Positions 1 through 64,000 of a stretch of 64,000 nt of DNA are shown here, piece by piece (the stretch's first letter is position 1; the number at the start of each line of letters is the position of its first letter). Source of the DNA: a virus; IMG/VR virus record IMGVR_UViG_3300042563_002756. One strand, 5' to 3'. The translations under genes were made by a program, and so were the position numbers. Under the pieces are notes generated by a model. The model was not told where the DNA came from, did no database searches, and saw only the letters and a program-made list of their open reading frames with translations.

Positions 1-26
1 TACTCATTTTTTATCCTTTTTAAATT

Positions 27-776
27 TTACCAACTGTTTTTTTCTATAACAACAGCCTTGTCGCCGTTCCTTATTAAAAATTTGTTATCTATCTTATTAA
101 TTTCGTAGCTGCCCATGTACTTGGCCAAAAAGAACATTTGACTTTGACTAGCTTCATCTAGACTTAATTTGCCTGGGACAGTATGCTTTACATCTTCATA
201 ATCACCGATTGCAATAAACTTGGCTTGTATATCACCGGCATAGGGACGTTTGAAAGTTAGCATATTGTTTTCATCTAATGTAACATCCATTGCACCTTGA
301 TCAAAGAATTCCTGTACATCGTTTTCTTTGATTGCTACTATTTTACTTTGATATGCTTCGGACGTCATGGGGATATGTGTTTTTACAGAGTCTTCGTTAA
401 ACTCTACACTGGTAGATTCTTTCTGATAACGGAATCTCCATTCGTTGAATCTGCATAAATGTCCAATTCCACCTAATAATTCTTGTAATTGATTTTTTAG
501 TTGGGGAGTTCTTTCAATTTCAACGAACACTTGATATTGTCCGTCGTTCTCTTCTCCTGCACTCATGTCGGCATCTAGAATAAAGTCGTAACCTTTTTCA
601 ATAAATTCCATTAGATCAATTGCGGGATGTTTTTCTCTAACACGGAAACTTAGTACAACGATATCAGTATCCTCTCCCATTTTGCTGCTGTATCTGTCAA
701 CGGTAAATGTCTCTGATACGTAGTTTTCTAAATCACCGTAGCGGAGACCTTCGTTTAAATTATGCTGTTTGGTCAT
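27..776 (-). CDS. hypothetical protein (ORF open to 818; preferred start at internal Met 776 preceded by GAGGAGG RBS)
   Basis: Long ORF in track (27..818); strong GAGGAGG 9 nt upstream of ATG at 776 removes 59-nt overlap with upstream gene. Confidence 0.5.
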   Translation of the reverse strand: MTKQHNLNEGLRYGDLENYVSETFTVDRYSSKMGEDTDIVVLSFRVREKHPAIDLMEFIEKGYDFILDADMSAGEENDGQYQVFVEIERTPQLKNQLQELLGGIGHLCRFNEWRFRYQKESTSVEFNEDSVKTHIPMTSEAYQSKIVAIKENDVQEFFDQGAMDVTLDENNMLTFKRPYAGDIQAKFIAIGDYEDVKHTVPGKLSLDEASQSQMFFLAKYMGSYEINKIDNKFLIRNGDKAVVIEKNSW

Positions 777-1290
777 TTGGTGCAACCTCCTCGGGTGTTT
801 CTTGTGCGACTGAATCAACGCTAACTTCTTGATTGCTGTATTTCATTAGCTCTGCCATTCTATTATTTTCTTTATTTTCCTTGCCTATGTAGATATCTTG
901 CATTAATTTTTTAGGCATTGTAATTTCCACAGTCCAAATAGGATGTGCATCAATCTTACCCTTCTTTGTGCCCGGGCGGTAGTCGCCAGGATCTTTAATC
1001 TTTCTGGGCAATAGCACTTCTTCTTTGGCAAATACAACTTGACATCCGTAATCCACTAAACGCTTTCCGCCTTTAGGATCTGGCATATCTGCCCTGGGCC
1101 ACATGAACTTACAGGTAACATCGTAACGATTTACGTCAGGCCCTTTAATAAGTTCTCCGTCTTCCCAGTTTGTAAAAACATAGATATCTAACTCATCAAG
1201 TACTCTCTCAAAGTCTTTTAGTACTTTAAATGCTGAGTTATTCTCGCTGAGTGTTTGTAAGTTTTTGATAACGTCTATAATGTCGTGCAT
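760..1290 (-). CDS. hypothetical protein (176 aa)
   Basis: Intact ORF, same strand/operon context. Confidence 0.5.
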   Translation of the reverse strand: MHDIIDVIKNLQTLSENNSAFKVLKDFERVLDELDIYVFTNWEDGELIKGPDVNRYDVTCKFMWPRADMPDPKGGKRLVDYGCQVVFAKEEVLLPRKIKDPGDYRPGTKKGKIDAHPIWTVEITMPKKLMQDIYIGKENKENNRMAELMKYSNQEVSVDSVAQETPEEVAPNDQTA

Positions 1291-1452
1291 TGCGGTTCTC
1301 TCTATTGAATATTTAGCTAAACGATACCTGGGACTCGTTTTTGGCCTATTATGTCGGGGATTTTAAGTTTGATCTTAAATACTTTGCAGGTTGATCAACA
1401 TGATCAGGAGGTAAAATTGCCTAGAGCCAAAAGAAGAGAAAGGGATTTTTCT

Positions 1453-2172
1453 ATGGAAAAAGACCCTAGATTCCAAAAGAGCGCCGAGAGTAACTTGATT
1501 CCCATCAAGCAATACTTGAAGCGAAACCAGCAAGTCAATATAGTTCCACGGAACTTGTCTCAAGAGCAGTACTTAGAACTGCTTAAAAATCCTAAAAAAT
1601 GTATAGTATTTGCCATCGGACCTGCGGGTACGGGTAAAACTATGCTGGCCGTGAAAATGGCTATTAAACTGTTCAAAGAGGGCATGGTTAAAAAGATCGT
1701 GGTTACTCGACCAGCAGTTAGTGTGGATGAAGAGCACGGGTTCTTGCCGGGAGACCTAAACGCTAAAATGGCGCCATGGACTCGACCTATATTCGATGTC
1801 TTCGAAGAATACTACCACCCGCGAGAAATTGCGAGTATGCTAGAAGATGGTTCAATAGAGATTAGTCCGTTAGCATATATGCGAGGCAGAACATTTAAAA
1901 ACGCCTTCATCGTTGCCGACGAAATGCAAAATGCCACACCATCACAGATGAAGATGCTGTTGACACGCATCGGAGATAACAGCCGAATGGTTGTTACAGG
2001 AGATTTAAATCAGGCTGACAGACCCAGAGAAAATGGGTTGCTAGAATTCTGCAATTTATACGGCCAAGGAGGTGATTATCGTATGATTGCTATGGCGGAG
2101 TTTGGTATACAAGATATCGAACGTCACCCTGTTGTCAAGGAAGTCTTGCGTATTTACAAAGAAGAAGATTAA
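1453..2172 (+). CDS. phoH: PhoH-like P-loop ATPase (ORF open from 1351; RBS-supported start 1453)
   Basis: Walker A GPAGTGKT, Walker B VADEMQN, PhoH-family layout; GAGAAAGGGA RBS before ATG 1453. Confidence 0.85.
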   Translation: MEKDPRFQKSAESNLIPIKQYLKRNQQVNIVPRNLSQEQYLELLKNPKKCIVFAIGPAGTGKTMLAVKMAIKLFKEGMVKKIVVTRPAVSVDEEHGFLPGDLNAKMAPWTRPIFDVFEEYYHPREIASMLEDGSIEISPLAYMRGRTFKNAFIVADEMQNATPSQMKMLLTRIGDNSRMVVTGDLNQADRPRENGLLEFCNLYGQGGDYRMIAMAEFGIQDIERHPVVKEVLRIYKEED

Positions 2173-2178
2173 GAGGGT

Positions 2179-2220
2179 AAACCGGGCGGCAGATCAACCT
2201 GCTCCACCTCCGCCCGGTTT
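2179..2220. terminator. bidirectional hairpin terminator between convergent phoH and clamp loader genes
   Basis: AAACCGGGCGG ... CCGCCCGGTTT 11-bp GC-rich stem, followed by T/A runs on both strands. Confidence 0.55.
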
Positions 2221-2222
2221 AA

Positions 2223-3146
2223 TTACTGAAGTCTTGCCAGTTTAACCAGCGTAGCCGCTAAGTTGATTTCTGCATCTGCAATCAACGTGTGATCAACTAG
2301 ACCTTGTTTAATGACCAGCAGTGCTGAATCTTTCTTTTCATCACTATCACCGAACAGTTCGAGATTGTCATACATCCAGCGATATATGTCTTCCATCTCT
2401 TCAGGACGGGCTTTACCACAGAGCAATTTACGTGCATCTTGGATTTTACCCTTCTTAAACAGTTCGACCATAGCAATCTTATAATCAGCACCACCACTAT
2501 CACCTGTAGTAGGTGCAGCCAACACATTATCTTCTGTTACGTTTTGCTGTACTAAATTGATACACTTACGCAGATCTGGGTAAGCAGTTTTAACATAGGT
2601 GTCAAGTGTGTCAAGATCAAAGTCAATATTCTCAGTTACTAAGATTGTAGCGACCCGAGCAGTGAATTCCGTTTGGTCGGTCTTCTCCACATGAAAACCC
2701 TGGCAACGACTATGCAGTGCAGGAATAATTTTATTCTTATAGTTGCAAGTTAAAATAAATCTTGCTGTATTAGAATAAGTTTCCATTAGCCCTCGCAAAA
2801 TAGCCTGTGCGTTAATGGACAAATAATCAGCTTCGTCTAATAGCACAACCTTAAACGGACCAAATGGGATCATTTGTACAAAGTTTGTAATCTTATGGCG
2901 TACATTGTCGACATCGTTATCTCGACTAGCGTTAATTTCCAATACATCAAATTCTTCAATACCTAGCTCGTTTAATAGAACTTTTGCCAATGTAGTCTTA
3001 CCAATACCAGCTGCACCACTTAGCAACAAGTGCGGAATGCTACCCTCCTTGATCCATGACTCAACCTGCCGCTTTTGTGAAGCATCTCGAAATACATAGT
3101 CTTCAACCTTTTTAGGTCGGTACTTTTCTACCCATAGTTCTTTCAT
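2223..3146 (-). CDS. 44: sliding clamp loader large ATPase subunit (T4 gp44 / RFC small subunit-like AAA+)
   Basis: EKYRPKK, SGAAGIGKTT Walker A, LLDEAD, SRC motif; collinear with T4 gp44. Confidence 0.85.
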   Translation of the reverse strand: MKELWVEKYRPKKVEDYVFRDASQKRQVESWIKEGSIPHLLLSGAAGIGKTTLAKVLLNELGIEEFDVLEINASRDNDVDNVRHKITNFVQMIPFGPFKVVLLDEADYLSINAQAILRGLMETYSNTARFILTCNYKNKIIPALHSRCQGFHVEKTDQTEFTARVATILVTENIDFDLDTLDTYVKTAYPDLRKCINLVQQNVTEDNVLAAPTTGDSGGADYKIAMVELFKKGKIQDARKLLCGKARPEEMEDIYRWMYDNLELFGDSDEKKDSALLVIKQGLVDHTLIADAEINLAATLVKLARLQ

Positions 3147-3238
3147 TCTTCTTTACCTTTTGCTACAACACACAATGATACTACCAACATGCCTAAATAA
3201 AAACCTATAAAAAGTCCACCTATAAATGACCAAATCAT
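3143..3238 (-). CDS. tiny hydrophobic ORF (31 aa) overlapping clamp loader start by ATGA
   Basis: MIWSFIGGLFIGFYLGMLVVSLCVVAKGKEE; TGA overlaps ATG of downstream gene; a second 25-aa hydrophobic ORF abuts it upstream. Confidence 0.25.
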   Translation of the reverse strand: MIWSFIGGLFIGFYLGMLVVSLCVVAKGKEE

Positions 3239-3533
3239 ACCAGTTCCTCAAAAATTCCAAACACTTCTGCTAAAATAATACAAACACCAGCCATTAGCAA
3301 ATTTCCCTGCATTAACCAGCAGCCTGCTCCTATGCGAATAACACTCTTTACAAGGCTGACATAAAAATGTCCCTTGCTTGTGTCTTTAGGTTGAATTTCC
3401 ACGGCGAAACCATCCTTTAATTGTTTGAAAGAGATTATAAAATCTAAAATGATAATTAGTCAGTATCGGTGGATGGTTAGGACACCTGCCTTGATTATAG
3501 TCGCATGAAGAACTATATTCTTTTTTACATAGA

Positions 3534-3737
3534 TCACACTTCATTAATTAAATCCTTTAGTGCAGAAAAAGTTTTGTCGTCCATGCACATATCAAATCGA
3601 GTACGTTCACTGTTTGGATCTTTGGCACCATCAAAGAAAGTTGATACTCGTAAGTATTTTGTTCCAGTTGGCATGTCGATGTCTCTAATCTCAACATAGG
3701 TCTTCATTCCACCTGTATCGCTAATTAATCGTTTCAT
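3534..3737 (-). CDS. hypothetical protein (67 aa)
   Basis: ORF in operon, ATGA-type coupling with neighbour. Confidence 0.4.
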   Translation of the reverse strand: MKRLISDTGGMKTYVEIRDIDMPTGTKYLRVSTFFDGAKDPNSERTRFDMCMDDKTFSALKDLINEV

Positions 3738-4141
3738 CGTAGTGCCTCCATTGTGATAATTTTGTCAATCTCTTTGCCAAAGTCTGCATCGTTGGTAATG
3801 ACATACAGACCGTTTGAACTACGATCAGTCTTTTTATCATAACGGCGTGTTTCTACAACACGACCACCGTTGGCGACATAAACTGTAAAGTGCAAGGCAC
3901 GTTCTGGTTGATCAATGCTAGCAGGCCCGGCACTGATTGCCATTGACCTAGAAAGTCTATTCACTGAAACTGCTGAGTCTTTTTCTTGATTTTGTCGCTT
4001 CTCCCATTCGGCACCTTCCATTAGTTTCTTAAGAAACCAACGTGCTAACACTCCCGGACGTTTAACTTTCTTTTGAACGTCCGGTCTAAAATCTGATTCT
4101 TCTGCGTATTTTTCTGACGCTGTTACTGCATATCCATTCAT
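3734..4141 (-). CDS. hypothetical protein (135 aa)
   Basis: ORF, translationally coupled to flanking genes. Confidence 0.45.
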   Translation of the reverse strand: MNGYAVTASEKYAEESDFRPDVQKKVKRPGVLARWFLKKLMEGAEWEKRQNQEKDSAVSVNRLSRSMAISAGPASIDQPERALHFTVYVANGGRVVETRRYDKKTDRSSNGLYVITNDADFGKEIDKIITMEALR

Positions 4142-4602
4142 TGCTTATTCCTTTCTGCTTCTGCTACACGTTTACGCAGGCTTGAACTACTAAAAGAATG
4201 ATCTCGTCCGTTGTAAACAATTTCAATTCCGCGCTTCATACAAATTTCTTTACCTGTAAACTCTTTGTCTGCATACTCTACACCTAATATTCTAACATCT
4301 ACTGGCAGAATAAGCAATAGGTCTTCAAGGTCTTTTTCTGTTTGATAGACAACAACTTCATCCACATTGCGATTTGTACTGACCTGTATTTGTCGTTCTA
4401 CAATAGTTTGTATAGGTGGATTCTTTGTGTCTGGTCGATCAATAGTTGGATCAGTTTGCAGTGCAGCAATTAGATAATCGCAATGGTTCTTAGCTTCTGC
4501 CAACATGGCAACATGCCCTGCATGGAATAGATCAAAACTGCTGAATACAATTCCTACCTTTAATCCATCTTCTTTTAGTTGTTTTATTTTATTGAATATC
4601 AT
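4138..4602 (-). CDS. cytidylyltransferase (nucleotidyltransferase, HxGH class; glycerol-3-phosphate cytidylyltransferase-like) paralog 1
   Basis: FHAGH (HxGH) motif near N-terminus, size ~150 aa, paralogous to 16421..16903. Confidence 0.7.
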   Translation of the reverse strand: MIFNKIKQLKEDGLKVGIVFSSFDLFHAGHVAMLAEAKNHCDYLIAALQTDPTIDRPDTKNPPIQTIVERQIQVSTNRNVDEVVVYQTEKDLEDLLLILPVDVRILGVEYADKEFTGKEICMKRGIEIVYNGRDHSFSSSSLRKRVAEAERNKQ

Positions 4603-4888
4603 CTTTAAGATAACTTATAATTTTTTTCTGTTCTTGTTCATTGAGCCACTCTGCTTCAGTGCTTCCAAAGTTGGGACACATTTTCATCATGTCGTCTAAG
4701 AACCATTTTAACTGATATAGATCCTGTTTAACACCCCAAGCAATGAATCCGTCGTTGCGAGCGTTAGAGCATTCTGAAACTGCTGCTCTAACCTGTTGGA
4801 ATGTTTCTATAATATTGTATGAATGTTTGTGGCCCATATAGATAGTATAGAGGTAAAAAAAGGGCCCGTCAAGACCCTTATTCCCCAA
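4589..4888 (-). CDS. hypothetical protein (99 aa)
   Basis: ORF. Confidence 0.4.
   Translation of the reverse strand: MGNKGLDGPFFYLYTIYMGHKHSYNIIETFQQVRAAVSECSNARNDGFIAWGVKQDLYQLKWFLDDMMKMCPNFGSTEAEWLNEQEQKKIISYLKDDIQ
4858..4886 (-). terminator. putative rho-independent terminator after GroES-like gene
   Basis: minus-strand AAGGG-tcttgacggg-CCCTT followed by T7. Confidence 0.35.
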
Positions 4889-4895
4889 TATCTTG

Positions 4896-5276
4896 TTAGA
4901 TTCCCGGGATATTAAAGTTTACATTCGAACCTGCTCCGATAGTTTTTCGAATATCTACATCGTCTGGTCTTTCTTCTGCACTCATCAAAATAGCAGTATT
5001 ATCTACTCGGCGTAGCTCAATAATGTTTCCATCTTCTTGTTCTACTTCAAAAGTTCGCGTCCATCTACCATGTTCGACACATATCCAGTCCCCTACAGAT
5101 ACTTCGTTCTGCTCTGGACCAATGGCCCATACCCGGCCCCATCTCGGCTTAACGCCTCGAGACTTTCCATTGTCTGATTGAATTACAATACCCGATGCAG
5201 TTTTTTGTACACCGAAATCCATATCAGAAACAATTACGTGATCTCTGATTGGGCGAATTTTGCCTTTAGTTACCAT
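4896..5276 (-). CDS. GroES (Cpn10)-like co-chaperonin
   Basis: IRPIRDHVIV ... SGIVI ... KSRGVK ... VSVGDWI pattern aligns with bacterial GroES (IRPLHDRVIV / GGIVL / KSTRGEV / VKVGDIV). Confidence 0.55.
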   Translation of the reverse strand: MVTKGKIRPIRDHVIVSDMDFGVQKTASGIVIQSDNGKSRGVKPRWGRVWAIGPEQNEVSVGDWICVEHGRWTRTFEVEQEDGNIIELRRVDNTAILMSAEERPDDVDIRKTIGAGSNVNFNIPGI

Positions 5277-5546
5277 TTATTCTCCAGTAGTTTTTGTTTT
5301 ATTAGATGCAACAATACCTGATTGTGCTTGTTTAACTTTAGAAGATTCTGGAATTGCTTTAGGGTTGTTTTCATAATACTCAGCAATAACTTCTTCGCGT
5401 TTGCGAACAATTTTTCCACCTGGGCCTAATTCGTCCCCTCTTGCATTTACTCTTGCGTTGCCGATAGCAGGCATAAGTTCATTTTGCGTCATGAGCTTAT
5501 CCATGTCTACTTCTTTACCCTGCATTGTTTTATACACTCTTCCCAT
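5277..5546 (-). CDS. hypothetical protein (89 aa)
   Basis: ORF. Confidence 0.4.
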   Translation of the reverse strand: MGRVYKTMQGKEVDMDKLMTQNELMPAIGNARVNARGDELGPGGKIVRKREEVIAEYYENNPKAIPESSKVKQAQSGIVASNKTKTTGE

Positions 5547-5556
5547 ATCTATCTCC

Positions 5557-6111
5557 TTATTTTAGGAATTCTTTTATATCTAGATCGTATTTAATGCTAT
5601 CAATTCGGTGAACTCCGATAAGATATAACACATAGCTTGCTACACTACTTCCACGACCGACTCCCCACACGATTTTATTCTCTCGCATAGTGTCTACTAA
5701 GTATTTAAGGTAGAACAACAAATCAAACATGCCATGTTGGATAAAAAGTAGTAGTTCTTGATCTACTCTTGCACGTTGTTGTTCTGTAGTGCATCGATCA
5801 TACAACCAATCGACTATAGGAAACTCACTGCATTCTTTGGGCATAAACCAAGTGCATTGATTTGCTTCATCAAAAAATGCCACATCTTCTTGGGGTTGCT
5901 GCCACTCTTGTAGTGGAACAAGGTTGTCTTTGTTAGTGTCGACAGCAGTATTGAACTGAACTACTGTGTTGCTATCGAGGTAGACGTTTTGTAAACTTTT
6001 GAGTTTGCCCGAATACAAGTGTTCAAATAGTTCACTAGGATCTAGAAAGACGGCACCGTATTCATTGATATTCATATTAACATTATACGCACCTACTGCA
6101 TACAATGTCAA
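5557..6111 (-). CDS. hypothetical protein (184 aa)
   Basis: ORF. Confidence 0.45.
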   Translation of the reverse strand: MTLYAVGAYNVNMNINEYGAVFLDPSELFEHLYSGKLKSLQNVYLDSNTVVQFNTAVDTNKDNLVPLQEWQQPQEDVAFFDEANQCTWFMPKECSEFPIVDWLYDRCTTEQQRARVDQELLLFIQHGMFDLLFYLKYLVDTMRENKIVWGVGRGSSVASYVLYLIGVHRIDSIKYDLDIKEFLK

Positions 6112-6389
6112 TTATCTACGTTAATAAAATCGTCTAAATTCTTATTTTGATTTGCCAACTTTTGATTGGCTTTGATGTGACGGGTAGACTGCTCGGCTTT
6201 GTATGCTTCGAGTATTACTGAAATTTGGGTGCATACTGCGCCCTGTCCGAATCTAGCAGCCAAGAAGTACTTTTTCATTAACTCGGTAATCTTATTGTCG
6301 ATATCTTCGTTTTTCAACGTAGACAAATCTGGTAATAACGGATTAAACATTATGATAACGTAACTGAGGTACCAGTAAATGCATACCAT
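6108..6389 (-). CDS. hypothetical protein (93 aa)
   Basis: ORF. Confidence 0.4.
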   Translation of the reverse strand: MVCIYWYLSYVIIMFNPLLPDLSTLKNEDIDNKITELMKKYFLAARFGQGAVCTQISVILEAYKAEQSTRHIKANQKLANQNKNLDDFINVDN

Positions 6390-6745
6390 GTGCCGCTATG
6401 ATAATATGCAGGTCTATTGTATGCTGCGTCTGCAACAAATACCAATGTTCCGTTTTCTACATTTCCGGTATCAGTTAACGCAGATAGCTCGCTTAGACTA
6501 TAATTTTTTAATACAATTGAACAATCTACTAAGGTTGCTTTTTTAATTTCATTTCCACCAAAATTATTTGAGCTAGATAGACTTACTAAGTTTACCTGAA
6601 GGTTGGAAATTTCTTCTCCTGTTGTAGACAGTGCTGATTGAATATTAGAAAAGTTAGTTCTAAAACCCTGAGAATCGTTATCAGATCCAGGAACTGGATA
6701 GTTGATGTTTATTAAATTGCTATAATCTGTAATAGTACTTGCCAC
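6350..6745 (-). CDS. small structural-module protein, paralog A (131 aa)
   Basis: N-terminus MASTITDYSNLININYPVPGSDNDSQGFRTNFSNIQ paralogous to 6758..7015; sits next to tail fibre genes. Confidence 0.5.
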   Translation of the reverse strand: MASTITDYSNLININYPVPGSDNDSQGFRTNFSNIQSALSTTGEEISNLQVNLVSLSSSNNFGGNEIKKATLVDCSIVLKNYSLSELSALTDTGNVENGTLVFVADAAYNRPAYYHSGTWYAFTGTSVTLS

Positions 6746-6757
6746 AATTAACTCCTG

Positions 6758-7015
6758 TTAAGATGAAGTGTAACTTTTTAATACAATGCTACAATTCACA
6801 ATAGTTGCATTAGTGACGGTGTTATCGTTAAAGTTATTATTATCAGTTAAGAACACTCCGTTTGTTTTTAATGCATTAATTTCTCTATTAGCAATTTCTA
6901 TGGAAGTTTTGATATTAGAAAAATTATCACGGAATTTTTGAAGGTCGTTGTCTGCACCCTGTACAGGGAAATTAATGTCAATTAAATTACTATAATTTGT
7001 GATAGTGCTAGTCAA
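6758..7015 (-). CDS. small structural-module protein, paralog B (85 aa)
   Basis: MTSTITNYSNLIDINFPVQGADNDLQKFRDNFSNIK paralog of 6350..6745; preceded by TATAAATA. Confidence 0.5.
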   Translation of the reverse strand: MTSTITNYSNLIDINFPVQGADNDLQKFRDNFSNIKTSIEIANREINALKTNGVFLTDNNNFNDNTVTNATIVNCSIVLKSYTSS

Positions 7016-7036
7016 GATTCAACTCCAGTGATGCTA

Positions 7037-7044
7037 TATTTATA
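7037..7044 (-). promoter_or_regulatory. T4-type late promoter TATAAATA
   Basis: exact TATAAATA on minus strand 22 nt upstream of ATG at 7015. Confidence 0.5.
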
Positions 7045-7052
7045 GACAAAAC

Positions 7053-10019
7053 TCACTTGAGTTTATTTTTAAGTTCTTTAACTTCTTTAGATAATTCTTT
7101 AACAGCTTCAATTAAAAGTGGCACTAGTTTTTCATACTTGACAGCTAGATATCCGTTGGTTCTTGTAGCAACAATTTCTGGTAAAATTGCTTCAATTTCT
7201 TGAGCAATAACACCTATGTCGTGTTTTCTTACAAAGAAATCATCTTCTCCACCACGACTTTCAATATATGAATCTGTCCAGTCAAAGCGTACACCCCTAA
7301 TTTGTTCAAGCATTTCGAGAGGGTTGCTTAATGATTGTACATTTTCTTTTAGTCTAGCATCAGATGAGTAGTAAGCAGTGATTTCGTTTTCTGCCCTGAT
7401 TTCACCAACTGCCCCGCTGTACCAACCACTTCCTACTGACAGTGTAGTAACAGTAATTGTACTTTGATATGCTGGTGCCGCCGCACCTCGACTTACTGCA
7501 ATTTGACCTATAGAGCCCGGACCGTAGAAAGCAGTTGTATCAGGAGCTGATTGATAAGGAACTTGACCAGCAGTACCACCTGCTAAGTTTGTAGAATTAC
7601 CTACAGTAACTGTGCTAGGTGCTTGCCATGTAGCAGTGCTCGAACCCGCAGTTAACACATATCCGTTAACACCTATTGGAATAAATGCTGTTCTTCCAGG
7701 ACCGCTTTGGATAGGAATGCTGCCAGCGGTACCACCTGCTAGGTTAGTTGCAGTTGTAGAATTACCTACAGTAACTGTGCTAGGTGCTTGCCATGTAGCA
7801 GTCGTTGCTCCGGCTGTTAATACATGTCCAGCTGTTCCTAGAGTAATAAATGCAGTACGTCCCGGTGCGCTTTGAATAGGCATTGCACCTTGTGAACCAC
7901 CTGCTAGATGAGTAGCAGTGGTTGCATTGCCCGCTGTTAAATCAGTTACCTGACTCCATTGTGGTGCTGTACCTCCTGAATTAACAGTTAGTATATAACC
8001 TGCAGAGCCGATGCCTAAGAAAGTTGTAGTACCTGCACCAGTTTGGTATACAATAGAACCTGCTAATCCACCACCAACATTGTCAGTGATTGCAGATCTT
8101 CCTACATATAAAGATGAAGTTGATATAAAGGACGGACCTGTTGCACTAGCACCGTTGCTTACTAAAACTTGTCCTGCTATACCCGGGCCTACAAAACTAG
8201 TAACACCTGATGTAGTTTGGAATGGTAACTGTCCAGTAGTACCGTTTTTCAAGTTTGTAGCAGTAGTTGCTTCGCCCGCTGCAACTCCTGCTAGTGTTTC
8301 CCAGCGAGGACCACTAGCACCAGCGACCAGTACATAACCTAATGCGCCCAGTGATAAAAATACTGTACTGTTGGCAGCATTTTGATAAGGAAGTGATCCA
8401 GCACTACCACCTACTAGGTCGTCTGCTAAAGTTGATCGTCCAACATATATACTACTTGTGTTAGTAAACACCGGACCAGTTGATGTGGTTCCTGCACTCA
8501 CTAGCAGTTGTCCTGCTGTTCCTGGGCCAAAGAAACTAGTCAATCCAGGGCTAGTTTGGAATGGAACTTGTCCTGTAGTACCGTTCTTCAAGTTAGTTGC
8601 AGTGGTTGCTTCACCTGTAGCAATACCACTTAGTGATGCCCATTGAGGTGCAGTTGCACCTGCGGTTAACACATAACCGTTAGTGCCTAGAGGTAAAAAT
8701 ACTGTGCTGTTAGCACCATCTTGATAGACTAAACCACCTGCACCACCACCGACGATGTCATCTGCTAGTACCGCTCTACCTACGTAGATGTTTGATGTGG
8801 AAACAAATTTAGGACCAGTTGCACTTGCACCGTCACTGGTTAATATTTCACCCGCTGTACCTGGACCAAAGAAACTAGTGTTATGAGGTGCTGTCTGGAA
8901 TGGAACTTGTCCCGTAGTACCGTTCCTTAAATTAGTAGACGAATTAGCACTTGATATAGATCCAGAAACAGTTGCGTATAATGTTCCGCCTACATACAAA
9001 TCTCCACCAATACCTGCACCACCTCCGACAATCAATGCACCGGTATTAGTTGATGTTGCATTTGTAGCATTGTTAGTTTGTATAATATCATCTGTGACTA
9101 TTAACGTTGTTGTAACAGTTGTTAATTGAATTGTTAATTTTTGAGCAACAATTTCACCACCAACATACAAATCGCCACCGATACCGACACCACCTACAAC
9201 TCTTAGAGCACCGGTTTGCGTAGAAGTTGCAATAGTTGTGTTGGTTATAGTTGACGCAGGTGTAGTTAGTATACCGTTGTTTGTATTAAACACGAGGTTA
9301 CCACTTGCACCTAATGTTGCATAAGCACTAGCACCGGCAACCATTGTCAAGTATCTTAACGGAGTTGCTTCGCTGGTGCCCAAGCTGGTAACGTATGTTT
9401 TTTCACTTTCAGCAGATTTACCTACAGATATTGTAGTTGTTGAAACAAAACTTGCAGTATTTGTCTGAGCTTGTAGTAAACTTCCTGCTGCACCGGCTGA
9501 TATAAATGTAGTAACACTGGTTGCAGATTGAATAGGGATCTCGCCTGCTGCACCGTTGTTTATGTTATTTGTGTCTGTAGGGCCAGATGGACCAGATGGC
9601 CCAGTTGGCCCAGTAACACCTTGCGGTCCTTGCGGACCGGGAGGTCCTGAAGGTCCTTGAACGCCTTGCGGTCCTTGTGGACCTGTAGCACCCCTAGGTC
9701 CTTGAACGCCTTGCGGTCCTTGTGGACCTTGCGGACCAGTAACGCCCTGTGGTCCTTGAACTCCTTGTGGTCCCTGCGGGCCTTGAACGCCTTGTGGTCC
9801 TTGGGGTCCCTGAACTCCCTGTGGTCCTTGTGGACCTGTAACACCTTGTGGTCCCTGTGGACCAGTGGCACCTATTTGATTTCCTAACCAAGTTCTAACT
9901 CTTGCTGGTTCGAGTTGTTGCTCAACACCGTCGTGCGCTACAATGAATACCGTTTGGTAATCAGTAGGATTCGTTAAGTTAGTCGATAAGACTTCAGAAA
10001 GAGATGCTCTAATAGACAT
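7053..10019 (-). CDS. tail fibre protein: collagen-like N-terminal region, internal tandem repeats, C-terminal S74-type intramolecular chaperone autoprocessing domain
   Basis: ~35 Gly-X-Y triplets (GPQGPQGVQ...); three ~113-aa repeats ([14 protein letters not shown]...IYVGR...); C-term SDARLKENV...RFDWTD matches the SDxRLKE peptidase S74 IMC signature. Confidence 0.8.
7590..8990 (-). repeat. in-frame tandem coding repeats inside tail fibre gene (three ~340-nt units plus three shorter ~150-nt units; boundaries approximate)
   Basis: near-identical DNA blocks around 8170-8290, 8506-8632, 8830-8950; repeated peptide blocks in translation. Confidence 0.6.
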
Positions 10020-10048
10020 GTGTAGTATCAGTACCCGATTTAATATGT

Positions 10049-10057
10049 TATTTATTA
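10049..10057 (-). promoter_or_regulatory. late-promoter-like TAATAAATA upstream of tail fibre gene
   Basis: TAATAAATA 30 nt upstream of ATG 10019; same variant precedes the next collagen gene. Confidence 0.3.
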
Positions 10058-10102
10058 TCTTTCAATAACAATAACATTGCGGTTGTTTGCTATTAAATCC
10101 TC

Positions 10103-11650
10103 TTAAACCCAGGATTGAATGTTGGAACCTGTAGTTCCTACTCTAATCCATGTATCAGTTGCTACACAAACGTAAAGAAAATTTGTGTCATAAGATACAA
10201 GCCCAGAAAAACCTGACGAGTTAGGAAGTTTTGATCCTGTTCCAACTGCTACAGTGCCTGGTGGTCCCGACGGACCTGATGCTCCAGTGGGTCCAGTAGC
10301 TCCACTAGGACCTTGTGGTCCTGTAGCGCCAGATGGTCCACTAGGTCCTGTAGCGCCTACTCCTGATGGTCCACTAGGACCTGATGGTCCTGTTGGTCCA
10401 GTTGGTCCAACAAAGCCAATTCCGTTGGCGCCCGATGGGCCTGACGGTCCTGTCGGTCCTGTACTACCTGCGGGACCCTGCGGTCCTGTGGCACCTGCGC
10501 CCGATGGCCCAGTCGGACCTGATGGTCCTGCAACAGCACTTGCTGGACCCGGAGGGCCTGACGGTCCTGTTGCACCTTCTGGTCCTGTTGGACCCGACGG
10601 TCCTTGTGGCCCTGTAGCACCTGCACCTGTGGGTCCTACGTCACCTGGAATTCCTTGAGCACCTGACGGTCCTTGTGGGCCTTGTGGTCCCGTAGTACCA
10701 CCGCCGGTGCCGCCTGATATTGTAACCCATTCGGTGTCATACTCAGTGTTTGATGCTTTGGCTAGAACTTGTCCAGTAAATCCACCTACTGCTATGCCTG
10801 TGCCTGTGCTTCCAGGTGCGCCTGATGGTCCTGATGGTCCTGATGGGCCTGGCAAACCGGGGCTTCCCGGACTACCTGCAGGGCCTTGTGGTCCAGTAGG
10901 CCCTGCACCAGCAGTTGTACTAGTGTTGACCCATTTAGTACCGTCGTACTTTAAAAACTCTCCGCTAATAGGACTTGTTAGTGTTACATCAGTTAACGAG
11001 CTTAATGCAGTTACTCCCGGTGTTGCAGAACCTAAATTTACAACTCCGAATGTACCATACATGTCACTACTGTTTTCTGCGGCATAATATAGTGTAGATG
11101 GAGCGCCTAACGGTACAGCAAATGTAATTGTTCCCGTGGCTGTGCCATTATTAGTTACACCACTATTATATGTATTTTCAGTTCCTGTAGTAGCCGCAGT
11201 TTTAATCCATAACGGATACCCAGCAGCATTAACACTGAAGTTATATGTAAATCCTCTTACAAGGTTTAATGTAGGATCATTGAATCCTTCGATAATATAG
11301 TCTAAACTACCGTTGTTAGTAATAGTATATGTAATTCCAAACCCGCCACCTTCTGGTCCAGTTGGACCAGCGTCACCTTGCGGCCCTTGAGGACCAGAAG
11401 GCCCAGTTGGACCAGGTACTGTACTAGCATCGCCCTGCGGACCTTGTGGTCCTGTTGCACCTTCTGGTCCTTGTGGTCCAGCGCCACCAGCTACTCCGCC
11501 ATAGGCAAGAGTAGCCCAGGTCGAAGTGCCGCTGCCTATTTTAAATTGCCCTGTATCTGTTTCTAGGGCCATTTCTCCTTCGGCCAGGACAGGGTTTGCA
11601 GAACTCCATTCTGCAGCGGTACCTCTTCTAAGTTGAATTTGAACAGCCAT
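10103..11650 (-). CDS. collagen-like tail fibre/structural protein (515 aa) with conserved phage fibre N-terminal domain
   Basis: N-term [32 protein letters not shown]; multiple Gly-X-Y runs. Confidence 0.7.
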
Positions 11651-11675
11651 GTTTGTATTCTTTCCGTATTATCAA

Positions 11676-11684
11676 TATTTATTA
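11676..11684 (-). promoter_or_regulatory. late-promoter-like TAATAAATA
   Basis: TAATAAATA 26 nt upstream of ATG 11650 (overlaps stop of upstream gene). Confidence 0.3.
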
Positions 11685-12104
11685 CACACCACCTGCATTG
11701 ATGGGTGTGATTCCACCATATATAGATGACGGTGTACCACCATCTAAATTTAAAATTCCTTCGCCACTTGCACCACTAGGACCCGATACTCCACTGGGAC
11801 CTGTAGGTCCAGGTACTCCTATTGGTCCTTGAGGACCCGTGGGACCTACAATACTATCGCCCTGTGGTCCTTGCGGACCTGTGGGACCAAAAACTCCCTG
11901 TGGTCCTTCTGGCCCTTGTGGTCCTTGCGGCCCTACAGGACCAGTAGGTCCTACAATCTGTATAGCAGCTTCGTTAACTAGAGTAATTAACTGCTCTAAT
12001 TCCATTTTCCTGGTTCTAGCAGGCTCGTAAGAGACATCAACAACTGGAACAATAAGTTGATCTGTTAATGTGCTTAAAAATGGTAAATTGGTGATTCTTG
12101 CCAT
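11682..12104 (-). CDS. small collagen-like structural protein (140 aa)
   Basis: [19 protein letters not shown]... Gly-X-Y run. Confidence 0.6.
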
Positions 12105-12107
12105 AAA

Positions 12108-13190
12108 TTATTCTCGTTGTAAAGGTTGGTTATTTTCATCATCAAGGCGTACCCAACCTTCTGGACCAAATAGGTAACCATCTATATCCATCAGATCCCC
12201 AACAGCATTTCTGTTGAATATTAGATATTTAGCTCCACTATTGTCTAAACTATTTTCCACAATTATTCGGTCAACTTCAAAATCAACAGTGTTAAACTTA
12301 AAATTATTAGATTTAATTCTATTTAGAATAATTCTGCTTTTATTAGGCAATGTGTAACATAAAGGAACAACCCTCATGTACGTCTTTGTTCTGTAATCAT
12401 TCGACTGCTGAGTTAACATAAATCTAGGCTGTAGTTGTTCATCTACGCTGATAGTCGACCAGTCTTGTAGTGTAATAGATTGTAGCTGTTTACGCATATT
12501 ATCTATACTTGCAGGGTAATATAATTCATCGTTGTGGTCAGTGTGTACTACAGAAGAGACGCTAATATCGGAATTATTAACTAATTCGTCAACTACTTCC
12601 ACATATATTAAATCGTATACGTGTGTTCCTGCAGAATTTTTAGCAATAGCGGATTTTACACCGCCTAATCTTATCTTCTTTTTATAAAAATTCTCTTGTA
12701 ATGCATATTGATATTCGTAGAGATTTAGTTGTTCTATACCAAAATCCAACGTTAGTTTAATACTTCTCTGGACTCCAAAGTTTGAATCGTAATATCTATA
12801 CATTAATAGCGGGTCAAATATAGTAGAGTCGTTGATAAAATTGTTAAATTGATTACGTTTAGTAACACTCAAAAAAGGTCTAATATAGATATCGGTATAC
12901 TTGATATTGTTGGGTTGCGTTACATTTAGAGTGAATGTCTGTGTTGATTCTTCGGTATTTGCAAGGTCAACAGCATTGATTATAAAAGTAAAGGTTCCCG
13001 AGGAATTATAATTTGCTCTACCAACTATGGTACCATCATGTTTTAAAGTTAGCCCGCTGGGAAGTTGCCCAGCTTTAAGCTCGTATTTTAACTCTGAACC
13101 TGACGATGTCTGTGTAGACTGCACAGAAATTTCACTAACATATCCAGTTTGAAGTGTACCTAGACTGCTAGTTGTCAACCATTTTAACAT
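12108..13190 (-). CDS. hypothetical structural-module protein (360 aa)
   Basis: ORF heading the collagen-like gene run; TATAAATC 22 nt upstream. Confidence 0.5.
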   Translation of the reverse strand: MLKWLTTSSLGTLQTGYVSEISVQSTQTSSGSELKYELKAGQLPSGLTLKHDGTIVGRANYNSSGTFTFIINAVDLANTEESTQTFTLNVTQPNNIKYTDIYIRPFLSVTKRNQFNNFINDSTIFDPLLMYRYYDSNFGVQRSIKLTLDFGIEQLNLYEYQYALQENFYKKKIRLGGVKSAIAKNSAGTHVYDLIYVEVVDELVNNSDISVSSVVHTDHNDELYYPASIDNMRKQLQSITLQDWSTISVDEQLQPRFMLTQQSNDYRTKTYMRVVPLCYTLPNKSRIILNRIKSNNFKFNTVDFEVDRIIVENSLDNSGAKYLIFNRNAVGDLMDIDGYLFGPEGWVRLDDENNQPLQRE

Positions 13191-13211
13191 TAAGAAATAC
13201 CCCTACGGTGA

Positions 13212-13219
13212 GATTTATA
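13212..13219 (-). promoter_or_regulatory. late-promoter-like TATAAATC
   Basis: one mismatch to TATAAATA, 22 nt upstream of ATG 13190. Confidence 0.3.
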
Positions 13220-13307
13220 GAGGTATTTACCTAAAAATACTCAAATAACAATAGCCTTAATTTTTAGAAAGTTAAATATATTATACTTTAATTAAAGGAA
13301 AAGTACC

Positions 13308-13676
13308 ATGGAAATTATTGTCGCAGTCGCAGTATTTGGCTTTGGATTATGGTGGGTCTTTTTAAGAACTCCTGCTGATACAAAACCATCTGCACCTTAT
13401 AAAATTGAAACTCCACCTGCACCGGAACCTGCTCCGGTTGTGGTAGAAACTGCACCTGCAGTTGTTACTGATACAGTAGTGGTAGTAGAAAATGCAGTCG
13501 TACCAGAAGCTGTAGTAGCAGAAGCTCCTGCTAAGAAGCCACGTACACCACGTGCTCCTAAAGTAGAAGCTCCTGTAGCAAAACCAGCCGCAAAAAAAGC
13601 AGCCCCTGTTAAGAAGGCTGCTGCTATTAAAGCTGCTCCTAAGAAACCAGCAACTCCGAGATCAAAGAAGGCTTAA
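13308..13676 (+). CDS. membrane-anchored low-complexity protein with histone H1/AlgP-like Lys-Ala-Pro repeat tail
   Basis: N-terminal hydrophobic helix (IIVAVAVFGFGLWWVFL), then APAPEPAPVVV and KKAAPVKKAAAIKAAPKKPATPRSKK repeats; AAAGGA RBS. Confidence 0.55.
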   Translation: MEIIVAVAVFGFGLWWVFLRTPADTKPSAPYKIETPPAPEPAPVVVETAPAVVTDTVVVVENAVVPEAVVAEAPAKKPRTPRAPKVEAPVAKPAAKKAAPVKKAAAIKAAPKKPATPRSKKA

Positions 13677-14690
13677 TTTTTTAGCTCGGTCGGCAAGGGC
13701 AACGCTCGCAAGGTTTTTGCCCTTTGCTTCTACCATAATATCATGGGTATCGAGGAAACTTAATGCCCATTCATTTACTGCGGTGTTCCACATAAAATTA
13801 CTGTGGGCTCGCAGTTTCTGCTTTTTGTGTCCGGCTTCTAATAGCTGTGCATAATCGGGCAGTGTTTTCTCACAATGTCCAGGTAGCCATTCTTCACGGC
13901 TAACAGAATAGTGCATAACGGGTCGAACACCCCGCCAGCTGTCAATCACACGTAGAACTCTATCGTCGGTGGGTTGAATGTAGTCTCCTGTACGGACCCA
14001 GTGATGGTGTACGTCAAGCACGAGGGCGCAATGTTTTTGCAGCTCAAGGCTGCTTTCGATTCCCCAGGCGTTCTCGTCGTTTTCAATTGTGATGCAGTTT
14101 CTTGCTTCGGGGGTAAGTCTTCCGAGTACATCCTTAATGCCTTGTGGACCTCTTCGACCCGAGATGTGGACGTTGATTTTAAAGTCTTGAAACGATTTAC
14201 CATATCCCATCCAGCGGGCCATATCCACATGATATTCAAACTCCTCTATCGACCTATTTACAATATCATCCGACTCACTTGCCAAGACAGTAAACTGACC
14301 AGGATGAAAGCTGAGCCTAACGCCGCCCTTGCGAGCCAGATCTCCCACGGCTCGAAATGCTCTTTCGCAATAGGCTCTAACATCGGATAGCCTGTAAAAG
14401 AACTGCCAATCGCGCTGAGTATACACAGGTAGTATATCGCTGCCGAGTCGTACCATTCTAAGATTTTCATCAAGTGCTCCTACACGTTCTACCAGTTTGC
14501 GAACAGCTTCAATGTTACCTTTAGTAAGGTCCCAAAGTTTTTCTTCTGCTACATTCTGGCTCTGTCTATTTAACCACGCAACGGTGGTAGAGCCAGTATT
14601 GTACTTTTTAGCATCGTCATTGGGCTTGATGCCATTAACTTGTGCAGGAGTGTCGATCCATTTGCAGGCAAATCCAATTTGTTTTTTCAT
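13662..14690 (-). CDS. uvdE: UV-damage endonuclease (UvdE/UvsE family TIM-barrel)
   Basis: SFHPGQFT, INVHISGRRG, ITIENDE, LVLDVHHHW, IMVEAKGKN blocks align with B. subtilis UvsE (SFHPNQFT, INIHIGGAYG, LTLENDD, FVFDFHHF, FMIEAKQKD). Confidence 0.8.
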   Translation of the reverse strand: MKKQIGFACKWIDTPAQVNGIKPNDDAKKYNTGSTTVAWLNRQSQNVAEEKLWDLTKGNIEAVRKLVERVGALDENLRMVRLGSDILPVYTQRDWQFFYRLSDVRAYCERAFRAVGDLARKGGVRLSFHPGQFTVLASESDDIVNRSIEEFEYHVDMARWMGYGKSFQDFKINVHISGRRGPQGIKDVLGRLTPEARNCITIENDENAWGIESSLELQKHCALVLDVHHHWVRTGDYIQPTDDRVLRVIDSWRGVRPVMHYSVSREEWLPGHCEKTLPDYAQLLEAGHKKQKLRAHSNFMWNTAVNEWALSFLDTHDIMVEAKGKNLASVALADRAKKLSLL

Positions 14691-15337
14691 GATATCAATC
14701 TTAAATGAGAGGGCGTTGTTATCCCAATTTCTGGAAAAAAGTTTTTTGTGTAAATGTCAAATGCAATTCCAACCCTTAAATTTCCCTGATAGGGCAATGT
14801 TTCGTGTGGCATAATGCAAGAAAAGAAATGTATGTCTCCTGTTTTATTTGGAATTTTTAAAATGTCTTTACCGTAATACACAGTATCACTAGGTGCATCA
14901 CCTTGTAAGAATAAGTTTCCACAGATTGTTTTAAACACATTCTTTTTAAACATGTCATTCTCAATAATCGGAGATGCATGGTGCATGTGTTTTTCTATTC
15001 TTTCTCCTTTTCGGAAAATATTAGCCCACATTTTAACATAGAATTCCTCCCCACCAATGATCTGTTTTGCAGATTCTAAAATCTTTTTAAGCAACGGATT
15101 TATTTGATTAGGAAGAAAATCAATTAAATTGTAATATTCGTGTCTAGTGGTAATAGAATTAACGGGTGCTTCTTTGTAATGTGACGGACCTAATCCAATA
15201 ATTTTACTTTCTAGTTTAACAATACTATCAGTAAGTGCATTACAATAAGTTTGATCTAGTACATTGACCCCGAGGATATTGTTTTTGAAATTCTCAATGC
15301 GGTCTTCGTAGACTATTTGGGTTTGTGCAACGACCAT
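14687..15337 (-). CDS. hypothetical protein, possible cupin/2OG-oxygenase-like fold (216 aa)
   Basis: HMHH ... E and PHE His-rich motifs; weak. Confidence 0.35.
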   Translation of the reverse strand: MVVAQTQIVYEDRIENFKNNILGVNVLDQTYCNALTDSIVKLESKIIGLGPSHYKEAPVNSITTRHEYYNLIDFLPNQINPLLKKILESAKQIIGGEEFYVKMWANIFRKGERIEKHMHHASPIIENDMFKKNVFKTICGNLFLQGDAPSDTVYYGKDILKIPNKTGDIHFFSCIMPHETLPYQGNLRVGIAFDIYTKNFFPEIGITTPSHLRLIS

Positions 15338-15480
15338 GAACCATCCTTGTTGTCAATCCATTCGAGGGTGTCGCCTTCTACCCAACCTTGCATATTGAGT
15401 AGTTCTTGAGGCAACGGCAAAATAAGATCCTTAGTATCGGGATCTTCTTCAAGTATTACTGTCCAAGAATGTTTAGTCAT
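15313..15480 (-). CDS. small ORF (55 aa) overlapping start of downstream gene
   Basis: MTKHSWTVILEEDPDTKDLILPLPQELLNMQGWVEGDTLEWIDNKDGSWSLHKPK; not in ORF track (<60 aa). Confidence 0.25.
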   Translation of the reverse strand: MTKHSWTVILEEDPDTKDLILPLPQELLNMQGWVEGDTLEWIDNKDGSWSLHKPK

Positions 15481-15488
15481 AGTATATT

Positions 15489-16424
15489 TTACACGATTGT
15501 ACGGAAATAGTCAATGGTTCTAACAAGTCCTTGTTCCAAATTGATTTTAGGTTCCCAATCGAGCATAGACTTTGCTACTGAAATATCCGGACGACGTTGC
15601 TTTGGATCGTCTTGAGGCAAAGGCATTTGAAGGATTTGGCTCTTGCTTCCGGTAAGTTCAATAACTTTATGTGCTAATTCCCACATGGTAAACTCTCCTG
15701 GATTGCCAGTATTGACAGGCCCGATAAAATTATCGTCGGTGTGGTTCATCATTGCCTGCATAGCATCCAAAAGATCATCAACATAGCAGAAACTACGAGT
15801 TTGCATACCATCACCGTAGATAGTAATGTCTTTGCCTTGTAGTGCTTGAACGATGAAATTACTAACTACTCTGCCATCATTTTGAGCCATTCTTGGGCCA
15901 TAAGTGTTGAAAATACGAACAATTTTGGCCTTAACATCGTGAGTACGGTAGTAGTCCATAAACAGTGTTTCTGCGGCACGTTTACCCTCATCGTAGCAAC
16001 TACGGATACCAATTGGATTTACATTGCCCCAATATGATTCCGGTTGTGGATGTACAGTTGGGTCACCGTAGCATTCACTGGTACTTGCCTGTAGAATCTT
16101 AGCACCAGTACGTTTGGCCAAACCTAGCATATTGTAGGCACCTAGCACACTGGTTTTCATTGTTTGGATAGGATCCCATTGATAATAATATGGACTTGCA
16201 GGGCAAGCCAAATTATAAATCTCATCAACTTCTACATATAATGGAAAGCAAACATCTTGTCGGATGACTTCAAAATTCTTGTTATCTAATAAATGAGCAA
16301 TATTGTTTTTGCTACCTGTAAAATAATTGTCCACACAAAGAACATGGTGTCCTTCGTTGACAAGCCGATCACATAAATGTGAACCTAAAAATCCTGCGCC
16401 GCCTGTTACTAATACTTTTTTCAT
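15489..16424 (-). CDS. UDP-glucuronate decarboxylase (UDP-xylose synthase, extended SDR)
   Basis: [26 protein letters not shown] catalytic motifs typical of UXS. Confidence 0.85.
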
Positions 16425-16903
16425 TTGTTTCCTTTAATTAAATTAGGTGAGTACTGTGGCAATACATTACTAACTTCTGTTTCTTTTTTATTTTCTAGTT
16501 TAACGGTTCTATCTCTAAGTTCGCTAGAACTATAAACATGTTCTCTTTTATGATAGTGTAATTCTATACCGTTGTCAATACACCATTGCTTGCCTGTAAA
16601 ATCTCTATTTAGATATTCGTCACTGAGAAACCGAATATGAATAGTCTGTGTCTTAAGTAATTGTAACAGATCGAATTCGGTTTCGTATATTAAAATTTCA
16701 TCCACATATTTGCAGGCCTGTAATTGCACATATCTTTCATAGGCACTTTGAACAGGTTTATTTTTAACTCCAGGTCTATCTATTGAAGGATCAATTTGAA
16801 GTGCAACAACAAGATAATCGCATAACTGTTTCTCCATTTTAAGCATGGTTACATGACCTGCATGTAACAGATCAAAACTACTACAGTTAAATCCTATCTT
16901 CAT
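16421..16903 (-). CDS. cytidylyltransferase paralog 2 (HxGH nucleotidyltransferase)
   Basis: LLHAGH motif; paralog of 4138..4602 over whole length. Confidence 0.7.
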
Positions 16904-17034
16904 TCTGCGTCCTTTGGCGCTACAATTCCATATTGTTCATACATCCATTTAATAAATCTTTCAATTTCTTTACTTGGGTATGGATACGCTTTGTATGCTA
17001 TGGTTACTCTTTCTAACCAATCTTTATCTGTCAT
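16900..17034 (-). CDS. small ORF (44 aa), ATGA-coupled to cytidylyltransferase
   Basis: [44 protein letters not shown]. Confidence 0.3.
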   Translation of the reverse strand: MTDKDWLERVTIAYKAYPYPSKEIERFIKWMYEQYGIVAPKDAE

Positions 17035-17189
17035 GTTAGTTCCAGTGCCTTAATACACCTGCTACTATAAAGCAGTTTGTTATTATGTATGATAGCACAA
17101 TAAATGTGCGAAAGCAAGCAATTAGATCTGATTCCGAATCTGTATTGCCTGCTTTTTCTCCAAGGGCCTTAGCCCATAGTCTCCAAATG

Positions 17190-17696
17190 TTACGCAAATA
17201 GGTCTTCATTCCATTCACGATGTCCTTCACGGAACGCCATATTGGCCTGTGTTTCGCGTACTTCCACACGATAGCACCAAAGTCTTGCCGCTTCGCCCGG
17301 TCCCCACATCTCTGGAATGTAAACGCCGTTGACATATTTGTAGAGCATGTCACTTAATGCTTCACAACCGAGTGCTGGTAGAATGACAATCTTAGCCATG
17401 TTCTTTTCTTGTAGCATTTTGAATACTTCCATTTGAGGATCGTCTTGTGCAACAATTAAAGTATGATCGAATTGATCCTCTAATGTTTTCTTTAGTTCTT
17501 TTAAACCACCATAGTCAGCTGCCCAATTGCGGACATCTAGGTCGTTGGTGCCAAAGTAGAATTTCATGCTAAATGAATAGCCGTGAATTAGATTACAATG
17601 ACTATCACTGCGCCATTGGCGGTATGCACAGGGAAATGCATCGTGATATTCTTTTGTGCTTGTGTACTTGTATAGTACGGGTTGTAGATTTGCCAT
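17190..17696 (-). CDS. 6-pyruvoyl-tetrahydropterin synthase / QueD-like T-fold enzyme
   Basis: C-x3-HG(Y) motif (HCNLIHGYSF), size 168 aa; AAAGGAGA RBS. Confidence 0.55.
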   Translation of the reverse strand: MANLQPVLYKYTSTKEYHDAFPCAYRQWRSDSHCNLIHGYSFSMKFYFGTNDLDVRNWAADYGGLKELKKTLEDQFDHTLIVAQDDPQMEVFKMLQEKNMAKIVILPALGCEALSDMLYKYVNGVYIPEMWGPGEAARLWCYRVEVRETQANMAFREGHREWNEDLFA

Positions 17697-17796
17697 CTCT
17701 AGTCTCCTTTGTAAGGTAGCAAGTTTGACGACATGCAGAGTTTATAAAGCGGGATGAATGTGCGTGAAAGTCCGCTGCCTACTATTTATTATAGGC

Positions 17797-18381
17797 TTAT
17801 CGACGTGAAACAATTTTGTCGCAAAGACCATAAGCCAGTGCTTCATCTGCGCTCATAAATGTATCTCGATCCATATCACGCTCAAAATCGGGATAGCTTT
17901 TACCGGCGGTATTGTGTTCAACATACAATTTGGTTAACATGGTTTTCATTTGTGTGATTTCTTTGTATTGAATTTCAATATCACTCTGCATACCACGAGC
18001 ACCACCACTAGGCTGATGAATCATGTGACGAGCATGTGGCAACATAAAACGTTTACCTGGATGTCCTGCCTGTGCTAGGAAACTACCCATTGAACAAGCC
18101 TGACCCATAACATAGGTACACACATTTGGTTTGACAAACTGCATAACGTCATAGATAGCCATGCCACTTGTAATTACACCGCCTGGACTATTAATGTAAA
18201 AGTGAATATCCTTTTCGCTGTCTGAACTTTCCAAATGTAGGATCTGTGCTACAATTAGATTACTACTGTGATCATCGACTGGTCCATTCAAGAACACAAT
18301 ACGCTCATTAAGCAAGCGGCTAAAAATATCAAAGGCTCTTTCGCCTTGTCCGGTCTTCTCGACCACCATTGGTACTAACAT
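17797..18381 (-). CDS. clpP: ATP-dependent Clp protease proteolytic subunit ClpP
   Basis: INSPGG, catalytic Ser in GQACSMGS, His in MIHQP; full-length similarity to ClpP. Confidence 0.9.
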
Positions 18382-18806
18382 TATTTGTATGCCTTATCAA
18401 GTGTTGTATTAGTCAGGCCAGCAATGACCTGGAAATTGTCCCACGCTTTTTTCACTGCGGGATTGCGATCTAGTTCTTCACTAGGTAAAACTGTTTCGAG
18501 CCATATTTCTGATCGACGAGCAGGATGTCTGCCAAACTTGCGAGGTTGGTGCAGTTTTCCATCTTCCCACAACATGATGCTGACACTACGGAACTTGTCC
18601 TCGTCGTCTTTATTGTTAAAGTCATAGTGACTCCACTCGGCATGGCTTGCACCTCCGAGGCAGTAGCCTTCCCAGATACCTGACCATTGTAGGTCATCTC
18701 GCGGGTCAAAATCTGTACGAGTAATTACTACCAGTACATCTTCTATGTCTACACGTTCTTCAACAATATCAAGAACGCAACGACTGTAACTTAGACCGAC
18801 TTTCAT
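18381..18806 (-). CDS. hypothetical protein (141 aa)
   Basis: ORF coupled to clpP. Confidence 0.45.
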
Positions 18807-19012
18807 TCTTTAACTCCGAAATATTGTTTCATGTACCACCCTACAGATACACTAGGATCGTATTGCTCGTATCCCTGTTCTTTCAATTCACCAATCTGAG
18901 CACATTTGCAAATAATCAATTCGGCAAACTTTTCGGCGTGTTCGATGCCCATCCATTTACCGCTCGTATCAGTTCCAGCCTGTTTCATAAGTGTTTCAAT
19001 TTGTTCTCTCAT
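18803..19012 (-). CDS. small protein, member of KFAELI-RKC ... FGV paralog family
   Basis: EKFAELIICKCAQ ... YFGVKE; paralogs at 58665..58883 and 58880..59113. Confidence 0.5.
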   Translation of the reverse strand: MREQIETLMKQAGTDTSGKWMGIEHAEKFAELIICKCAQIGELKEQGYEQYDPSVSVGWYMKQYFGVKE

Positions 19013-19434
19013 TCTTTAAATCTTTCTGCATAACGGGCATCTGATTCTGCCCTGTGTGTAGGACACAATGTTTTAATCCAACCTTTACCACCTGCTGTGC
19101 CAGGAGCACCGCAAGTTTCACAACTCTTGTCAGCCCATGCTTCTGCCATACGTACCATACCACTAATTTGATCGTCGCCACCTTGATAGTAGAACCGCAA
19201 TCCGCCAAACTTTTCTTTGATCTGTTCTACTACTACCTGTTCAATAACAGGGCGAGTTTCGCGGTTCTTATTCCACCAGTCAGTGTGGCTTTGGATATTG
19301 GCACATAGGCTTTCGATAATAGGCCACCATCCTTCACCTACAGCAAACCCACCGTAGGATTGTGAGAACATCTTTGGATACTTCTCTTCCATGCTTTTGG
19401 CAAATGCTTCGTACTTGTCTATATCACGATTCAT
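19009..19434 (-). CDS. hypothetical protein with C-terminal Cys/His cluster (141 aa)
   Basis: CETCGAPGTAGGKGWIKTLCPTH. Confidence 0.45.
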   Translation of the reverse strand: MNRDIDKYEAFAKSMEEKYPKMFSQSYGGFAVGEGWWPIIESLCANIQSHTDWWNKNRETRPVIEQVVVEQIKEKFGGLRFYYQGGDDQISGMVRMAEAWADKSCETCGAPGTAGGKGWIKTLCPTHRAESDARYAERFKE

Positions 19435-19669
19435 TTTCTTTATCCTGTTCGTAGGCTTTTACCATTCGATATAACGGTTCCATGCGTTCAGAAAATACAT
19501 CGGGGCAATTTTCAGCAGCTCGTTTCATATCCCACGCACTGGGATAATGTCTAAGACAATACCTAGCATTATCCTTAATGGCTTTAGGAACTCGAGGAGT
19601 ATTAAGAATTTCTACTAAAAACTCTTGAGTCCTTACTACTGCTCGATATCTTTCATCAGGTAATGTCAC
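19424..19669 (-). CDS. hypothetical protein (81 aa)
   Basis: ORF. Confidence 0.4.
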   Translation of the reverse strand: MTLPDERYRAVVRTQEFLVEILNTPRVPKAIKDNARYCLRHYPSAWDMKRAAENCPDVFSERMEPLYRMVKAYEQDKENES

Positions 19670-20219
19670 GACTGGCCTTCCATTGATCGGCCTTGTCCTT
19701 CATACCTTCTGGGTCACGCTTGTAGTCTTCAAGCACTGCTCGAAGAGCTTCTTCTATGAACTGGTTAAATGTCATATCACGTTCGTGTGCTAGCTTCATA
19801 TATTTTAACAGCTCTTCGTCTGTAAAGTCTACAGGAACACTAACACGAGTATCATAATCCTCGCCTGCGGCAATGGCCAGAGCCTTTTGCATAAAGTCGT
19901 CATCGGCCTCGAGATCTACATAGTTGACATCTTCCCAGGCCTCATCCGGCACCCTGCGATTAGCAGTTTCTTTTGCATGAGCCGAGGCATAGTCGGAATT
20001 GATCATACGGTAGGCTCGACCGTTACGGAAGTCGTGTGCCTCTACTTGATAAACTTCTTGAGTCTTAGTATCAAAGGTGATAGTAAAACTATGACCCTCT
20101 TGGTCACCATTCCAACTGTCGAGTTGATACACGTCATCTCCAAAACACCTCCACCCATAGGTGCTACCTTCGGTAATACGGTAATCGACAAGTTCCATCC
20201 ATTCTTTAACTGTTAGCAT
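19656..20219 (-). CDS. hypothetical protein (187 aa)
   Basis: ORF. Confidence 0.45.
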   Translation of the reverse strand: MLTVKEWMELVDYRITEGSTYGWRCFGDDVYQLDSWNGDQEGHSFTITFDTKTQEVYQVEAHDFRNGRAYRMINSDYASAHAKETANRRVPDEAWEDVNYVDLEADDDFMQKALAIAAGEDYDTRVSVPVDFTDEELLKYMKLAHERDMTFNQFIEEALRAVLEDYKRDPEGMKDKADQWKASRDIT

Positions 20220-20676
20220 TTTGCGGTTCCTTAGTTAGTTCGCACATTAAAATAAAATGTTCGTAGGCTTTACGAACTGCTTCATTAGAGTATAGCATCT
20301 TTGCTTCTTCTTGTAAAGCCTTTACACCAGCTTCGGCAATTTCTCTGGCACTGGGGATTTCCACATAGTAGCGGTCGTCACCGAATGCCTTGGCCATTGC
20401 TTCCCAAGCCTTCTTCTGCTTTTCAGTAATGGGCCTATTGTGTGGGCGCATCTCGCTAGCCTGCACCACTGCCTTACTAATAGCATCTTCAGCCACTCGG
20501 CTGGCCGCAATCAGCCCTGCATAATCCGGGTTGATATTAAAGCGGCGACTAGTGCCCCCAGGATAACACATAACCAAATGAGTACCCTTCGTATAACTAT
20601 CCATAAAATCGCTGTCGTACTCGGCGACAGGAACATATCTGCGGCCCTTTTTCTCATAGTATATCTTCTTGGTCAT
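20206..20676 (-). CDS. hypothetical protein (start chosen at internal Met to limit overlap; ORF open to 20817)
   Basis: ORF; 20654..20968 occupies the upstream part in another frame. Confidence 0.35.
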   Translation of the reverse strand: MTKKIYYEKKGRRYVPVAEYDSDFMDSYTKGTHLVMCYPGGTSRRFNINPDYAGLIAASRVAEDAISKAVVQASEMRPHNRPITEKQKKAWEAMAKAFGDDRYYVEIPSAREIAEAGVKALQEEAKMLYSNEAVRKAYEHFILMCELTKEPQNANS

Positions 20677-20968
20677 TTTGTAATCCGTTGCTGTGTCGGT
20701 CTGTAGTTTTTTCAACATCTTGGAATAGACGTTTTTCTTGTGCTGTAAGACTGTCTTTGTGGATATGTCGAGGATTCCCGCACATAGCACAACCTGGTCT
20801 GCCACAATCCATTGCATGATGCTTGGCCAAACGATGTGGCTCTTTTAGCACTTTGTTTTCATCAGCAAATGAATTGTGTTGTTTGGCAATTTTAAGTTGC
20901 TTCTTTACTGCTGTTTCATCTTTAAAACGTCTGCGGCTATTCAAATACTTTGCTTGTTCATTGGCCAT
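20654..20968 (-). CDS. hypothetical Cys/His-rich protein (104 aa)
   Basis: HHAMDCGRPGCAMCGNPRH zinc-binding-like cluster. Confidence 0.4.
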   Translation of the reverse strand: MANEQAKYLNSRRRFKDETAVKKQLKIAKQHNSFADENKVLKEPHRLAKHHAMDCGRPGCAMCGNPRHIHKDSLTAQEKRLFQDVEKTTDRHSNGLQNDQEDIL

Positions 20969-20977
20969 TATAACCTC

Positions 20978-21178
20978 TTATGTTGTTATTTTAGAAGATT
21001 GACGTTTTCGGCACTCCTCTCTAACCTTAGGAGGAATATCGGGATGCCATTCTGCCATTCCGCAGTCATATACTCGTTGCTGAGGTAAACTGTTTCCAAA
21101 AACTATAAGTCCAAACATTGCTAGAGATAACCCTACAACGATCATAGACAATCCGATCATTTGTAGAGTTTGCTTCAT
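20978..21178 (-). CDS. small membrane protein (66 aa)
   Basis: hydrophobic segment LSMIVVGLSLAMFGLIVFG. Confidence 0.4.
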   Translation of the reverse strand: MKQTLQMIGLSMIVVGLSLAMFGLIVFGNSLPQQRVYDCGMAEWHPDIPPKVREECRKRQSSKITT

Positions 21179-22395
21179 TTGTATACCTTTAGGATAACAG
21201 TATCTTCACTGAACCGGCCGTTGAGTTGAGTCTCTGTAGTTTTAACACTCTTAGCAAACCAAGTCTCAAAACGCTTCTGTGTATTCTGCTCTTTGAACTC
21301 TTTGATCTGCTCTGGCGGCTTACGCAGGGTCTTCTGAACACTCTTGTCAGTAAAGCCAGTTAGTGTGGTGCCTTTTACACCAAGTCCAACACTGCTGGTA
21401 GCAATGTAGTAACCGATCTTACGAGTCTTTACATTGAACACTGCTACACCACTTGCACCAATAATAGTAGCAGGCGGAGCACTGGTAATGCCAAGTTTAG
21501 TGTCGCTCAACATGAACTTGAGTTTAGCAACAATCTGTTCTGCAGGCTTGACCTTGGCAGCACGAGGCTTCTTCATAACCTTCTGTTCAGCCGCAATCTG
21601 CTCACATGCAGCCATAATGCTTTCGTAGAACTCGATCAGCTTCTTGACATTCTTACGTGGCAGGTGCTTGTAACCCTCACGAAGTTGCTCATCTGCGTTA
21701 CCGCTAGCCAACTCCATCAGTTCATCGTGACCTCGCTGGAAGTAACCTTTGATGATACGACTGTGAGCTGCCTTGGCACCCTTGCCTTTGAGCAAGTTCA
21801 CAACCTTAATGTCTTTAGGGTTAAACGCTTCTGGGTCTACGATAAAGCTGTCAATGGCTGCATCAATTTCCTCACTCATACCACCTGCGGCTTCACGCAG
21901 ACGATCTTGAATAGTAGGAACATATACATCAGCAGTCTTTACACTTTTAACAGAGTCGTCGCTCTCAACTTCGTCATCTGCACCTTGCTCGATTACTTTG
22001 GAAATTTCTTTGCCCAACCAAGTTGCAGTGTCACGCCCATTGTTAAACCCTGAATGAGTTGATGGCATACCTCGGAGCAAGCAAGCGGCTACTGCACCCA
22101 TAGTAGTACCACAGCGGCTGTCTTTAGTATCTTTAAATGCTTTAATAGTAGACTTGTCGTAGCCGTTAGCACCCATCCAGTTAATAACTGAGGGCTTCAA
22201 TTCTTTAGCAGACTTCTCCAAACGATACCAAGCCATTGCACCATGGAAGTGACGCATGAATTGATTGTCGCTCCACGATTCTGCACCATCCCACTTTGGG
22301 CTATAGTCGCGCTTGGCATTCTCACGGATGCTTACGCTAGTGATCTTTTCTTTTTTAACTTTGGGTTTAATCTTAATGCCTGCGACTGTAGCCAT
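21175..22395 (-). CDS. hypothetical protein (406 aa)
   Basis: long ORF. Confidence 0.5.
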   Translation of the reverse strand: MATVAGIKIKPKVKKEKITSVSIRENAKRDYSPKWDGAESWSDNQFMRHFHGAMAWYRLEKSAKELKPSVINWMGANGYDKSTIKAFKDTKDSRCGTTMGAVAACLLRGMPSTHSGFNNGRDTATWLGKEISKVIEQGADDEVESDDSVKSVKTADVYVPTIQDRLREAAGGMSEEIDAAIDSFIVDPEAFNPKDIKVVNLLKGKGAKAAHSRIIKGYFQRGHDELMELASGNADEQLREGYKHLPRKNVKKLIEFYESIMAACEQIAAEQKVMKKPRAAKVKPAEQIVAKLKFMLSDTKLGITSAPPATIIGASGVAVFNVKTRKIGYYIATSSVGLGVKGTTLTGFTDKSVQKTLRKPPEQIKEFKEQNTQKRFETWFAKSVKTTETQLNGRFSEDTVILKVYK

Positions 22396-22451
22396 TTTGT
22401 GCTCCTTGCTGTTTCAGTATAGTTATATTATACAGCCAGAACGGCTGTAAG

Positions 22452-22730
22452 TCAAGAGTCGGTAATACCAGTTTTGTCCAAATATTCCGAGTATTTCAAC
22501 AGGAACATAGTACGCTTTGGCTCGTTGTAAAAGTCCAAATAGATTGACTCTTTTAGATACTTATGTCCAAAATCTGGATCCATCTTCCATACCCTGTGGG
22601 TTCTGCTAGTAAAACCTAAAACCGATTTCATCTTATTTCGAATTAGTAATACACTAGGCGGGTAATCCTGAGCTATTTGATTATAGATTTTAAGCCATTG
22701 TGCCTCGGACAACACTATAGATCTGCTCAT
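22452..22730 (-). CDS. hypothetical protein (92 aa)
   Basis: ORF. Confidence 0.4.
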   Translation of the reverse strand: MSRSIVLSEAQWLKIYNQIAQDYPPSVLLIRNKMKSVLGFTSRTHRVWKMDPDFGHKYLKESIYLDFYNEPKRTMFLLKYSEYLDKTGITDS

Positions 22731-23269
22731 TAGAACTCATTATTTTGATCCACGACTATCCAACCAAGTCGTTTTAGGTCTTCTTGAATTTCGGCAGTGA
22801 CAACACTTTCCGGAACATACCCGTTTGGGAAGGCTATGTTTATTTTTGGATCGTAATTGTTGTCGTTTCGAATTCCACTACAATACCAATCGATATAGTC
22901 TCCTTCTTGTAGCATGTCTGCTACAATTCCGCCAGCACGTCTCCAAGATGCTCCCCAAGTTTGATTCTTGAGAATAGGCATAACGTCTAACTTTTGGAAG
23001 TCATTGTTGCAGATTGCGGCGTAGAGATTTTGAGCATATACATCACTTGTCCGTACCTTTTCCAAAATCCATTCAGTACTACGGAGATCGTACTCCATGT
23101 TATCCTTTTGCCATTCTGGATCAACCATATTTTCTTCATCCTGTTGTCGTGCAGATTTGTAAAGATTAAGGTAATCTTCACTCGGCACTTTACCTTCTTC
23201 TTCACAGCGTTTTATATACCCTTCGGCTTGAAAAGTATGTCGTTCAGGACTGCTTGATACTTTAGTCAT
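22730..23269 (-). CDS. hypothetical protein (179 aa)
   Basis: ORF. Confidence 0.45.
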   Translation of the reverse strand: MTKVSSSPERHTFQAEGYIKRCEEEGKVPSEDYLNLYKSARQQDEENMVDPEWQKDNMEYDLRSTEWILEKVRTSDVYAQNLYAAICNNDFQKLDVMPILKNQTWGASWRRAGGIVADMLQEGDYIDWYCSGIRNDNNYDPKINIAFPNGYVPESVVTAEIQEDLKRLGWIVVDQNNEF

Positions 23270-23520
23270 TGCAGATTTCGTTTGTCAGCTTCACCGAAGT
23301 CCTCGGCAAACATGCGGAGTTCTTCATCGCTAAGTTCATCAATAGGGACTGCTTTGTCGAACAATTCTCCACTTTGGATCAGTTGTCCAATTTCAGCCAT
23401 CAACTCATCGAGCTCTTCCTGGGAACCTTCAAAGCTGTCGAAACAGCCAGGTGCAAATACAACTTTGAGCTCTTTGCGCTCTTCTGGAGTCATATCTTGA
23501 GGAGTTTTCTTTTCAGTCAT
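23266..23520 (-). CDS. hypothetical acidic protein (84 aa)
   Basis: ORF. Confidence 0.4.
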   Translation of the reverse strand: MTEKKTPQDMTPEERKELKVVFAPGCFDSFEGSQEELDELMAEIGQLIQSGELFDKAVPIDELSDEELRMFAEDFGEADKRNLQ

Positions 23521-23668
23521 TATTTTCTTTCGGAGTTAAGGGTCGATTGTTACAATAAAAACATTCACGGTCGTTACAAATATCTTCTAACCATTCATTG
23601 CAGGTTTCGCAATAGTGAGCATCATACTCTTTCGAGTACGATTTTATGCAATCAAGTCCACAGGCCAT
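23513..23668 (-). CDS. small Cys-rich zinc-ribbon-like ORF (51 aa)
   Basis: MACGLDCIKSYSKEYDAHYCETCNEWLEDICNDRECFYCNN...; overlap-coupled to downstream gene. Confidence 0.3.
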   Translation of the reverse strand: MACGLDCIKSYSKEYDAHYCETCNEWLEDICNDRECFYCNNRPLTPKENND

Positions 23669-24524
23669 GACGCACCTTGATAAGACGGATCATCATTTCT
23701 TCATCTTCGGCTTCGTATGCCTGCTCAATTTCGTGAGTCTTCATAAGAGCAGCATCGCCTAAGGCACGAGTTTCTGGATTAGCACTTTCTTTCATAAAGC
23801 TAAGTCCAGTCTCGCCGTGTTCTTTGCGCTTGAGTTCACAGTACTCACTCCACCCGCCGGCATCGTGTGCGTCAGGACGGTTTGGATAAACATCTTTCCA
23901 CCAACGATATAGGTCAAGAACTTCCTGTGCCTTAACAGCCTGCGGAGTTGGCTTACCAATATTTGGATCACCTTCGGCCCAGCCACTATCTGTATCGTGG
24001 CGGAGACTTCGTTGCCAATCCAGATTGTCGAGTCCAGCTTGTGGACAACGCCAGGTTCTCCAACGGAACCAACCAGTTGCCCAGAATGGGGGATTATACT
24101 TAACACTGTCTGCCTTATCTGCCCAAGCAATTTGCCACCAAGCTAATTCGACTTCAACAAAGTCGACCAGCTCATTAAAAAGACAAGGAAGGAAACGATT
24201 ACCAACATCACACCACTGACCGGGTTTAATGTCTTTAGGGTGTGCAGTGAGACTATGAGTACGAGTAACCCACCGGTTATTAACATAATACTTGATATCA
24301 TAAATCTTCCTAACGGGCCAAGTGACAAAGTCTTGGAGGTGGCCGAGTGCTTCTTCCGCTAGCCAGTAACGGAAATTGTGTTTCATTTGAGCCGCAGTTG
24401 TCCAGTCGTCCCATTGTTCAGCTGTACCGGCACTAAGTTTCTTAGTACCACGAAGCCAATCTGCAAAAGGACTGCAACTCCAATATTTCGAGTGTTGTGC
24501 CATTTTAGTCTTTCTTTTCGCCAA
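23652..24524 (-). CDS. hypothetical Trp-rich protein (290 aa)
   Basis: ORF. Confidence 0.5.
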   Translation of the reverse strand: MAKRKTKMAQHSKYWSCSPFADWLRGTKKLSAGTAEQWDDWTTAAQMKHNFRYWLAEEALGHLQDFVTWPVRKIYDIKYYVNNRWVTRTHSLTAHPKDIKPGQWCDVGNRFLPCLFNELVDFVEVELAWWQIAWADKADSVKYNPPFWATGWFRWRTWRCPQAGLDNLDWQRSLRHDTDSGWAEGDPNIGKPTPQAVKAQEVLDLYRWWKDVYPNRPDAHDAGGWSEYCELKRKEHGETGLSFMKESANPETRALGDAALMKTHEIEQAYEAEDEEMMIRLIKVRHGLWT

Positions 24525-25191
24525 ACAGTTGTAGTAGGCTTAGGAACAAGTTAATAAAATTCAAATACAAGCTCAGTGCTCCGCGAATTTCGGCAACACC
24601 ATCATTTTCCATTGATACCTCTTCACGAATACGCTGTGTGTCGTAGGCAGTTAATCCAAGGAACACTAGAATAGCAATGGCCGAAATGACCATTTGAAAT
24701 ACTGTGCTACCAACAAAAATATTGATAACGCTGGCAATAATAATGGCAATCAATCCAATTAACAATAGTGATCCAAATCCACTAAGATCCTTTTTAGTAA
24801 AGTACCCGTATCCACTCATAACACCAAATAGGATCGCACCTCCCATAAAGGCCGATACAATACTGCCCATGTTGTACACCACAAAAATTGTAGCAAAACT
24901 AAGCCCCATGAGTGCTGAAAATATATACAAAAATATCTGTGAGCCCGTTTTACTAAACTTTTCACTGGCTACACTAAATGCCAAAATCAGTAAAAGAGGT
25001 GCAAAAATTACTATCCATTTCATAATACCAGTGAAGAAAAAGGCCATCAATGCTGCATTAGCACTGACCTGATAGCTAGTAAACATTGAAATCAATACCG
25101 CAATTGCCATGTGCCCATAGACCCGACCCATTGCAGAATTGATCTGCTCTGCGTTTCTATAGACACTATTTTCATAAGTTGTCGAATACAT
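24505..25191 (-). CDS. Bax inhibitor-1/YccA-family multipass membrane protein
   Basis: ~7 hydrophobic segments; C-terminal GALSLYLNFINLFLSLLQLFG resembles YccA/BI-1 signature end. Confidence 0.7.
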   Translation of the reverse strand: MYSTTYENSVYRNAEQINSAMGRVYGHMAIAVLISMFTSYQVSANAALMAFFFTGIMKWIVIFAPLLLILAFSVASEKFSKTGSQIFLYIFSALMGLSFATIFVVYNMGSIVSAFMGGAILFGVMSGYGYFTKKDLSGFGSLLLIGLIAIIIASVINIFVGSTVFQMVISAIAILVFLGLTAYDTQRIREEVSMENDGVAEIRGALSLYLNFINLFLSLLQLFGEKKD

Positions 25192-25205
25192 ATATATAAT
25201 CTCCT

Positions 25206-25445
25206 TTAACCTCTAATGGTTATTTGTGTTTTATTTACAACGGGACCGTCGCTAACGAAGTCTAATCCAGCCATCTTGCCTTCATAAACTTTACCGTTCC
25301 ATCTCATTGGCATCTTGATGCTTTTATTTAATACAACAGTTAGCCGATCTTTATCTTTAAATTCATAGACGGTAGCATCCACTAACTTACTAGTATTTGC
25401 CTGCCGCACTTTACATGTTTCACTATGCCTAATTATATCTGCCAT
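25206..25445 (-). CDS. hypothetical protein (79 aa)
   Basis: ORF. Confidence 0.4.
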   Translation of the reverse strand: MADIIRHSETCKVRQANTSKLVDATVYEFKDKDRLTVVLNKSIKMPMRWNGKVYEGKMAGLDFVSDGPVVNKTQITIRG

Positions 25446-25476
25446 ACGACTATTATATAGTAGATTGTACCAAAAG

Positions 25477-25848
25477 TCAATTGGTTTTGGTAATAAACGG
25501 AGTTAATTCTGGAGGCGTCCAGCCCAAAGGTTTAAGCACTTTTCCATCCTCGCGCTTACGCACCTTGCCTGTTTCTTTGTCAATTTTGGCAAAATTAGTT
25601 CTCATGACTTCTTTCCATGCACCCTCTGCATCTGCGCCCATGCTGTGTAATGCTCCTATTGTAACAACTAAAATATCGACTAGTGCATCGACGGTTTCGA
25701 CTTTATCGTGTTGGCCTACAGCTTCGCCTAATTCTCTACACTCTTCTTCTATTAGCGTCATGTAAAGGTTAAATTGATCTTCGTTAAAGTTATCAACGGT
25801 CTGGTCGCAGGCTCGCATAAACTTTTCCATATCTCTAAAAACATTCAT
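25477..25848 (-). CDS. mazG: MazG-like nucleoside triphosphate pyrophosphohydrolase
   Basis: EExxE ... D metal-binding helices (LIEEECRELGEA ... DALVDIL). Confidence 0.65.
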   Translation of the reverse strand: MNVFRDMEKFMRACDQTVDNFNEDQFNLYMTLIEEECRELGEAVGQHDKVETVDALVDILVVTIGALHSMGADAEGAWKEVMRTNFAKIDKETGKVRKREDGKVLKPLGWTPPELTPFITKTN

Positions 25849-25905
25849 ATTTGGTCCTTTTGTTTTTTATTTTTTCTATTTTGAGCAGCTAGTCTCATTT
25901 TTTCT

Positions 25906-26682
25906 TTAGTTTCGTCGGAATGTGTTTGTCATATATTCCTTGTTGTAAATTAAATTTTTAATACTTTGAGATCTACTCTTAGAACTCTTTTCCCCTAACA
26001 CTGCTACTGCAAACATAGTATCATTGTGCTTGACCAACATTACTAAGCATCTACCTGCTTTGCTGGTAAAGCCAGTTTTACTAATCAACACATTATAGTT
26101 TGTAATATCAGGATTAGTGTTTCTTACCTGTAATGTTACAGTCTTGTTCCTGTTATTGTCAAACTCTACTTTCTCATTTTCAGCCGATGAAATCTGTGTG
26201 ATTAGCGTGTATCTACGCAACCACCATACAAAATTTACTAGATCATTAGCTGTACTAACATTTCCGGCGCCTATACCACTAGCATCTTCAATACGAGTAT
26301 TTTTTAGACCGATGTCGCTTATATGTTCATTGACATAGTTTATAAAGGCAGCGTAGCCACCAGGATGAGCATGTGCTAAACTGTCAGCGGCCCGATTATC
26401 GCTGGCGATCAGCATGGCCTTGATAAGTTCTATTCGGAGAACCTTGGTCTTATTTGGAAATCGTCCTGTTGTAGATCCTTTGACAACGATTGATTCGTTG
26501 AGATCAACTCCACTGTCAATTACTGCCATTGCTGTAAATAGTTTAGTAACACTGGCAATTGGTACTACTTGATCTTCTCTAACCGCAGCCTCCATTACTG
26601 CATCGGTAAAATTATATAGTGCGGCAGTTGTGGCACCTGCGTTTAGAGAGCAGAACAGAAGAAGGATAGTTAGGATTTTCAT
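25906..26682 (-). CDS. D-alanyl-D-alanine carboxypeptidase (serine peptidase S11, PBP5-like) with signal peptide (ORF open to 26739)
   Basis: signal peptide MKILTILLLFCSLNAGA; SxxK (SVTK), SxN (SDN), KTG motifs. Confidence 0.8.
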   Translation of the reverse strand: MKILTILLLFCSLNAGATTAALYNFTDAVMEAAVREDQVVPIASVTKLFTAMAVIDSGVDLNESIVVKGSTTGRFPNKTKVLRIELIKAMLIASDNRAADSLAHAHPGGYAAFINYVNEHISDIGLKNTRIEDASGIGAGNVSTANDLVNFVWWLRRYTLITQISSAENEKVEFDNNRNKTVTLQVRNTNPDITNYNVLISKTGFTSKAGRCLVMLVKHNDTMFAVAVLGEKSSKSRSQSIKNLIYNKEYMTNTFRRN

Positions 26683-26686
26683 ACAT

Positions 26687-26980
26687 TTATTTAACTTGTC
26701 CCCAACGAAGATAAAACTCGGATAACTTCTTTGCTTCAAGTTCCGCCATAATAATATACCTATATCCCGTCCACATTGAATCCATATGTCTATGCCATTC
26801 TGGTTTATCTACAGCGTGTTTGAATACAAACTGCCCTGCTTCACTACGTTCCCAATCAAACATAGGCCCAGCAGCATATATGTCAGGATCGTCGACATCG
26901 GCAAGATTAAACTTATGCACAACAACCTTGTGAATCTTTTTCACAACATCGCCTTCTACAGTATATCTTACTGAGCCCAT
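26687..26980 (-). CDS. hypothetical protein (97 aa)
   Basis: ORF. Confidence 0.4.
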   Translation of the reverse strand: MGSVRYTVEGDVVKKIHKVVVHKFNLADVDDPDIYAAGPMFDWERSEAGQFVFKHAVDKPEWHRHMDSMWTGYRYIIMAELEAKKLSEFYLRWGQVK

Positions 26981-27297
26981 GATAGATGAAATACAGTTAT
27001 AAATTTTTCAGCATCACTGCGATTTTTAAAATCCCACATGTCCCAAGACATTCGCTTACAGTTGGGCCAATCTTTTAATTTTTCTTCTGTCCATCTAACA
27101 CAGTTGTCTAGATTTATTGAATGAAGATGGTCGTTTACAAATTCCTCTGCCTCGGACGAACCCCAGTCTTCTACAAGTTGTAGCCGCCACCATCTTACAC
27201 CGGTACCTGTTCCATCACAATTAAGTTTAGGTTTAATCACAGAAAGTTTTTTGCTCCACTGAAATATCACCGCCTGCAAATCATCAAGTGCGCTCAT
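26968..27297 (-). CDS. hypothetical protein (109 aa)
   Basis: ORF. Confidence 0.4.
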   Translation of the reverse strand: MSALDDLQAVIFQWSKKLSVIKPKLNCDGTGTGVRWWRLQLVEDWGSSEAEEFVNDHLHSINLDNCVRWTEEKLKDWPNCKRMSWDMWDFKNRSDAEKFITVFHLSWAQ

Positions 27298-27749
27298 GCC
27301 TTCTTCTTTTTAAAGTACCGACGCTTTGGTTTATTGTCTTTTAGATTTAAAGGAGCGTGTTCCATCTCCATTTGACTCTTCTGTAGAGCCGCATGTATTT
27401 CTTCCGTGCTAGGCCCTTCTTCTTCCTCAGATGAGTCAAGACTGGGATGATCATCAAATGCAAAACCAACAGTACTGGCAAATTTAATAGTAGATTCAAA
27501 ATTACCAAGGTTTCTTAAAGACCCCACCGGACCTTTTTCGTCTTGACTAATGTTATGCCACGTTCGAATCTCAAGAATAGGTTCAATGTGTGAAGGTACT
27601 TCGATAATATAGTGATCACCGACAGAGTACCCTGCTTCACTTAGGTCAATTACTTTAATAACCTTGCCCTGAACAGGCTTGGTATTGCTTCGGTTAATGC
27701 CATATATCCATACTGTATCACCTACTGCATATTGTTTTTTAACTGTCAT
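27294..27749 (-). CDS. hypothetical protein (151 aa)
   Basis: ORF. Confidence 0.45.
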   Translation of the reverse strand: MTVKKQYAVGDTVWIYGINRSNTKPVQGKVIKVIDLSEAGYSVGDHYIIEVPSHIEPILEIRTWHNISQDEKGPVGSLRNLGNFESTIKFASTVGFAFDDHPSLDSSEEEEGPSTEEIHAALQKSQMEMEHAPLNLKDNKPKRRYFKKKKA

Positions 27750-27912
27750 GTTTTTCCTTAACGCTTACGTTACCTTTAGACTCTAACATGTCCTTAATGA
27801 ACTTGATAGCTTTTCTATCGGTATCGTAAACGTATTCTGCGTCCTCGTCATCGGTCCGCAAAGTTACTACAACACCGTTTTTTACCTTACGGATCTCGAT
27901 TGACTCAAACAT
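27739..27912 (-). CDS. small ORF (57 aa)
   Basis: MFESIEIRKVKNGVVVTLRTDDEDAEYVYDTDRKAIKFIKDMLESKGNVSVKEKHDS; fills the gap between flanking genes. Confidence 0.3.
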   Translation of the reverse strand: MFESIEIRKVKNGVVVTLRTDDEDAEYVYDTDRKAIKFIKDMLESKGNVSVKEKHDS

Positions 27913-27924
27913 AAATTCACCTTT

Positions 27925-28656
27925 TTATTTAGGAACACTTAAATTGTAATTGAAGTGAAAGATTCCAATATGAGCTGTTTCACGACTCAACTCTTGATCA
28001 CACCAGATCTCGTAACCTGCTTTTTGTGCCTGTTGACAGAAGAAGATATCTTCACCGATTTCCAAATTAAGTTCTGGAATAAACTCTTGCAAGTAATGAG
28101 GCTGTGGGATTTTTTCATATACTTCACGCTTGCAAAGTACTAGACCGTGTGGTAGAACATCGATCAGTTCCATTGCTGGACTATTATCTGTAGTTTGGAA
28201 TTCACGGAAGTTTCCGCTAGATCCAACCATACCTGTGAAGTTTGCATTAGGGAAACGACGACGACGATAGTTAGCACCCACAATGTCTTTGTTCCGCTTG
28301 AGTAAACGAATAGGAGCATCGATTGGAAACTTCATATCACTGTCAACCCACCAAATATAATCAAAGTCACTCTTTAAAAAGATGTCAACTAGATTACGAC
28401 GAGCAATAGTAATAACTGATCCGATATTAAATGCACAATTAATCTTAATACCGTGTGCTACTAGATTAGCAGCCGACATGGCAAGATGTTGTGCAAACTC
28501 TGCATTGACCATTTCCATTGATGGAACAGCGATCATAATTGATGGCGGTTTACCTCCTGGCTGCGTTGGCATCGCAGTAGTAGTTGGTGCCGTCGGAGCC
28601 GTCGGGCGAGCCAAGTTAGTCGGGCGGCTTGGAATGTTTAATTTACCTTTTTTCAT
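27925..28656 (-). CDS. putative glycosyltransferase (DxD, GT-A-like) with Pro/Thr/Ala-rich N-terminus
   Basis: WWVDSDMKF DxD-type motif; low-complexity PTAPTAPTTTAMPTQP N-terminal linker. Confidence 0.4.
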   Translation of the reverse strand: MKKGKLNIPSRPTNLARPTAPTAPTTTAMPTQPGGKPPSIMIAVPSMEMVNAEFAQHLAMSAANLVAHGIKINCAFNIGSVITIARRNLVDIFLKSDFDYIWWVDSDMKFPIDAPIRLLKRNKDIVGANYRRRRFPNANFTGMVGSSGNFREFQTTDNSPAMELIDVLPHGLVLCKREVYEKIPQPHYLQEFIPELNLEIGEDIFFCQQAQKAGYEIWCDQELSRETAHIGIFHFNYNLSVPK

Positions 28657-28668
28657 TTTTATCCTTAA

Positions 28669-29367
28669 TTATCTAGGTGCGAACTCTTGTTGTAATTTGA
28701 TGTTATCAAAAAATTCTTTCTTTGTAGCTGGATCATCTCTAAATGATCCTTTGAGCACAGTTGTTTGAGTTAATGAACTATGCGCCATGATGCCACGATT
28801 CTCACAGCACCCGTGTACTGCTTGAATGTAGACTGCTACGTTTTCTGAGGCAGTAGCTTTACTAATTTCTCGGGCAATGTCGTTGCAAAGTTCCTCCTGG
28901 AGAGTCCCGCGACGAGCACACCACTGAGCAATACGAGTGTACTTGCTAAGACCAATAAGTTTTTCTGCGGCGATGATGCCAATGTAAGCGACACCGCTAA
29001 CGGGCTGATGATGATGACTGCACATAGAGCGCAACTCACTACGTACCACCAGCATACCTTCGTATCGGTCTTCTGAATCGTTTGGAAATGCTGTTGCGTC
29101 TGGTGCTGCTTCATATCTTCCTGCCATTATTTCATTGTAGTACATCTTGGCCAGTCTACGTGCTGTGCCTTTGCTGTTGGGGTCGGTTTCACGATCGATC
29201 AACAGTGAATCTAACACTTTTTCAAAGGCCTCTGTTGCTTCGTCAATAAGTTCAGGCATAACATTGTTGTCGACATAGTCGCTGATGTTGTCGCCTGCCC
29301 AGAAGCGTTTGTTATCTTGTTTCATTCGATCGCGGATAACTTGCGATAGATTTTTACTTGTATCCAT
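28669..29367 (-). CDS. folE: GTP cyclohydrolase I (FolE)
   Basis: CSHHHQPVSGVAYIGIIAAEKLIGLSKYTRIAQWCARRGTLQEEL and VHGCCENRG align with E. coli FolE. Confidence 0.9.
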   Translation of the reverse strand: MDTSKNLSQVIRDRMKQDNKRFWAGDNISDYVDNNVMPELIDEATEAFEKVLDSLLIDRETDPNSKGTARRLAKMYYNEIMAGRYEAAPDATAFPNDSEDRYEGMLVVRSELRSMCSHHHQPVSGVAYIGIIAAEKLIGLSKYTRIAQWCARRGTLQEELCNDIAREISKATASENVAVYIQAVHGCCENRGIMAHSSLTQTTVLKGSFRDDPATKKEFFDNIKLQQEFAPR

Positions 29368-29388
29368 TTATTCTCCGAGTTATTGTCG

Positions 29389-29398
29389 TGGATGACTT
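29389..29398 (-). promoter_or_regulatory. TATAATATAC promoter-like motif upstream of folE
   Basis: member of the recurrent TATAATATA(T)AC family. Confidence 0.4.
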
Positions 29399-29416
29399 GT
29401 ATATTATAATACATTA

Positions 29417-30250
29417 TTATTTAGGTTCAGTCAAGCGTAGTATTAGATTTTTCTTAACTGCGGAGTCCAAAACATTCATTTGCACACCTTGTTGTTCTGC
29501 GTATTTTAATAGAGCAGAAGTATCTTTTGGAAAGCACATACCACCAAATCCGAACTCGCCGTCGGGTCCTGGCACTTTCATATGACTATTGCCAATACGA
29601 CTATCCATTGTAATCATACTGGCAATCTTATTATAATCTTGCCCTGTTTTAGTAGCAAGGGCATATAACTCATTCATAAACGTAACCTTAGTCGATAGGA
29701 ATGAATTGATAGCATATTTGCTCAGTGCGGCTTCTTGGATAGTGCAATGCTGTACCTGTTCTAATGCAGTTTGCCCAAGCCGAATAATGCGTTCTGCATC
29801 ACGCTGATATGCACCTACGCTACCGCCGATAATGGCAAACTTGCCATTTATATAATCTCTCTCAGCATTGGCAGCAGTTAGAAACTCCGGAGCATGAACT
29901 AGATTAGGGTACTGATCATTTAGAGTTTGGTACACACTAGGTGGTGCAGTACACTTACTGATAATAACGCCTTTGTAATCTTTAAGTTTTTCTAAGACGT
30001 ACTCTAATATACTGGCATCGCATTTGCCATCGTCTCCCATTGGAGTAGGTACGCAGACAAACACGCCTTCGCAGTCGGCGAGATCTTTAAATGTGTGTGA
30101 ACCTTTTGTTGTATCTTTATCAACTAGTATAAGGTCAGTTGAGATTTCCATTGATCTAGCAATGGCACTGCCTACAAATCCTAGGCCCACAATGCCTATT
30201 TTTGGGTTATTTGAAAAAGGGAAATTCATAATATATGTATTTAATGTCAT
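29417..30250 (-). CDS. UDP-glucose/GDP-mannose dehydrogenase-family protein, short form (277 aa) lacking the C-terminal UDP-binding domain
   Basis: N-terminal Rossmann IGIVGLGFVGSA; catalytic GFGGMCFPKD Cys motif; ends ~50 aa after it. Confidence 0.65.
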   Translation of the reverse strand: MTLNTYIMNFPFSNNPKIGIVGLGFVGSAIARSMEISTDLILVDKDTTKGSHTFKDLADCEGVFVCVPTPMGDDGKCDASILEYVLEKLKDYKGVIISKCTAPPSVYQTLNDQYPNLVHAPEFLTAANAERDYINGKFAIIGGSVGAYQRDAERIIRLGQTALEQVQHCTIQEAALSKYAINSFLSTKVTFMNELYALATKTGQDYNKIASMITMDSRIGNSHMKVPGPDGEFGFGGMCFPKDTSALLKYAEQQGVQMNVLDSAVKKNLILRLTEPK

Positions 30251-30474
30251 TCACTGAGCCCCATAAAAATAAGTTCACGCTCTGTAACATTGGCAACAGG
30301 TTTGAGCCAACCGTGACGAATACATTCATTGATAATCATCTTGTATTCTTTTGGACAACTTTGATTGATCTCAAATCCTGCTCGAGGTGCCTGCATCAAT
30401 CCGTCGTAGATTACGAATTTAGGATCGCTCTGTTTGAGAGTGCGTATTTGACTTTTGTATAGAGTGTATGTCAT
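30247..30474 (-). CDS. hypothetical protein (75 aa)
   Basis: ORF. Confidence 0.4.
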   Translation of the reverse strand: MTYTLYKSQIRTLKQSDPKFVIYDGLMQAPRAGFEINQSCPKEYKMIINECIRHGWLKPVANVTERELIFMGLSE

Positions 30475-30505
30475 ACTGCCAGTATAGCAGTATTAACATT
30501 GCATG

Positions 30506-31240
30506 TCAACGGTCTATCCAGTCTTTATTACGGTAAGGTTTACCAATGGCTGCTTGCGGTAGATATCGAACTACTTTCTTTTTTAATCGTTGGATAATGG
30601 GATGGTTGTGATCGTGTTGGAATGCTCTTAAATACATTCTCCAACTGTTGTGACGTCGTCTGATGCCTTTTTGGTTTTCACTTAGGTAGTCGACGATTTG
30701 GTCCACATCACCTTTAAATTTGTCTATTAATTCACAAGCGATATTGAATCCGTATGCATCTATTTCATCGGAACAGCCCAAATAACTCTGCTCCATTTGC
30801 ACTTCTGTTTTGTTTGCAGTGCTGGCATAATCTGGAATAATTTTAAATTTACGCCTACGATACTGCCTCATGTGTATCAATTCGTGTAGTAGGGTGTCTG
30901 CTACTGTATAACACATTCCCTTGTAGCGTTTTTTAGTTATGCATATATGCTCGTCAAACAACGAATAAACAAATATTATCTCTACAGCCTTCTTTTTATC
31001 TTGGTCCCACTCACTATAATATGTTCCGCCCACCCAAACTTGATTGGATTCTACTTTAAAATTAGTACTTCGTTTAAACCTAACTGGCGCTAATTTTTTT
31101 AAATGATTGGTAATTTTGCTGTGGAATTTTTCTATAGTAAGCTGTTGCCCGACTAATTCCGGATAAAGAGAGTACAGGAAACCTGCAATAGTTTCTCGAT
31201 CTAGCATAGACCAATTAAATCGTACTCTTGGTGTAGTCAT
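30506..31240 (-). CDS. HExxH zinc-metallopeptidase-like protein (SprT/ImmA-like fold suspected)
   Basis: LLHELIHM HExxH motif; 244 aa; last gene before AT-rich island. Confidence 0.4.
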   Translation of the reverse strand: MTTPRVRFNWSMLDRETIAGFLYSLYPELVGQQLTIEKFHSKITNHLKKLAPVRFKRSTNFKVESNQVWVGGTYYSEWDQDKKKAVEIIFVYSLFDEHICITKKRYKGMCYTVADTLLHELIHMRQYRRRKFKIIPDYASTANKTEVQMEQSYLGCSDEIDAYGFNIACELIDKFKGDVDQIVDYLSENQKGIRRRHNSWRMYLRAFQHDHNHPIIQRLKKKVVRYLPQAAIGKPYRNKDWIDR

Positions 31241-31398
31241 ATTTCACCTTGTGATATATTTAGTTATCACTATCTGCTTTTCCTCAGTATTGTAGCTTAG
31301 TATTGTTTAGGGATACGGTCTAATAATTATTAACGGCATAAATTTTCCTTAATATATAGTAGCATTAAATACAATGCAGTACATTTATAGAGGACACT

Positions 31399-32310
31399 AT
31401 GCGATTTATTTTTTTTACAATTTTAATTTTTATCACTTCTATAGCTAATTCTACAGAACTAATTTGGATAAACTCACCTTATAGTGCAGGTCACAGCGGG
31501 CACAATTCTTTAGAAAAAGTACTTACAAAAGCTAACTCATCTCAACAAGACTATATTTTTAAAATTCAAATAAAACCTGGCGGCCAGGGAATAGTTGCAT
31601 TAAAAGAAACGGATATAAATCCGTCGTCTGCTCTAGCAATTGTACATGCTGCATTTGTTGACAATGTTGAGAAAAATTTAATTAAAAGAAATGATTATGT
31701 TGCTATCCACGGTATGGGAGATGCATGTTGGGCTGTTGTATCGTCAAACGGAATACAATCTGTTGGTGTTTCGAGTCTGCAACACACGTCCGAAATCGTA
31801 GTCGGAACAGTGGGAATTGGAAATGCTACTCATCTTACAGCATTAGAAATTGGTAGAAAATATAATATTCCAGTTAGATTAGTTCCATTTAAATCAAACT
31901 TCGATGCATTTGTCAATCTTGCAGGAAATAATGGAGTTAATTTTACTATAGAACGACTATCCACAGTTCAAAATTTTAAACAAAAGAATTCGAATATTAA
32001 AATTTTAGGACTTAGTTGTACGACAAGATCTCTCTACGAACCATCTATAAAAACTTTATCTGAACAGGGTATAAATGTTCCGTCAGTGTTTAATGTGATT
32101 GTTTCGAATAGACAAATGAGCGAAGCAAAACGAAAAACTATAGGAAGAATTTTAGACAAATCTACTAAAATAGTAGGCAATGATGAGATAATGAAACTTA
32201 GTGATATGAGAAGTCCAGTGTTTGACTCAATTAATGCTGAAGATTTTTTTAATGATAGGATTAATTCTATTTCAAATATTAGAAAACGCCATTCTCAGGC
32301 AATACAATAA
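31399..32310 (+). CDS. TctC/Bug-family periplasmic solute-binding protein-like, divergent (signal peptide)
   Basis: signal peptide; blocks NSPYSAGHSGHNSL, IKPGGQGIVA, VGTVGIGNATHLTALEI, RLVPFKSNFDAFVNL align to TctC conserved blocks. Confidence 0.55.
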   Translation: MRFIFFTILIFITSIANSTELIWINSPYSAGHSGHNSLEKVLTKANSSQQDYIFKIQIKPGGQGIVALKETDINPSSALAIVHAAFVDNVEKNLIKRNDYVAIHGMGDACWAVVSSNGIQSVGVSSLQHTSEIVVGTVGIGNATHLTALEIGRKYNIPVRLVPFKSNFDAFVNLAGNNGVNFTIERLSTVQNFKQKNSNIKILGLSCTTRSLYEPSIKTLSEQGINVPSVFNVIVSNRQMSEAKRKTIGRILDKSTKIVGNDEIMKLSDMRSPVFDSINAEDFFNDRINSISNIRKRHSQAIQ

Positions 32311-32317
32311 CCCTCTT

Positions 32318-32692
32318 TTAAAGTATGTCTGATATGTTCCAATTACCTTCGGGCAGAATAATTTCTTGTACAGTTCCGTCTTCGCTTGATATTTCAATAA
32401 TTTTTGCACCTGCGGTAATGCCTACTAAAGCATTATACTCGTCTCGTATGATCCAAAATGGATCCATTTCCGTATCGTGATCGTATTTGTGAAATTCCTC
32501 TAAATTTTCCCATTCGGCATAATAATTTAAAGTCAATTGGTCTTCACTCACATTATGCTCCCATTTAGTGATCTTTTCTTCTCCAATGTAATAATGCCAA
32601 CGAGTTAACCACTCATCGTCTGGCTGCATTACTTCATAATGCCAGAAAATTTCTGGCATTGGCCTATTAAATACTCTTTTAAAAATTATCAT
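32318..32692 (-). CDS. hypothetical protein (124 aa)
   Basis: ORF. Confidence 0.4.
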   Translation of the reverse strand: MIIFKRVFNRPMPEIFWHYEVMQPDDEWLTRWHYYIGEEKITKWEHNVSEDQLTLNYYAEWENLEEFHKYDHDTEMDPFWIIRDEYNALVGITAGAKIIEISSEDGTVQEIILPEGNWNISDIL

Positions 32693-32728
32693 AAATTCTC
32701 CTAGAAACGGTAGTAATCAATTTTATTT

Positions 32729-33709
32729 ATGCTAAATATGAGTGGTATAAAGGAGATTGATATGACCGCCAAACTAGTTAGATGGGTGCTTGCACACGAA
32801 CCTATTGAAATTTTTATTAGAGCTGCTGAAAAATTTGCTGAGATAGTAGAAGAAAGAGCTCCAGGAAGATTAAAAATTGAAGTATTAATGCTTAGTGAAT
32901 ATGCTGAAAAATATCAAAACGGTAAAAAAATAACCAAGCATGACTTACTTGATTTGATGGATAAAGATGAAATTGAAATGAGTCAAATGTATACCTACGT
33001 CTTGAGTAAGTTTAACAAAGACCTAAATGCATTGGACATGCCATTTTTATTCAACGATCACGATCATGCAGCTAGAGTATTTGAAGGACCTATTGGTGAT
33101 CAACTATTAAACGGTTATTCTAAAACTAACAGTAATATCAAAGGTTTGGCATTTACCTATAGTGGAGGATATAAGAATCTCCCGTTTAATAAAAAGATTA
33201 CTTCGTTAAGTGACTTAAAAGGTGCTAAGGTTAGAGTATCTAACAGTCCTGTATGCTTTGATACATTTAAAGCACTAGGGGCAGATCCTATTGTAATGGA
33301 TGTTGAAGAAATTACCCCTGCAATAAAAGATGGTAGAATTGATGCAGGTGAAAGCTCTTGGCCTAGAATTTACGGTTGCGATCAAAACACAGTTGCTAAA
33401 AGTATTTTTAACACAGGTCACAGTCTGTTATTAACTAATATTATTATCAACACTAAATTCTTTAATAGTTTAGATTACGAGATGCAGAATCTATTAAAGG
33501 AAGCAGCAGTAGAAGCTGGCCGATTCGAAAGAAAAATCAGTGTAGATGATGTTAGTCCTACAATTGATAAAGCACGAGCAGACGGAATCGAAGTAGTTGA
33601 TTTATCTCAGAAAGATCTAGAAACGTTTAAAGAGTTATCAAAAGAAATTTATTCAAAGTACGAAAATTTCTTCAGTAAAGGCTTGTTAGACAATATTAAG
33701 AAACACTAA
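32729..33709 (+). CDS. DctP-family TRAP-type solute-binding protein homolog lacking a signal peptide
   Basis: MPFLFNDHDHAARVFEGPIGDQLL, KGLAFTYSGGYKNL, LKGAKVRVSNSPVCFDTFKALGADPIVMDV match DctP blocks; no N-terminal signal sequence. Confidence 0.7.
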   Translation: MLNMSGIKEIDMTAKLVRWVLAHEPIEIFIRAAEKFAEIVEERAPGRLKIEVLMLSEYAEKYQNGKKITKHDLLDLMDKDEIEMSQMYTYVLSKFNKDLNALDMPFLFNDHDHAARVFEGPIGDQLLNGYSKTNSNIKGLAFTYSGGYKNLPFNKKITSLSDLKGAKVRVSNSPVCFDTFKALGADPIVMDVEEITPAIKDGRIDAGESSWPRIYGCDQNTVAKSIFNTGHSLLLTNIIINTKFFNSLDYEMQNLLKEAAVEAGRFERKISVDDVSPTIDKARADGIEVVDLSQKDLETFKELSKEIYSKYENFFSKGLLDNIKKH

Positions 33710-35013
33710 ACCCAATCTATTTTATAGTTCTTCAACCCGGCTTCAAAGTAACATTTGACTTCGGGTTGATCTATTTTTAAAACTCGATAATTTTCGTCCA
33801 GCGCCCATCTAGTATCTAGATCCTTCCAATTTTGTTTGTATACTCGAGCAATAATTACTGGCATAGATGGCATTTTTATTTTATTAAAAAAATAAAAATC
33901 GTTTTTATCAAATTTGTGCAGATAACATTTTGATGCCCACTTGTATGTACTTTGTGTAATGCCTTTAAGTTTTTCCCCGTTATTGTTATTATGCATACTC
34001 CATTGTTGATAATCTAAAGAACCGAACCAGCTTATTATGTCTTCAGTTAATATTGATTTAAAATTATCGTTAAGTCCGTAAACCATTGCAGGACGAACTG
34101 CACCCCAAACAAATCTAGGATTAAACATTGACCACCAGAAGAAATCATGCAAACTGTAAATCGGTACATTGACACTTTTTATATTGTTGTGTATTTTTTC
34201 ATAAAATAAATGTCCAAAATTTGCATCGTGAGAATTTTCAGAACTTATATTTTGTGGAACGTAGGGTATAGTTTTTAAAGAGTTTATGCCTCTCTTTAAT
34301 GCAGTATTAAAATAATATATTAAAATATCTCGATACTCAGAATAGTGCGTGTTTGAATCACTTACCTTGTTGTAAAGATGACTGAGATTTTTTCTACCGG
34401 CAGTCTGCATAGTTTCTTCAAGGTATTTCATTTGAGGATACAGTTTAACCCCCAATTCTGTTCCGTAAATGAAATCACCTAGATCAGCTGATATACAAAA
34501 ATGTTGTTTATTTTTTATAAAATCACTATAAAAATTTTTAGAAGAATCGATAATTTTAAATTTACCTTCGATGTGATTTGTATAGAAATATGGATTTTCT
34601 ATAATAGAATCAGCACTCATTGAAATTATTATTTTTTCTAAATATTCTTGTCCTAGATTTTTTATTAACGAGGCCATTACAACAGTACTGTCTATTCCTC
34701 CAGAATAAAATACAACACAGTTTTTACCTGTTTGATCGATAATATTTTTTATATCCATTGCCCTGCGGTCTGTTACTTCTTCAAATGATAGATTGAACTT
34801 TAAATCAAAAAGTGGAATCTCCCATCCGGACGGTACTACCGTATCCCAAGGATCACTCCATTCTCCGGCTCTTGACAAATATGCAGCGGGTGGATTTGCT
34901 CTTGCAATATTACAATAAAATCTTCCTCCTTCGTCGAGCTCGTCAAAAAATTTAGACAGAGTTGTTGCAACGCTGTAAGAATTAACCGAAGTGCTTTTAT
35001 ATAGTAGTTTCAT
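33706..35013 (-). CDS. PP-loop ATP-pyrophosphatase-family protein, paralog 1 (435 aa)
   Basis: SGGIDS PP-loop (VVFYSGGIDSTVV); paralogous to 35611, 40604, 42724. Confidence 0.65.
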   Translation of the reverse strand: MKLLYKSTSVNSYSVATTLSKFFDELDEGGRFYCNIARANPPAAYLSRAGEWSDPWDTVVPSGWEIPLFDLKFNLSFEEVTDRRAMDIKNIIDQTGKNCVVFYSGGIDSTVVMASLIKNLGQEYLEKIIISMSADSIIENPYFYTNHIEGKFKIIDSSKNFYSDFIKNKQHFCISADLGDFIYGTELGVKLYPQMKYLEETMQTAGRKNLSHLYNKVSDSNTHYSEYRDILIYYFNTALKRGINSLKTIPYVPQNISSENSHDANFGHLFYEKIHNNIKSVNVPIYSLHDFFWWSMFNPRFVWGAVRPAMVYGLNDNFKSILTEDIISWFGSLDYQQWSMHNNNNGEKLKGITQSTYKWASKCYLHKFDKNDFYFFNKIKMPSMPVIIARVYKQNWKDLDTRWALDENYRVLKIDQPEVKCYFEAGLKNYKIDWV

Positions 35014-35599
35014 ATTTTCTTAAATAGTTGTAGAAAGTTTGCCTATATGAATATAATGATGAACTCATATTGGTGTTTTCTTTGAAAATTTTTGATATTT
35101 TTTCTAAAGCCTCTTGCCTAGATGAAGAAAAATATAAAATATGATCTATATGCCAGAGAAAAGGTTTAGCCAGGCCGGTGTCGTCGGATAATGTTGATAG
35201 TGAAATATCATCGCTAACTAAGGATAATATATATTTTTGATCGCTAGAGTTTAAACTTGCATCAGTTAGTCTAGAAGACAACACAACATTATATGCAAAA
35301 TTGCAATAATTCTGATATTCTAAAAAAACATTCTGAGGAATATCCGGTGATCGTTCTCGAGTATCAAAAAGTTGATCTTCGATATGTTTTATTCGAGGAA
35401 TTGGTTTATCAAGCATTGCAATACTAGGATCTTTTATACCCCATGTGCTGCAATTATCATTATTGATACTGTTATTATTAAATTCAAATAAAGACAATAA
35501 AAATTTGGATGAAAGAATTTTACCAGTTTGTAAAGATATCCATCTGTCGTCTTTAACGAGTAGAAATCTTTCTAAGTTGTTTGAGTATATACCGATCAT
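34997..35599 (-). CDS. hypothetical protein (200 aa)
   Basis: ORF in island operon. Confidence 0.4.
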   Translation of the reverse strand: MIGIYSNNLERFLLVKDDRWISLQTGKILSSKFLLSLFEFNNNSINNDNCSTWGIKDPSIAMLDKPIPRIKHIEDQLFDTRERSPDIPQNVFLEYQNYCNFAYNVVLSSRLTDASLNSSDQKYILSLVSDDISLSTLSDDTGLAKPFLWHIDHILYFSSSRQEALEKISKIFKENTNMSSSLYSYRQTFYNYLRKYETTI

Positions 35600-35610
35600 C
35601 GCAATATTTA

Positions 35611-36495
35611 TTATAGTAAGTTTTTAGGTATTCTAAGTGTGGTTCCTATATAAGGGCTCCAATTAGCACTAGCTGTTTTTTGTAGGTGGTCCATGATTTT
35701 TGTTGCAACATCTGGATTTTTACCAAATACAAAGTTATCAGTTTTTTTCTTATAAACAGATTGATGATGATAATCGGGAAATATTATGCTCGACTTTGGT
35801 TCATAAAAAAATTTGAAATTAGTTCTTAATCTTGGATCTTTTAAAATATGATACCAAGTATTAAAATTTCTACTATAAAAATTACCTTCTCCTTGTTTAT
35901 TATAATGAGTTAAACATTGATTGTATAAAATTTCTGAGAGGTGCAAAGGTATGTAGATGTATTGATTATCAAAATCTTTAACCGAATTATTATAAATTGT
36001 AAGATATTTGTTGACATTATTTTTTTCTATATCCCCTTCTCCCATTATGATATAAAACTCTTTTGGTATAAATTTAGTTAGTATTGCACCTACCACATAT
36101 CCCGGAAACATAACAGGACAAATTTGAAATATTTCGTCGATAATATAATCAAAGATGTCATTAACTGTGATTTCGAAAATGTTAAGTTTTGTGTTGTGGT
36201 ACTGAGAAATTAATTTTGCTCCTTCGAGCATATTGTCATTTATATTTCGAATATGGAGGAAAAAATATTCGCAAGGAACTTTTAGTTTATATAAAGAATT
36301 AGCAATTAATTCACTATCTATACCCGAAAGGCACAATCCTATTTGATTGATGTTTTTTAATTTAGCATCATTATATAAGTCTGTAACTGATAAATCAATA
36401 GCCTCGAGGTAGTTGTTTGTAATAATTGGATCAAACTCGTTAACTGTATAAGTAAATTGACACGTTAATTTATTAAAATTAAAATTTCGTTTCAT
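35611..36495 (-). CDS. PP-loop-like paralog 2 with degenerate motif (294 aa)
   Basis: LCLSGIDSELI (SG-DS with one Gly lost); same fold family as neighbours. Confidence 0.5.
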   Translation of the reverse strand: MKRNFNFNKLTCQFTYTVNEFDPIITNNYLEAIDLSVTDLYNDAKLKNINQIGLCLSGIDSELIANSLYKLKVPCEYFFLHIRNINDNMLEGAKLISQYHNTKLNIFEITVNDIFDYIIDEIFQICPVMFPGYVVGAILTKFIPKEFYIIMGEGDIEKNNVNKYLTIYNNSVKDFDNQYIYIPLHLSEILYNQCLTHYNKQGEGNFYSRNFNTWYHILKDPRLRTNFKFFYEPKSSIIFPDYHHQSVYKKKTDNFVFGKNPDVATKIMDHLQKTASANWSPYIGTTLRIPKNLL

Positions 36496-36745
36496 AATAA
36501 TTAATAACTCTTTGTTTTTTTTCTTTTAATTCTGCACTAATTTCATTTTCTAATAAAATTTCCAATCCCCTTGAGCTCAACGTAAGATGGTATTCGATAA
36601 TATTTTTATTGTTAACAACTTTAAAAAACTCACTGGTTTCTTTTATTTCAATTATAATGTTGTCGTCTGAGACAGTTATATATTCATTTATTATATAACA
36701 GATAAGACCAGTCGCCTTATCTATAATTGCAAATTTTTTAATCAT
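36479..36745 (-). CDS. hypothetical small protein (88 aa)
   Basis: ORF. Confidence 0.35.
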   Translation of the reverse strand: MIKKFAIIDKATGLICYIINEYITVSDDNIIIEIKETSEFFKVVNNKNIIEYHLTLSSRGLEILLENEISAELKEKKQRVINYYETKF

Positions 36746-36756
36746 ATAAATACCTT

Positions 36757-38091
36757 ATGTATAATTTGTGTTCTGTAATTAACTATCAAAATTTAAATAA
36801 ACTTGCAATATCTAACGGAGCACAGTCATTAACATATAAAGAATTAAACAGTTTAGTTGGAAACTATGCCCACTATCTTAGTAGTATCGATCTAAAAAAT
36901 AAAAAAATATTTCTTGATATATCTAACCCTGTTGAATTTATTGCTGCTTATCTAGGAGTGTTAAAGTCAGGTAATATCAGTGTCCTTGTTAATAATAATT
37001 TATCAAAAGAAAAGAAAAAGCAAGTACTTTCTGATTTAGATATAGACTATAGGTTGTCTTCTAAAATATTTCAAGAGATTAACGATATACCAATTGTTGA
37101 AAGAAATGGTAGAGATCCATGCACTATTTTATTCACTTCTGGATCAATCAAATCTAAAGGAGTAATTGTACCCCATAATTTAAAAATTAATGTAGAAAGA
37201 ACTGTAAGTCCTCGAGGAACTAAAAGTTTAAAATTAATCAGTAGTCCCTTGTACCATTTAAACGGTTTATTTAATTGTTTATTAAGTTTAGCAAATGGCG
37301 GAACATTATTTACTGCTGAGAAATTTAGTATAAATTCATTTGAGACGTTTATAGATTCATATGCCATTAATAATATCGTGTGTGTTCCGACGGTAATTAA
37401 TATGTTAAACAATAATAAAATGTTTGATACTGTAAAATTAGTTCGTCTGACAAGTGCTCCGACAAGTTATTCCACTTTTCAAAAAGCTAAAAGAATATTT
37501 CCAAATGCGACTATTAGACTAGGCTACGGTCTTACTGAAGTTGGTTCTAGTTTATTTGGAAATCATCCGTTTTTACCTACTCCGGAAACAAGTGTTGGAT
37601 ATCCGTTTGCTGATATAGAATATAGATTGATCAATAATATACTTGAAATAAATAGCCCTTCTATGTTAATTGGATACACTGATTTAGATAAATCTAAAAT
37701 TACTAAAGATGGTTTTTTTGTTACTAATGATCTATTTGAAATAGATAAAGATGGATTTTATTATTTCATAGGCCGATTTGATGATATGTTTGCATGTGGC
37801 GGAGTAAAAATTTATCCGTCAGAAATAGAAAAAATTTTAGAACAATATGAAGGTGTTGAATCTGCAACGGTAATAAAGGTACAAGACAAAATAAAAGGAT
37901 TTAAACCGTATGCTTTTGTAAAATCTCAACATAATATTTCTCAATTAGATTTAGAAAATTATGTTAGAAGCAAGATGCCGTTTAGTCATTGCCCGAGAAA
38001 AATTTGGGTTGTAAAAGATTTTCCTTATAATAGTATAGGAAAAATTGACAAATTGTCTTTAACAAAAGAAGCTGAAAAATATATATGTTAA
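36757..38091 (+). CDS. ANL-superfamily adenylate-forming enzyme (acyl-CoA ligase / stand-alone adenylation domain)
   Basis: TSGSIKSKG (A3), YGLTE (A5), GGVKIYPSEIE, terminal IGKIDK lysine (A10). Confidence 0.75.
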   Translation: MYNLCSVINYQNLNKLAISNGAQSLTYKELNSLVGNYAHYLSSIDLKNKKIFLDISNPVEFIAAYLGVLKSGNISVLVNNNLSKEKKKQVLSDLDIDYRLSSKIFQEINDIPIVERNGRDPCTILFTSGSIKSKGVIVPHNLKINVERTVSPRGTKSLKLISSPLYHLNGLFNCLLSLANGGTLFTAEKFSINSFETFIDSYAINNIVCVPTVINMLNNNKMFDTVKLVRLTSAPTSYSTFQKAKRIFPNATIRLGYGLTEVGSSLFGNHPFLPTPETSVGYPFADIEYRLINNILEINSPSMLIGYTDLDKSKITKDGFFVTNDLFEIDKDGFYYFIGRFDDMFACGGVKIYPSEIEKILEQYEGVESATVIKVQDKIKGFKPYAFVKSQHNISQLDLENYVRSKMPFSHCPRKIWVVKDFPYNSIGKIDKLSLTKEAEKYIC

Positions 38092-38822
38092 AAAATAAAA
38101 TTGTTTTGATTGCTGGCGGAATGGGACAAATAGGATTAGAAGCAGCATCTAGATTATCAAATTTAGGTGCTATTGTTATTTGTTTAACTAGACAGGACCC
38201 TACTGAAGCAACTAATATTTTAAAAAATATTTCAATAAACTGCATAGCAGTTCAGTGCGATATTAAAAATACAACTATGATAAAAGATGTTGTACAGCAT
38301 ATTAGTAAAGAATATGGAAGAATAGATGTATTGATCAACAGTGCAGGTGTTACACATGATATTAAACTAGGAAATATTGAATCGATTACAGATGAAATAC
38401 TAGATAATATTATTGATACAAATCTAAAAGGATCTTTTAAATTAATAAGAGAATGTAAAGAACTTTTAGATAACTCAAGTAGTCCGCTAATTATTAATGT
38501 GTCATCGACATCAAGTTTACGGGCAAGTCGAAGTAACCCGATTTATGCTGCTTCGAAATCAGGTATTAACATACTGACCCAAACATTAGCATTACACCTT
38601 TCTCCGAGTATTAGGGTTGTTGGAATTGCGCCCGGCTACTTAGAAAAGGCTGTAGCAGGCGCTAATAAACCCAGTGAATATAATGACAAAATAGCACAGT
38701 CGTTACCCTTAAGACGAATTGGCACAGGAAAAGATGTAGTTGATGTGATAGAAAGTATTATTACCAAGATGACATGGATGACTGGAAATACTATTGTATT
38801 GGACGGAGGAATGACCATTTGA
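38085..38822 (+). CDS. short-chain dehydrogenase/reductase (SDR)
   Basis: IAGGMGQIG cofactor motif, NSAG, YAASK catalytic Tyr/Lys. Confidence 0.8.
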   Translation: MLKNKIVLIAGGMGQIGLEAASRLSNLGAIVICLTRQDPTEATNILKNISINCIAVQCDIKNTTMIKDVVQHISKEYGRIDVLINSAGVTHDIKLGNIESITDEILDNIIDTNLKGSFKLIRECKELLDNSSSPLIINVSSTSSLRASRSNPIYAASKSGINILTQTLALHLSPSIRVVGIAPGYLEKAVAGANKPSEYNDKIAQSLPLRRIGTGKDVVDVIESIITKMTWMTGNTIVLDGGMTI

Positions 38823-39691
38823 AAACTATAATAACATGTGCAATAACCGGAGCGTCGACTAGAAAAGATCAAACTCCTTATCTGCCAATTACTCCTGTAG
38901 AAATTGCCACCTCGGCGTTAGGGGCAGCATCAGCCGGTGCTGCTATTGTCCATTTACATGTAAGAGATCCTGAGACAGGCAATCCTAGCATGAGTTTTAA
39001 ATTATATGAAGAAGTTGTTTGTTTAATTAAAGAAAAAAATGACAAAGTTTTAATAAATTTAACAACGGGACCTGGTGCTCAATGGTTTCCTACTCCTGGT
39101 AATTTAGCGCAAGGAAGTCATCATAGCCTATTGCTCGGAGCCGCTGAGAGAGTGAATCATGTTGTAAAATTACGTCCCGATTTATGTAGTATAGACTTTA
39201 ATACAATGAATCAATCTAGCAACGGTGTTAGAATCAATCATAAACTAATTATAAAAGAAATGATTAAACTGATTCAAGATGCAGGCGTAAAACCTGAGCT
39301 AGAATTATTTGACAGTGGTGATTTAGTGTTGGCCAACGAATTTTATCAAGAAGGAATAATTGAAAAAAACCCATTTTGGCAATTTGCTATGGGGATCAAA
39401 TATGGTTGGGCTGCATCAACTAATACATTGATGTATGCACAACGAGAGTTGCCTTCGAGCGCAGTATGGAGTGCATTCGGAATAGGAAAAACTGAAATGC
39501 CTATATTGGCTCAAACTTCTATATTAGGTGGGCATGTAAGAGTGGGATTAGAAGATAATATCTATACAAAAAGAGGAAGATTAGCTGAATCAAATGCAGA
39601 GCTAGTTGAAATGGCTGTTAATATTATCGAGTTGCTAGGAGGAAATGTTGCAACTCCGGAAGACGCTAGATCTCTATTATCAATTATTTAA
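38819..39691 (+). CDS. BKACE/Kce-family beta-keto acid cleavage enzyme (DUF849); probable TTG start overlapping SDR stop (ORF open from 38774)
   Basis: AITGASTRKDQTPYLPITPVEIA...IVHLHVRD and GGHVRVGLEDNIY...LAESNAELV match Kce; TTGA overlap with GGAGGAA RBS. Confidence 0.8.
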   Translation: MKTIITCAITGASTRKDQTPYLPITPVEIATSALGAASAGAAIVHLHVRDPETGNPSMSFKLYEEVVCLIKEKNDKVLINLTTGPGAQWFPTPGNLAQGSHHSLLLGAAERVNHVVKLRPDLCSIDFNTMNQSSNGVRINHKLIIKEMIKLIQDAGVKPELELFDSGDLVLANEFYQEGIIEKNPFWQFAMGIKYGWAASTNTLMYAQRELPSSAVWSAFGIGKTEMPILAQTSILGGHVRVGLEDNIYTKRGRLAESNAELVEMAVNIIELLGGNVATPEDARSLLSII

Positions 39692-40595
39692 TCTTTCCTT
39701 CATCAATCAGATTGTTCTTTATGAGATATTCTAAAGTACTTTTATTAAATTCTTGAATAATTTGTGTATCGTTACCGTATTTGAGATAAGGCGTTATACC
39801 CAATCCTTTGATTCTTTTTTCAAAAGAAGCATCGAACTTATTTCTTATATCAAACAAAATTTTCTCTTTAATTTCAGCTGATAGACTTTTGCTAATTACA
39901 AGTCCCATTATATTTGATAGAGGAAATTTTTCTTTGAACTGTGTATCCCATAGAGGAACGTTTTCACTTATAGGGTTAGTGACTATTATTGCATTAAGCC
40001 TAGGATTAGTAAGGTGCTGTCTATGAACTGCATACTGGACCCACATACAGTTAATTTGATTACCTAGTAAGTCAAATAACGGTTTCCCTCCTCCAGCTGG
40101 ATATTGAACAATTATATGATTGTTTTTTGGAAGTTTATTTATAATCAATTGAGTAGTATAATGATCACCGGTTCCGACTCCAACTGAACCGAAGCTTAGA
40201 GATTTTTTATTATTCTGTAGATCTGTGAAATTCTTTATTCCTGTTTCGGCATTGCAAAACAATACCATAGGCATTACTCCGATCGATGCAATAATTTCTA
40301 GGTCTTCGGTTACAATTTTTTTAACATCGGGGTTCATTTTGTCAATTGACACAAAAGACATAATGGATGCAAATACCATAACGGCATTTTCTTTATGAAC
40401 GTGCCTAAGTGCAATCTGCGATGATCCGCCTGGCTTGTGTACCACAACGTAAGCAGGATCATTAAACGTTTCTTGAACTGACCTAGCAATTAAACTACCC
40501 GGACCGCCAGGTCCAAACGGAGCTACAATTTCTATTGTGGTTGCATAAAGGACTGAGTGAAACAGCATTATAGCAAGTAGTAATATTTTCTTCAT
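39684..40595 (-). CDS. TctC/Bug-family periplasmic solute-binding protein (signal peptide)
   Basis: IVAPFGPGGPGSLIARSV, VVVHKPGGSSQIA, FGSVGVGTGDHYTTQL, QYPAGGGKPLFDLLGNQINCMWVQ match TctC blocks. Confidence 0.75.
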   Translation of the reverse strand: MKKILLLAIMLFHSVLYATTIEIVAPFGPGGPGSLIARSVQETFNDPAYVVVHKPGGSSQIALRHVHKENAVMVFASIMSFVSIDKMNPDVKKIVTEDLEIIASIGVMPMVLFCNAETGIKNFTDLQNNKKSLSFGSVGVGTGDHYTTQLIINKLPKNNHIIVQYPAGGGKPLFDLLGNQINCMWVQYAVHRQHLTNPRLNAIIVTNPISENVPLWDTQFKEKFPLSNIMGLVISKSLSAEIKEKILFDIRNKFDASFEKRIKGLGITPYLKYGNDTQIIQEFNKSTLEYLIKNNLIDEGKIK

Positions 40596-40603
40596 AATCT
40601 TGT

Positions 40604-41857
40604 TTAGTCTAATAGCCAGTCCCCACCAAAGGGAAATGAATGTGTTGGTTTAAAATTAACAGCAGCATTATTCTTGTCGAAAGCTAAATATTCTCCATCT
40701 ATCCCATTTAGGTAACTCTTTACATAATAATTCCATTTGTCCTGTATTGGTTTAGTTTCATGATGGTCCCAGAATACCCAATCTTGCGGTTTTCCAACTT
40801 TTACCTGAGTTAGTATTTCGATATCTTTTTTTATTTGAAATCGATTAGTATTCCAAAATGGATACAGAACTTTTTTACATATTTCGTCTTTTAAGTACTG
40901 CGGAGTTTGATTTAGCAGCATCAGTGTTTTTTCTTTTGATAGATTATTAAACTTTGAAAGAGGATACAATAGCATTCTATCTTCTTTATTAGTTTTATAA
41001 TGGAGATAAACTTGATATGCCATTTCCACAGCTAGTAATGGGTAGTCTGGTGTTATATAAAAATACTCAGTACCGGTACCGCCAAAAGTCAAGTTGTGTT
41101 GCAGAGGCCAATCAACAAATCTCGAAACTACTTTATTAGGTTCTAATTCAGAAATATACAAGTTGGGTTTATCTGCTCCTTCGATAATGCCAACATTTAC
41201 ACCTTTGTCGAATAGAGTTTTTTCAAATTTAGAAAAATGCTGCATTCTATAAAAACTTATAGGGCTTAAATAGTGATTTTGTTTTTGAAACTGTGTATCA
41301 TCAATTCTTTTTTCTGTTGTAATATTTTCAAGCCAGTCGTCGACATAGATTTTTATGTCTGGATAATTTTTTGAAATCCAATCTAAGTCGGGTTTTATTA
41401 CATAGTCCCATTCACTTAATTCGTTCTTAGGACTGAAATTTAAATTGTTAGGGGTGTATAGATTTTTTGATTTAGCAGAAACTGGCCAATTAACATATAT
41501 TGCATCTAATTTTATATTGTTCTTTAAAAAAGTCATCAATACATTGTGACTGTCTGAACCGCCTGAATATTTTAAAATTAAATATTCATACTTGTCTCTT
41601 AATTGCATTGCACGATCTTTATATAAAACATTCAACGGAATTTGTCCACACAACGAATAGTTGAAGTTTTTCCATATGTCTGAATAATATCGAAATGCAA
41701 TACCTACATTAGTGTTTAATTTTTTTAATCGAGTAGCTTCGAGTAATGCCTCTACTTTGTTTAAGTAATCTTTGTAAAAATTATGATTACTTTTGTTATA
41801 TACTCTATAGCATCCAAAAGAGTTAAGTGATAGATCAGTAATTGTAGTATTAGTCAT
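40604..41857 (-). CDS. PP-loop ATP-pyrophosphatase-family protein, paralog 3 (417 aa)
   Basis: KYSGGSDSHNVL PP-loop. Confidence 0.65.
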   Translation of the reverse strand: MTNTTITDLSLNSFGCYRVYNKSNHNFYKDYLNKVEALLEATRLKKLNTNVGIAFRYYSDIWKNFNYSLCGQIPLNVLYKDRAMQLRDKYEYLILKYSGGSDSHNVLMTFLKNNIKLDAIYVNWPVSAKSKNLYTPNNLNFSPKNELSEWDYVIKPDLDWISKNYPDIKIYVDDWLENITTEKRIDDTQFQKQNHYLSPISFYRMQHFSKFEKTLFDKGVNVGIIEGADKPNLYISELEPNKVVSRFVDWPLQHNLTFGGTGTEYFYITPDYPLLAVEMAYQVYLHYKTNKEDRMLLYPLSKFNNLSKEKTLMLLNQTPQYLKDEICKKVLYPFWNTNRFQIKKDIEILTQVKVGKPQDWVFWDHHETKPIQDKWNYYVKSYLNGIDGEYLAFDKNNAAVNFKPTHSFPFGGDWLLD

Positions 41858-42700
41858 TTAGTTTAAATTAGAGCCTAACCAGTTGCCATAATGCACACAA
41901 TGATCCTCTAGTCTATTAGAAGATCGTGTGAGCGGATAGTGCGGTCCTTTCTGAGATTCAATCGCAGCAACATCTTCTCGAAAAACAGGTTCTATATAGT
42001 GTTCAAATTTTTCTCTTTGTCCTACATTGGTAGTTTTATCGAAATAATATTGTGTGATCCAATTAAAACCAAATTCACTTTCTGTATTGTGCGGGGTAGT
42101 ATAATTTAATGCTACACACCCCGGGCTCCATTCTATAAACGTATATGGATAAACAAATAACCACCAGCCTGTTGAACAGGTTTGCAAAATCCATCCGTCA
42201 CCGTCATACATTTCAATATCATTTAAATTTGTAATTTCTGCTAATTCAGGATGTACTACATCTTCACCTTGTCTAATATGTAGTAGGTCTGCCTGTATTT
42301 CCATCATCCAAAGCCAACTACCCTTTTCACTTGTTCCGTGTCTAGAATGGCTATATTCTAGATTAGTCTCTGTTGCAAGATCGTTGACCCATTGGTGATC
42401 TGGTTCTAAAAAGTTTTTAAATATTAATCCACTTTTTCCAGTTTGTGCAGATCCACATGCAATTTTTCGATCGTTGTTTATAGGATCTCCGTCCTTATTC
42501 CATTCAAATCCATGAAACTTGCATACTATATTTTCAACTATTGAACCCGGCTCTGCTAGCGGATACATACGATGGGGGCAATGGCGTCGAAAAAGATTTA
42601 TTTTATCTTGATTTTTATTAAGGATATAATCTGGTACAACAAAATTGCCAGCATCGAGGGCAGATGTATGGGCTAAAATTTTTGGTGGATTGTTGAACAT
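41858..42700 (-). CDS. Rieske [2Fe-2S] domain oxygenase-like protein (280 aa)
   Basis: CPHR ... CKFHG (CxH-x16-CxxH) Rieske signature; His-containing C-terminal domain. Confidence 0.65.
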   Translation of the reverse strand: MFNNPPKILAHTSALDAGNFVVPDYILNKNQDKINLFRRHCPHRMYPLAEPGSIVENIVCKFHGFEWNKDGDPINNDRKIACGSAQTGKSGLIFKNFLEPDHQWVNDLATETNLEYSHSRHGTSEKGSWLWMMEIQADLLHIRQGEDVVHPELAEITNLNDIEMYDGDGWILQTCSTGWWLFVYPYTFIEWSPGCVALNYTTPHNTESEFGFNWITQYYFDKTTNVGQREKFEHYIEPVFREDVAAIESQKGPHYPLTRSSNRLEDHCVHYGNWLGSNLN

Positions 42701-42723
42701 GTATTTTCTTTTTCTACAAATAT

Positions 42724-43641
42724 TTATTGTAATAACAAACGGTTTAATTCTTCTTCAGAATATTTAATTGTAGTATCGTCGATGTCTCTCATATATTTGT
42801 TATAAAAATCATTAATAAATTGAGGTCTATGAGCTACAGGATTATCTAATCCCTCGTATCCTACTAGTTTAGGTTTATATTCCATTGTAGGCCAAATGTA
42901 TTTGTGTATAGCAACTCTACTGCTGATATTACTAATCTTGCCCAAGTGCTCATCATTTAGTAGTTGCCTAACTAATGGAAGTTCTTTATAAGACATAATT
43001 ATTTCAGGAGTATATTCGTACCAATCACCTATAATAGTTCTCCCTATATTTTTAGCGTAGGTAGATACAGAATATCCATCCTCGTGTAATTGAAATAGCC
43101 AACGAGACTTTTTACTGTAATCATTTTCTAATTCACGACGCCAGTAAGGTTCGCCGTCGCAGAAGATAGGTATGTTGTCTAAGTAGTCAATAAATTTAAG
43201 TCTAGGCAGTCTCCCTGCCATTGGTATCAGTGTACTATTAAACAATTCCAATGCTTCTTCTTTAAAGAATTTTTCTACGTTAAAATCGACGATATTGTAA
43301 GGTATGTTTAGTTCGTTGCATAATTTTACAGCATTGTTTACGTCGCGAATATTGTAGTTATTTTCTAATCTAAAGATAAAAGTATTATGTTTAATACCAG
43401 CACTCTTAAATGTTCTGACAACTATTTCACTGTCTGTACCTCCACTAAGGCATACGTCAAACGGTTCTTTATAAGAATCTCGCATGATACGTGCATTATT
43501 AATGAGTGCGTCTTTATAAGAAGTTAACGGAGTACTGATCTTGTTGTTAAAATTTATAGATATAATACTATGTTTATCTTTTTTAACACCGTATTCAATA
43601 CCGTCAAAATTATAACTCATCCAGTTATTAAATCTTTGCAT
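42724..43641 (-). CDS. PP-loop ATP-pyrophosphatase-family protein, paralog 4 (305 aa)
   Basis: CLSGGTDSEIVV PP-loop. Confidence 0.65.
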   Translation of the reverse strand: MQRFNNWMSYNFDGIEYGVKKDKHSIISINFNNKISTPLTSYKDALINNARIMRDSYKEPFDVCLSGGTDSEIVVRTFKSAGIKHNTFIFRLENNYNIRDVNNAVKLCNELNIPYNIVDFNVEKFFKEEALELFNSTLIPMAGRLPRLKFIDYLDNIPIFCDGEPYWRRELENDYSKKSRWLFQLHEDGYSVSTYAKNIGRTIIGDWYEYTPEIIMSYKELPLVRQLLNDEHLGKISNISSRVAIHKYIWPTMEYKPKLVGYEGLDNPVAHRPQFINDFYNKYMRDIDDTTIKYSEEELNRLLLQ

Positions 43642-43649
43642 TGAATATT

Positions 43650-45128
43650 CTAATCTGATTTGTGTTGTAAGTTAAAAGTCTTTGATAGTTCTAACATATC
43701 ATTTACGTATATTTCGCATTCTTTCTTAATCAACGAGGGAATATTATATTTAGATATTATTTCTTTTCTGGATAAATTCAATAATTCCTTATCTGGAATT
43801 CCGAATCGTCTTAGGTAATTATAAGTAAATCCACCGAATTTAAATTTTGAAAACTTGTTAGATTTTTCTGTTATATTGTGAGCAATATCAAAGCACTGTG
43901 AGTAACTTAACCCTGTATTTTTATTATACCATCCTTCATCTGTAATTTCATAACCATACTTATCATGATTAATATCAAATTCAGAGTGGAAGTTTTTATT
44001 AGTTTTACTAAGAGGAGAAATACCTAAGGGATTTACATACCAGCTATCTAAATAATTTTTGTCTGAGAATAAAAATTCTTCAAGTTCGGTAAAAGTATCA
44101 AGCGTATCATGTGGTAATCCTAATATAAATCCTGAATTTAATATTACGTCTTTGAATTCATTTTGTTTTAATTCTTTTATAAATTCTAATTGATCGTAGG
44201 GATTTAAACCTTTACCAATAGATTTAGCAGATTGGTGATTAATACTTTCAATACCAAACATTGCCGATGTGAGCCCGGACTCTTTTAAGTACGGGATAGA
44301 CTCTGGAAATCGCATTAGTAAGTCAATCCTCAAATAACTAGAAAAATGAATTTTAAATTTAAGTTTAGAAAATACGTTATCATGTAAATATTTTAACTTG
44401 TCTAAACTATCATTATAGGTATCATCACTAAAAGTATAATAAGTTATTCCAAAATTTTCATAATTATAATTTAACTCATCTAATAAAACATTTCCGTGTT
44501 TTATCCACTCACCTTTTGTTTTTCCGTTTAATGGGAATGCACAAAACTTACATTTAAAAATGCAACCTCTGCTTATCTCAATTGGCAATGCATCTAAATT
44601 ACTAATCAGATCATTTTTAGTGTACGTTATTTGACTTGATGAAAAATCTTTAAATTCACTACCTTGAATTAATGTAGTACGAAAAGAAATATTAGATGAT
44701 TTGTTTGTCAAACACCATTCAGTGAATTCTATAATTTCTTTGTCACTATAGCTCTTGAATATCTTTACTCCATATTGTTCTAATGGAAAATATCTAGACC
44801 CACCTGATATTATTTTAACTTTGGGATTTAAATTCTTGATAAATTGTATAAAGTTAACAAACAGTTCATCGTTTGTAGTAGATTTAAACGTTAATCCAAG
44901 AAGTTTATCAAAAAATGTAGTACTAAATCCTACCCACAATGTGCTTGATGATATTGAATTTTTTAAGACTTCTTTTAGCTGTTCTAGTTTATTCACATAT
45001 TCAAATGCACTTAGATCAATGCACACAGTAGAATAATTATTCTTTCTCAGTTCGGATGATATTCTAAATACGCCGCCGTGCTTTTGTAGTGGCATTGGGG
45101 TACTACCGTATAATAAAATACAATTCAT
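43650..45128 (-). CDS. radical SAM enzyme with N-terminal B12-binding-like domain, paralog 1
   Basis: CxxxCxxC (RGCIFKCKFCAF); N-terminal Rossmann-like region; 492 aa. Confidence 0.7.
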   Translation of the reverse strand: MNCILLYGSTPMPLQKHGGVFRISSELRKNNYSTVCIDLSAFEYVNKLEQLKEVLKNSISSSTLWVGFSTTFFDKLLGLTFKSTTNDELFVNFIQFIKNLNPKVKIISGGSRYFPLEQYGVKIFKSYSDKEIIEFTEWCLTNKSSNISFRTTLIQGSEFKDFSSSQITYTKNDLISNLDALPIEISRGCIFKCKFCAFPLNGKTKGEWIKHGNVLLDELNYNYENFGITYYTFSDDTYNDSLDKLKYLHDNVFSKLKFKIHFSSYLRIDLLMRFPESIPYLKESGLTSAMFGIESINHQSAKSIGKGLNPYDQLEFIKELKQNEFKDVILNSGFILGLPHDTLDTFTELEEFLFSDKNYLDSWYVNPLGISPLSKTNKNFHSEFDINHDKYGYEITDEGWYNKNTGLSYSQCFDIAHNITEKSNKFSKFKFGGFTYNYLRRFGIPDKELLNLSRKEIISKYNIPSLIKKECEIYVNDMLELSKTFNLQHKSD

Positions 45129-45898
45129 GTTTTGATTACCTTAATAATTAGTCCAGCAATATCAAGTTCCCACCATTTCTTTTTGAACATATAGTCTTTA
45201 GGGTATCGATGATGATTATTGTGCCACGATTCCCCCCAACTAGGAATAGCCCATATCCAGTTGTTTGTGCTTTGATCGTTTATATTATAACTACGATATC
45301 CACCTAACCAATCAGGTTTATGACCTACGTAATTAACTACATTACTCATAATTCCAGTAATCAGCGACGGTGCCCAAAGTAAAAATATCATTAAATAAAA
45401 TCCACCAATCATAAACAATATCATGCTATACACAGCAATAATTGCAAAATAATAACGGTGTAAAAACTGTTGAAATTTATCCGTTACTATATTTCTCATA
45501 CGCCATTTAGTATTACTATCAATTTCATTTACGTAATCAAGTGTAAAGATTTTCAAGCCTTTATATAATGGACTGTGAGGATCACTTGGTTTGTCACTTT
45601 TTAAGTGATGATTAATATGAATAGCGACCCATGCTAATGGACTTCCTGTTCCTGCAAAACAGCCCATCACTGATAAAATTTTAGTTAATAAAGGATATGT
45701 AGTATAGCTATTATGAGTAAGGCTTCTATGGTATGTGACGACAATACCCAAACAACCGTATAAAAAATATCCTAACAATATAAGCAATACAGCGTTAGTC
45801 GTTAGACCATACCAAGTTATTCCAGAAATGGTACCTAGTAATGATAAAATCATGAATAGTTGGGAACCGCGTGTGCTAGATGATAGATATGTTGTCAT
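45125..45898 (-). CDS. acyl-CoA/acyl-lipid Delta9 fatty-acid desaturase-family membrane protein, paralog 1
   Basis: His boxes HRSLTH, HINHH...DPH, HNNHH with SCD-like spacing; multiple TM segments. Confidence 0.75.
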   Translation of the reverse strand: MTTYLSSSTRGSQLFMILSLLGTISGITWYGLTTNAVLLILLGYFLYGCLGIVVTYHRSLTHNSYTTYPLLTKILSVMGCFAGTGSPLAWVAIHINHHLKSDKPSDPHSPLYKGLKIFTLDYVNEIDSNTKWRMRNIVTDKFQQFLHRYYFAIIAVYSMILFMIGGFYLMIFLLWAPSLITGIMSNVVNYVGHKPDWLGGYRSYNINDQSTNNWIWAIPSWGESWHNNHHRYPKDYMFKKKWWELDIAGLIIKVIKT

Positions 45899-45928
45899 AA
45901 AGTTATGTAACTTATTATTTTAAGTTAT

Positions 45929-46522
45929 TTAATCTTGTTGTAGCGTACTCCAGGCATAATTGTAATATTTTAAATAGCTACGGTTAATCAAATGTTCGAA
46001 GTCATTGTTTGGTTCTCCGTATACCGCTAATAGACCCTTGCTACAATTAGGATCATATTTGGAAGAATGTTTTACTGGGCCGTCTAGATAATAAAAACTG
46101 TTAGTATCATTTGGCATCGTTAAGGTATAGGAACTAGTTTCATTTGTAAAATTCCATACAGGTTCTTGATAAGTGTTCCAGAGGAATGTTCGTATACTAG
46201 GGGTATTTCTTGTGTTATCAGAATGGGGGGATATCGTTTCTAAATTTTCTATCACTCTGATAAGTCCAATTTTAAATTTAACTGAATCTTGAATTTGTTT
46301 GCATAAGTCTATCACTACTGGATTCTGTTCAGCATATGGTGCTTGATAACTGGTAGGATGGCCACGAATTTTGTATAAGTCTAAGCCTCGCCAGTTTGAC
46401 GAAACGGTGTTGTGGTTCCTAATAGCTTTATGCATAACATCAGCAGTCTTCCAGGTACTCCACCATTCATTCCAATCATTGGGTACAATTTTAGGTATAT
46501 CTAACGGACAAACTAATATCAT
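45929..46522 (-). CDS. hypothetical protein (197 aa)
   Basis: ORF between the two desaturases. Confidence 0.4.
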   Translation of the reverse strand: MILVCPLDIPKIVPNDWNEWWSTWKTADVMHKAIRNHNTVSSNWRGLDLYKIRGHPTSYQAPYAEQNPVVIDLCKQIQDSVKFKIGLIRVIENLETISPHSDNTRNTPSIRTFLWNTYQEPVWNFTNETSSYTLTMPNDTNSFYYLDGPVKHSSKYDPNCSKGLLAVYGEPNNDFEHLINRSYLKYYNYAWSTLQQD

Positions 46523-46639
46523 TAATTATTAAACTTACTTTTTATCGATTTATAAGATTCTGTAGTTGACCCGAATGATAGCAAATATCTGACTTTGCGC
46601 CGACCTTTATTTGATACCCTATGAAATTGTTTAGTGCTA

Positions 46640-47446
46640 TCATGATTTTTTTCTAATAAAAATAATAAAATTTCCTAATGAGTCAACTTCCCACCATTTT
46701 ATTTTAGTGGTAAAATTTCCAGGATTTTTATGATGATTATTATGCCAGGCATCCCCGAGTATAAAGGGCCATAACCAGATGTTATTAGTACTAGTATCTC
46801 GAGTTTCGAAGTTTCTATGTCCGTGCATATGAGCAAAATAGTTAAAACAGTTTTGACTTAGCTGTACTAACATAACAGGTAATACCCATGTAAAATAAAT
46901 TAAATCGATATTGATAAAACTTAAAAAAACCAACCATGTAAATATTATAGCAAAATACCATTTATTAATAAAGAGATGTTCTTTGGTCATTAGCTCTTTT
47001 ACTAAAAATACTTTCATCTTACCACTATGAGTTTCGATGTGTTTAAATCCAAATAATTTAAATCCTAAGTTATGAGGACTATGCGGGTCCTCATGTTGAT
47101 CTGAGTAGGCATGATGTAATCGATGCACATATACCCAACCTAAGGGGCTTCCTCGACCAGTAAGTATTGCAATCAACGTACAGATCCATTTTAGCAGGTT
47201 ACTGTTAAATTCAAAAGATTTATGACTATAGTACCTATGCAACGTAAGACTTACACCTATAATACTATAGAGATAAAAACTTATAGTTGTTATTAGAATA
47301 TTTTGAAAAGTAAAATCAAAATAAAACAATCCAATAATTGCACATAGGCTTGTGGCTAGTTGAACTTTGGTAATTGTGGTTGCACTTGCTGAAAACATAT
47401 TGTATTTATGAACTAAATATTTTAAGGACACAAATATTCCTTGCAC
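46640..47446 (-). CDS. acyl-CoA/acyl-lipid Delta9 fatty-acid desaturase-family membrane protein, paralog 2
   Basis: HRYYSH, HRLHHAYSDQHEDPH, HNNHH His boxes. Confidence 0.75.
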   Translation of the reverse strand: MQGIFVSLKYLVHKYNMFSASATTITKVQLATSLCAIIGLFYFDFTFQNILITTISFYLYSIIGVSLTLHRYYSHKSFEFNSNLLKWICTLIAILTGRGSPLGWVYVHRLHHAYSDQHEDPHSPHNLGFKLFGFKHIETHSGKMKVFLVKELMTKEHLFINKWYFAIIFTWLVFLSFINIDLIYFTWVLPVMLVQLSQNCFNYFAHMHGHRNFETRDTSTNNIWLWPFILGDAWHNNHHKNPGNFTTKIKWWEVDSLGNFIIFIRKKS

Positions 47447-47488
47447 TTGTAGGAAGCATAAGTATAGTTATCTACTGAATTTATTCCT

Positions 47489-48094
47489 ATGAAAATTGTA
47501 CGTTACAGAGAATTGATCGACAATACTGAATTTTTTACTTTTTTAAAAACAGAGTCACTTGAAATAGATCAGCTAGCAAGCATAAATCTTTGGACAGAAG
47601 ATCAGCAATCTAACAGTCATACGCTATCTTATATTTTAACAAACACTAACCGGTTTGATGGAGTTAACGGTGACTTCTATATCCTTTATGATGGTAATAA
47701 TATAGTGGCATGTAGCGGCGTATACATAAGTGAATTTAGTAAAGATATTGTAATTGCAGGCGTGCGTACTTGGGTGAATAAAAATTACCGCCATTTAACA
47801 TTGAATAGAGACTATCTTTTAGCAGAACAAAAAAAATGGGCAATAGATAGAAATGCAAAAATAATAGCATTATCGTTTAATGAGTATAACAAAAACATTA
47901 TTCAAATTTTCAAGCGTAACCGGCTAGGAGAAAACTCAGGAAGAATTAACAGTCGGTTGCCCAAACATATTTTTTACAATGGTTTACAGGAAATTAAATT
48001 TCCGATAATAATTCAATATACTCCTCAGTGGGTAATCTACGAAAAATTAGATTCAAATTTTACATTTGACTGGACTACTATTAAATGGAAGTAA
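47489..48094 (+). CDS. hypothetical protein, possible GNAT-like fold (201 aa)
   Basis: weak acyl-CoA N-acyltransferase-like core; speculative. Confidence 0.3.
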   Translation: MKIVRYRELIDNTEFFTFLKTESLEIDQLASINLWTEDQQSNSHTLSYILTNTNRFDGVNGDFYILYDGNNIVACSGVYISEFSKDIVIAGVRTWVNKNYRHLTLNRDYLLAEQKKWAIDRNAKIIALSFNEYNKNIIQIFKRNRLGENSGRINSRLPKHIFYNGLQEIKFPIIIQYTPQWVIYEKLDSNFTFDWTTIKWK

Positions 48095-49554
48095 TATTAT
48101 TCACTGATGTTGCAGATACTATAGGTTACGGGAAATATGCCGGGACTTACAAAATAGCAACTGAAATTAGAAACTCAGGATACTCTTGTCAGGTAATAGA
48201 CTTATTCAGTTTTTATTCATATGAGCAATTAACAAATATCGTTGATAAGTTTGTTACTAACGAGACATTACTAATTGGATTTAGCTGCACACTAATGGAA
48301 AAACGTGAAGACAATAGTGTTAAAAATTTTGGAAGAGACACCGAAGAATTTGTATCTATTGTAAAGTACTCTAAATCTAAAAATTCAAAAGTCAAAGTTT
48401 GTCTCGGTGGTGCACGAATGACCTTGAATTCATATTGGTCGGGAGTTGATTATGTAGTAATAAACAAAGGTGATGTAGCTATAATAAAGTTGCTAGAGCA
48501 TCTATCTACAGGCGCTGATTTAAAAACTGTAAAGACTACTCCTTGCTATGTTATAGATGGCAGTGATTATTTTTATACTCAAGAGCAGTTTGCTACTAGT
48601 AGCATTATATATCAGCCACAGGATATTATTTTTACAGGGGAATCGTTACCTATAGAAATAGCTCGAGGTTGTATATTTCAATGTGCATTTTGCCACTTCG
48701 ATCTAATAGGAAAAAAAGTAGGCGATTGGCAAAAAGATGAACAAGTTTTGCAAGAAGAGTTGATAAGAAACTATGAACTCTTTGGAACAACTCACTATAT
48801 GTTTGCTGACGAATTGATCAATGAAAGTCTTCCTAAGATGGAAATGATCCATAGAGTGTTTACCAACTTACCTTTTAAAATTTCATACACTAGTTATGCA
48901 AGATTAGATTTGATTTGGAAGTTTCCCGAGATGCGAGAAATGCTATTAGAAAGTGGGGCAGCTAGTTTAGCATTCGGAATAGAAACTATGAATGATCGCG
49001 CTGGAAAGAAAATAGGAAAAGGTCTAGGAGAAAAGCGTATTAAAGAGACGCTAGCCTATTGTGGAGAGTTATGGAAGGGTAAGATTATTACCAGTAGCAA
49101 TTTTATTGTAGGATTACCTGGTGAAGATGAAAATAGTATATACAGGACGTTAGATTATTTGTTAAGCAATGAATGTTCTTTAGATGTATTTGGATTTCTA
49201 CCATTGTACATCAGATCAGATCATGACGGAAGAAGTACAAGCAAAATTGATCAAGACCCTAAGAAGTATGGATACTCGATTAAAATCAATCAGCCCTGGG
49301 AAAGTGATCAGATGAATTTTACAGAAGCATCTGCCCTTGTGCGTAAGATATATAATGATCCTAGACTACAACAACGTAGTAAGTTCAGTGCCGCTACCTG
49401 GATAGGTCGTATTATGAATCTAGGATATACGATTGAAGAAATATTTGAAATGATCAGTGATAAAGAAACTTCTTTTGATCAGCTCAATACACTATTAGTC
49501 AGTCGAAGTTTGCTATTGAAATCTCAATACTACAACAAACTAATGTCTCTTTAA
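48085..49554 (+). CDS. radical SAM enzyme with N-terminal B12-binding-like domain, paralog 2
   Basis: RGCIFQCAFCHF CxxxCxxC; collinear with 43650..45128. Confidence 0.7.
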   Translation: MEVILFTDVADTIGYGKYAGTYKIATEIRNSGYSCQVIDLFSFYSYEQLTNIVDKFVTNETLLIGFSCTLMEKREDNSVKNFGRDTEEFVSIVKYSKSKNSKVKVCLGGARMTLNSYWSGVDYVVINKGDVAIIKLLEHLSTGADLKTVKTTPCYVIDGSDYFYTQEQFATSSIIYQPQDIIFTGESLPIEIARGCIFQCAFCHFDLIGKKVGDWQKDEQVLQEELIRNYELFGTTHYMFADELINESLPKMEMIHRVFTNLPFKISYTSYARLDLIWKFPEMREMLLESGAASLAFGIETMNDRAGKKIGKGLGEKRIKETLAYCGELWKGKIITSSNFIVGLPGEDENSIYRTLDYLLSNECSLDVFGFLPLYIRSDHDGRSTSKIDQDPKKYGYSIKINQPWESDQMNFTEASALVRKIYNDPRLQQRSKFSAATWIGRIMNLGYTIEEIFEMISDKETSFDQLNTLLVSRSLLLKSQYYNKLMSL

Positions 49555-50057
49555 ATCTGTTCTACTGTTACTCCGGACTTTTCAAGGAATTTGACACCTG
49601 AATCATCCCTATAGTTTTCACCATAATATACACGACTAATGCCTGACTGATAAATGAGCTTGGCACAGTTGAGACAGGGCATGTGAGTAACAAATAAGTC
49701 AGCCCCAACACCACTGTTGTTAGACTTCGCCAATTTTGCAATAGCATTTGATTCTGCATGTAATACCTCAGGTTTAGTTTTTAATCCGTATCGAACATTT
49801 CGTTGAGCACCTTCGTGCCATCCTTCGTATGGATACTTGGCATCAAACTCTTCAGGGTCGAGCCAACCGCCTGCACCCGAATCCCATACTTGATCTTCGC
49901 AGTTGTTATCCCAACCTGCGGGCATGCCATTGTATCCGTAACTAATAACACTGTCATCTTTGACGATCACAGCACCTACTTGTAATCTACGAGCGTGGCT
50001 AAGTTCAGCAGCTCTTAAAGCCCAATCCATATACATGTCTATGTATTTTTCTTTCAT
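49551..50057 (-). CDS. cd: dCMP deaminase
   Basis: HAESNAI and PCLNCAK zinc-binding motifs of the cytidine/deoxycytidylate deaminase family; GC content returns to phage-like. Confidence 0.85.
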   Translation of the reverse strand: MKEKYIDMYMDWALRAAELSHARRLQVGAVIVKDDSVISYGYNGMPAGWDNNCEDQVWDSGAGGWLDPEEFDAKYPYEGWHEGAQRNVRYGLKTKPEVLHAESNAIAKLAKSNNSGVGADLFVTHMPCLNCAKLIYQSGISRVYYGENYRDDSGVKFLEKSGVTVEQI

Positions 50058-50809
50058 TGATAATCTCTGCCGTCTCTAGAGTGGTACTTTTTATCGGGAT
50101 CATAGTGGGCAAATTGATCATAATTTGGTTCGTTTGGTAACACTCTTTTACCTACGAACCACTCGCCTATGTGATTAATTAGTTTTCTTCCATAATAATT
50201 TCTAATATTCGCAGACACCATGCCGTACTGTTCGTGTAGTACTTTACCTACAAGCCCTTCATTTAAATTAAAATCGTAGAATTTTCTATAGTCCACCTTA
50301 ACCCTATCTAATGAATATAAACTTGCCATGGGACTAAAAATCAAGCTATTTTTTGTATAACGAAAATTCTTATAGATATGATCTGATCTGTCAGCAATCG
50401 GATCCGTTTCGTGACCGTACCATGCTTGTCTTGCTAACTGAACCTGTCCCAATTCTTGATCTTTTTGCAATAGCTCTATAAGGTCGGTGACTAGTACAGG
50501 TTCTAGTATTTCTACGTCATCTTCTTGGTGCCATATGTAGTCATAATCTCTTTCCTTCATTAGGTCCCAGAATTGACTCCATGTTACACTCAACCCTAGA
50601 TTTTCTGGATGCAAAATAATTTCATTATAGCCGTACAACTTAACCAGCTCTGTGATCATCAAATCGTTTCGAGTTTTAGGATAATCATCGATGAAAATTT
50701 TATGTACTTCGCATCCGTAATAATTTATATTACGCTGTGCTCTTAGTGTACGAGTCAAGTACTCTAGTCTGTTAGTTGAAAATATTACCTGACAAATTTT
50801 ATAGGTCAT
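50054..50809 (-). CDS. putative GT-A glycosyltransferase
   Basis: FIDDYP and HQEDDV DxD-like motifs. Confidence 0.45.
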   Translation of the reverse strand: MTYKICQVIFSTNRLEYLTRTLRAQRNINYYGCEVHKIFIDDYPKTRNDLMITELVKLYGYNEIILHPENLGLSVTWSQFWDLMKERDYDYIWHQEDDVEILEPVLVTDLIELLQKDQELGQVQLARQAWYGHETDPIADRSDHIYKNFRYTKNSLIFSPMASLYSLDRVKVDYRKFYDFNLNEGLVGKVLHEQYGMVSANIRNYYGRKLINHIGEWFVGKRVLPNEPNYDQFAHYDPDKKYHSRDGRDYQ

Positions 50810-51357
50810 TAGATTCTCTCAGTATTAAAGAAGAAAGTTTGGAAAAGTCTGCCAGTTTCGTTGCTGTATCCAAAATAATCTAAACTTGCGTGGTATAGAT
50901 CACCTCGATAGATTATCAGTCTGTTATACTTGTTTCCTACTCTATCAAATTGATCCCATTTGGTATAATCATAACCTTCGTGATCTTTGTTAGATCTTCT
51001 AAATTCTCCAGTTTCTTTGTGGCGGTAAAATGCAGTTCCACCTGTATGTGGAGCATCCGGAGTTAGGTAACAAACACCTGCCCACATATTATGATGGTCG
51101 GCATGTATCCATGTTCTGTCTTGAGCTGTGGCTAATTGAAAGGCTCCGGTGTAACCTTGATCTTCAAACCAGTAAGTAACCGGTCCTGCAAATGCCATCC
51201 AGTATTCGATACAGGATTTAACATCGTCCGGTAGATAAGGTTTAGTTCTCGATCCGGGATAATTTCCTTTTACCGAGAAGTCTTGAGACAATGCATAATT
51301 TCTAACAATGTCTGGGTTCTCATAAAAGTTATCGATAACTAATAATTCTAAATTCAT
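50809..51357 (-). CDS. putative Fe(II)/2OG oxygenase-like protein
   Basis: HADHH (HxD) and distal His; weak. Confidence 0.35.
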   Translation of the reverse strand: MNLELLVIDNFYENPDIVRNYALSQDFSVKGNYPGSRTKPYLPDDVKSCIEYWMAFAGPVTYWFEDQGYTGAFQLATAQDRTWIHADHHNMWAGVCYLTPDAPHTGGTAFYRHKETGEFRRSNKDHEGYDYTKWDQFDRVGNKYNRLIIYRGDLYHASLDYFGYSNETGRLFQTFFFNTERI

Positions 51358-52119
51358 TTAATACCTCATGTATGTTCCACTAACACCTTCCCAGCCATAT
51401 ATTTTCCAGTCAGTTTCTACTATGTCTTTTTCGTAAGGTCTAGTAAAGAAATATAACAAGGTTTCAAGATCATATGCTAGTCCGTTGGGATTATTTGTAA
51501 ATTCTGCAATCACTCTATAGATGTCTAGCATTTTTTCATGATACTCAGAAGTCCATCCATAAAGCACTGAGCAATATTGTCTAAGCGTGTTATCTTGCTG
51601 GGTACTTCGTCTATCTACCATTTCATAGGGCCAAGTATCCTGCCACTCAAATTTTAACGGATGTTTAAAAAACAATTTCCCTGTATTTTCATTTGTACAA
51701 TGAGTTAGGTTAAACGACCGATCAAAGAAATATCTTCCACTTAATTTAAAAAAGAAGTCATATTCTTTGAGCAAATCTTTATATCTATTAAAGAATGCAA
51801 GTTGTAATATTGTTTCACAGTGACTCTTGTGAGAGTGTGTTCTAATAATATCAAATAAGTCGGGAAATTCTTCTGCTACATTAATAAAAACAAGATTTGG
51901 TTGGTAGGCAAGTACTGCTTTGTAGTGTGCAGAATTTTTAGATGAGTCAACTAAAAATATAGTTGTTTCGTCGTCTATTATTCTATCTAAAGATGATAGA
52001 GTAAAAATAGTTTGTCTTAATCGTTCTTCATTACTGAAGATAGATCTTACATTACTGTAGGTAAGTGGATAGGTATTATCAACATCAATGACGCTGGTAA
52101 CCAGTATTGCTTTCTTCAT
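51358..52119 (-). CDS. hypothetical protein (253 aa), possible glycosyltransferase-associated
   Basis: ORF in GT operon. Confidence 0.35.
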   Translation of the reverse strand: MKKAILVTSVIDVDNTYPLTYSNVRSIFSNEERLRQTIFTLSSLDRIIDDETTIFLVDSSKNSAHYKAVLAYQPNLVFINVAEEFPDLFDIIRTHSHKSHCETILQLAFFNRYKDLLKEYDFFFKLSGRYFFDRSFNLTHCTNENTGKLFFKHPLKFEWQDTWPYEMVDRRSTQQDNTLRQYCSVLYGWTSEYHEKMLDIYRVIAEFTNNPNGLAYDLETLLYFFTRPYEKDIVETDWKIYGWEGVSGTYMRY

Positions 52120-53138
52120 GATCTATAAAAGTTGCCTGTTAATAATTTTTTAAAATATTCATCGAGTTGTTTATGTACAACTTCTTCAGAGTAGTGTTTC
52201 ATTGCCCAGTCTCGGCAAACTTTGGGGTCTATCTTGTCAATGTTATTCAATGCGTCGACAAATTCTTTAAACTCTCTACAACGGAATCCAGTTACACCTT
52301 GTACAACTGTTTCTGTAAAGCCCCCCCAGTCTGTGGTAATAGCTGGGGTGCCGGAGAAGTAGCCTTCAGCAACCATATTGCCAAAAGGTTCAACGTAGTA
52401 AGTCGGTCCTATGATCGCCTTTGCATCTCGCATTAATACTTTACGCTGTTCTGCATTTGCCACACCAAACACTTCTACATGACTAGGAATTTCAGAATAA
52501 CCCATGTCTGCTAGATCTCCGGGACCTGCTACAATCAATTTATGTCCTGTTTCTTTTGTAGCTTGTATAGCAATATTAAGACCTTTGTTTTCAATAACTC
52601 TACCAAAGTAAAGAATATAATCTTTCTTTGCCTTAGAGAATTCAAACTCGTCTGGTGAAAATGCATTTGGTATAACAGCGTCATACCAGCTAGGAGCCAT
52701 TAACATCTTTCTCTCACCGTAGAACATGTGCATTTGGGCATAGCTGACAAATACTCTATAAGGTGCGAACACTGCCTTAGTGTCGTAGCCTATGCTAGGT
52801 TCGATGATAATAAGATCGTTATTGGCTTCGGCGGCAACTTGATTTTCCCAACCATGAAAGCAAACTATAATATCTCCGGGAGATTTTCGGGATTTAATTT
52901 CACCGGCTGCTCTTATATTGTATTTGTCTATACAAGAATTTCTGTGTGGGTATATCTCATCTAAACAAATTACAGTTTCACAATCTACTTTACAGCCCAC
53001 TATACCGTAATGGATACAGTCCCATCCTAGAGGCATCATGTTGTTGATAAATTTTATTACCGCTATAGAAAAGGGATCGGTCCTGTTATTAATATGAACA
53101 GGACCGGTTGGATTGCTTAATATATGAATTGTAGGCAT
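52116..53138 (-). CDS. GT-B (GT4-like) glycosyltransferase
   Basis: EPFGNMVAE ... GTP motif region typical of GT4 retaining transferases. Confidence 0.7.
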   Translation of the reverse strand: MPTIHILSNPTGPVHINNRTDPFSIAVIKFINNMMPLGWDCIHYGIVGCKVDCETVICLDEIYPHRNSCIDKYNIRAAGEIKSRKSPGDIIVCFHGWENQVAAEANNDLIIIEPSIGYDTKAVFAPYRVFVSYAQMHMFYGERKMLMAPSWYDAVIPNAFSPDEFEFSKAKKDYILYFGRVIENKGLNIAIQATKETGHKLIVAGPGDLADMGYSEIPSHVEVFGVANAEQRKVLMRDAKAIIGPTYYVEPFGNMVAEGYFSGTPAITTDWGGFTETVVQGVTGFRCREFKEFVDALNNIDKIDPKVCRDWAMKHYSEEVVHKQLDEYFKKLLTGNFYRS

Positions 53139-53142
53139 AGAG

Positions 53143-53316
53143 TTAATTAGATGCTTTTGATTTTTGTAGCCGCAATTTATTAAGTTGATCTTCTAACATT
53201 TTAATATAATGTACAGAAAATCTTCTTCTTAGTTCTACGGGAAAATCTTTTGATGCAAGTCTGTACTTTTGAATCTCTTCTTCTTTGAGAAAAATAAGTT
53301 TATCGATATCATTCAT
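53143..53316 (-). CDS. small ORF (57 aa)
   Basis: MNDIDKLIFLKEEEIQKYRLASKDFPVELRRRFSVHYIKMLEDQLNKLRLQKSKASN. Confidence 0.3.
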   Translation of the reverse strand: MNDIDKLIFLKEEEIQKYRLASKDFPVELRRRFSVHYIKMLEDQLNKLRLQKSKASN

Positions 53317-53495
53317 TGTGTACTATTTAATCGATCAATCTCATCGGCTGCTTCTTCTAACAAATCTGCAATACGGTCTGGCGTGCCTTCCTGTACTGAT
53401 TTACGGTCTTTGATCTGTCTGCGAATCTCTGCTCGCTTGCGTAGGCGGAATATAAGACTCTGTTCACTTACTGGTAAATGACTTTCGTCTTTCAT
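53313..53495 (-). CDS. hypothetical protein (60 aa)
   Basis: ORF, ATGA-coupled. Confidence 0.35.
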   Translation of the reverse strand: MKDESHLPVSEQSLIFRLRKRAEIRRQIKDRKSVQEGTPDRIADLLEEAADEIDRLNSTQ

Positions 53496-53716
53496 TTTAT
53501 ATCAAGCCCCTGTGTTTCTGGACTATAGTCCAATGTGCCGCCGTCTTTGTCATTAGGGTAGAAGTAAGCATCCTCATCTACTATTGTAACTTCTAAATCA
53601 CCATGACGCAGGTCATAGTCCGTGAATCCACCTTTGTCGTGATATACACGGAATACATATCCGTTCAGTGTGTCCAGAATAAATCCTCGTGTGCCCACAG
53701 CGTTTTCGATTTTCAT
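53492..53716 (-). CDS. hypothetical protein (74 aa)
   Basis: ORF. Confidence 0.4.
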   Translation of the reverse strand: MKIENAVGTRGFILDTLNGYVFRVYHDKGGFTDYDLRHGDLEVTIVDEDAYFYPNDKDGGTLDYSPETQGLDIK

Positions 53717-53835
53717 TTTTCTACCACCTTATATCCTGAGTAGGGATAGTGTTCTTGCAACCATTCCAACATGCCTGGTTCATTGGGCAGTCGGATTGAA
53801 TCGTATTTGTTTGTGATATACACTATGCTTTCTCT

Positions 53836-53859
53836 GAAAAAGGGCCGTGACAGCCCTTG
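53836..53859 (-). terminator. rho-independent terminator downstream of SPFH gene
   Basis: minus-strand AAGGGC-tgtcacg-GCCCTT followed by TTTTT. Confidence 0.55.
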
Positions 53860-53876
53860 TTCTTCTTTTTGTCTAA

Positions 53877-54674
53877 TTACTTAGGCATCATCAATGCATT
53901 GAAGTTGCTTGGAACAACAATGGTCTGTACTTGTCCATTCTTGATACCTTCTGAGATATTCAACATGGCTTGTGCCTGCATGAATGCAATACTAGCACCT
54001 GAGTTATTTGCAAGTGCTGCCATACGACGGCTTTCAGCTTCGGCAGTCTTAACTTCAACTTCCTTCTGCTTGAGTTCGTTCTTACTACGAACCAATGCGT
54101 TAGCCGACTCAACAACAGTATCACTTGGCAGTACATTACGAATCATAACCTGACTGATCATAATGGAACCGTCCAACTTTTCTTCAGAAAGGTTGCGAAC
54201 AATTTCTTCCTTAATGTAGTTTTCCATGTCAGTGCGGTTGTCTGCCATATCCAATGCTTCGTACTTTCGTGCGGCTTTGTAGATAGCATTACGAGCATTC
54301 TGAACCACATAGTTGTACATCACATAAGTGTCACCTTTGAATTCAGCGTGGAACGATTTGTTCTTGGTTGAATAAAGTTCGGCAACATTCTGTGAATTGA
54401 TGTTGTAAACAACTACAGCATCAAAGTCTTTCATGGTTGAGTTGTCCTTGGCCACCGGAGTCATATTCTCCAAGACCACGTTAACATCCTTGACCGGGAA
54501 TGTAAGCACATCACCGATGAATGTCTGATTGAACGAACCAGGCAACAACTCACCTGGTTGTACCTGTTTATCAAAACCAACTCGCACACCGACCTCACCA
54601 GTCTCAATACGAGTACAAGCACTAGTTAGAGCAACTGCGGTCAAAACCAAACCAACTTTAATAAAACGCATCAT
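53877..54674 (-). CDS. SPFH/band-7 (HflC/prohibitin-like) lipoprotein
   Basis: signal peptide + lipobox-like LTSAC; PHB-domain length and coiled-coil C-terminus (AEAESRRMAALANN). Confidence 0.65.
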   Translation of the reverse strand: MMRFIKVGLVLTAVALTSACTRIETGEVGVRVGFDKQVQPGELLPGSFNQTFIGDVLTFPVKDVNVVLENMTPVAKDNSTMKDFDAVVVYNINSQNVAELYSTKNKSFHAEFKGDTYVMYNYVVQNARNAIYKAARKYEALDMADNRTDMENYIKEEIVRNLSEEKLDGSIMISQVMIRNVLPSDTVVESANALVRSKNELKQKEVEVKTAEAESRRMAALANNSGASIAFMQAQAMLNISEGIKNGQVQTIVVPSNFNALMMPK

Positions 54675-54769
54675 TTAGATAACTCCAGTGGAAAAAAGAT
54701 AAAAACAAACAACAAAACCCAAAGCAAAATACAAGGGCCTTAGCCAACGATCATTGATCATACAATACC

Positions 54770-54946
54770 TTAAAAAAGAATTACAAGCACTGTCATCAAC
54801 ATTACTGCTGCCAGTGATACAAGTATACTATAGCCTATGCTTTTTGTCAAGGCCAATTGTTCCTTGCCTTCCATATTTCTCATAGCACGAATGCCAAAAT
54901 GTATCAGAACAGCAAGGATAGCAAATGCAAACCAAAGTTTAATCAT
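54770..54946 (-). CDS. small two-helix membrane protein (58 aa)
   Basis: MIKLWFAFAILAVLIHFGIRAMRNMEGKEQLALTKSIGYSILVSLAAVMLMTVLVILF; AAAGGA RBS. Confidence 0.4.
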   Translation of the reverse strand: MIKLWFAFAILAVLIHFGIRAMRNMEGKEQLALTKSIGYSILVSLAAVMLMTVLVILF

Positions 54947-54951
54947 TTTGA

Positions 54952-56007
54952 TTATCCTTTAGTTGGGAAAGGCCAATCACTGCCTTGTGCCCTAAACACA
55001 GTTCCAGGAGGTGGTGTCACCTTACCATCAGTATTGCGAGTCCAACCAGTTGGTGGCACATAACGATACCGTGCTGGATCACCGTTTTCGCGATCTTCCA
55101 CACCGGCCTCGTATCCAACGTCATATGCATTGTGTTCTCTGGAACCATAGTTGTATGAATTGCTATAGTCTGCACCAGAGAAGCCGTCACTATAACCACG
55201 CTTATGGATACTTGAACCGACTCGGACTTCTGGCGCAGGCTTAGCCGCACGTACAGTTTCAGTACTGTTGGCATTGCTCTGTACAGGCTTGTCAAAAGCA
55301 TCCCTTGCTTCACCGCCCATTTCACCAATAACTTCATATCGGCAAGCACGACCCTTGGCACCATTGTAGTCACTTGGGATTGAAACAACATCAGCTGGAT
55401 CAATCTTAACAATTACCACACGGCTGTCATTACCACCAAAGTGGTCCAAGTAACTCAAACCGCAGAAGTGGAGACCAGTACTGCAAGTTTGATCCTTGTT
55501 GTCGTCAACAGCGTTGCGTTCCATTTCGACAACAGTACCCGGGCTATTGTCCATAGTACCACTGTGAATGTCTTTGAAGTCTCGGCGTACTTTCTTGTAG
55601 GCAAGGAAGTAACCATCGGGAGTGATGGGCAAACTGTTCTTTTCCAAGAAGCCATAGAGTTCATCTACTGAACGCTTTGAAGGGTTCTTCATCAAGTTGT
55701 GCATGAACAGAACCATTGGCTCAATAGTAAAGCCATCCTGCAACATGGTAATCATACGGCTTGCCAATACACCTGCAAAAGGTTGTCCTTTCCAGAACAG
55801 TTGTTCGCCTTTGACAGAGATGTTGCCAGCACCGTAGTTCAGCACAACCTTGACTGGGTCAATAATGTTTTTAACAGTGTCCCAGTCTTGTGCTTTAATA
55901 GCATCAACTACCTTTTGGTAAGTGACGTGGGTCTTAGAAATCGTATGTGGTTTGCCGTCAATAACGACAGTAACATTCGAACCTTGAAGAATAAACGGAT
56001 AACTCAT
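54952..56007 (-). CDS. rIIB: rIIB-like protein (ORF open to 56031)
   Basis: immediately downstream of rIIA with 1-nt spacing, size ~350 aa; assignment by synteny. Confidence 0.5.
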   Translation of the reverse strand: MSYPFILQGSNVTVVIDGKPHTISKTHVTYQKVVDAIKAQDWDTVKNIIDPVKVVLNYGAGNISVKGEQLFWKGQPFAGVLASRMITMLQDGFTIEPMVLFMHNLMKNPSKRSVDELYGFLEKNSLPITPDGYFLAYKKVRRDFKDIHSGTMDNSPGTVVEMERNAVDDNKDQTCSTGLHFCGLSYLDHFGGNDSRVVIVKIDPADVVSIPSDYNGAKGRACRYEVIGEMGGEARDAFDKPVQSNANSTETVRAAKPAPEVRVGSSIHKRGYSDGFSGADYSNSYNYGSREHNAYDVGYEAGVEDRENGDPARYRYVPPTGWTRNTDGKVTPPPGTVFRAQGSDWPFPTKG

Positions 56008-56008
56008 T

Positions 56009-58186
56009 TTAAATACCTTTCTTTGCATCAATTAAATTTACATACTCGGCAATATCGCTTGCCTCTACGCGGTAAGTACTCAAACTAGTCAACAACGGAT
56101 AACGGCTGTTAACTGTGTTGAGTTCTGTTTGATACTTGGTCACAAGTGCTTCTGGGCTAAGGTTAGCTGTAGGAGCAAACTTGCGGAACAGTCTATCAAT
56201 ATTGTAGCGGTTTCCTGTGAACTTGTCAACCTTTACAAACACTGAAACCAGTTTAGCGTAAGGACTGTTGGCATCAATTTCAGCCAAAATATCTTTATTG
56301 TGGATGCCGTTGATAACATCGGCCCCCTCTAATGCACTCTTAACCAAACTCATCAACAGTTTGGAATTGTCCTTAGCAGCCAACTGATCAACAATGTGTT
56401 CTTCAAAGTTTTTCCAGTTTGGCTTCTTCTTGATATCTTCAATGTCGCTCTTACGCACACCATAGATTTCACCATTGAACAAATTGTGCAAGCTCTTGAC
56501 ATCTTCATGCATGTCCTTACCGCTAGTATAGCCTTTGGCACTTAGCATTGTGAAGCCGCTCAATGGTACATAGTAGTAGGTTTCTGTAGTGACAAACTTG
56601 CTAGTATCGCCTGCGGCACGCCAGACCATATCTTGCTCATCACGACGATAGCCACCGCCACCACGACGTTCCAACTTGAGAATTGAAACGTTCTTACCCA
56701 TGTTCTCACGTTCACGTTGCTTCAAGGTACTTGCGACAAAGCGACGAGCAAGCGGAGGTTCTTGGATAGCGGCAAAGAAAGACTTGGTATCCATGTCCTT
56801 AGTCTTGTCTGCCTTTTCCAAAATCCAGATAGCACGGCTGTAAACACCGCAACCAGTTTCACGATAGTGATAACGAGCACGTTCGCCGGCACCGGTCTTT
56901 AAATCATTGATGATGAAGTGACTGGCGTCATCAACCTGCACATGCCATTCTTGCCAAGTGATGTAATGTCCGGCAGCATTTTTTGCATGTCCGGGAGCGT
57001 ACTCTGTAGTGCTCTTACCAGTGGTCACAGCCTTGTTATGACGAGTCTGATGCAACTGTCGAATCTGGATGTTATAGTTAGCAGCCAAGTCCTCTACTTT
57101 AAACTCAAACCGCTTCAAACGGTTGTACTGTTTGTCGTCATAAGTAGGCAAAGCAGTGTCTTGAGCATACTTGCTCACAGCCGCGGTCCACAGTCGATGC
57201 TCTTTCTTCTTGAACAAGAACACAGCACGATCCCACAGGTTCTCAATAGCATCTGCTTCCTTGGCAATGACCACAGTCAACGCCGCATTGACTGCTTCCA
57301 ATTTACGTTTGATAGCCGCAACAGTTGATGGGATGTAACTGAGGCCTTCGCGGCTGGCTTGGAAGTCCAGTTCGCCAATACCAAAGTGCATTTCCAAACC
57401 GCAGACCAGCAACTGCTTCAACTCAGGCGGAATAGATCCGTCAGCGTTAGGCACCTCGATAGGATAAGCAATATTGCCCATAATGGCTGCACTGTTACTG
57501 CGATCCTTGAAACTATGCACACCGGGAACAATGTCGCGGCTTTCGTACTCAGCATCAACAAACTGGAAATCGGAACTGCCAGAAACAACCGGACGGAGAG
57601 CAAAGTGTTTGTAGACAACTCGAGCTTCTTGTCGGAACTTGTCAAAGTCGTAACGATCGTTGACGGAAAACTTAACTTCAACACCAGCAGGCTCTTCTGT
57701 AGCTTCCTGCATCATCAAGGCAATGCTGGGCACGCCTTCCCCGTTGATAAAAGCTGAGTAGATACCCTTAACGCCGTTTTGGATAGCAGTCACAGTGAAG
57801 TTGTCAGTGTAGCTGAACGGACTCTTTGAACCCAACCCCAGCGCACCAATAAACTCGTTGGAGTTTGTTTTAGTACTTTCAAAGTAAGTGGTGTAGATTT
57901 GGGTAACTTGCTGATGACTCAAGCCAGTGCCGTAGTCACGGATGGCAAAGTGCGGCTCCAATGTGTTGGGCAAATGCACATCAAACGGAGTGTCTTTCTT
58001 ACCTGCGGCTGCATGGCTGTCCACAGCATTGCAACTCAATTCGCGGATGATAGCACGGATCTTGTTAGCATACAAGCCCGAACTCAAAATGCTGAACGCT
58101 TTGGCAGAATTGCGAATACGGAACTCGCCAATTTCTGCTACGTTAGAAACAATAGCTTCGTTAACTGGAGCATTGTTGAGAATCAT
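56009..58186 (-). CDS. rIIA: rIIA-like protein with N-terminal GHKL ATPase-like domain
   Basis: KIRAIIRELSCNAVDSHA and GLGSKSPFSYTD match T4 rIIA (KIRAVVRELITN, GLGSKSPFSYTD). Confidence 0.85.
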   Translation of the reverse strand: MILNNAPVNEAIVSNVAEIGEFRIRNSAKAFSILSSGLYANKIRAIIRELSCNAVDSHAAAGKKDTPFDVHLPNTLEPHFAIRDYGTGLSHQQVTQIYTTYFESTKTNSNEFIGALGLGSKSPFSYTDNFTVTAIQNGVKGIYSAFINGEGVPSIALMMQEATEEPAGVEVKFSVNDRYDFDKFRQEARVVYKHFALRPVVSGSSDFQFVDAEYESRDIVPGVHSFKDRSNSAAIMGNIAYPIEVPNADGSIPPELKQLLVCGLEMHFGIGELDFQASREGLSYIPSTVAAIKRKLEAVNAALTVVIAKEADAIENLWDRAVFLFKKKEHRLWTAAVSKYAQDTALPTYDDKQYNRLKRFEFKVEDLAANYNIQIRQLHQTRHNKAVTTGKSTTEYAPGHAKNAAGHYITWQEWHVQVDDASHFIINDLKTGAGERARYHYRETGCGVYSRAIWILEKADKTKDMDTKSFFAAIQEPPLARRFVASTLKQRERENMGKNVSILKLERRGGGGYRRDEQDMVWRAAGDTSKFVTTETYYYVPLSGFTMLSAKGYTSGKDMHEDVKSLHNLFNGEIYGVRKSDIEDIKKKPNWKNFEEHIVDQLAAKDNSKLLMSLVKSALEGADVINGIHNKDILAEIDANSPYAKLVSVFVKVDKFTGNRYNIDRLFRKFAPTANLSPEALVTKYQTELNTVNSRYPLLTSLSTYRVEASDIAEYVNLIDAKKGI

Positions 58187-58218
58187 GTAAAACCTTTCAG
58201 TAGTGTGTTTGTCTGTAT

Positions 58219-58230
58219 GTATATATTATA
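58219..58230 (-). promoter_or_regulatory. TATAATATATAC promoter-like motif upstream of rIIA
   Basis: extended sigma70 -10-like element ~38 nt upstream of ATG, AAAGG RBS. Confidence 0.45.
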
Positions 58231-58270
58231 CAAGAAAAAACCAACCCTGTCAAGAGTTGGTTTGTCCAAA

Positions 58271-58474
58271 TTATCTACCCACTGCAATCAATCGAATTCG
58301 TAATGCGTTCAAACTTGACTGGATAGTCATAAGTTCTGCCAACGCTTTAGTGTAGTGACCATTGGGATGTTTATCATGTCCCAATTTACGATCCACACCC
58401 AGAGCCATTTTAACACTGGCAATGGCTGTGTCAACTGCTTCAATTCGTGCTTCGAGTTTTTCTAAGTCTGTCAT
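58271..58474 (-). CDS. hypothetical protein (67 aa)
   Basis: ORF. Confidence 0.4.
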   Translation of the reverse strand: MTDLEKLEARIEAVDTAIASVKMALGVDRKLGHDKHPNGHYTKALAELMTIQSSLNALRIRLIAVGR

Positions 58475-58668
58475 GTTGTTTCCTTTTCAATACACTGTTC
58501 CACATCCTGCAAGATACGCCGGAGTTCGGCAATATTGACTTCCAACATATGAGCCATAGTCTCTCGGATCGACTTGGTCAGGATGCTGGGATTCCGGTAG
58601 GTCTCCAACAGCATTTCCTTGCCGGCGATTGTGTTACGCAGATTACTTGCTACGGTTTGGATGTTCAT
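58471..58668 (-). CDS. hypothetical protein (65 aa)
   Basis: ORF, ATGA-coupled. Confidence 0.4.
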   Translation of the reverse strand: MNIQTVASNLRNTIAGKEMLLETYRNPSILTKSIRETMAHMLEVNIAELRRILQDVEQCIEKETT

Positions 58669-58883
58669 TCTTCAACTCCGAAATGTTCTAATTTTTCATT
58701 TAAGAGATTCCAACTGACACTATCAACTACGAACATATCACGGCAATCCTTAATACATTTCCGCACAATCAACTCGGCGAACTTTTCCATTACTATCTCG
58801 CCGTACATTTTGCCCTTTCGGTCAAATATCTCATCGGCAGCAGCCTCAGCCTGAATTTGAAGTTCTTTAATTCGTTCATTCAT
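58665..58883 (-). CDS. small protein, KFAELIVRKC ... HFGV family paralog
   Basis: MNERIKELQIQAEAA ... EKFAELIVRKC ... EHFGVEE. Confidence 0.5.
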   Translation of the reverse strand: MNERIKELQIQAEAAADEIFDRKGKMYGEIVMEKFAELIVRKCIKDCRDMFVVDSVSWNLLNEKLEHFGVEE

Positions 58884-59113
58884 TTTCCAACTCCGAAATG
58901 TTCTAAAATCTGTTCTCGGGCGGCGCCTAGCACAGCACTATCTCCACCATCAACATCTTCCAAGTTAGTATTGCTGGCAATGGCAGCACATTTTTTCACA
59001 ATCAACTCGGCGAACTTTTTACGGAAAATAAATTCCCATTCATCTAAGTCAGTCGTTTCCCGACTAGCATATTGACTAGCCTGGTCTTCAAGTTCTTTAA
59101 TTTGTTCGTTCAT
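58880..59113 (-). CDS. small protein, KFAELIVKKC ... HFGV family paralog
   Basis: MNEQIKELEDQASQ ... KKFAELIVKKC ... EHFGVGK; tandem with previous. Confidence 0.5.
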   Translation of the reverse strand: MNEQIKELEDQASQYASRETTDLDEWEFIFRKKFAELIVKKCAAIASNTNLEDVDGGDSAVLGAAREQILEHFGVGK

Positions 59114-59319
59114 TTCTTTTTTCCAATCTTGGTTACAACATCAGCCTTGCTCTGTAGCAGTTGGGCACGGAAGCGACGATATACTCGCAATGAGGCAATG
59201 CTCATAGGATCTTCCTTGCCTTCCAACTCTGCTATCTTAGCATCCAGTTCGGCTTCATGGGCACGATGACGTTCGACATCTGCCTTGAGCCCTTTAGTCT
59301 CGCCCCAAAAGAATTTCAT
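59110..59319 (-). CDS. hypothetical protein (69 aa)
   Basis: ORF. Confidence 0.4.
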   Translation of the reverse strand: MKFFWGETKGLKADVERHRAHEAELDAKIAELEGKEDPMSIASLRVYRRFRAQLLQSKADVVTKIGKKK

Positions 59320-59320
59320 A

Positions 59321-59614
59321 TCATCCCCACTTTAACATAAAGAACATAGCGTCCTTTTCGTTTTTGAATCTATACTCAAAAGGTCCAGGACTCCAACGAG
59401 GATTGTTATATCCGTCATTTCTGTGTCCAAACTGCTTCGAGCACCACTCTGTCATAGCATCCTTTTCTTCCCACCAATCACCGCCTGAATAATACACAGT
59501 GTATTTCTGGGGAGCAAGTTCTTCACGCACTCGCATTTCGAGAGTCCGAGGTCGTTTAGTAAACCAGTTCATAGGAGTATGCGGATAAAAACTATTAACG
59601 TCTAAATCAATCAT
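59321..59614 (-). CDS. hypothetical protein (97 aa)
   Basis: ORF. Confidence 0.4.
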   Translation of the reverse strand: MIDLDVNSFYPHTPMNWFTKRPRTLEMRVREELAPQKYTVYYSGGDWWEEKDAMTEWCSKQFGHRNDGYNNPRWSPGPFEYRFKNEKDAMFFMLKWG

Positions 59615-60147
59615 ACACCTACGAACCGGCTGGCTTCGGCGTGCAACCCTGCGTCACCCTTGGTCATCACAGCCAACAACAATCTCTTTTCCTCCAAGTA
59701 GGTCTTGGCGAAAGCAGGATCGTGAGCCATGATGCTACGGCTGTTAGAGATCAAATCTGCCAACTTGATGGTTTGTGCTTCAGCGGGAGCTTCGGCAGTG
59801 TGAGCACGGTCTATTGCCTTGCGGTGGGCACGATTGCCATCATGTGGTTGACTAACATCAGTCAACCATCCAACCAAGGTAGCAATGTCGATGCCAAAAG
59901 CCATATGGATGTCAGTAAAAGTACAACCAGTGTCTTCCACAACATCATGCAACCAAGCAGCCGCCACCATGTCCGGAGTTGAACCTGGAACGCCTGCTAC
60001 GATCTTGGCAACTTCAGCCGGGTGGACAATGTAGGGTTCGTTAGTGTACTTACGCCTCTGTCCAACTGCGGCGTGAGCAGCCATGGCATAGACTTGCGCC
60101 TTACGGACTACATCAAATCCGCTGAGATCCATTGTAAAATCTTCCAT
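59611..60147 (-). CDS. HD-domain phosphohydrolase, (p)ppGpp hydrolase (Mesh1/SpoT-HD)-like
   Basis: H ... HD metal-binding pattern (HPAEVA ... WLHDVVEDT). Confidence 0.7.
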   Translation of the reverse strand: MEDFTMDLSGFDVVRKAQVYAMAAHAAVGQRRKYTNEPYIVHPAEVAKIVAGVPGSTPDMVAAAWLHDVVEDTGCTFTDIHMAFGIDIATLVGWLTDVSQPHDGNRAHRKAIDRAHTAEAPAEAQTIKLADLISNSRSIMAHDPAFAKTYLEEKRLLLAVMTKGDAGLHAEASRFVGV

Positions 60148-60167
60148 GCTGCTCTCCTTGTTAATAA

Positions 60168-60179
60168 GTATATATTATA
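60168..60179 (-). promoter_or_regulatory. TATAATATATAC motif plus conserved RBS cassette upstream of HD gene
   Basis: ATAATATATACTTATTAACAAGGAGAGCAGCATGGAAG nearly identical to the cassette upstream of 60218..60826. Confidence 0.45.
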
Positions 60180-60217
60180 GCATGGATTTACCATGCTGTC
60201 AACCGGGATTTGACATC

Positions 60218-60826
60218 TTATTTAAATTTTGGACCCACTGCCCAGAATACAATTGATTTACGAACCCCACTGGTCAATGGTGTTACTCGATGATGAATGT
60301 ATGACGGGAATGATATAATTCTTCCTTTTTCTTGCGGAATAATTATTGGAGCATCGACATTGTCAGTAATTATTTCAAAGTCACCTCCTGTATAATCTGT
60401 ATTATCCGATAGTACTAAACTAAATGATAGTTTTCTTGGATTCCGCAACTCAACGGCTGAACTTAAACCAAATGCCATATCTGTATGATATGCATAATGT
60501 GATCCAATTTGGTTGTATACAGTATACTGAAATCGATCAAATCCAATTAAATCAAATTGAAAATTCTTATCATTTATAATATTTGCAACATATTCTAAAA
60601 TATCAAAAATCCACCCATTAGCATCGTTGATAAAATGAAATTTTGTTTCTGATATTCTAATATCTTTATTTTGATCTCGATTACCTATTGTAGCAGGATT
60701 TGTGCCTTGTTGGCTACAATATTTTTCAATGGCATCTAATATACTTAGATCAATCAAATTATCAGAAATTACATAAGGATATGTAATGTGATTTCTAATA
60801 ACTGGCATTTCAATTAGTGCTTCCAT
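60218..60826 (-). CDS. Fe(II)/2-oxoglutarate-dependent oxygenase (prolyl 4-hydroxylase-like)
   Basis: HTD (HxD), distal HHR, RKS 2OG-binding motif. Confidence 0.7.
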   Translation of the reverse strand: MEALIEMPVIRNHITYPYVISDNLIDLSILDAIEKYCSQQGTNPATIGNRDQNKDIRISETKFHFINDANGWIFDILEYVANIINDKNFQFDLIGFDRFQYTVYNQIGSHYAYHTDMAFGLSSAVELRNPRKLSFSLVLSDNTDYTGGDFEIITDNVDAPIIIPQEKGRIISFPSYIHHRVTPLTSGVRKSIVFWAVGPKFK

Positions 60827-60848
60827 GCTACTCTCCTTGCTAATAAGT

Positions 60849-60858
60849 GTATATTATA
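60849..60858 (-). promoter_or_regulatory. TATAATATAC motif plus conserved RBS cassette upstream of 2OG oxygenase gene
   Basis: ATAATATACACTTATTAGCAAGGAGAGTAGCATGGAAG. Confidence 0.45.
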
Positions 60859-60993
60859 ACATTGAAAGCAGGGCGTGTCAACCAGAATAGCAAACTAGAT
60901 TCTTATGAGCTTGTGTGCATCTAGCGCAAAAGAATCGCTGTAAAACGTTCTTCGGTGCTGATTTGTGTACTAAAGTTTATCTAAACTGTAAAC

Positions 60994-61224
60994 TCAAGTA
61001 CTAGTTTTGACTACTTCTAAAACGGTAATTTCCACAACCAAATGCTTACGCAGTAGCATGAACTTTTTGAACTTGGCTTCTATGTCCGCCCGAATGTACT
61101 CGTCATGATAAGGCATAGTAGCAACGTCCTCATAGGGTTCATCGTTTTCGTTTAACGCTATGAAACTGAGCTTTACTGTGCCCTGTTCGGGATCTTTGAA
61201 CATTTTAACAAATTTGTTGAACAT
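60994..61224 (-). CDS. hypothetical protein (76 aa)
   Basis: ORF. Confidence 0.4.
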   Translation of the reverse strand: MFNKFVKMFKDPEQGTVKLSFIALNENDEPYEDVATMPYHDEYIRADIEAKFKKFMLLRKHLVVEITVLEVVKTST

Positions 61225-61232
61225 GCAAATAT

Positions 61233-61778
61233 TTAGTGATGCCCTTTAATTTCGTTATCTTTAATCATACGAACTGCCCGATCCATGGTGATTACAATTT
61301 CCCCAGTTGAGTCCATACCCACATCCATGCAACGATATTTTTCCATCCCTGTAGTGCCACCGTGCAAGTGACCGTGAAAGTGCAGAGCACCACGATGCAT
61401 CTGATCCCATTCATAGATAGGATAGTGAAACATCACGCACTTGTGTCCGTCATAGGTAACATCCAAATACTTATGTACTTCAACAAATGCATCGCGGAAT
61501 GTTACATCCATTAGGGTCTTGCGGTCATGGTTGCCTTCTACAAGGATCTTATCTCCGTTCAACCGATTCATCATTCGTCCAGCATCACTTCCTGACATAA
61601 ACGCTACATCGCCTAAGATGTAGACTAAATCACCTGGCTCCACTTTGGCATTCCATTCTTCTACCATTGCGCTATTCATATAGCCGACATCGTCACGGAA
61701 TCGTGCTCGTGTTTGTGGACAGAACTTCATGATGTTCTTGTGCCCGAAATGGAGATCCGAAGTAATCCAAGTTTTCAT
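61233..61778 (-). CDS. calcineurin-like metallophosphoesterase
   Basis: DLHFGH, GDVAF, GNHD, GHLHG phosphoesterase motifs. Confidence 0.85.
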   Translation of the reverse strand: MKTWITSDLHFGHKNIMKFCPQTRARFRDDVGYMNSAMVEEWNAKVEPGDLVYILGDVAFMSGSDAGRMMNRLNGDKILVEGNHDRKTLMDVTFRDAFVEVHKYLDVTYDGHKCVMFHYPIYEWDQMHRGALHFHGHLHGGTTGMEKYRCMDVGMDSTGEIVITMDRAVRMIKDNEIKGHH

Positions 61779-61813
61779 ATTATTTCCTATTATACAGCCA
61801 GTGACCTATACCG

Positions 61814-62278
61814 TCAACTGGCATACCAAATTTCTTTAAACCCTTCTTCCTCAGTGGGCTCTTCCCAACTGGCAATCATGCTGGCAATAACATGATCCGG
61901 AATCTCTTTGCCAGGGCGGCTCATCAATCGGCGCATAAGTTCTTTGTGTTCAGGTGTCTTAAACACTATTGCAATATGCTCATAGTCAGGTAACATGTTA
62001 AACTTGCGAGTACGACTTGCAAGAGTAGTACTAGTTTGATCCCAGATAATATCTCGATTCATTTCACGAGCCGCAACAACTTCCTTGGCCATAAGGTCTA
62101 CAGCAGTGGGCATAAAGTCTACAAACACTTCGCTGTAGGTGCGTCCTACTTCCTTTGCGTAGATTTCAACCCACTTGTCTGTGCTAATACAAGAGCAGGT
62201 TAACGCCCAGTCTTGTTCAGCCACCCAAGTACTTTTACCTGAACCAGGCACTCCAATCAATTGATAACATTTTGCCAT
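61814..62278 (-). CDS. polynucleotide 5'-kinase domain protein (T4 Pnk kinase-like P-loop NTPase)
   Basis: LIGVPGSGKSTW matches T4 Pnk TIGCPGSGKSTW; later blocks DQTSTTLASR and RPGKEIPDHVIASM parallel Pnk. Confidence 0.7.
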   Translation of the reverse strand: MAKCYQLIGVPGSGKSTWVAEQDWALTCSCISTDKWVEIYAKEVGRTYSEVFVDFMPTAVDLMAKEVVAAREMNRDIIWDQTSTTLASRTRKFNMLPDYEHIAIVFKTPEHKELMRRLMSRPGKEIPDHVIASMIASWEEPTEEEGFKEIWYAS

Positions 62279-62746
62279 TTAATCTACACTCCTAAAAGTT
62301 CGCCAATCATCTACATTTGGCTTTTCATCTTCATCATAAGTCCAACCCAGAGACTTCATCATGCGATGTTTGACCAACAGGTTAGGACTACGGAATCGAC
62401 CAGTGTCATCGAAGCCCATCATGACTCCAACTTCGCACACTGCGCCACTACGGCAAATGCCTGCAAAGCAGTGAACAACTACATTCATACGGTTGGCTAG
62501 TGCATGTTGTAGCAGTCGAACAAGCTCGTTAGCCTGCTCTTGACTACACCGCATGGCTTCTTCAAGAACAACATCATTCTTTTCCACATCTAGAAATTCA
62601 AAATTATGAATCTCTTTGAACTTGTGTGCGGGCACAGGGCGCCAGCTGGCCGGATCAACAATGCTGATCAGCATACTGTTCTCACCTGCCTCATGATGAA
62701 ACCTAGTTGGTATATCAGCGGCTGCTACATTTTCAATCCATGGCAT
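62279..62746 (-). CDS. Cys-based (CX5R) protein phosphatase, dual-specificity/PTP-like
   Basis: VHCFAGICRSG CX5R(S) P-loop. Confidence 0.75.
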   Translation of the reverse strand: MPWIENVAAADIPTRFHHEAGENSMLISIVDPASWRPVPAHKFKEIHNFEFLDVEKNDVVLEEAMRCSQEQANELVRLLQHALANRMNVVVHCFAGICRSGAVCEVGVMMGFDDTGRFRSPNLLVKHRMMKSLGWTYDEDEKPNVDDWRTFRSVD

Positions 62747-62817
62747 GTGGTTCTCCTTTTAAACTCTTTCTAATTATAGCATAACTTTACCACTTAGTCA
62801 AGCTAGTAAATAATAGT

Positions 62818-63042
62818 ATGGTCAATCCCAAAACTCGAATCCAAGAAAAGTTAGACGATTTAAACGAACTACTGAACCACTATACGTATCCTACAAAAGG
62901 AGAAACACTGGCGGCACAAAAGGGTCTAATGTTAGGTTGGTTGGCTAGATTAGCTTCAACTGACTATATTGTTGCTCAGGAACTAGAGGCCCGGTTGCAT
63001 TTGGCTAAGCAGAAGAATTTATCCTCAAAAGGTACATCGTAA
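62818..63042 (+). CDS. hypothetical protein (74 aa)
   Basis: ORF, one of few plus-strand genes. Confidence 0.4.
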   Translation: MVNPKTRIQEKLDDLNELLNHYTYPTKGETLAAQKGLMLGWLARLASTDYIVAQELEARLHLAKQKNLSSKGTS

Positions 63043-63262
63043 CTTCAGGCCCGTCAACTTTGACAAGATCTCCAGGATACTTGTTACTACCAGTATACCA
63101 TTTACTTGCACCTCGTCCTGCTTCGATAACCGTAATCAGTTTAGGATTAAGTTTCTTTACAGTGCCTAGTTCTAGACTATTGTGGCTAGGATAGCAGACA
63201 GCATCGCCCACTGCCAACATTCGTCCTAGTTTGTCTCGGTGTTCTGGTTGTGCCTTTGCCAC
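63005..63262 (-). CDS. hypothetical protein (85 aa)
   Basis: ORF. Confidence 0.4.
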   Translation of the reverse strand: MAKAQPEHRDKLGRMLAVGDAVCYPSHNSLELGTVKKLNPKLITVIEAGRGASKWYTGSNKYPGDLVKVDGPEVTMYLLRINSSA

Positions 63263-63263
63263 G

Positions 63264-63491
63264 TTAAACTCTTTCTCTCTTCATGCCGCCAATACGGCTC
63301 GCTTTGTTCCAATCGTAGGCAACACCATCTGGGCACAGCCCATCCTTCACGCTATCTACACCGAACATACCTACGATTTCAAAATCTGGTCCTGTGATAG
63401 ACACAAACTCGTTCATCTCTTTGGCAGTGTGCATTGCTTCTTCTAATGAAGCAACTTCGGAAATTATATCTTTACCTTTTACTTTATACAT
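63264..63491 (-). CDS. hypothetical protein (75 aa), possibly leaderless
   Basis: TATAATATATAG directly abuts ATG (TSS predicted at A of ATG). Confidence 0.4.
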   Translation of the reverse strand: MYKVKGKDIISEVASLEEAMHTAKEMNEFVSITGPDFEIVGMFGVDSVKDGLCPDGVAYDWNKASRIGGMKRERV

Positions 63492-63528
63492 CTATATATT
63501 ATACTTTCTTTTCAACATTTAGTCAAGA

Positions 63529-63554
63529 GAAAGCCCTACCGAAGTAGGGCTTAT
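63529..63554 (-). terminator. rho-independent terminator after tRNA-Gly
   Basis: AAGCCCTAC-cgaa-GTAGGGCTT perfect 9-bp stem, then T-rich run on minus strand. Confidence 0.65.
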
Positions 63555-63629
<75 letters not shown>

Positions 63630-63770
63630 TTATCTTGTGAATTTTCTTACTAGTTTTAGCCAGTAGTATTTAACTCCGCGGAATGATGGAGGCCAATCCA
63701 TTCCGAAACTAGGAGTTATTTCTTTTGGGACATTACCGTATGCTTTGTCAAGCGTTTCTTTTACTTTCAT
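63630..63770 (-). CDS. small ORF (46 aa) immediately upstream of tRNA-Gly
   Basis: AAAGGAG RBS 5 nt before ATG; MKVKETLDKAYGNVPKEITPSFGMDWPPSFRGVKYYWLKLVRKFTR. Confidence 0.4.
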   Translation of the reverse strand: MKVKETLDKAYGNVPKEITPSFGMDWPPSFRGVKYYWLKLVRKFTR

Positions 63771-63804
63771 GTCTACTCCTTTAGTTAACAGGTTCTCATT
63801 TTAT

Positions 63805-63862
63805 GTGCTACCACTACACCAACACCGCTGACCAAGCAGTGCCCAGGATTCGAACCTGGCCC
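63805..63862 (-). other. tRNA-like fragments in non-canonical order (T-arm GGCCAGGTTCGAATCCTGG followed by a 5'-half-like GCGGTGTTGGTGTAGTGGTAGCAC)
   Basis: canonical T-loop and D-arm-like segments on minus strand but permuted; no intact cloverleaf found. Confidence 0.3.
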
Positions 63863-64000
63863 GTCTTTTTTACAGAAAGTTTAATAAGATTGCTGAAAAG
63901 AACCTAAATGGTCAAACCATTTGTTATATTGTAGATTTTATCAGTTTATTGTTCTACAACCTCACGACGCCATGGCAGCTATACTGCCGCACTGCTCGAT

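Follow-up and report, generated by a model that had tools for sequence, protein, structure and literature searches.

The locus raises the question of whether three neighbouring phage genes, encoding a kinase, a phosphoesterase and a cysteine phosphatase, work together on broken RNA ends. The genes come from an uncultured jumbo phage, adjoin each other on the minus strand and lie within a 64-kb stretch of DNA, here called the window:

61233..61778, minus strand, binuclear metallophosphoesterase (MPE) of the aq_1665/PHROG 547 family, 181 aa (phrog_547, 9.4e-51)
61814..62278, minus strand, stand-alone polynucleotide-kinase-like P-loop kinase with GVPGSGKST, 154 aa (AAA_33, 2.5e-17)
62279..62746, minus strand, CX5R cysteine phosphatase with HCFAGICRSG, 155 aa (weak DSPc and Tc-R-P matches)

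Matches to AAA_33, PHROG 547 and DSPc confirmed the domain identities that a preliminary description had given for three adjacent genes, and we confirmed their coordinates. All three ORFs are real genes rather than chance ORFs, because hundreds of contigs carry homologous sequences and dN/dS lies at 0.05-0.10 (median against the window 0.055 for CX5R, 0.10 for the kinase and 0.064 for the MPE). Megablast of the region from 59 to 64 kb against 50,697 phage records returned no match, and the region therefore has no close cultured relative. We favour, with moderate confidence, the reading that the three genes and a nearby HD hydrolase supply the end healing in a modular RNA repair cassette of phages, most likely for tRNA, that is expressed early.

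By profile and fold, the kinase is a member of the polynucleotide/tRNA-kinase clade. Homologs were found on 346 viral contigs; relatives returned by the kinase and CX5R searches were all at least 79% identical, and the distant ones were obtained by tblastn of cultured phages and from locus-derived sequences. In the P-loop (G9-V-P-G-S-G14-K15-S16), G9, P11, G14 and K15 do not vary among 22 homologs, and Lys15/Ser16 are essential in the T4 kinase (PMC2831316). D34 is also invariant, is HMM-aligned to Cth D38 and the Asp of Pnkp1, and corresponds to the general base D35 of T4, while in W79-D80-Q81-T82 the invariant T82 corresponds to T4 T86 and D80, conserved in at least 90%, to T4 D85. R117 and R121 are invariant within RRLMSRPGKEIP, a segment that we matched by eye to the T4 lid segment, and we take them to be the equivalents of the lid residues R122/R126 of T4. 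Thus, of the Pnk-specific Asp/Arg residues on which the preliminary description had made its kinase assignment depend, the Asp and the lid Arg pair are present, but the Arg38 equivalent is not: V37 replaces T4 Arg38 and Cth Arg41, and the position is hydrophobic in 22/22 family members. This acceptor-phosphate Arg is essential in both enzymes (PMC2831316, PMC3902929). Mammalian PNKP also has no Arg38 equivalent (PMC2831316), and V37 therefore weakens the assignment as a T4-type member, not that as a polynucleotide kinase. Other invariant residues include R89 and Y48, which might reach the +1 phosphate instead of an Arg38. The protein carries the AAA_33 domain alone and, as had been claimed, no fused HAD phosphatase; none was matched in the scanned genes of the cluster.

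The MPE, previously taken for a lambda-phosphatase or Pnkp-type enzyme, turned out to belong to the aq_1665 family. Among structures, its profile matched aq_1665 (PDB 1xm7; 3.8e-23 over nearly the full length) and GpdQ (0.01) but neither lambda phosphatase nor Pnkp, and there was no Metallophos match in Pfam at E 0.01. Motifs D8xH10, G56D57, G82N83H84D85, H118 and G136H137xH139 are unchanged in all 11 homologs compared (31-100% identity). Aquifex aeolicus aq_1665 is a family-level homolog with all metal-binding motifs; it is a structural-genomics 'hypothetical protein' and so offers no mechanism. The MPE family occurs in 1442 phage records, compared to 74 with the kinase, and hence must also work outside the kinase context.

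The CX5R protein is a minimal dual-specificity-phosphatase (DSP) fold with an invariant H92-C93-x-A95-G96-x-C98-R99-S100-G101 (HCx5R(S/T) P-loop) and a likewise invariant D53, a candidate for the general acid, 40 residues upstream of C93. P-loop and fold are common to VH1-like/atypical DUSPs and to the RNA 5'-phosphatases BVP, PIR1/DUSP11 and Mce1, which agrees with the family proposed before; the nearest folds, however, are protein phosphatases (DUSPs), and CX5R is no closer to the RNA branch than to these. The family comprises 716 clusters at 50% identity, and a Pfam scan of its longer members for fusions revealed no extra domains. Bacterial and archaeal genomes yielded seven matches, all on MAG contigs of unrelated taxa and none with a cellular operon context. 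Outside the phage lineage CX5R occurs without kinase or MPE (L266, L269), and in BUCT-ZZ01 it lies 7 kb away. A HAD gene overlapping CX5R in L266 was considered as a functional clue and set aside as ambiguous (weakly NT5C-like, no PDB match). What links CX5R to the other genes is synteny inside one lineage, so that the RNA end-healing idea of the preliminary description finds support in the kinase and the phosphoesterase and extends to CX5R by synteny only.

Downstream of the three genes lie three further ORFs:

60994..61224, minus strand, p76, a small conserved ORF of 76 aa with no family match, found 3' of the phosphoesterase gene in some members of the lineage
60218..60826, minus strand, 2OG-Fe(II) oxygenase module, 202 aa, an insertion that separates p76 from the HD gene
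59611..60147, minus strand, HD_4 hydrolase of the RelA/SpoT type, small-alarmone-hydrolase-like, 178 aa (HD_4, 8e-15)

The HD hydrolase, encoded 1.1 kb from the three genes under its own promoter, is the fourth member of the cassette. It scored 55.3 bits for HD_4 (Pfam cutoff 27.2) and matched Rel hydrolase domains (1.3e-13), MESH1 (2.6e-13 to 1e-10) and SAH (1e-3); it thus resembles the small alarmone hydrolases (SAHs), which include MESH1, ATfaRel and PaSpo of phage SSU5. SAHs remove the pyrophosphate from tRNA 3'-CCA ends, and a phage SAH neutralises toxSAS; a linkage of SAH genes to an RNA ligase/kinase cassette is not mentioned in this literature (bioRxiv 10.1101/2021.04.30.441581; PMC9712102). 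HD-kinase fusions are a described PNKP subfamily (PMC1997131), and the kinase is homologous (31-33% identity) to such RM378-type HD + AAA_33 fusions of Campylobacter phages CP21 and F372, the latter followed by an Rnl1-type ligase. The window HD was nevertheless rejected as a split partner of an RM378-type enzyme, as it falls into another HD clade and showed no similarity to the fused HD of F372 by BLAST (E 6.7). The 2OG oxygenase is probably not a functional cassette member; it is missing from an otherwise collinear contig (L001), and a 46-nt direct repeat lies on both sides of it (60141-60186, 60820-60865). A T-arm-like tRNA sequence was also noted at 63843-63859, where a complete tRNA was ruled out by Rfam.

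The kinase ATG (62276-62278) follows immediately on the stop codon of CX5R (TAA, 62279-62281), and the 35-nt gap between kinase and phosphoesterase contains one of several predicted promoters:

62773..62801, minus strand, sigma-70 consensus promoter TTGACT-17-TATAAT with extended TG, upstream of CX5R
61789..61817, minus strand, sigma-70 consensus promoter TTGACG-17-TATAAT, upstream of the phosphoesterase and overlapping the kinase stop codon
60853-60881, twin of the HD-gene promoter, preceding the 2OG oxygenase
60174..60202, minus strand, sigma-70 promoter with a perfect 12/12 consensus, upstream of the HD gene

The first of these probably drives CX5R together with the kinase. The predicted promoters divide the three genes into two or more transcription modules rather than a single operon, within a hyperplastic array of early genes with independent promoters; expression would be early and from host-type promoters. 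As such genes are promoted independently, their neighbourhood is weaker evidence than an operon would be.

An unlikely alternative is that these are independent accessory early genes, which became neighbours only through a shared hyperplastic, recombination-prone region. Each would then counter a host system of its own: CX5R would be a protein Tyr/Ser/Thr phosphatase directed at kinase-based defence or signalling, HD would hydrolyse the alarmones (p)ppGpp/(p)ppApp, and the MPE would be a nucleotide or cyclic-nucleotide phosphodiesterase. A separate consensus promoter for each module and the free shuffling of gene order would fit this explanation, as would the affinity of CX5R to protein DUSPs and its solitary occurrence elsewhere, the closeness of HD to Rel, MESH1 and SAH hydrolases, the excess of MPE family members over kinases, and the cyclic-nucleotide phosphodiesterase roles predicted for other calcineurin-like phage enzymes by Iyer et al. 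(PMC7824862). Against it speaks the gene context in relatives, which is also the main evidence for the repair reading. Within this phage lineage, 76 contigs anchored on a ligase were compared, and there a short Rnl1-type ligase is accompanied by the MPE (74/76), CX5R (63/76), the kinase (56/76) and HD (43/76), often with overlapping stop and start codons. Of all members, the MPE has the tightest link to the ligase, whose start it adjoins or overlaps in 19 loci; HD adjoins the ligase in 17, and MPE, HD and kinase each show a stop/start overlap with this same RNA ligase in different genomes. Kinase/ligase and ligase/kinase/MPE strings also recur across unrelated phage families, with distant kinase homologs adjoining RNA ligases in six cultured phage groups, and 34 of 35 well-flanked kinase-anchored loci keep all three genes despite the shuffling.

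The identity of the linked ligases also bears on whether the set might process DNA ends (5'-OH, 3'-phosphate) in the course of DNA repair or replication, as mammalian PNKP does. The Pnk clade does include DNA kinases, the lack of an Arg38 equivalent is shared with the mammalian enzyme (PMC2831316), the MPE weakly matched NCBIfam PdeM, a ligase-associated DNA-damage endonuclease (1e-3, far below cutoff), and the window carries a UvdE gene. However, all of the linked ligases belonged to RNA-ligase families (Rnl1-type PF09511, Rnl2-type, or Pnkp-ligase with Hen1), with no DNA ligase among them, and no replication or repair genes lie near the cassette in the window, which makes a role in DNA metabolism very improbable.

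Returning to RNA repair, the sealing enzyme is absent from this particular cassette. Its absence from the window, already noted in the preliminary description, was found consistently by tblastn, by an HMM for Rnl1 run on all 250 stop-to-stop ORFs (best E 0.17, control 5e-152), by Pfam scans of 20 larger ORFs, and with XacN1 Pnkp-ligase and Hen1 queries (tblastn, phmmer). The ORF at 47489-48094 matched the Cr30 Rnl2 by phmmer (E 0.014), which we regard as chance as it had no Pfam support. Extending the search as had been suggested, we detected no RNA ligase, nor a PF09511 gene with motif I (KxxG) as present in relatives, in the 64 kb and 10 kb on either side; at least about 60% of the genome lies outside this view. 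When the DNA pattern of motif I was searched for in viral contigs, no long ligase-less contig was among the matches listed. The kinase-anchored loci carried a ligase in only 2 of 35 cases, and in this sub-lineage the healing genes thus persist without a linked sealing enzyme.

The enzymes could therefore act on RNA ends without any sealing, for example by 5'-phosphorylation that speeds the decay of cleaved mRNA, as T4 Pnk reportedly does, or by clearing 3'-phosphate, cyclic phosphate and pyrophosphate from tRNA for reuse by the host CCA-adding enzyme and synthetases. We consider this quite improbable, even though all genes of the ligase-less cassette are under purifying selection. T4 pnk and rnl are likewise unlinked, so that missing linkage does not mean a missing ligase; moreover, the ancestral or commonest context in relatives includes the ligase, and most of the genome was outside view. 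In favour of action without sealing, SAH-type enzymes need no ligase to restore pyrophosphorylated tRNA (bioRxiv 10.1101/2021.04.30.441581).

The favoured repair cassette is based on the identities of the genes, on their conserved catalytic residues and folds, on purifying selection and on ligase linkage, and its substrates, order of steps and biological trigger are given here as we infer them. The kinase would transfer an NTP phosphate to the 5'-OH by means of P-loop K15/S16, the general base D34 and lid R117/R121, while the MPE would open or remove the 2',3'-cyclic or 3'-phosphate. CX5R may strip a remaining 2'/3'-monophosphate through a Cys93-phosphoenzyme, the weakest step of the scheme, and HD may clear the 3'-pyrophosphate put on tRNA CCA ends by toxSAS toxins or hydrolyse alarmones. 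In many relatives, the healed ends would be sealed by the short Rnl1-type ligase of the same cassette; in the window phage, either an unlinked ligase would seal or the enzymes would act without sealing. A more specific version, which we think doubtful, casts the cassette as a multi-tool for tRNA ends in which the MPE is a 2',3'-cyclic phosphodiesterase, CX5R an RNA 2'/3'-phosphomonoesterase and HD the remover of toxSAS 3'-pyrophosphate, with the ligase-less form working without sealing. If true, one cassette would counter both anticodon nucleases and tRNA-pyrophosphorylating defences, using enzyme families never tied to RNA repair for the 3'-end chemistry.

Compared to T4 Pnkp (pseT) and Rnl1, the kinase has the P-loop, general-base Asp, Asp85 equivalent, lid Arg and kinase fold in common and is likewise phage-encoded and presumably expressed early, but it is a stand-alone protein of 154 aa without a DxDxT HAD phosphatase or an Arg38 equivalent, and 3'-healing is here assigned to the unrelated aq_1665-type MPE, the Cys phosphatase and HD. 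The ligase of the relatives is an Rnl1-family protein of about 300 aa with the adenylylation Lys aligned and lacks most of the T4 C-terminal domain. Bacterial Pnkp/Hen1 systems (Clostridium thermocellum Pnkp; Capnocytophaga Pnkp1-Rnl-Hen1) differ in that the window has separate genes, another phosphoesterase family, and neither Hen1 nor a Pnkp-type ligase. The best overall counterpart to the complete cassette of the relatives is a string in the T5-like Vibrio phages JSF10 and Ceto, which consists of a short Rnl1-type ligase (5e-27), an AAA_33 kinase (1.8e-7) and an aq_1665-type MPE (about 43% identity), is known from annotation alone (no experimental study was found) and, unlike the window, retains the ligase. 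The stretch viewed in these phages has no CX5R or HD_4 gene but an extra lambda-type NinI-like phosphatase, with Macro, PRPP-synthetase and NAMPT genes nearby.

Phages are known to counter host defences by RNA repair, which has been studied in very few enzyme architectures (T4 Pnkp/Rnl1, bacterial Pnkp/Hen1), and our results suggest a split system both in uncultured jumbo phages, which are abundant, and in T5-like Vibrio phages. The aq_1665-type MPE (more than 1400 phage records) has no known function, and CX5R (about 700 clusters) and HD have no known RNA role; if correct, the proposed scheme assigns testable activities to all three, provides compact new end-healing enzymes, and ties nuclease-type and pyrophosphorylation-type attacks on tRNA to one repair locus. 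Variants with and without ligase offer a natural test of whether healing alone, with no sealing, is of use. Relatives indicate where a ligase may sit:

58187..58270, no strand assigned, empty 'ligase slot', intergenic between p67 (58271-58474) and rIIA (56009-58186)

In L082, an Rnl1-type ligase (5456-6361) lies directly 3' of the p67 homolog; that of L160 lies directly before rIIA.

The three adjacent genes that the preliminary description had read as a split polynucleotide kinase-phosphatase were recovered with the same boundaries, all on the minus strand:

62279-62746, minus strand, HCx5R cysteine phosphatase (CX5R), 155 aa, weak DSPc/Tc-R-P match (Pfam)
61814-62278, minus strand, stand-alone kinase, 154 aa, AAA_33 2.5e-17 (Pfam)
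61233-61778, minus strand, metallophosphoesterase (MPE), 181 aa, phrog_547 'phosphoesterase' 9e-51 (PHROGs)

The stop codon of CX5R directly adjoins the start codon of the kinase, 35 nt separate the kinase from the MPE, and a Pfam scan gave no match for the MPE at E 0.01. Downstream on the same strand follow a 76-aa ORF, a 2OG-Fe(II) oxygenase, an HD_4 gene (HD; 59611-60147), several small ORFs, and then rIIA and rIIB. A run of small ORFs (65-77 aa) at 58471-59319, for none of which a family was found, includes a tandem paralog pair (58665-58883 and 58880-59113) with repeats D3, D5 and D6 (28-38 nt, 84-93% identity, spacing 215-233 nt). A kinase relative is present in 346 viral contigs, and median dN/dS relative to the window was 0.055 for CX5R, 0.10 for the kinase, 0.064 for the MPE and 0.078 for HD, ratios that are only approximate because dS (0.7-1.5) is near saturation; this breadth and the low ratios indicate that the three ORFs are real genes. 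The source is an uncultured jumbo phage: identical proteins are encoded on contigs of 208-240 kb, related IMG/VR contigs reach 383 kb, and no DNA-level match to the window was found among cultured phages.

We lean towards a modular phage cassette for RNA/tRNA repair in which the kinase and the MPE heal the ends and HD and CX5R are additional end-processing enzymes; support is good for the kinase step, moderate for that of the phosphoesterase and weak for that of CX5R. Residues G9, P11, G14, K15, D34, Y48, T82, R89, R117 and R121 of the kinase are invariant in the family alignment. Six residues are essential in the T4 enzyme (Lys15, Ser16, Asp35, Arg38, Asp85 and Arg126; PMC2831316), and five have counterparts here (K15, S16, D34, D80 and R121). 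The Pnk-specific catalytic Asp/Arg set considered in the preliminary description is thus present as D34, D80 and R121 and departs from expectation at T4 Arg38 (Arg41 in the Cth enzyme), which is essential in both enzymes (PMC2831316, PMC3902929) and is replaced by V37, a position that is hydrophobic family-wide. Because this arginine is missing, as it is in mammalian PNKP, which is nevertheless a true polynucleotide kinase needing longer acceptors (PMC2831316), we class the protein as a putative Pnk-clade kinase that forms a separate subfamily and is not of the T4 type.

The five binuclear metallophosphoesterase motifs are all invariant across two divergent MPE types (60-96% and ~35% identity) found among the 82 contigs closest to the window kinase. 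Its earlier assignment to the kind of phosphoesterase used in bacterial Pnkp holds only at the superfamily level; the family itself is that of Aquifex aq_1665 (1xm7; 1.4e-8 with the single sequence, 3.8e-23 with a profile), and the same searches gave no match at all to lambda phosphatase or Pnkp phosphatase. This aq_1665-type family is without an assigned function and is abundant in phages (1442 records).

Throughout the same 82 contigs, kinase, MPE and CX5R lie within ~2 kb of one another, in orders that vary (CX5R-kinase-MPE, CX5R-MPE-kinase, kinase-MPE and others) and with small ORFs intervening; all three were kept in 34 of the 35 loci with ample flanks. Six of these contigs carry in the same string a ~300-aa Rnl1-family RNA ligase (PF09511 8.8e-12), whose sole PDB relatives are T4 Rnl1 (8e-9) and whose K89 aligns with the adenylylated T4 K99. 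A ligase-anchored search reached at least 184 contigs, and among the 76 mapped by tblastn the ligase was accompanied on the same strand by MPE (74), CX5R (63), kinase (56) and HD (43). All 82 ligase-bearing loci taken together had a median span of 3.4 kb. The ligase start is abutted or overlapped by the MPE in 19 of them, by HD in 17 and by the kinase in 5, so that in different genomes this one ligase is found in translational coupling with each of three members. A variant with CX5R, the ORF p75, MPE and ligase and with no kinase in the available flanks (loci L093, L094, L096, L097, L100, L104, L110 and L114) suggests that some relatives heal 3' ends alone or hold the kinase elsewhere. The recurrent partner belongs to an RNA ligase family, and action of these enzymes on DNA ends seems improbable to us.

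The HD product has a RelA/SpoT-type hydrolase domain (HD_4 above threshold; Rel 1.3e-13, MESH1 2.6e-13 to 1e-10, SAH 1e-3), and sequence comparison ruled out a Pnk-associated HD. SAH enzymes reverse the pyrophosphorylation of tRNA 3'-CCA by toxSAS toxins, a restoration that the authors liken to the 3'-phosphatase of T4 Pnk (bioRxiv 10.1101/2021.04.30.441581); CapRel is an anti-phage toxSAS, and an SAH encoded by phage SSU5 neutralises such toxins (PMC9712102). By analogy, SAH activity on tRNA ends would offer a rationale for HD beside the ligase.

That jumbo phages encode polynucleotide kinases together with ATP-dependent RNA ligases and, 'in a small number', calcineurin-like and HD-like phosphatases was noted in earlier comparative work (PMC7824862). 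Kinase homologs (31-40% identity) were found in 74 cultured phage records. In Caulobacter phage Cr30 an Rnl1-type ligase gene (1.6e-32) runs at its end into the kinase gene, with an Rnl2-type ligase 4 kb off, and in Phaeobacter phage MD18 and Synechococcus phage BUCT-ZZ01 an Rnl1-type ligase (3.7e-25 and 5e-18) is followed directly by the kinase. Xanthomonas phage XacN1 (locus L088, 4361-8051) encodes, in this order, an AlkB-like dioxygenase, a stand-alone kinase, Hen1 (Hen1_N 5e-59; labelled 'methyltransferase' in the records) and a Pnkp-ligase-domain protein (1.2e-30; labelled 'metallophosphoesterase'), which in this cultured jumbo phage amounts to a split Pnkp/Hen1 RNA repair system of bacterial type. 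The kinase of Campylobacter phages CP21 and F372 is fused to an N-terminal HD domain, which fits the HD-kinase PNKP subfamily recognised first in phage RM378 (PMC1997131), and in F372 an Rnl1-type ligase is next. Sinorhizobium phage phiN3 has the kinase, an MPE, an HD_4-like gene (2e-6 to the window HD) and a Band_7 gene in one neighbourhood, as the window does. The nearest cultured homologs of the MPE (~43% identity) belong to the T5-like Vibrio phages JSF10 and Ceto (L274), where a lambda-type phosphatase, a 300-aa RNA ligase (hhalign to the lineage ligase 99.7%, 5e-27) and an AAA_33 'ATPase' (to the kinase profile 93.8%, 1.8e-7) precede it. After the MPE, both phages (JSF10 locus L273, 1765-8522) carry genes for PRPP synthetase, a Macro-domain protein and NAMPT, and the whole stretch, which bears generic annotations only, is a putative RNA-repair plus NAD-salvage neighbourhood.

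For CX5R, the single cultured homolog is in BUCT-ZZ01, 7 kb from the ligase-kinase pair, and two MAG contigs carry it with no kinase or MPE nearby. On one MAG contig (L266, 7977-9009) a weakly NT5C-like protein of 205 aa with a HAD motif (DxDGV) overlaps the homolog of CX5R, forming a Cys and HAD phosphatase pair.

The minus strand of the window carries eight exact TTGAC-N18-TATAAT sigma-70 consensus sites and the plus strand none, against 0.11 expected by chance. Six fall within 58225-63526, before p75, CX5R, MPE, the 2OG oxygenase, HD and rIIA, and the other two are:

22427-22455, minus strand, sigma-70 consensus site
25452-25480, minus strand, sigma-70 consensus site

From these positions, CX5R and the kinase probably share one promoter, and the MPE is served by a separate one that overlaps the kinase stop codon; the 58.2-63.5 kb region is a predicted array of independently promoted early-type modules. 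The 2OG module (60218-60826) is missing from the otherwise collinear contig L001 and is bracketed exactly by a 46-nt direct repeat (60141-60186 and 60820-60865, 89% identical) covering the -10 box, 5'-UTR and start codon, which suggests gain or loss by recombination between promoter cassettes. A similar shuffling of promoter cassettes (PeSL) has been described in T4-type phages (PMC2839356, PMC4122927). An 11-pair stem-loop (58238-58263, minus strand), whose loop holds the -35 hexamer of the perfect-consensus rIIA promoter (58225-58253), is likewise a composite terminator/promoter element resembling PeSL motifs. Such shuffling explains the varied gene orders and makes neighbourhood weaker evidence here than in a fixed operon, and we therefore rely on the same partners recurring across shuffles and in unrelated phages. 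That these are independent accessory early genes, each with its own role, agrees with the separate promoters and is unlikely given this recurrence.

The window cassette is the version without a linked ligase. Directly after the ORF p67 (58271-58474) come the promoter of rIIA and rIIA itself; in contig L082 a p67 homolog is followed directly by the ligase, and in L160 the ligase directly precedes rIIA. That no ligase is visible in the window was borne out by tblastn, by phmmer for Rnl2, Pnkp-ligase and Hen1, and by scanning 20 larger ORFs with Pfam. An HMM built from 12 Rnl1-family ligases and run over every one of the 250 stop-to-stop ORFs likewise gave no ligase (best E 0.17, compared with 5e-152 for the control). 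None was found in the 10 kb beyond either window end, and nearly 1 Mb of kinase-anchored loci held no ligase beyond the six. The search for this genome covered the window and these flanks, at least 60% of the genome lying outside that scope. The T4 pnk and rnl genes are likewise unlinked, so a locus without a ligase need not mean a genome without one. Processing of RNA ends without sealing matches the locus as it stands and is, with ligases in the same string of relatives, distinctly unlikely. The repair cassette that we favour follows the same logic as T4 Pnkp/Rnl1 and bacterial Pnkp/Hen1, but differs in its split architecture, aq_1665-type phosphoesterase, added Cys phosphatase, alarmone-hydrolase-type HD and ligase-less state in the window, and in the short Rnl1 variant of relatives.

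Just upstream of the cassette lies one tRNA gene:

63556-63629, tRNA-Gly(GCC) gene

The reported targets of FaRel2-type toxSAS toxins are tRNA-Gly and tRNA-Thr (PMC11245113), and the match with this neighbour may be coincidence. About 220 nt beyond it, an isolated T-arm-like sequence (GGGCCAGGTTCGAATCCTGGGC, minus strand, 63843-63866), which neither ARAGORN nor Rfam scored as a complete tRNA, is possibly a tRNA remnant. Elsewhere, a low-GC island (~30000-52000; GC 0.28-0.36 vs 0.38-0.49 in the rest of the window) encodes TctC- and DctP-type solute-binding proteins, an AMP-binding enzyme, glycosyltransferases and two radical SAM enzymes, of which one contains a B12-binding domain; these cell-type genes look like a biosynthetic or auxiliary-metabolism block that was acquired. 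Two large proteins contain collagen repeats (7053-10019 and 10103-11650): one carries an S74 intramolecular-chaperone domain at its C terminus (tail fibre), and the other has an Mtd_N domain, known as the N-terminal domain of the major tropism determinant in the diversity-generating system of Bordetella phage. The window also encodes a UvdE UV-damage endonuclease (13662-14690), an S11 D-Ala-D-Ala carboxypeptidase (25906-26739) and PhoH (1351-2172), and the 10 kb before it (L276) carry ClpB-like, peptide deformylase and DnaJ genes.
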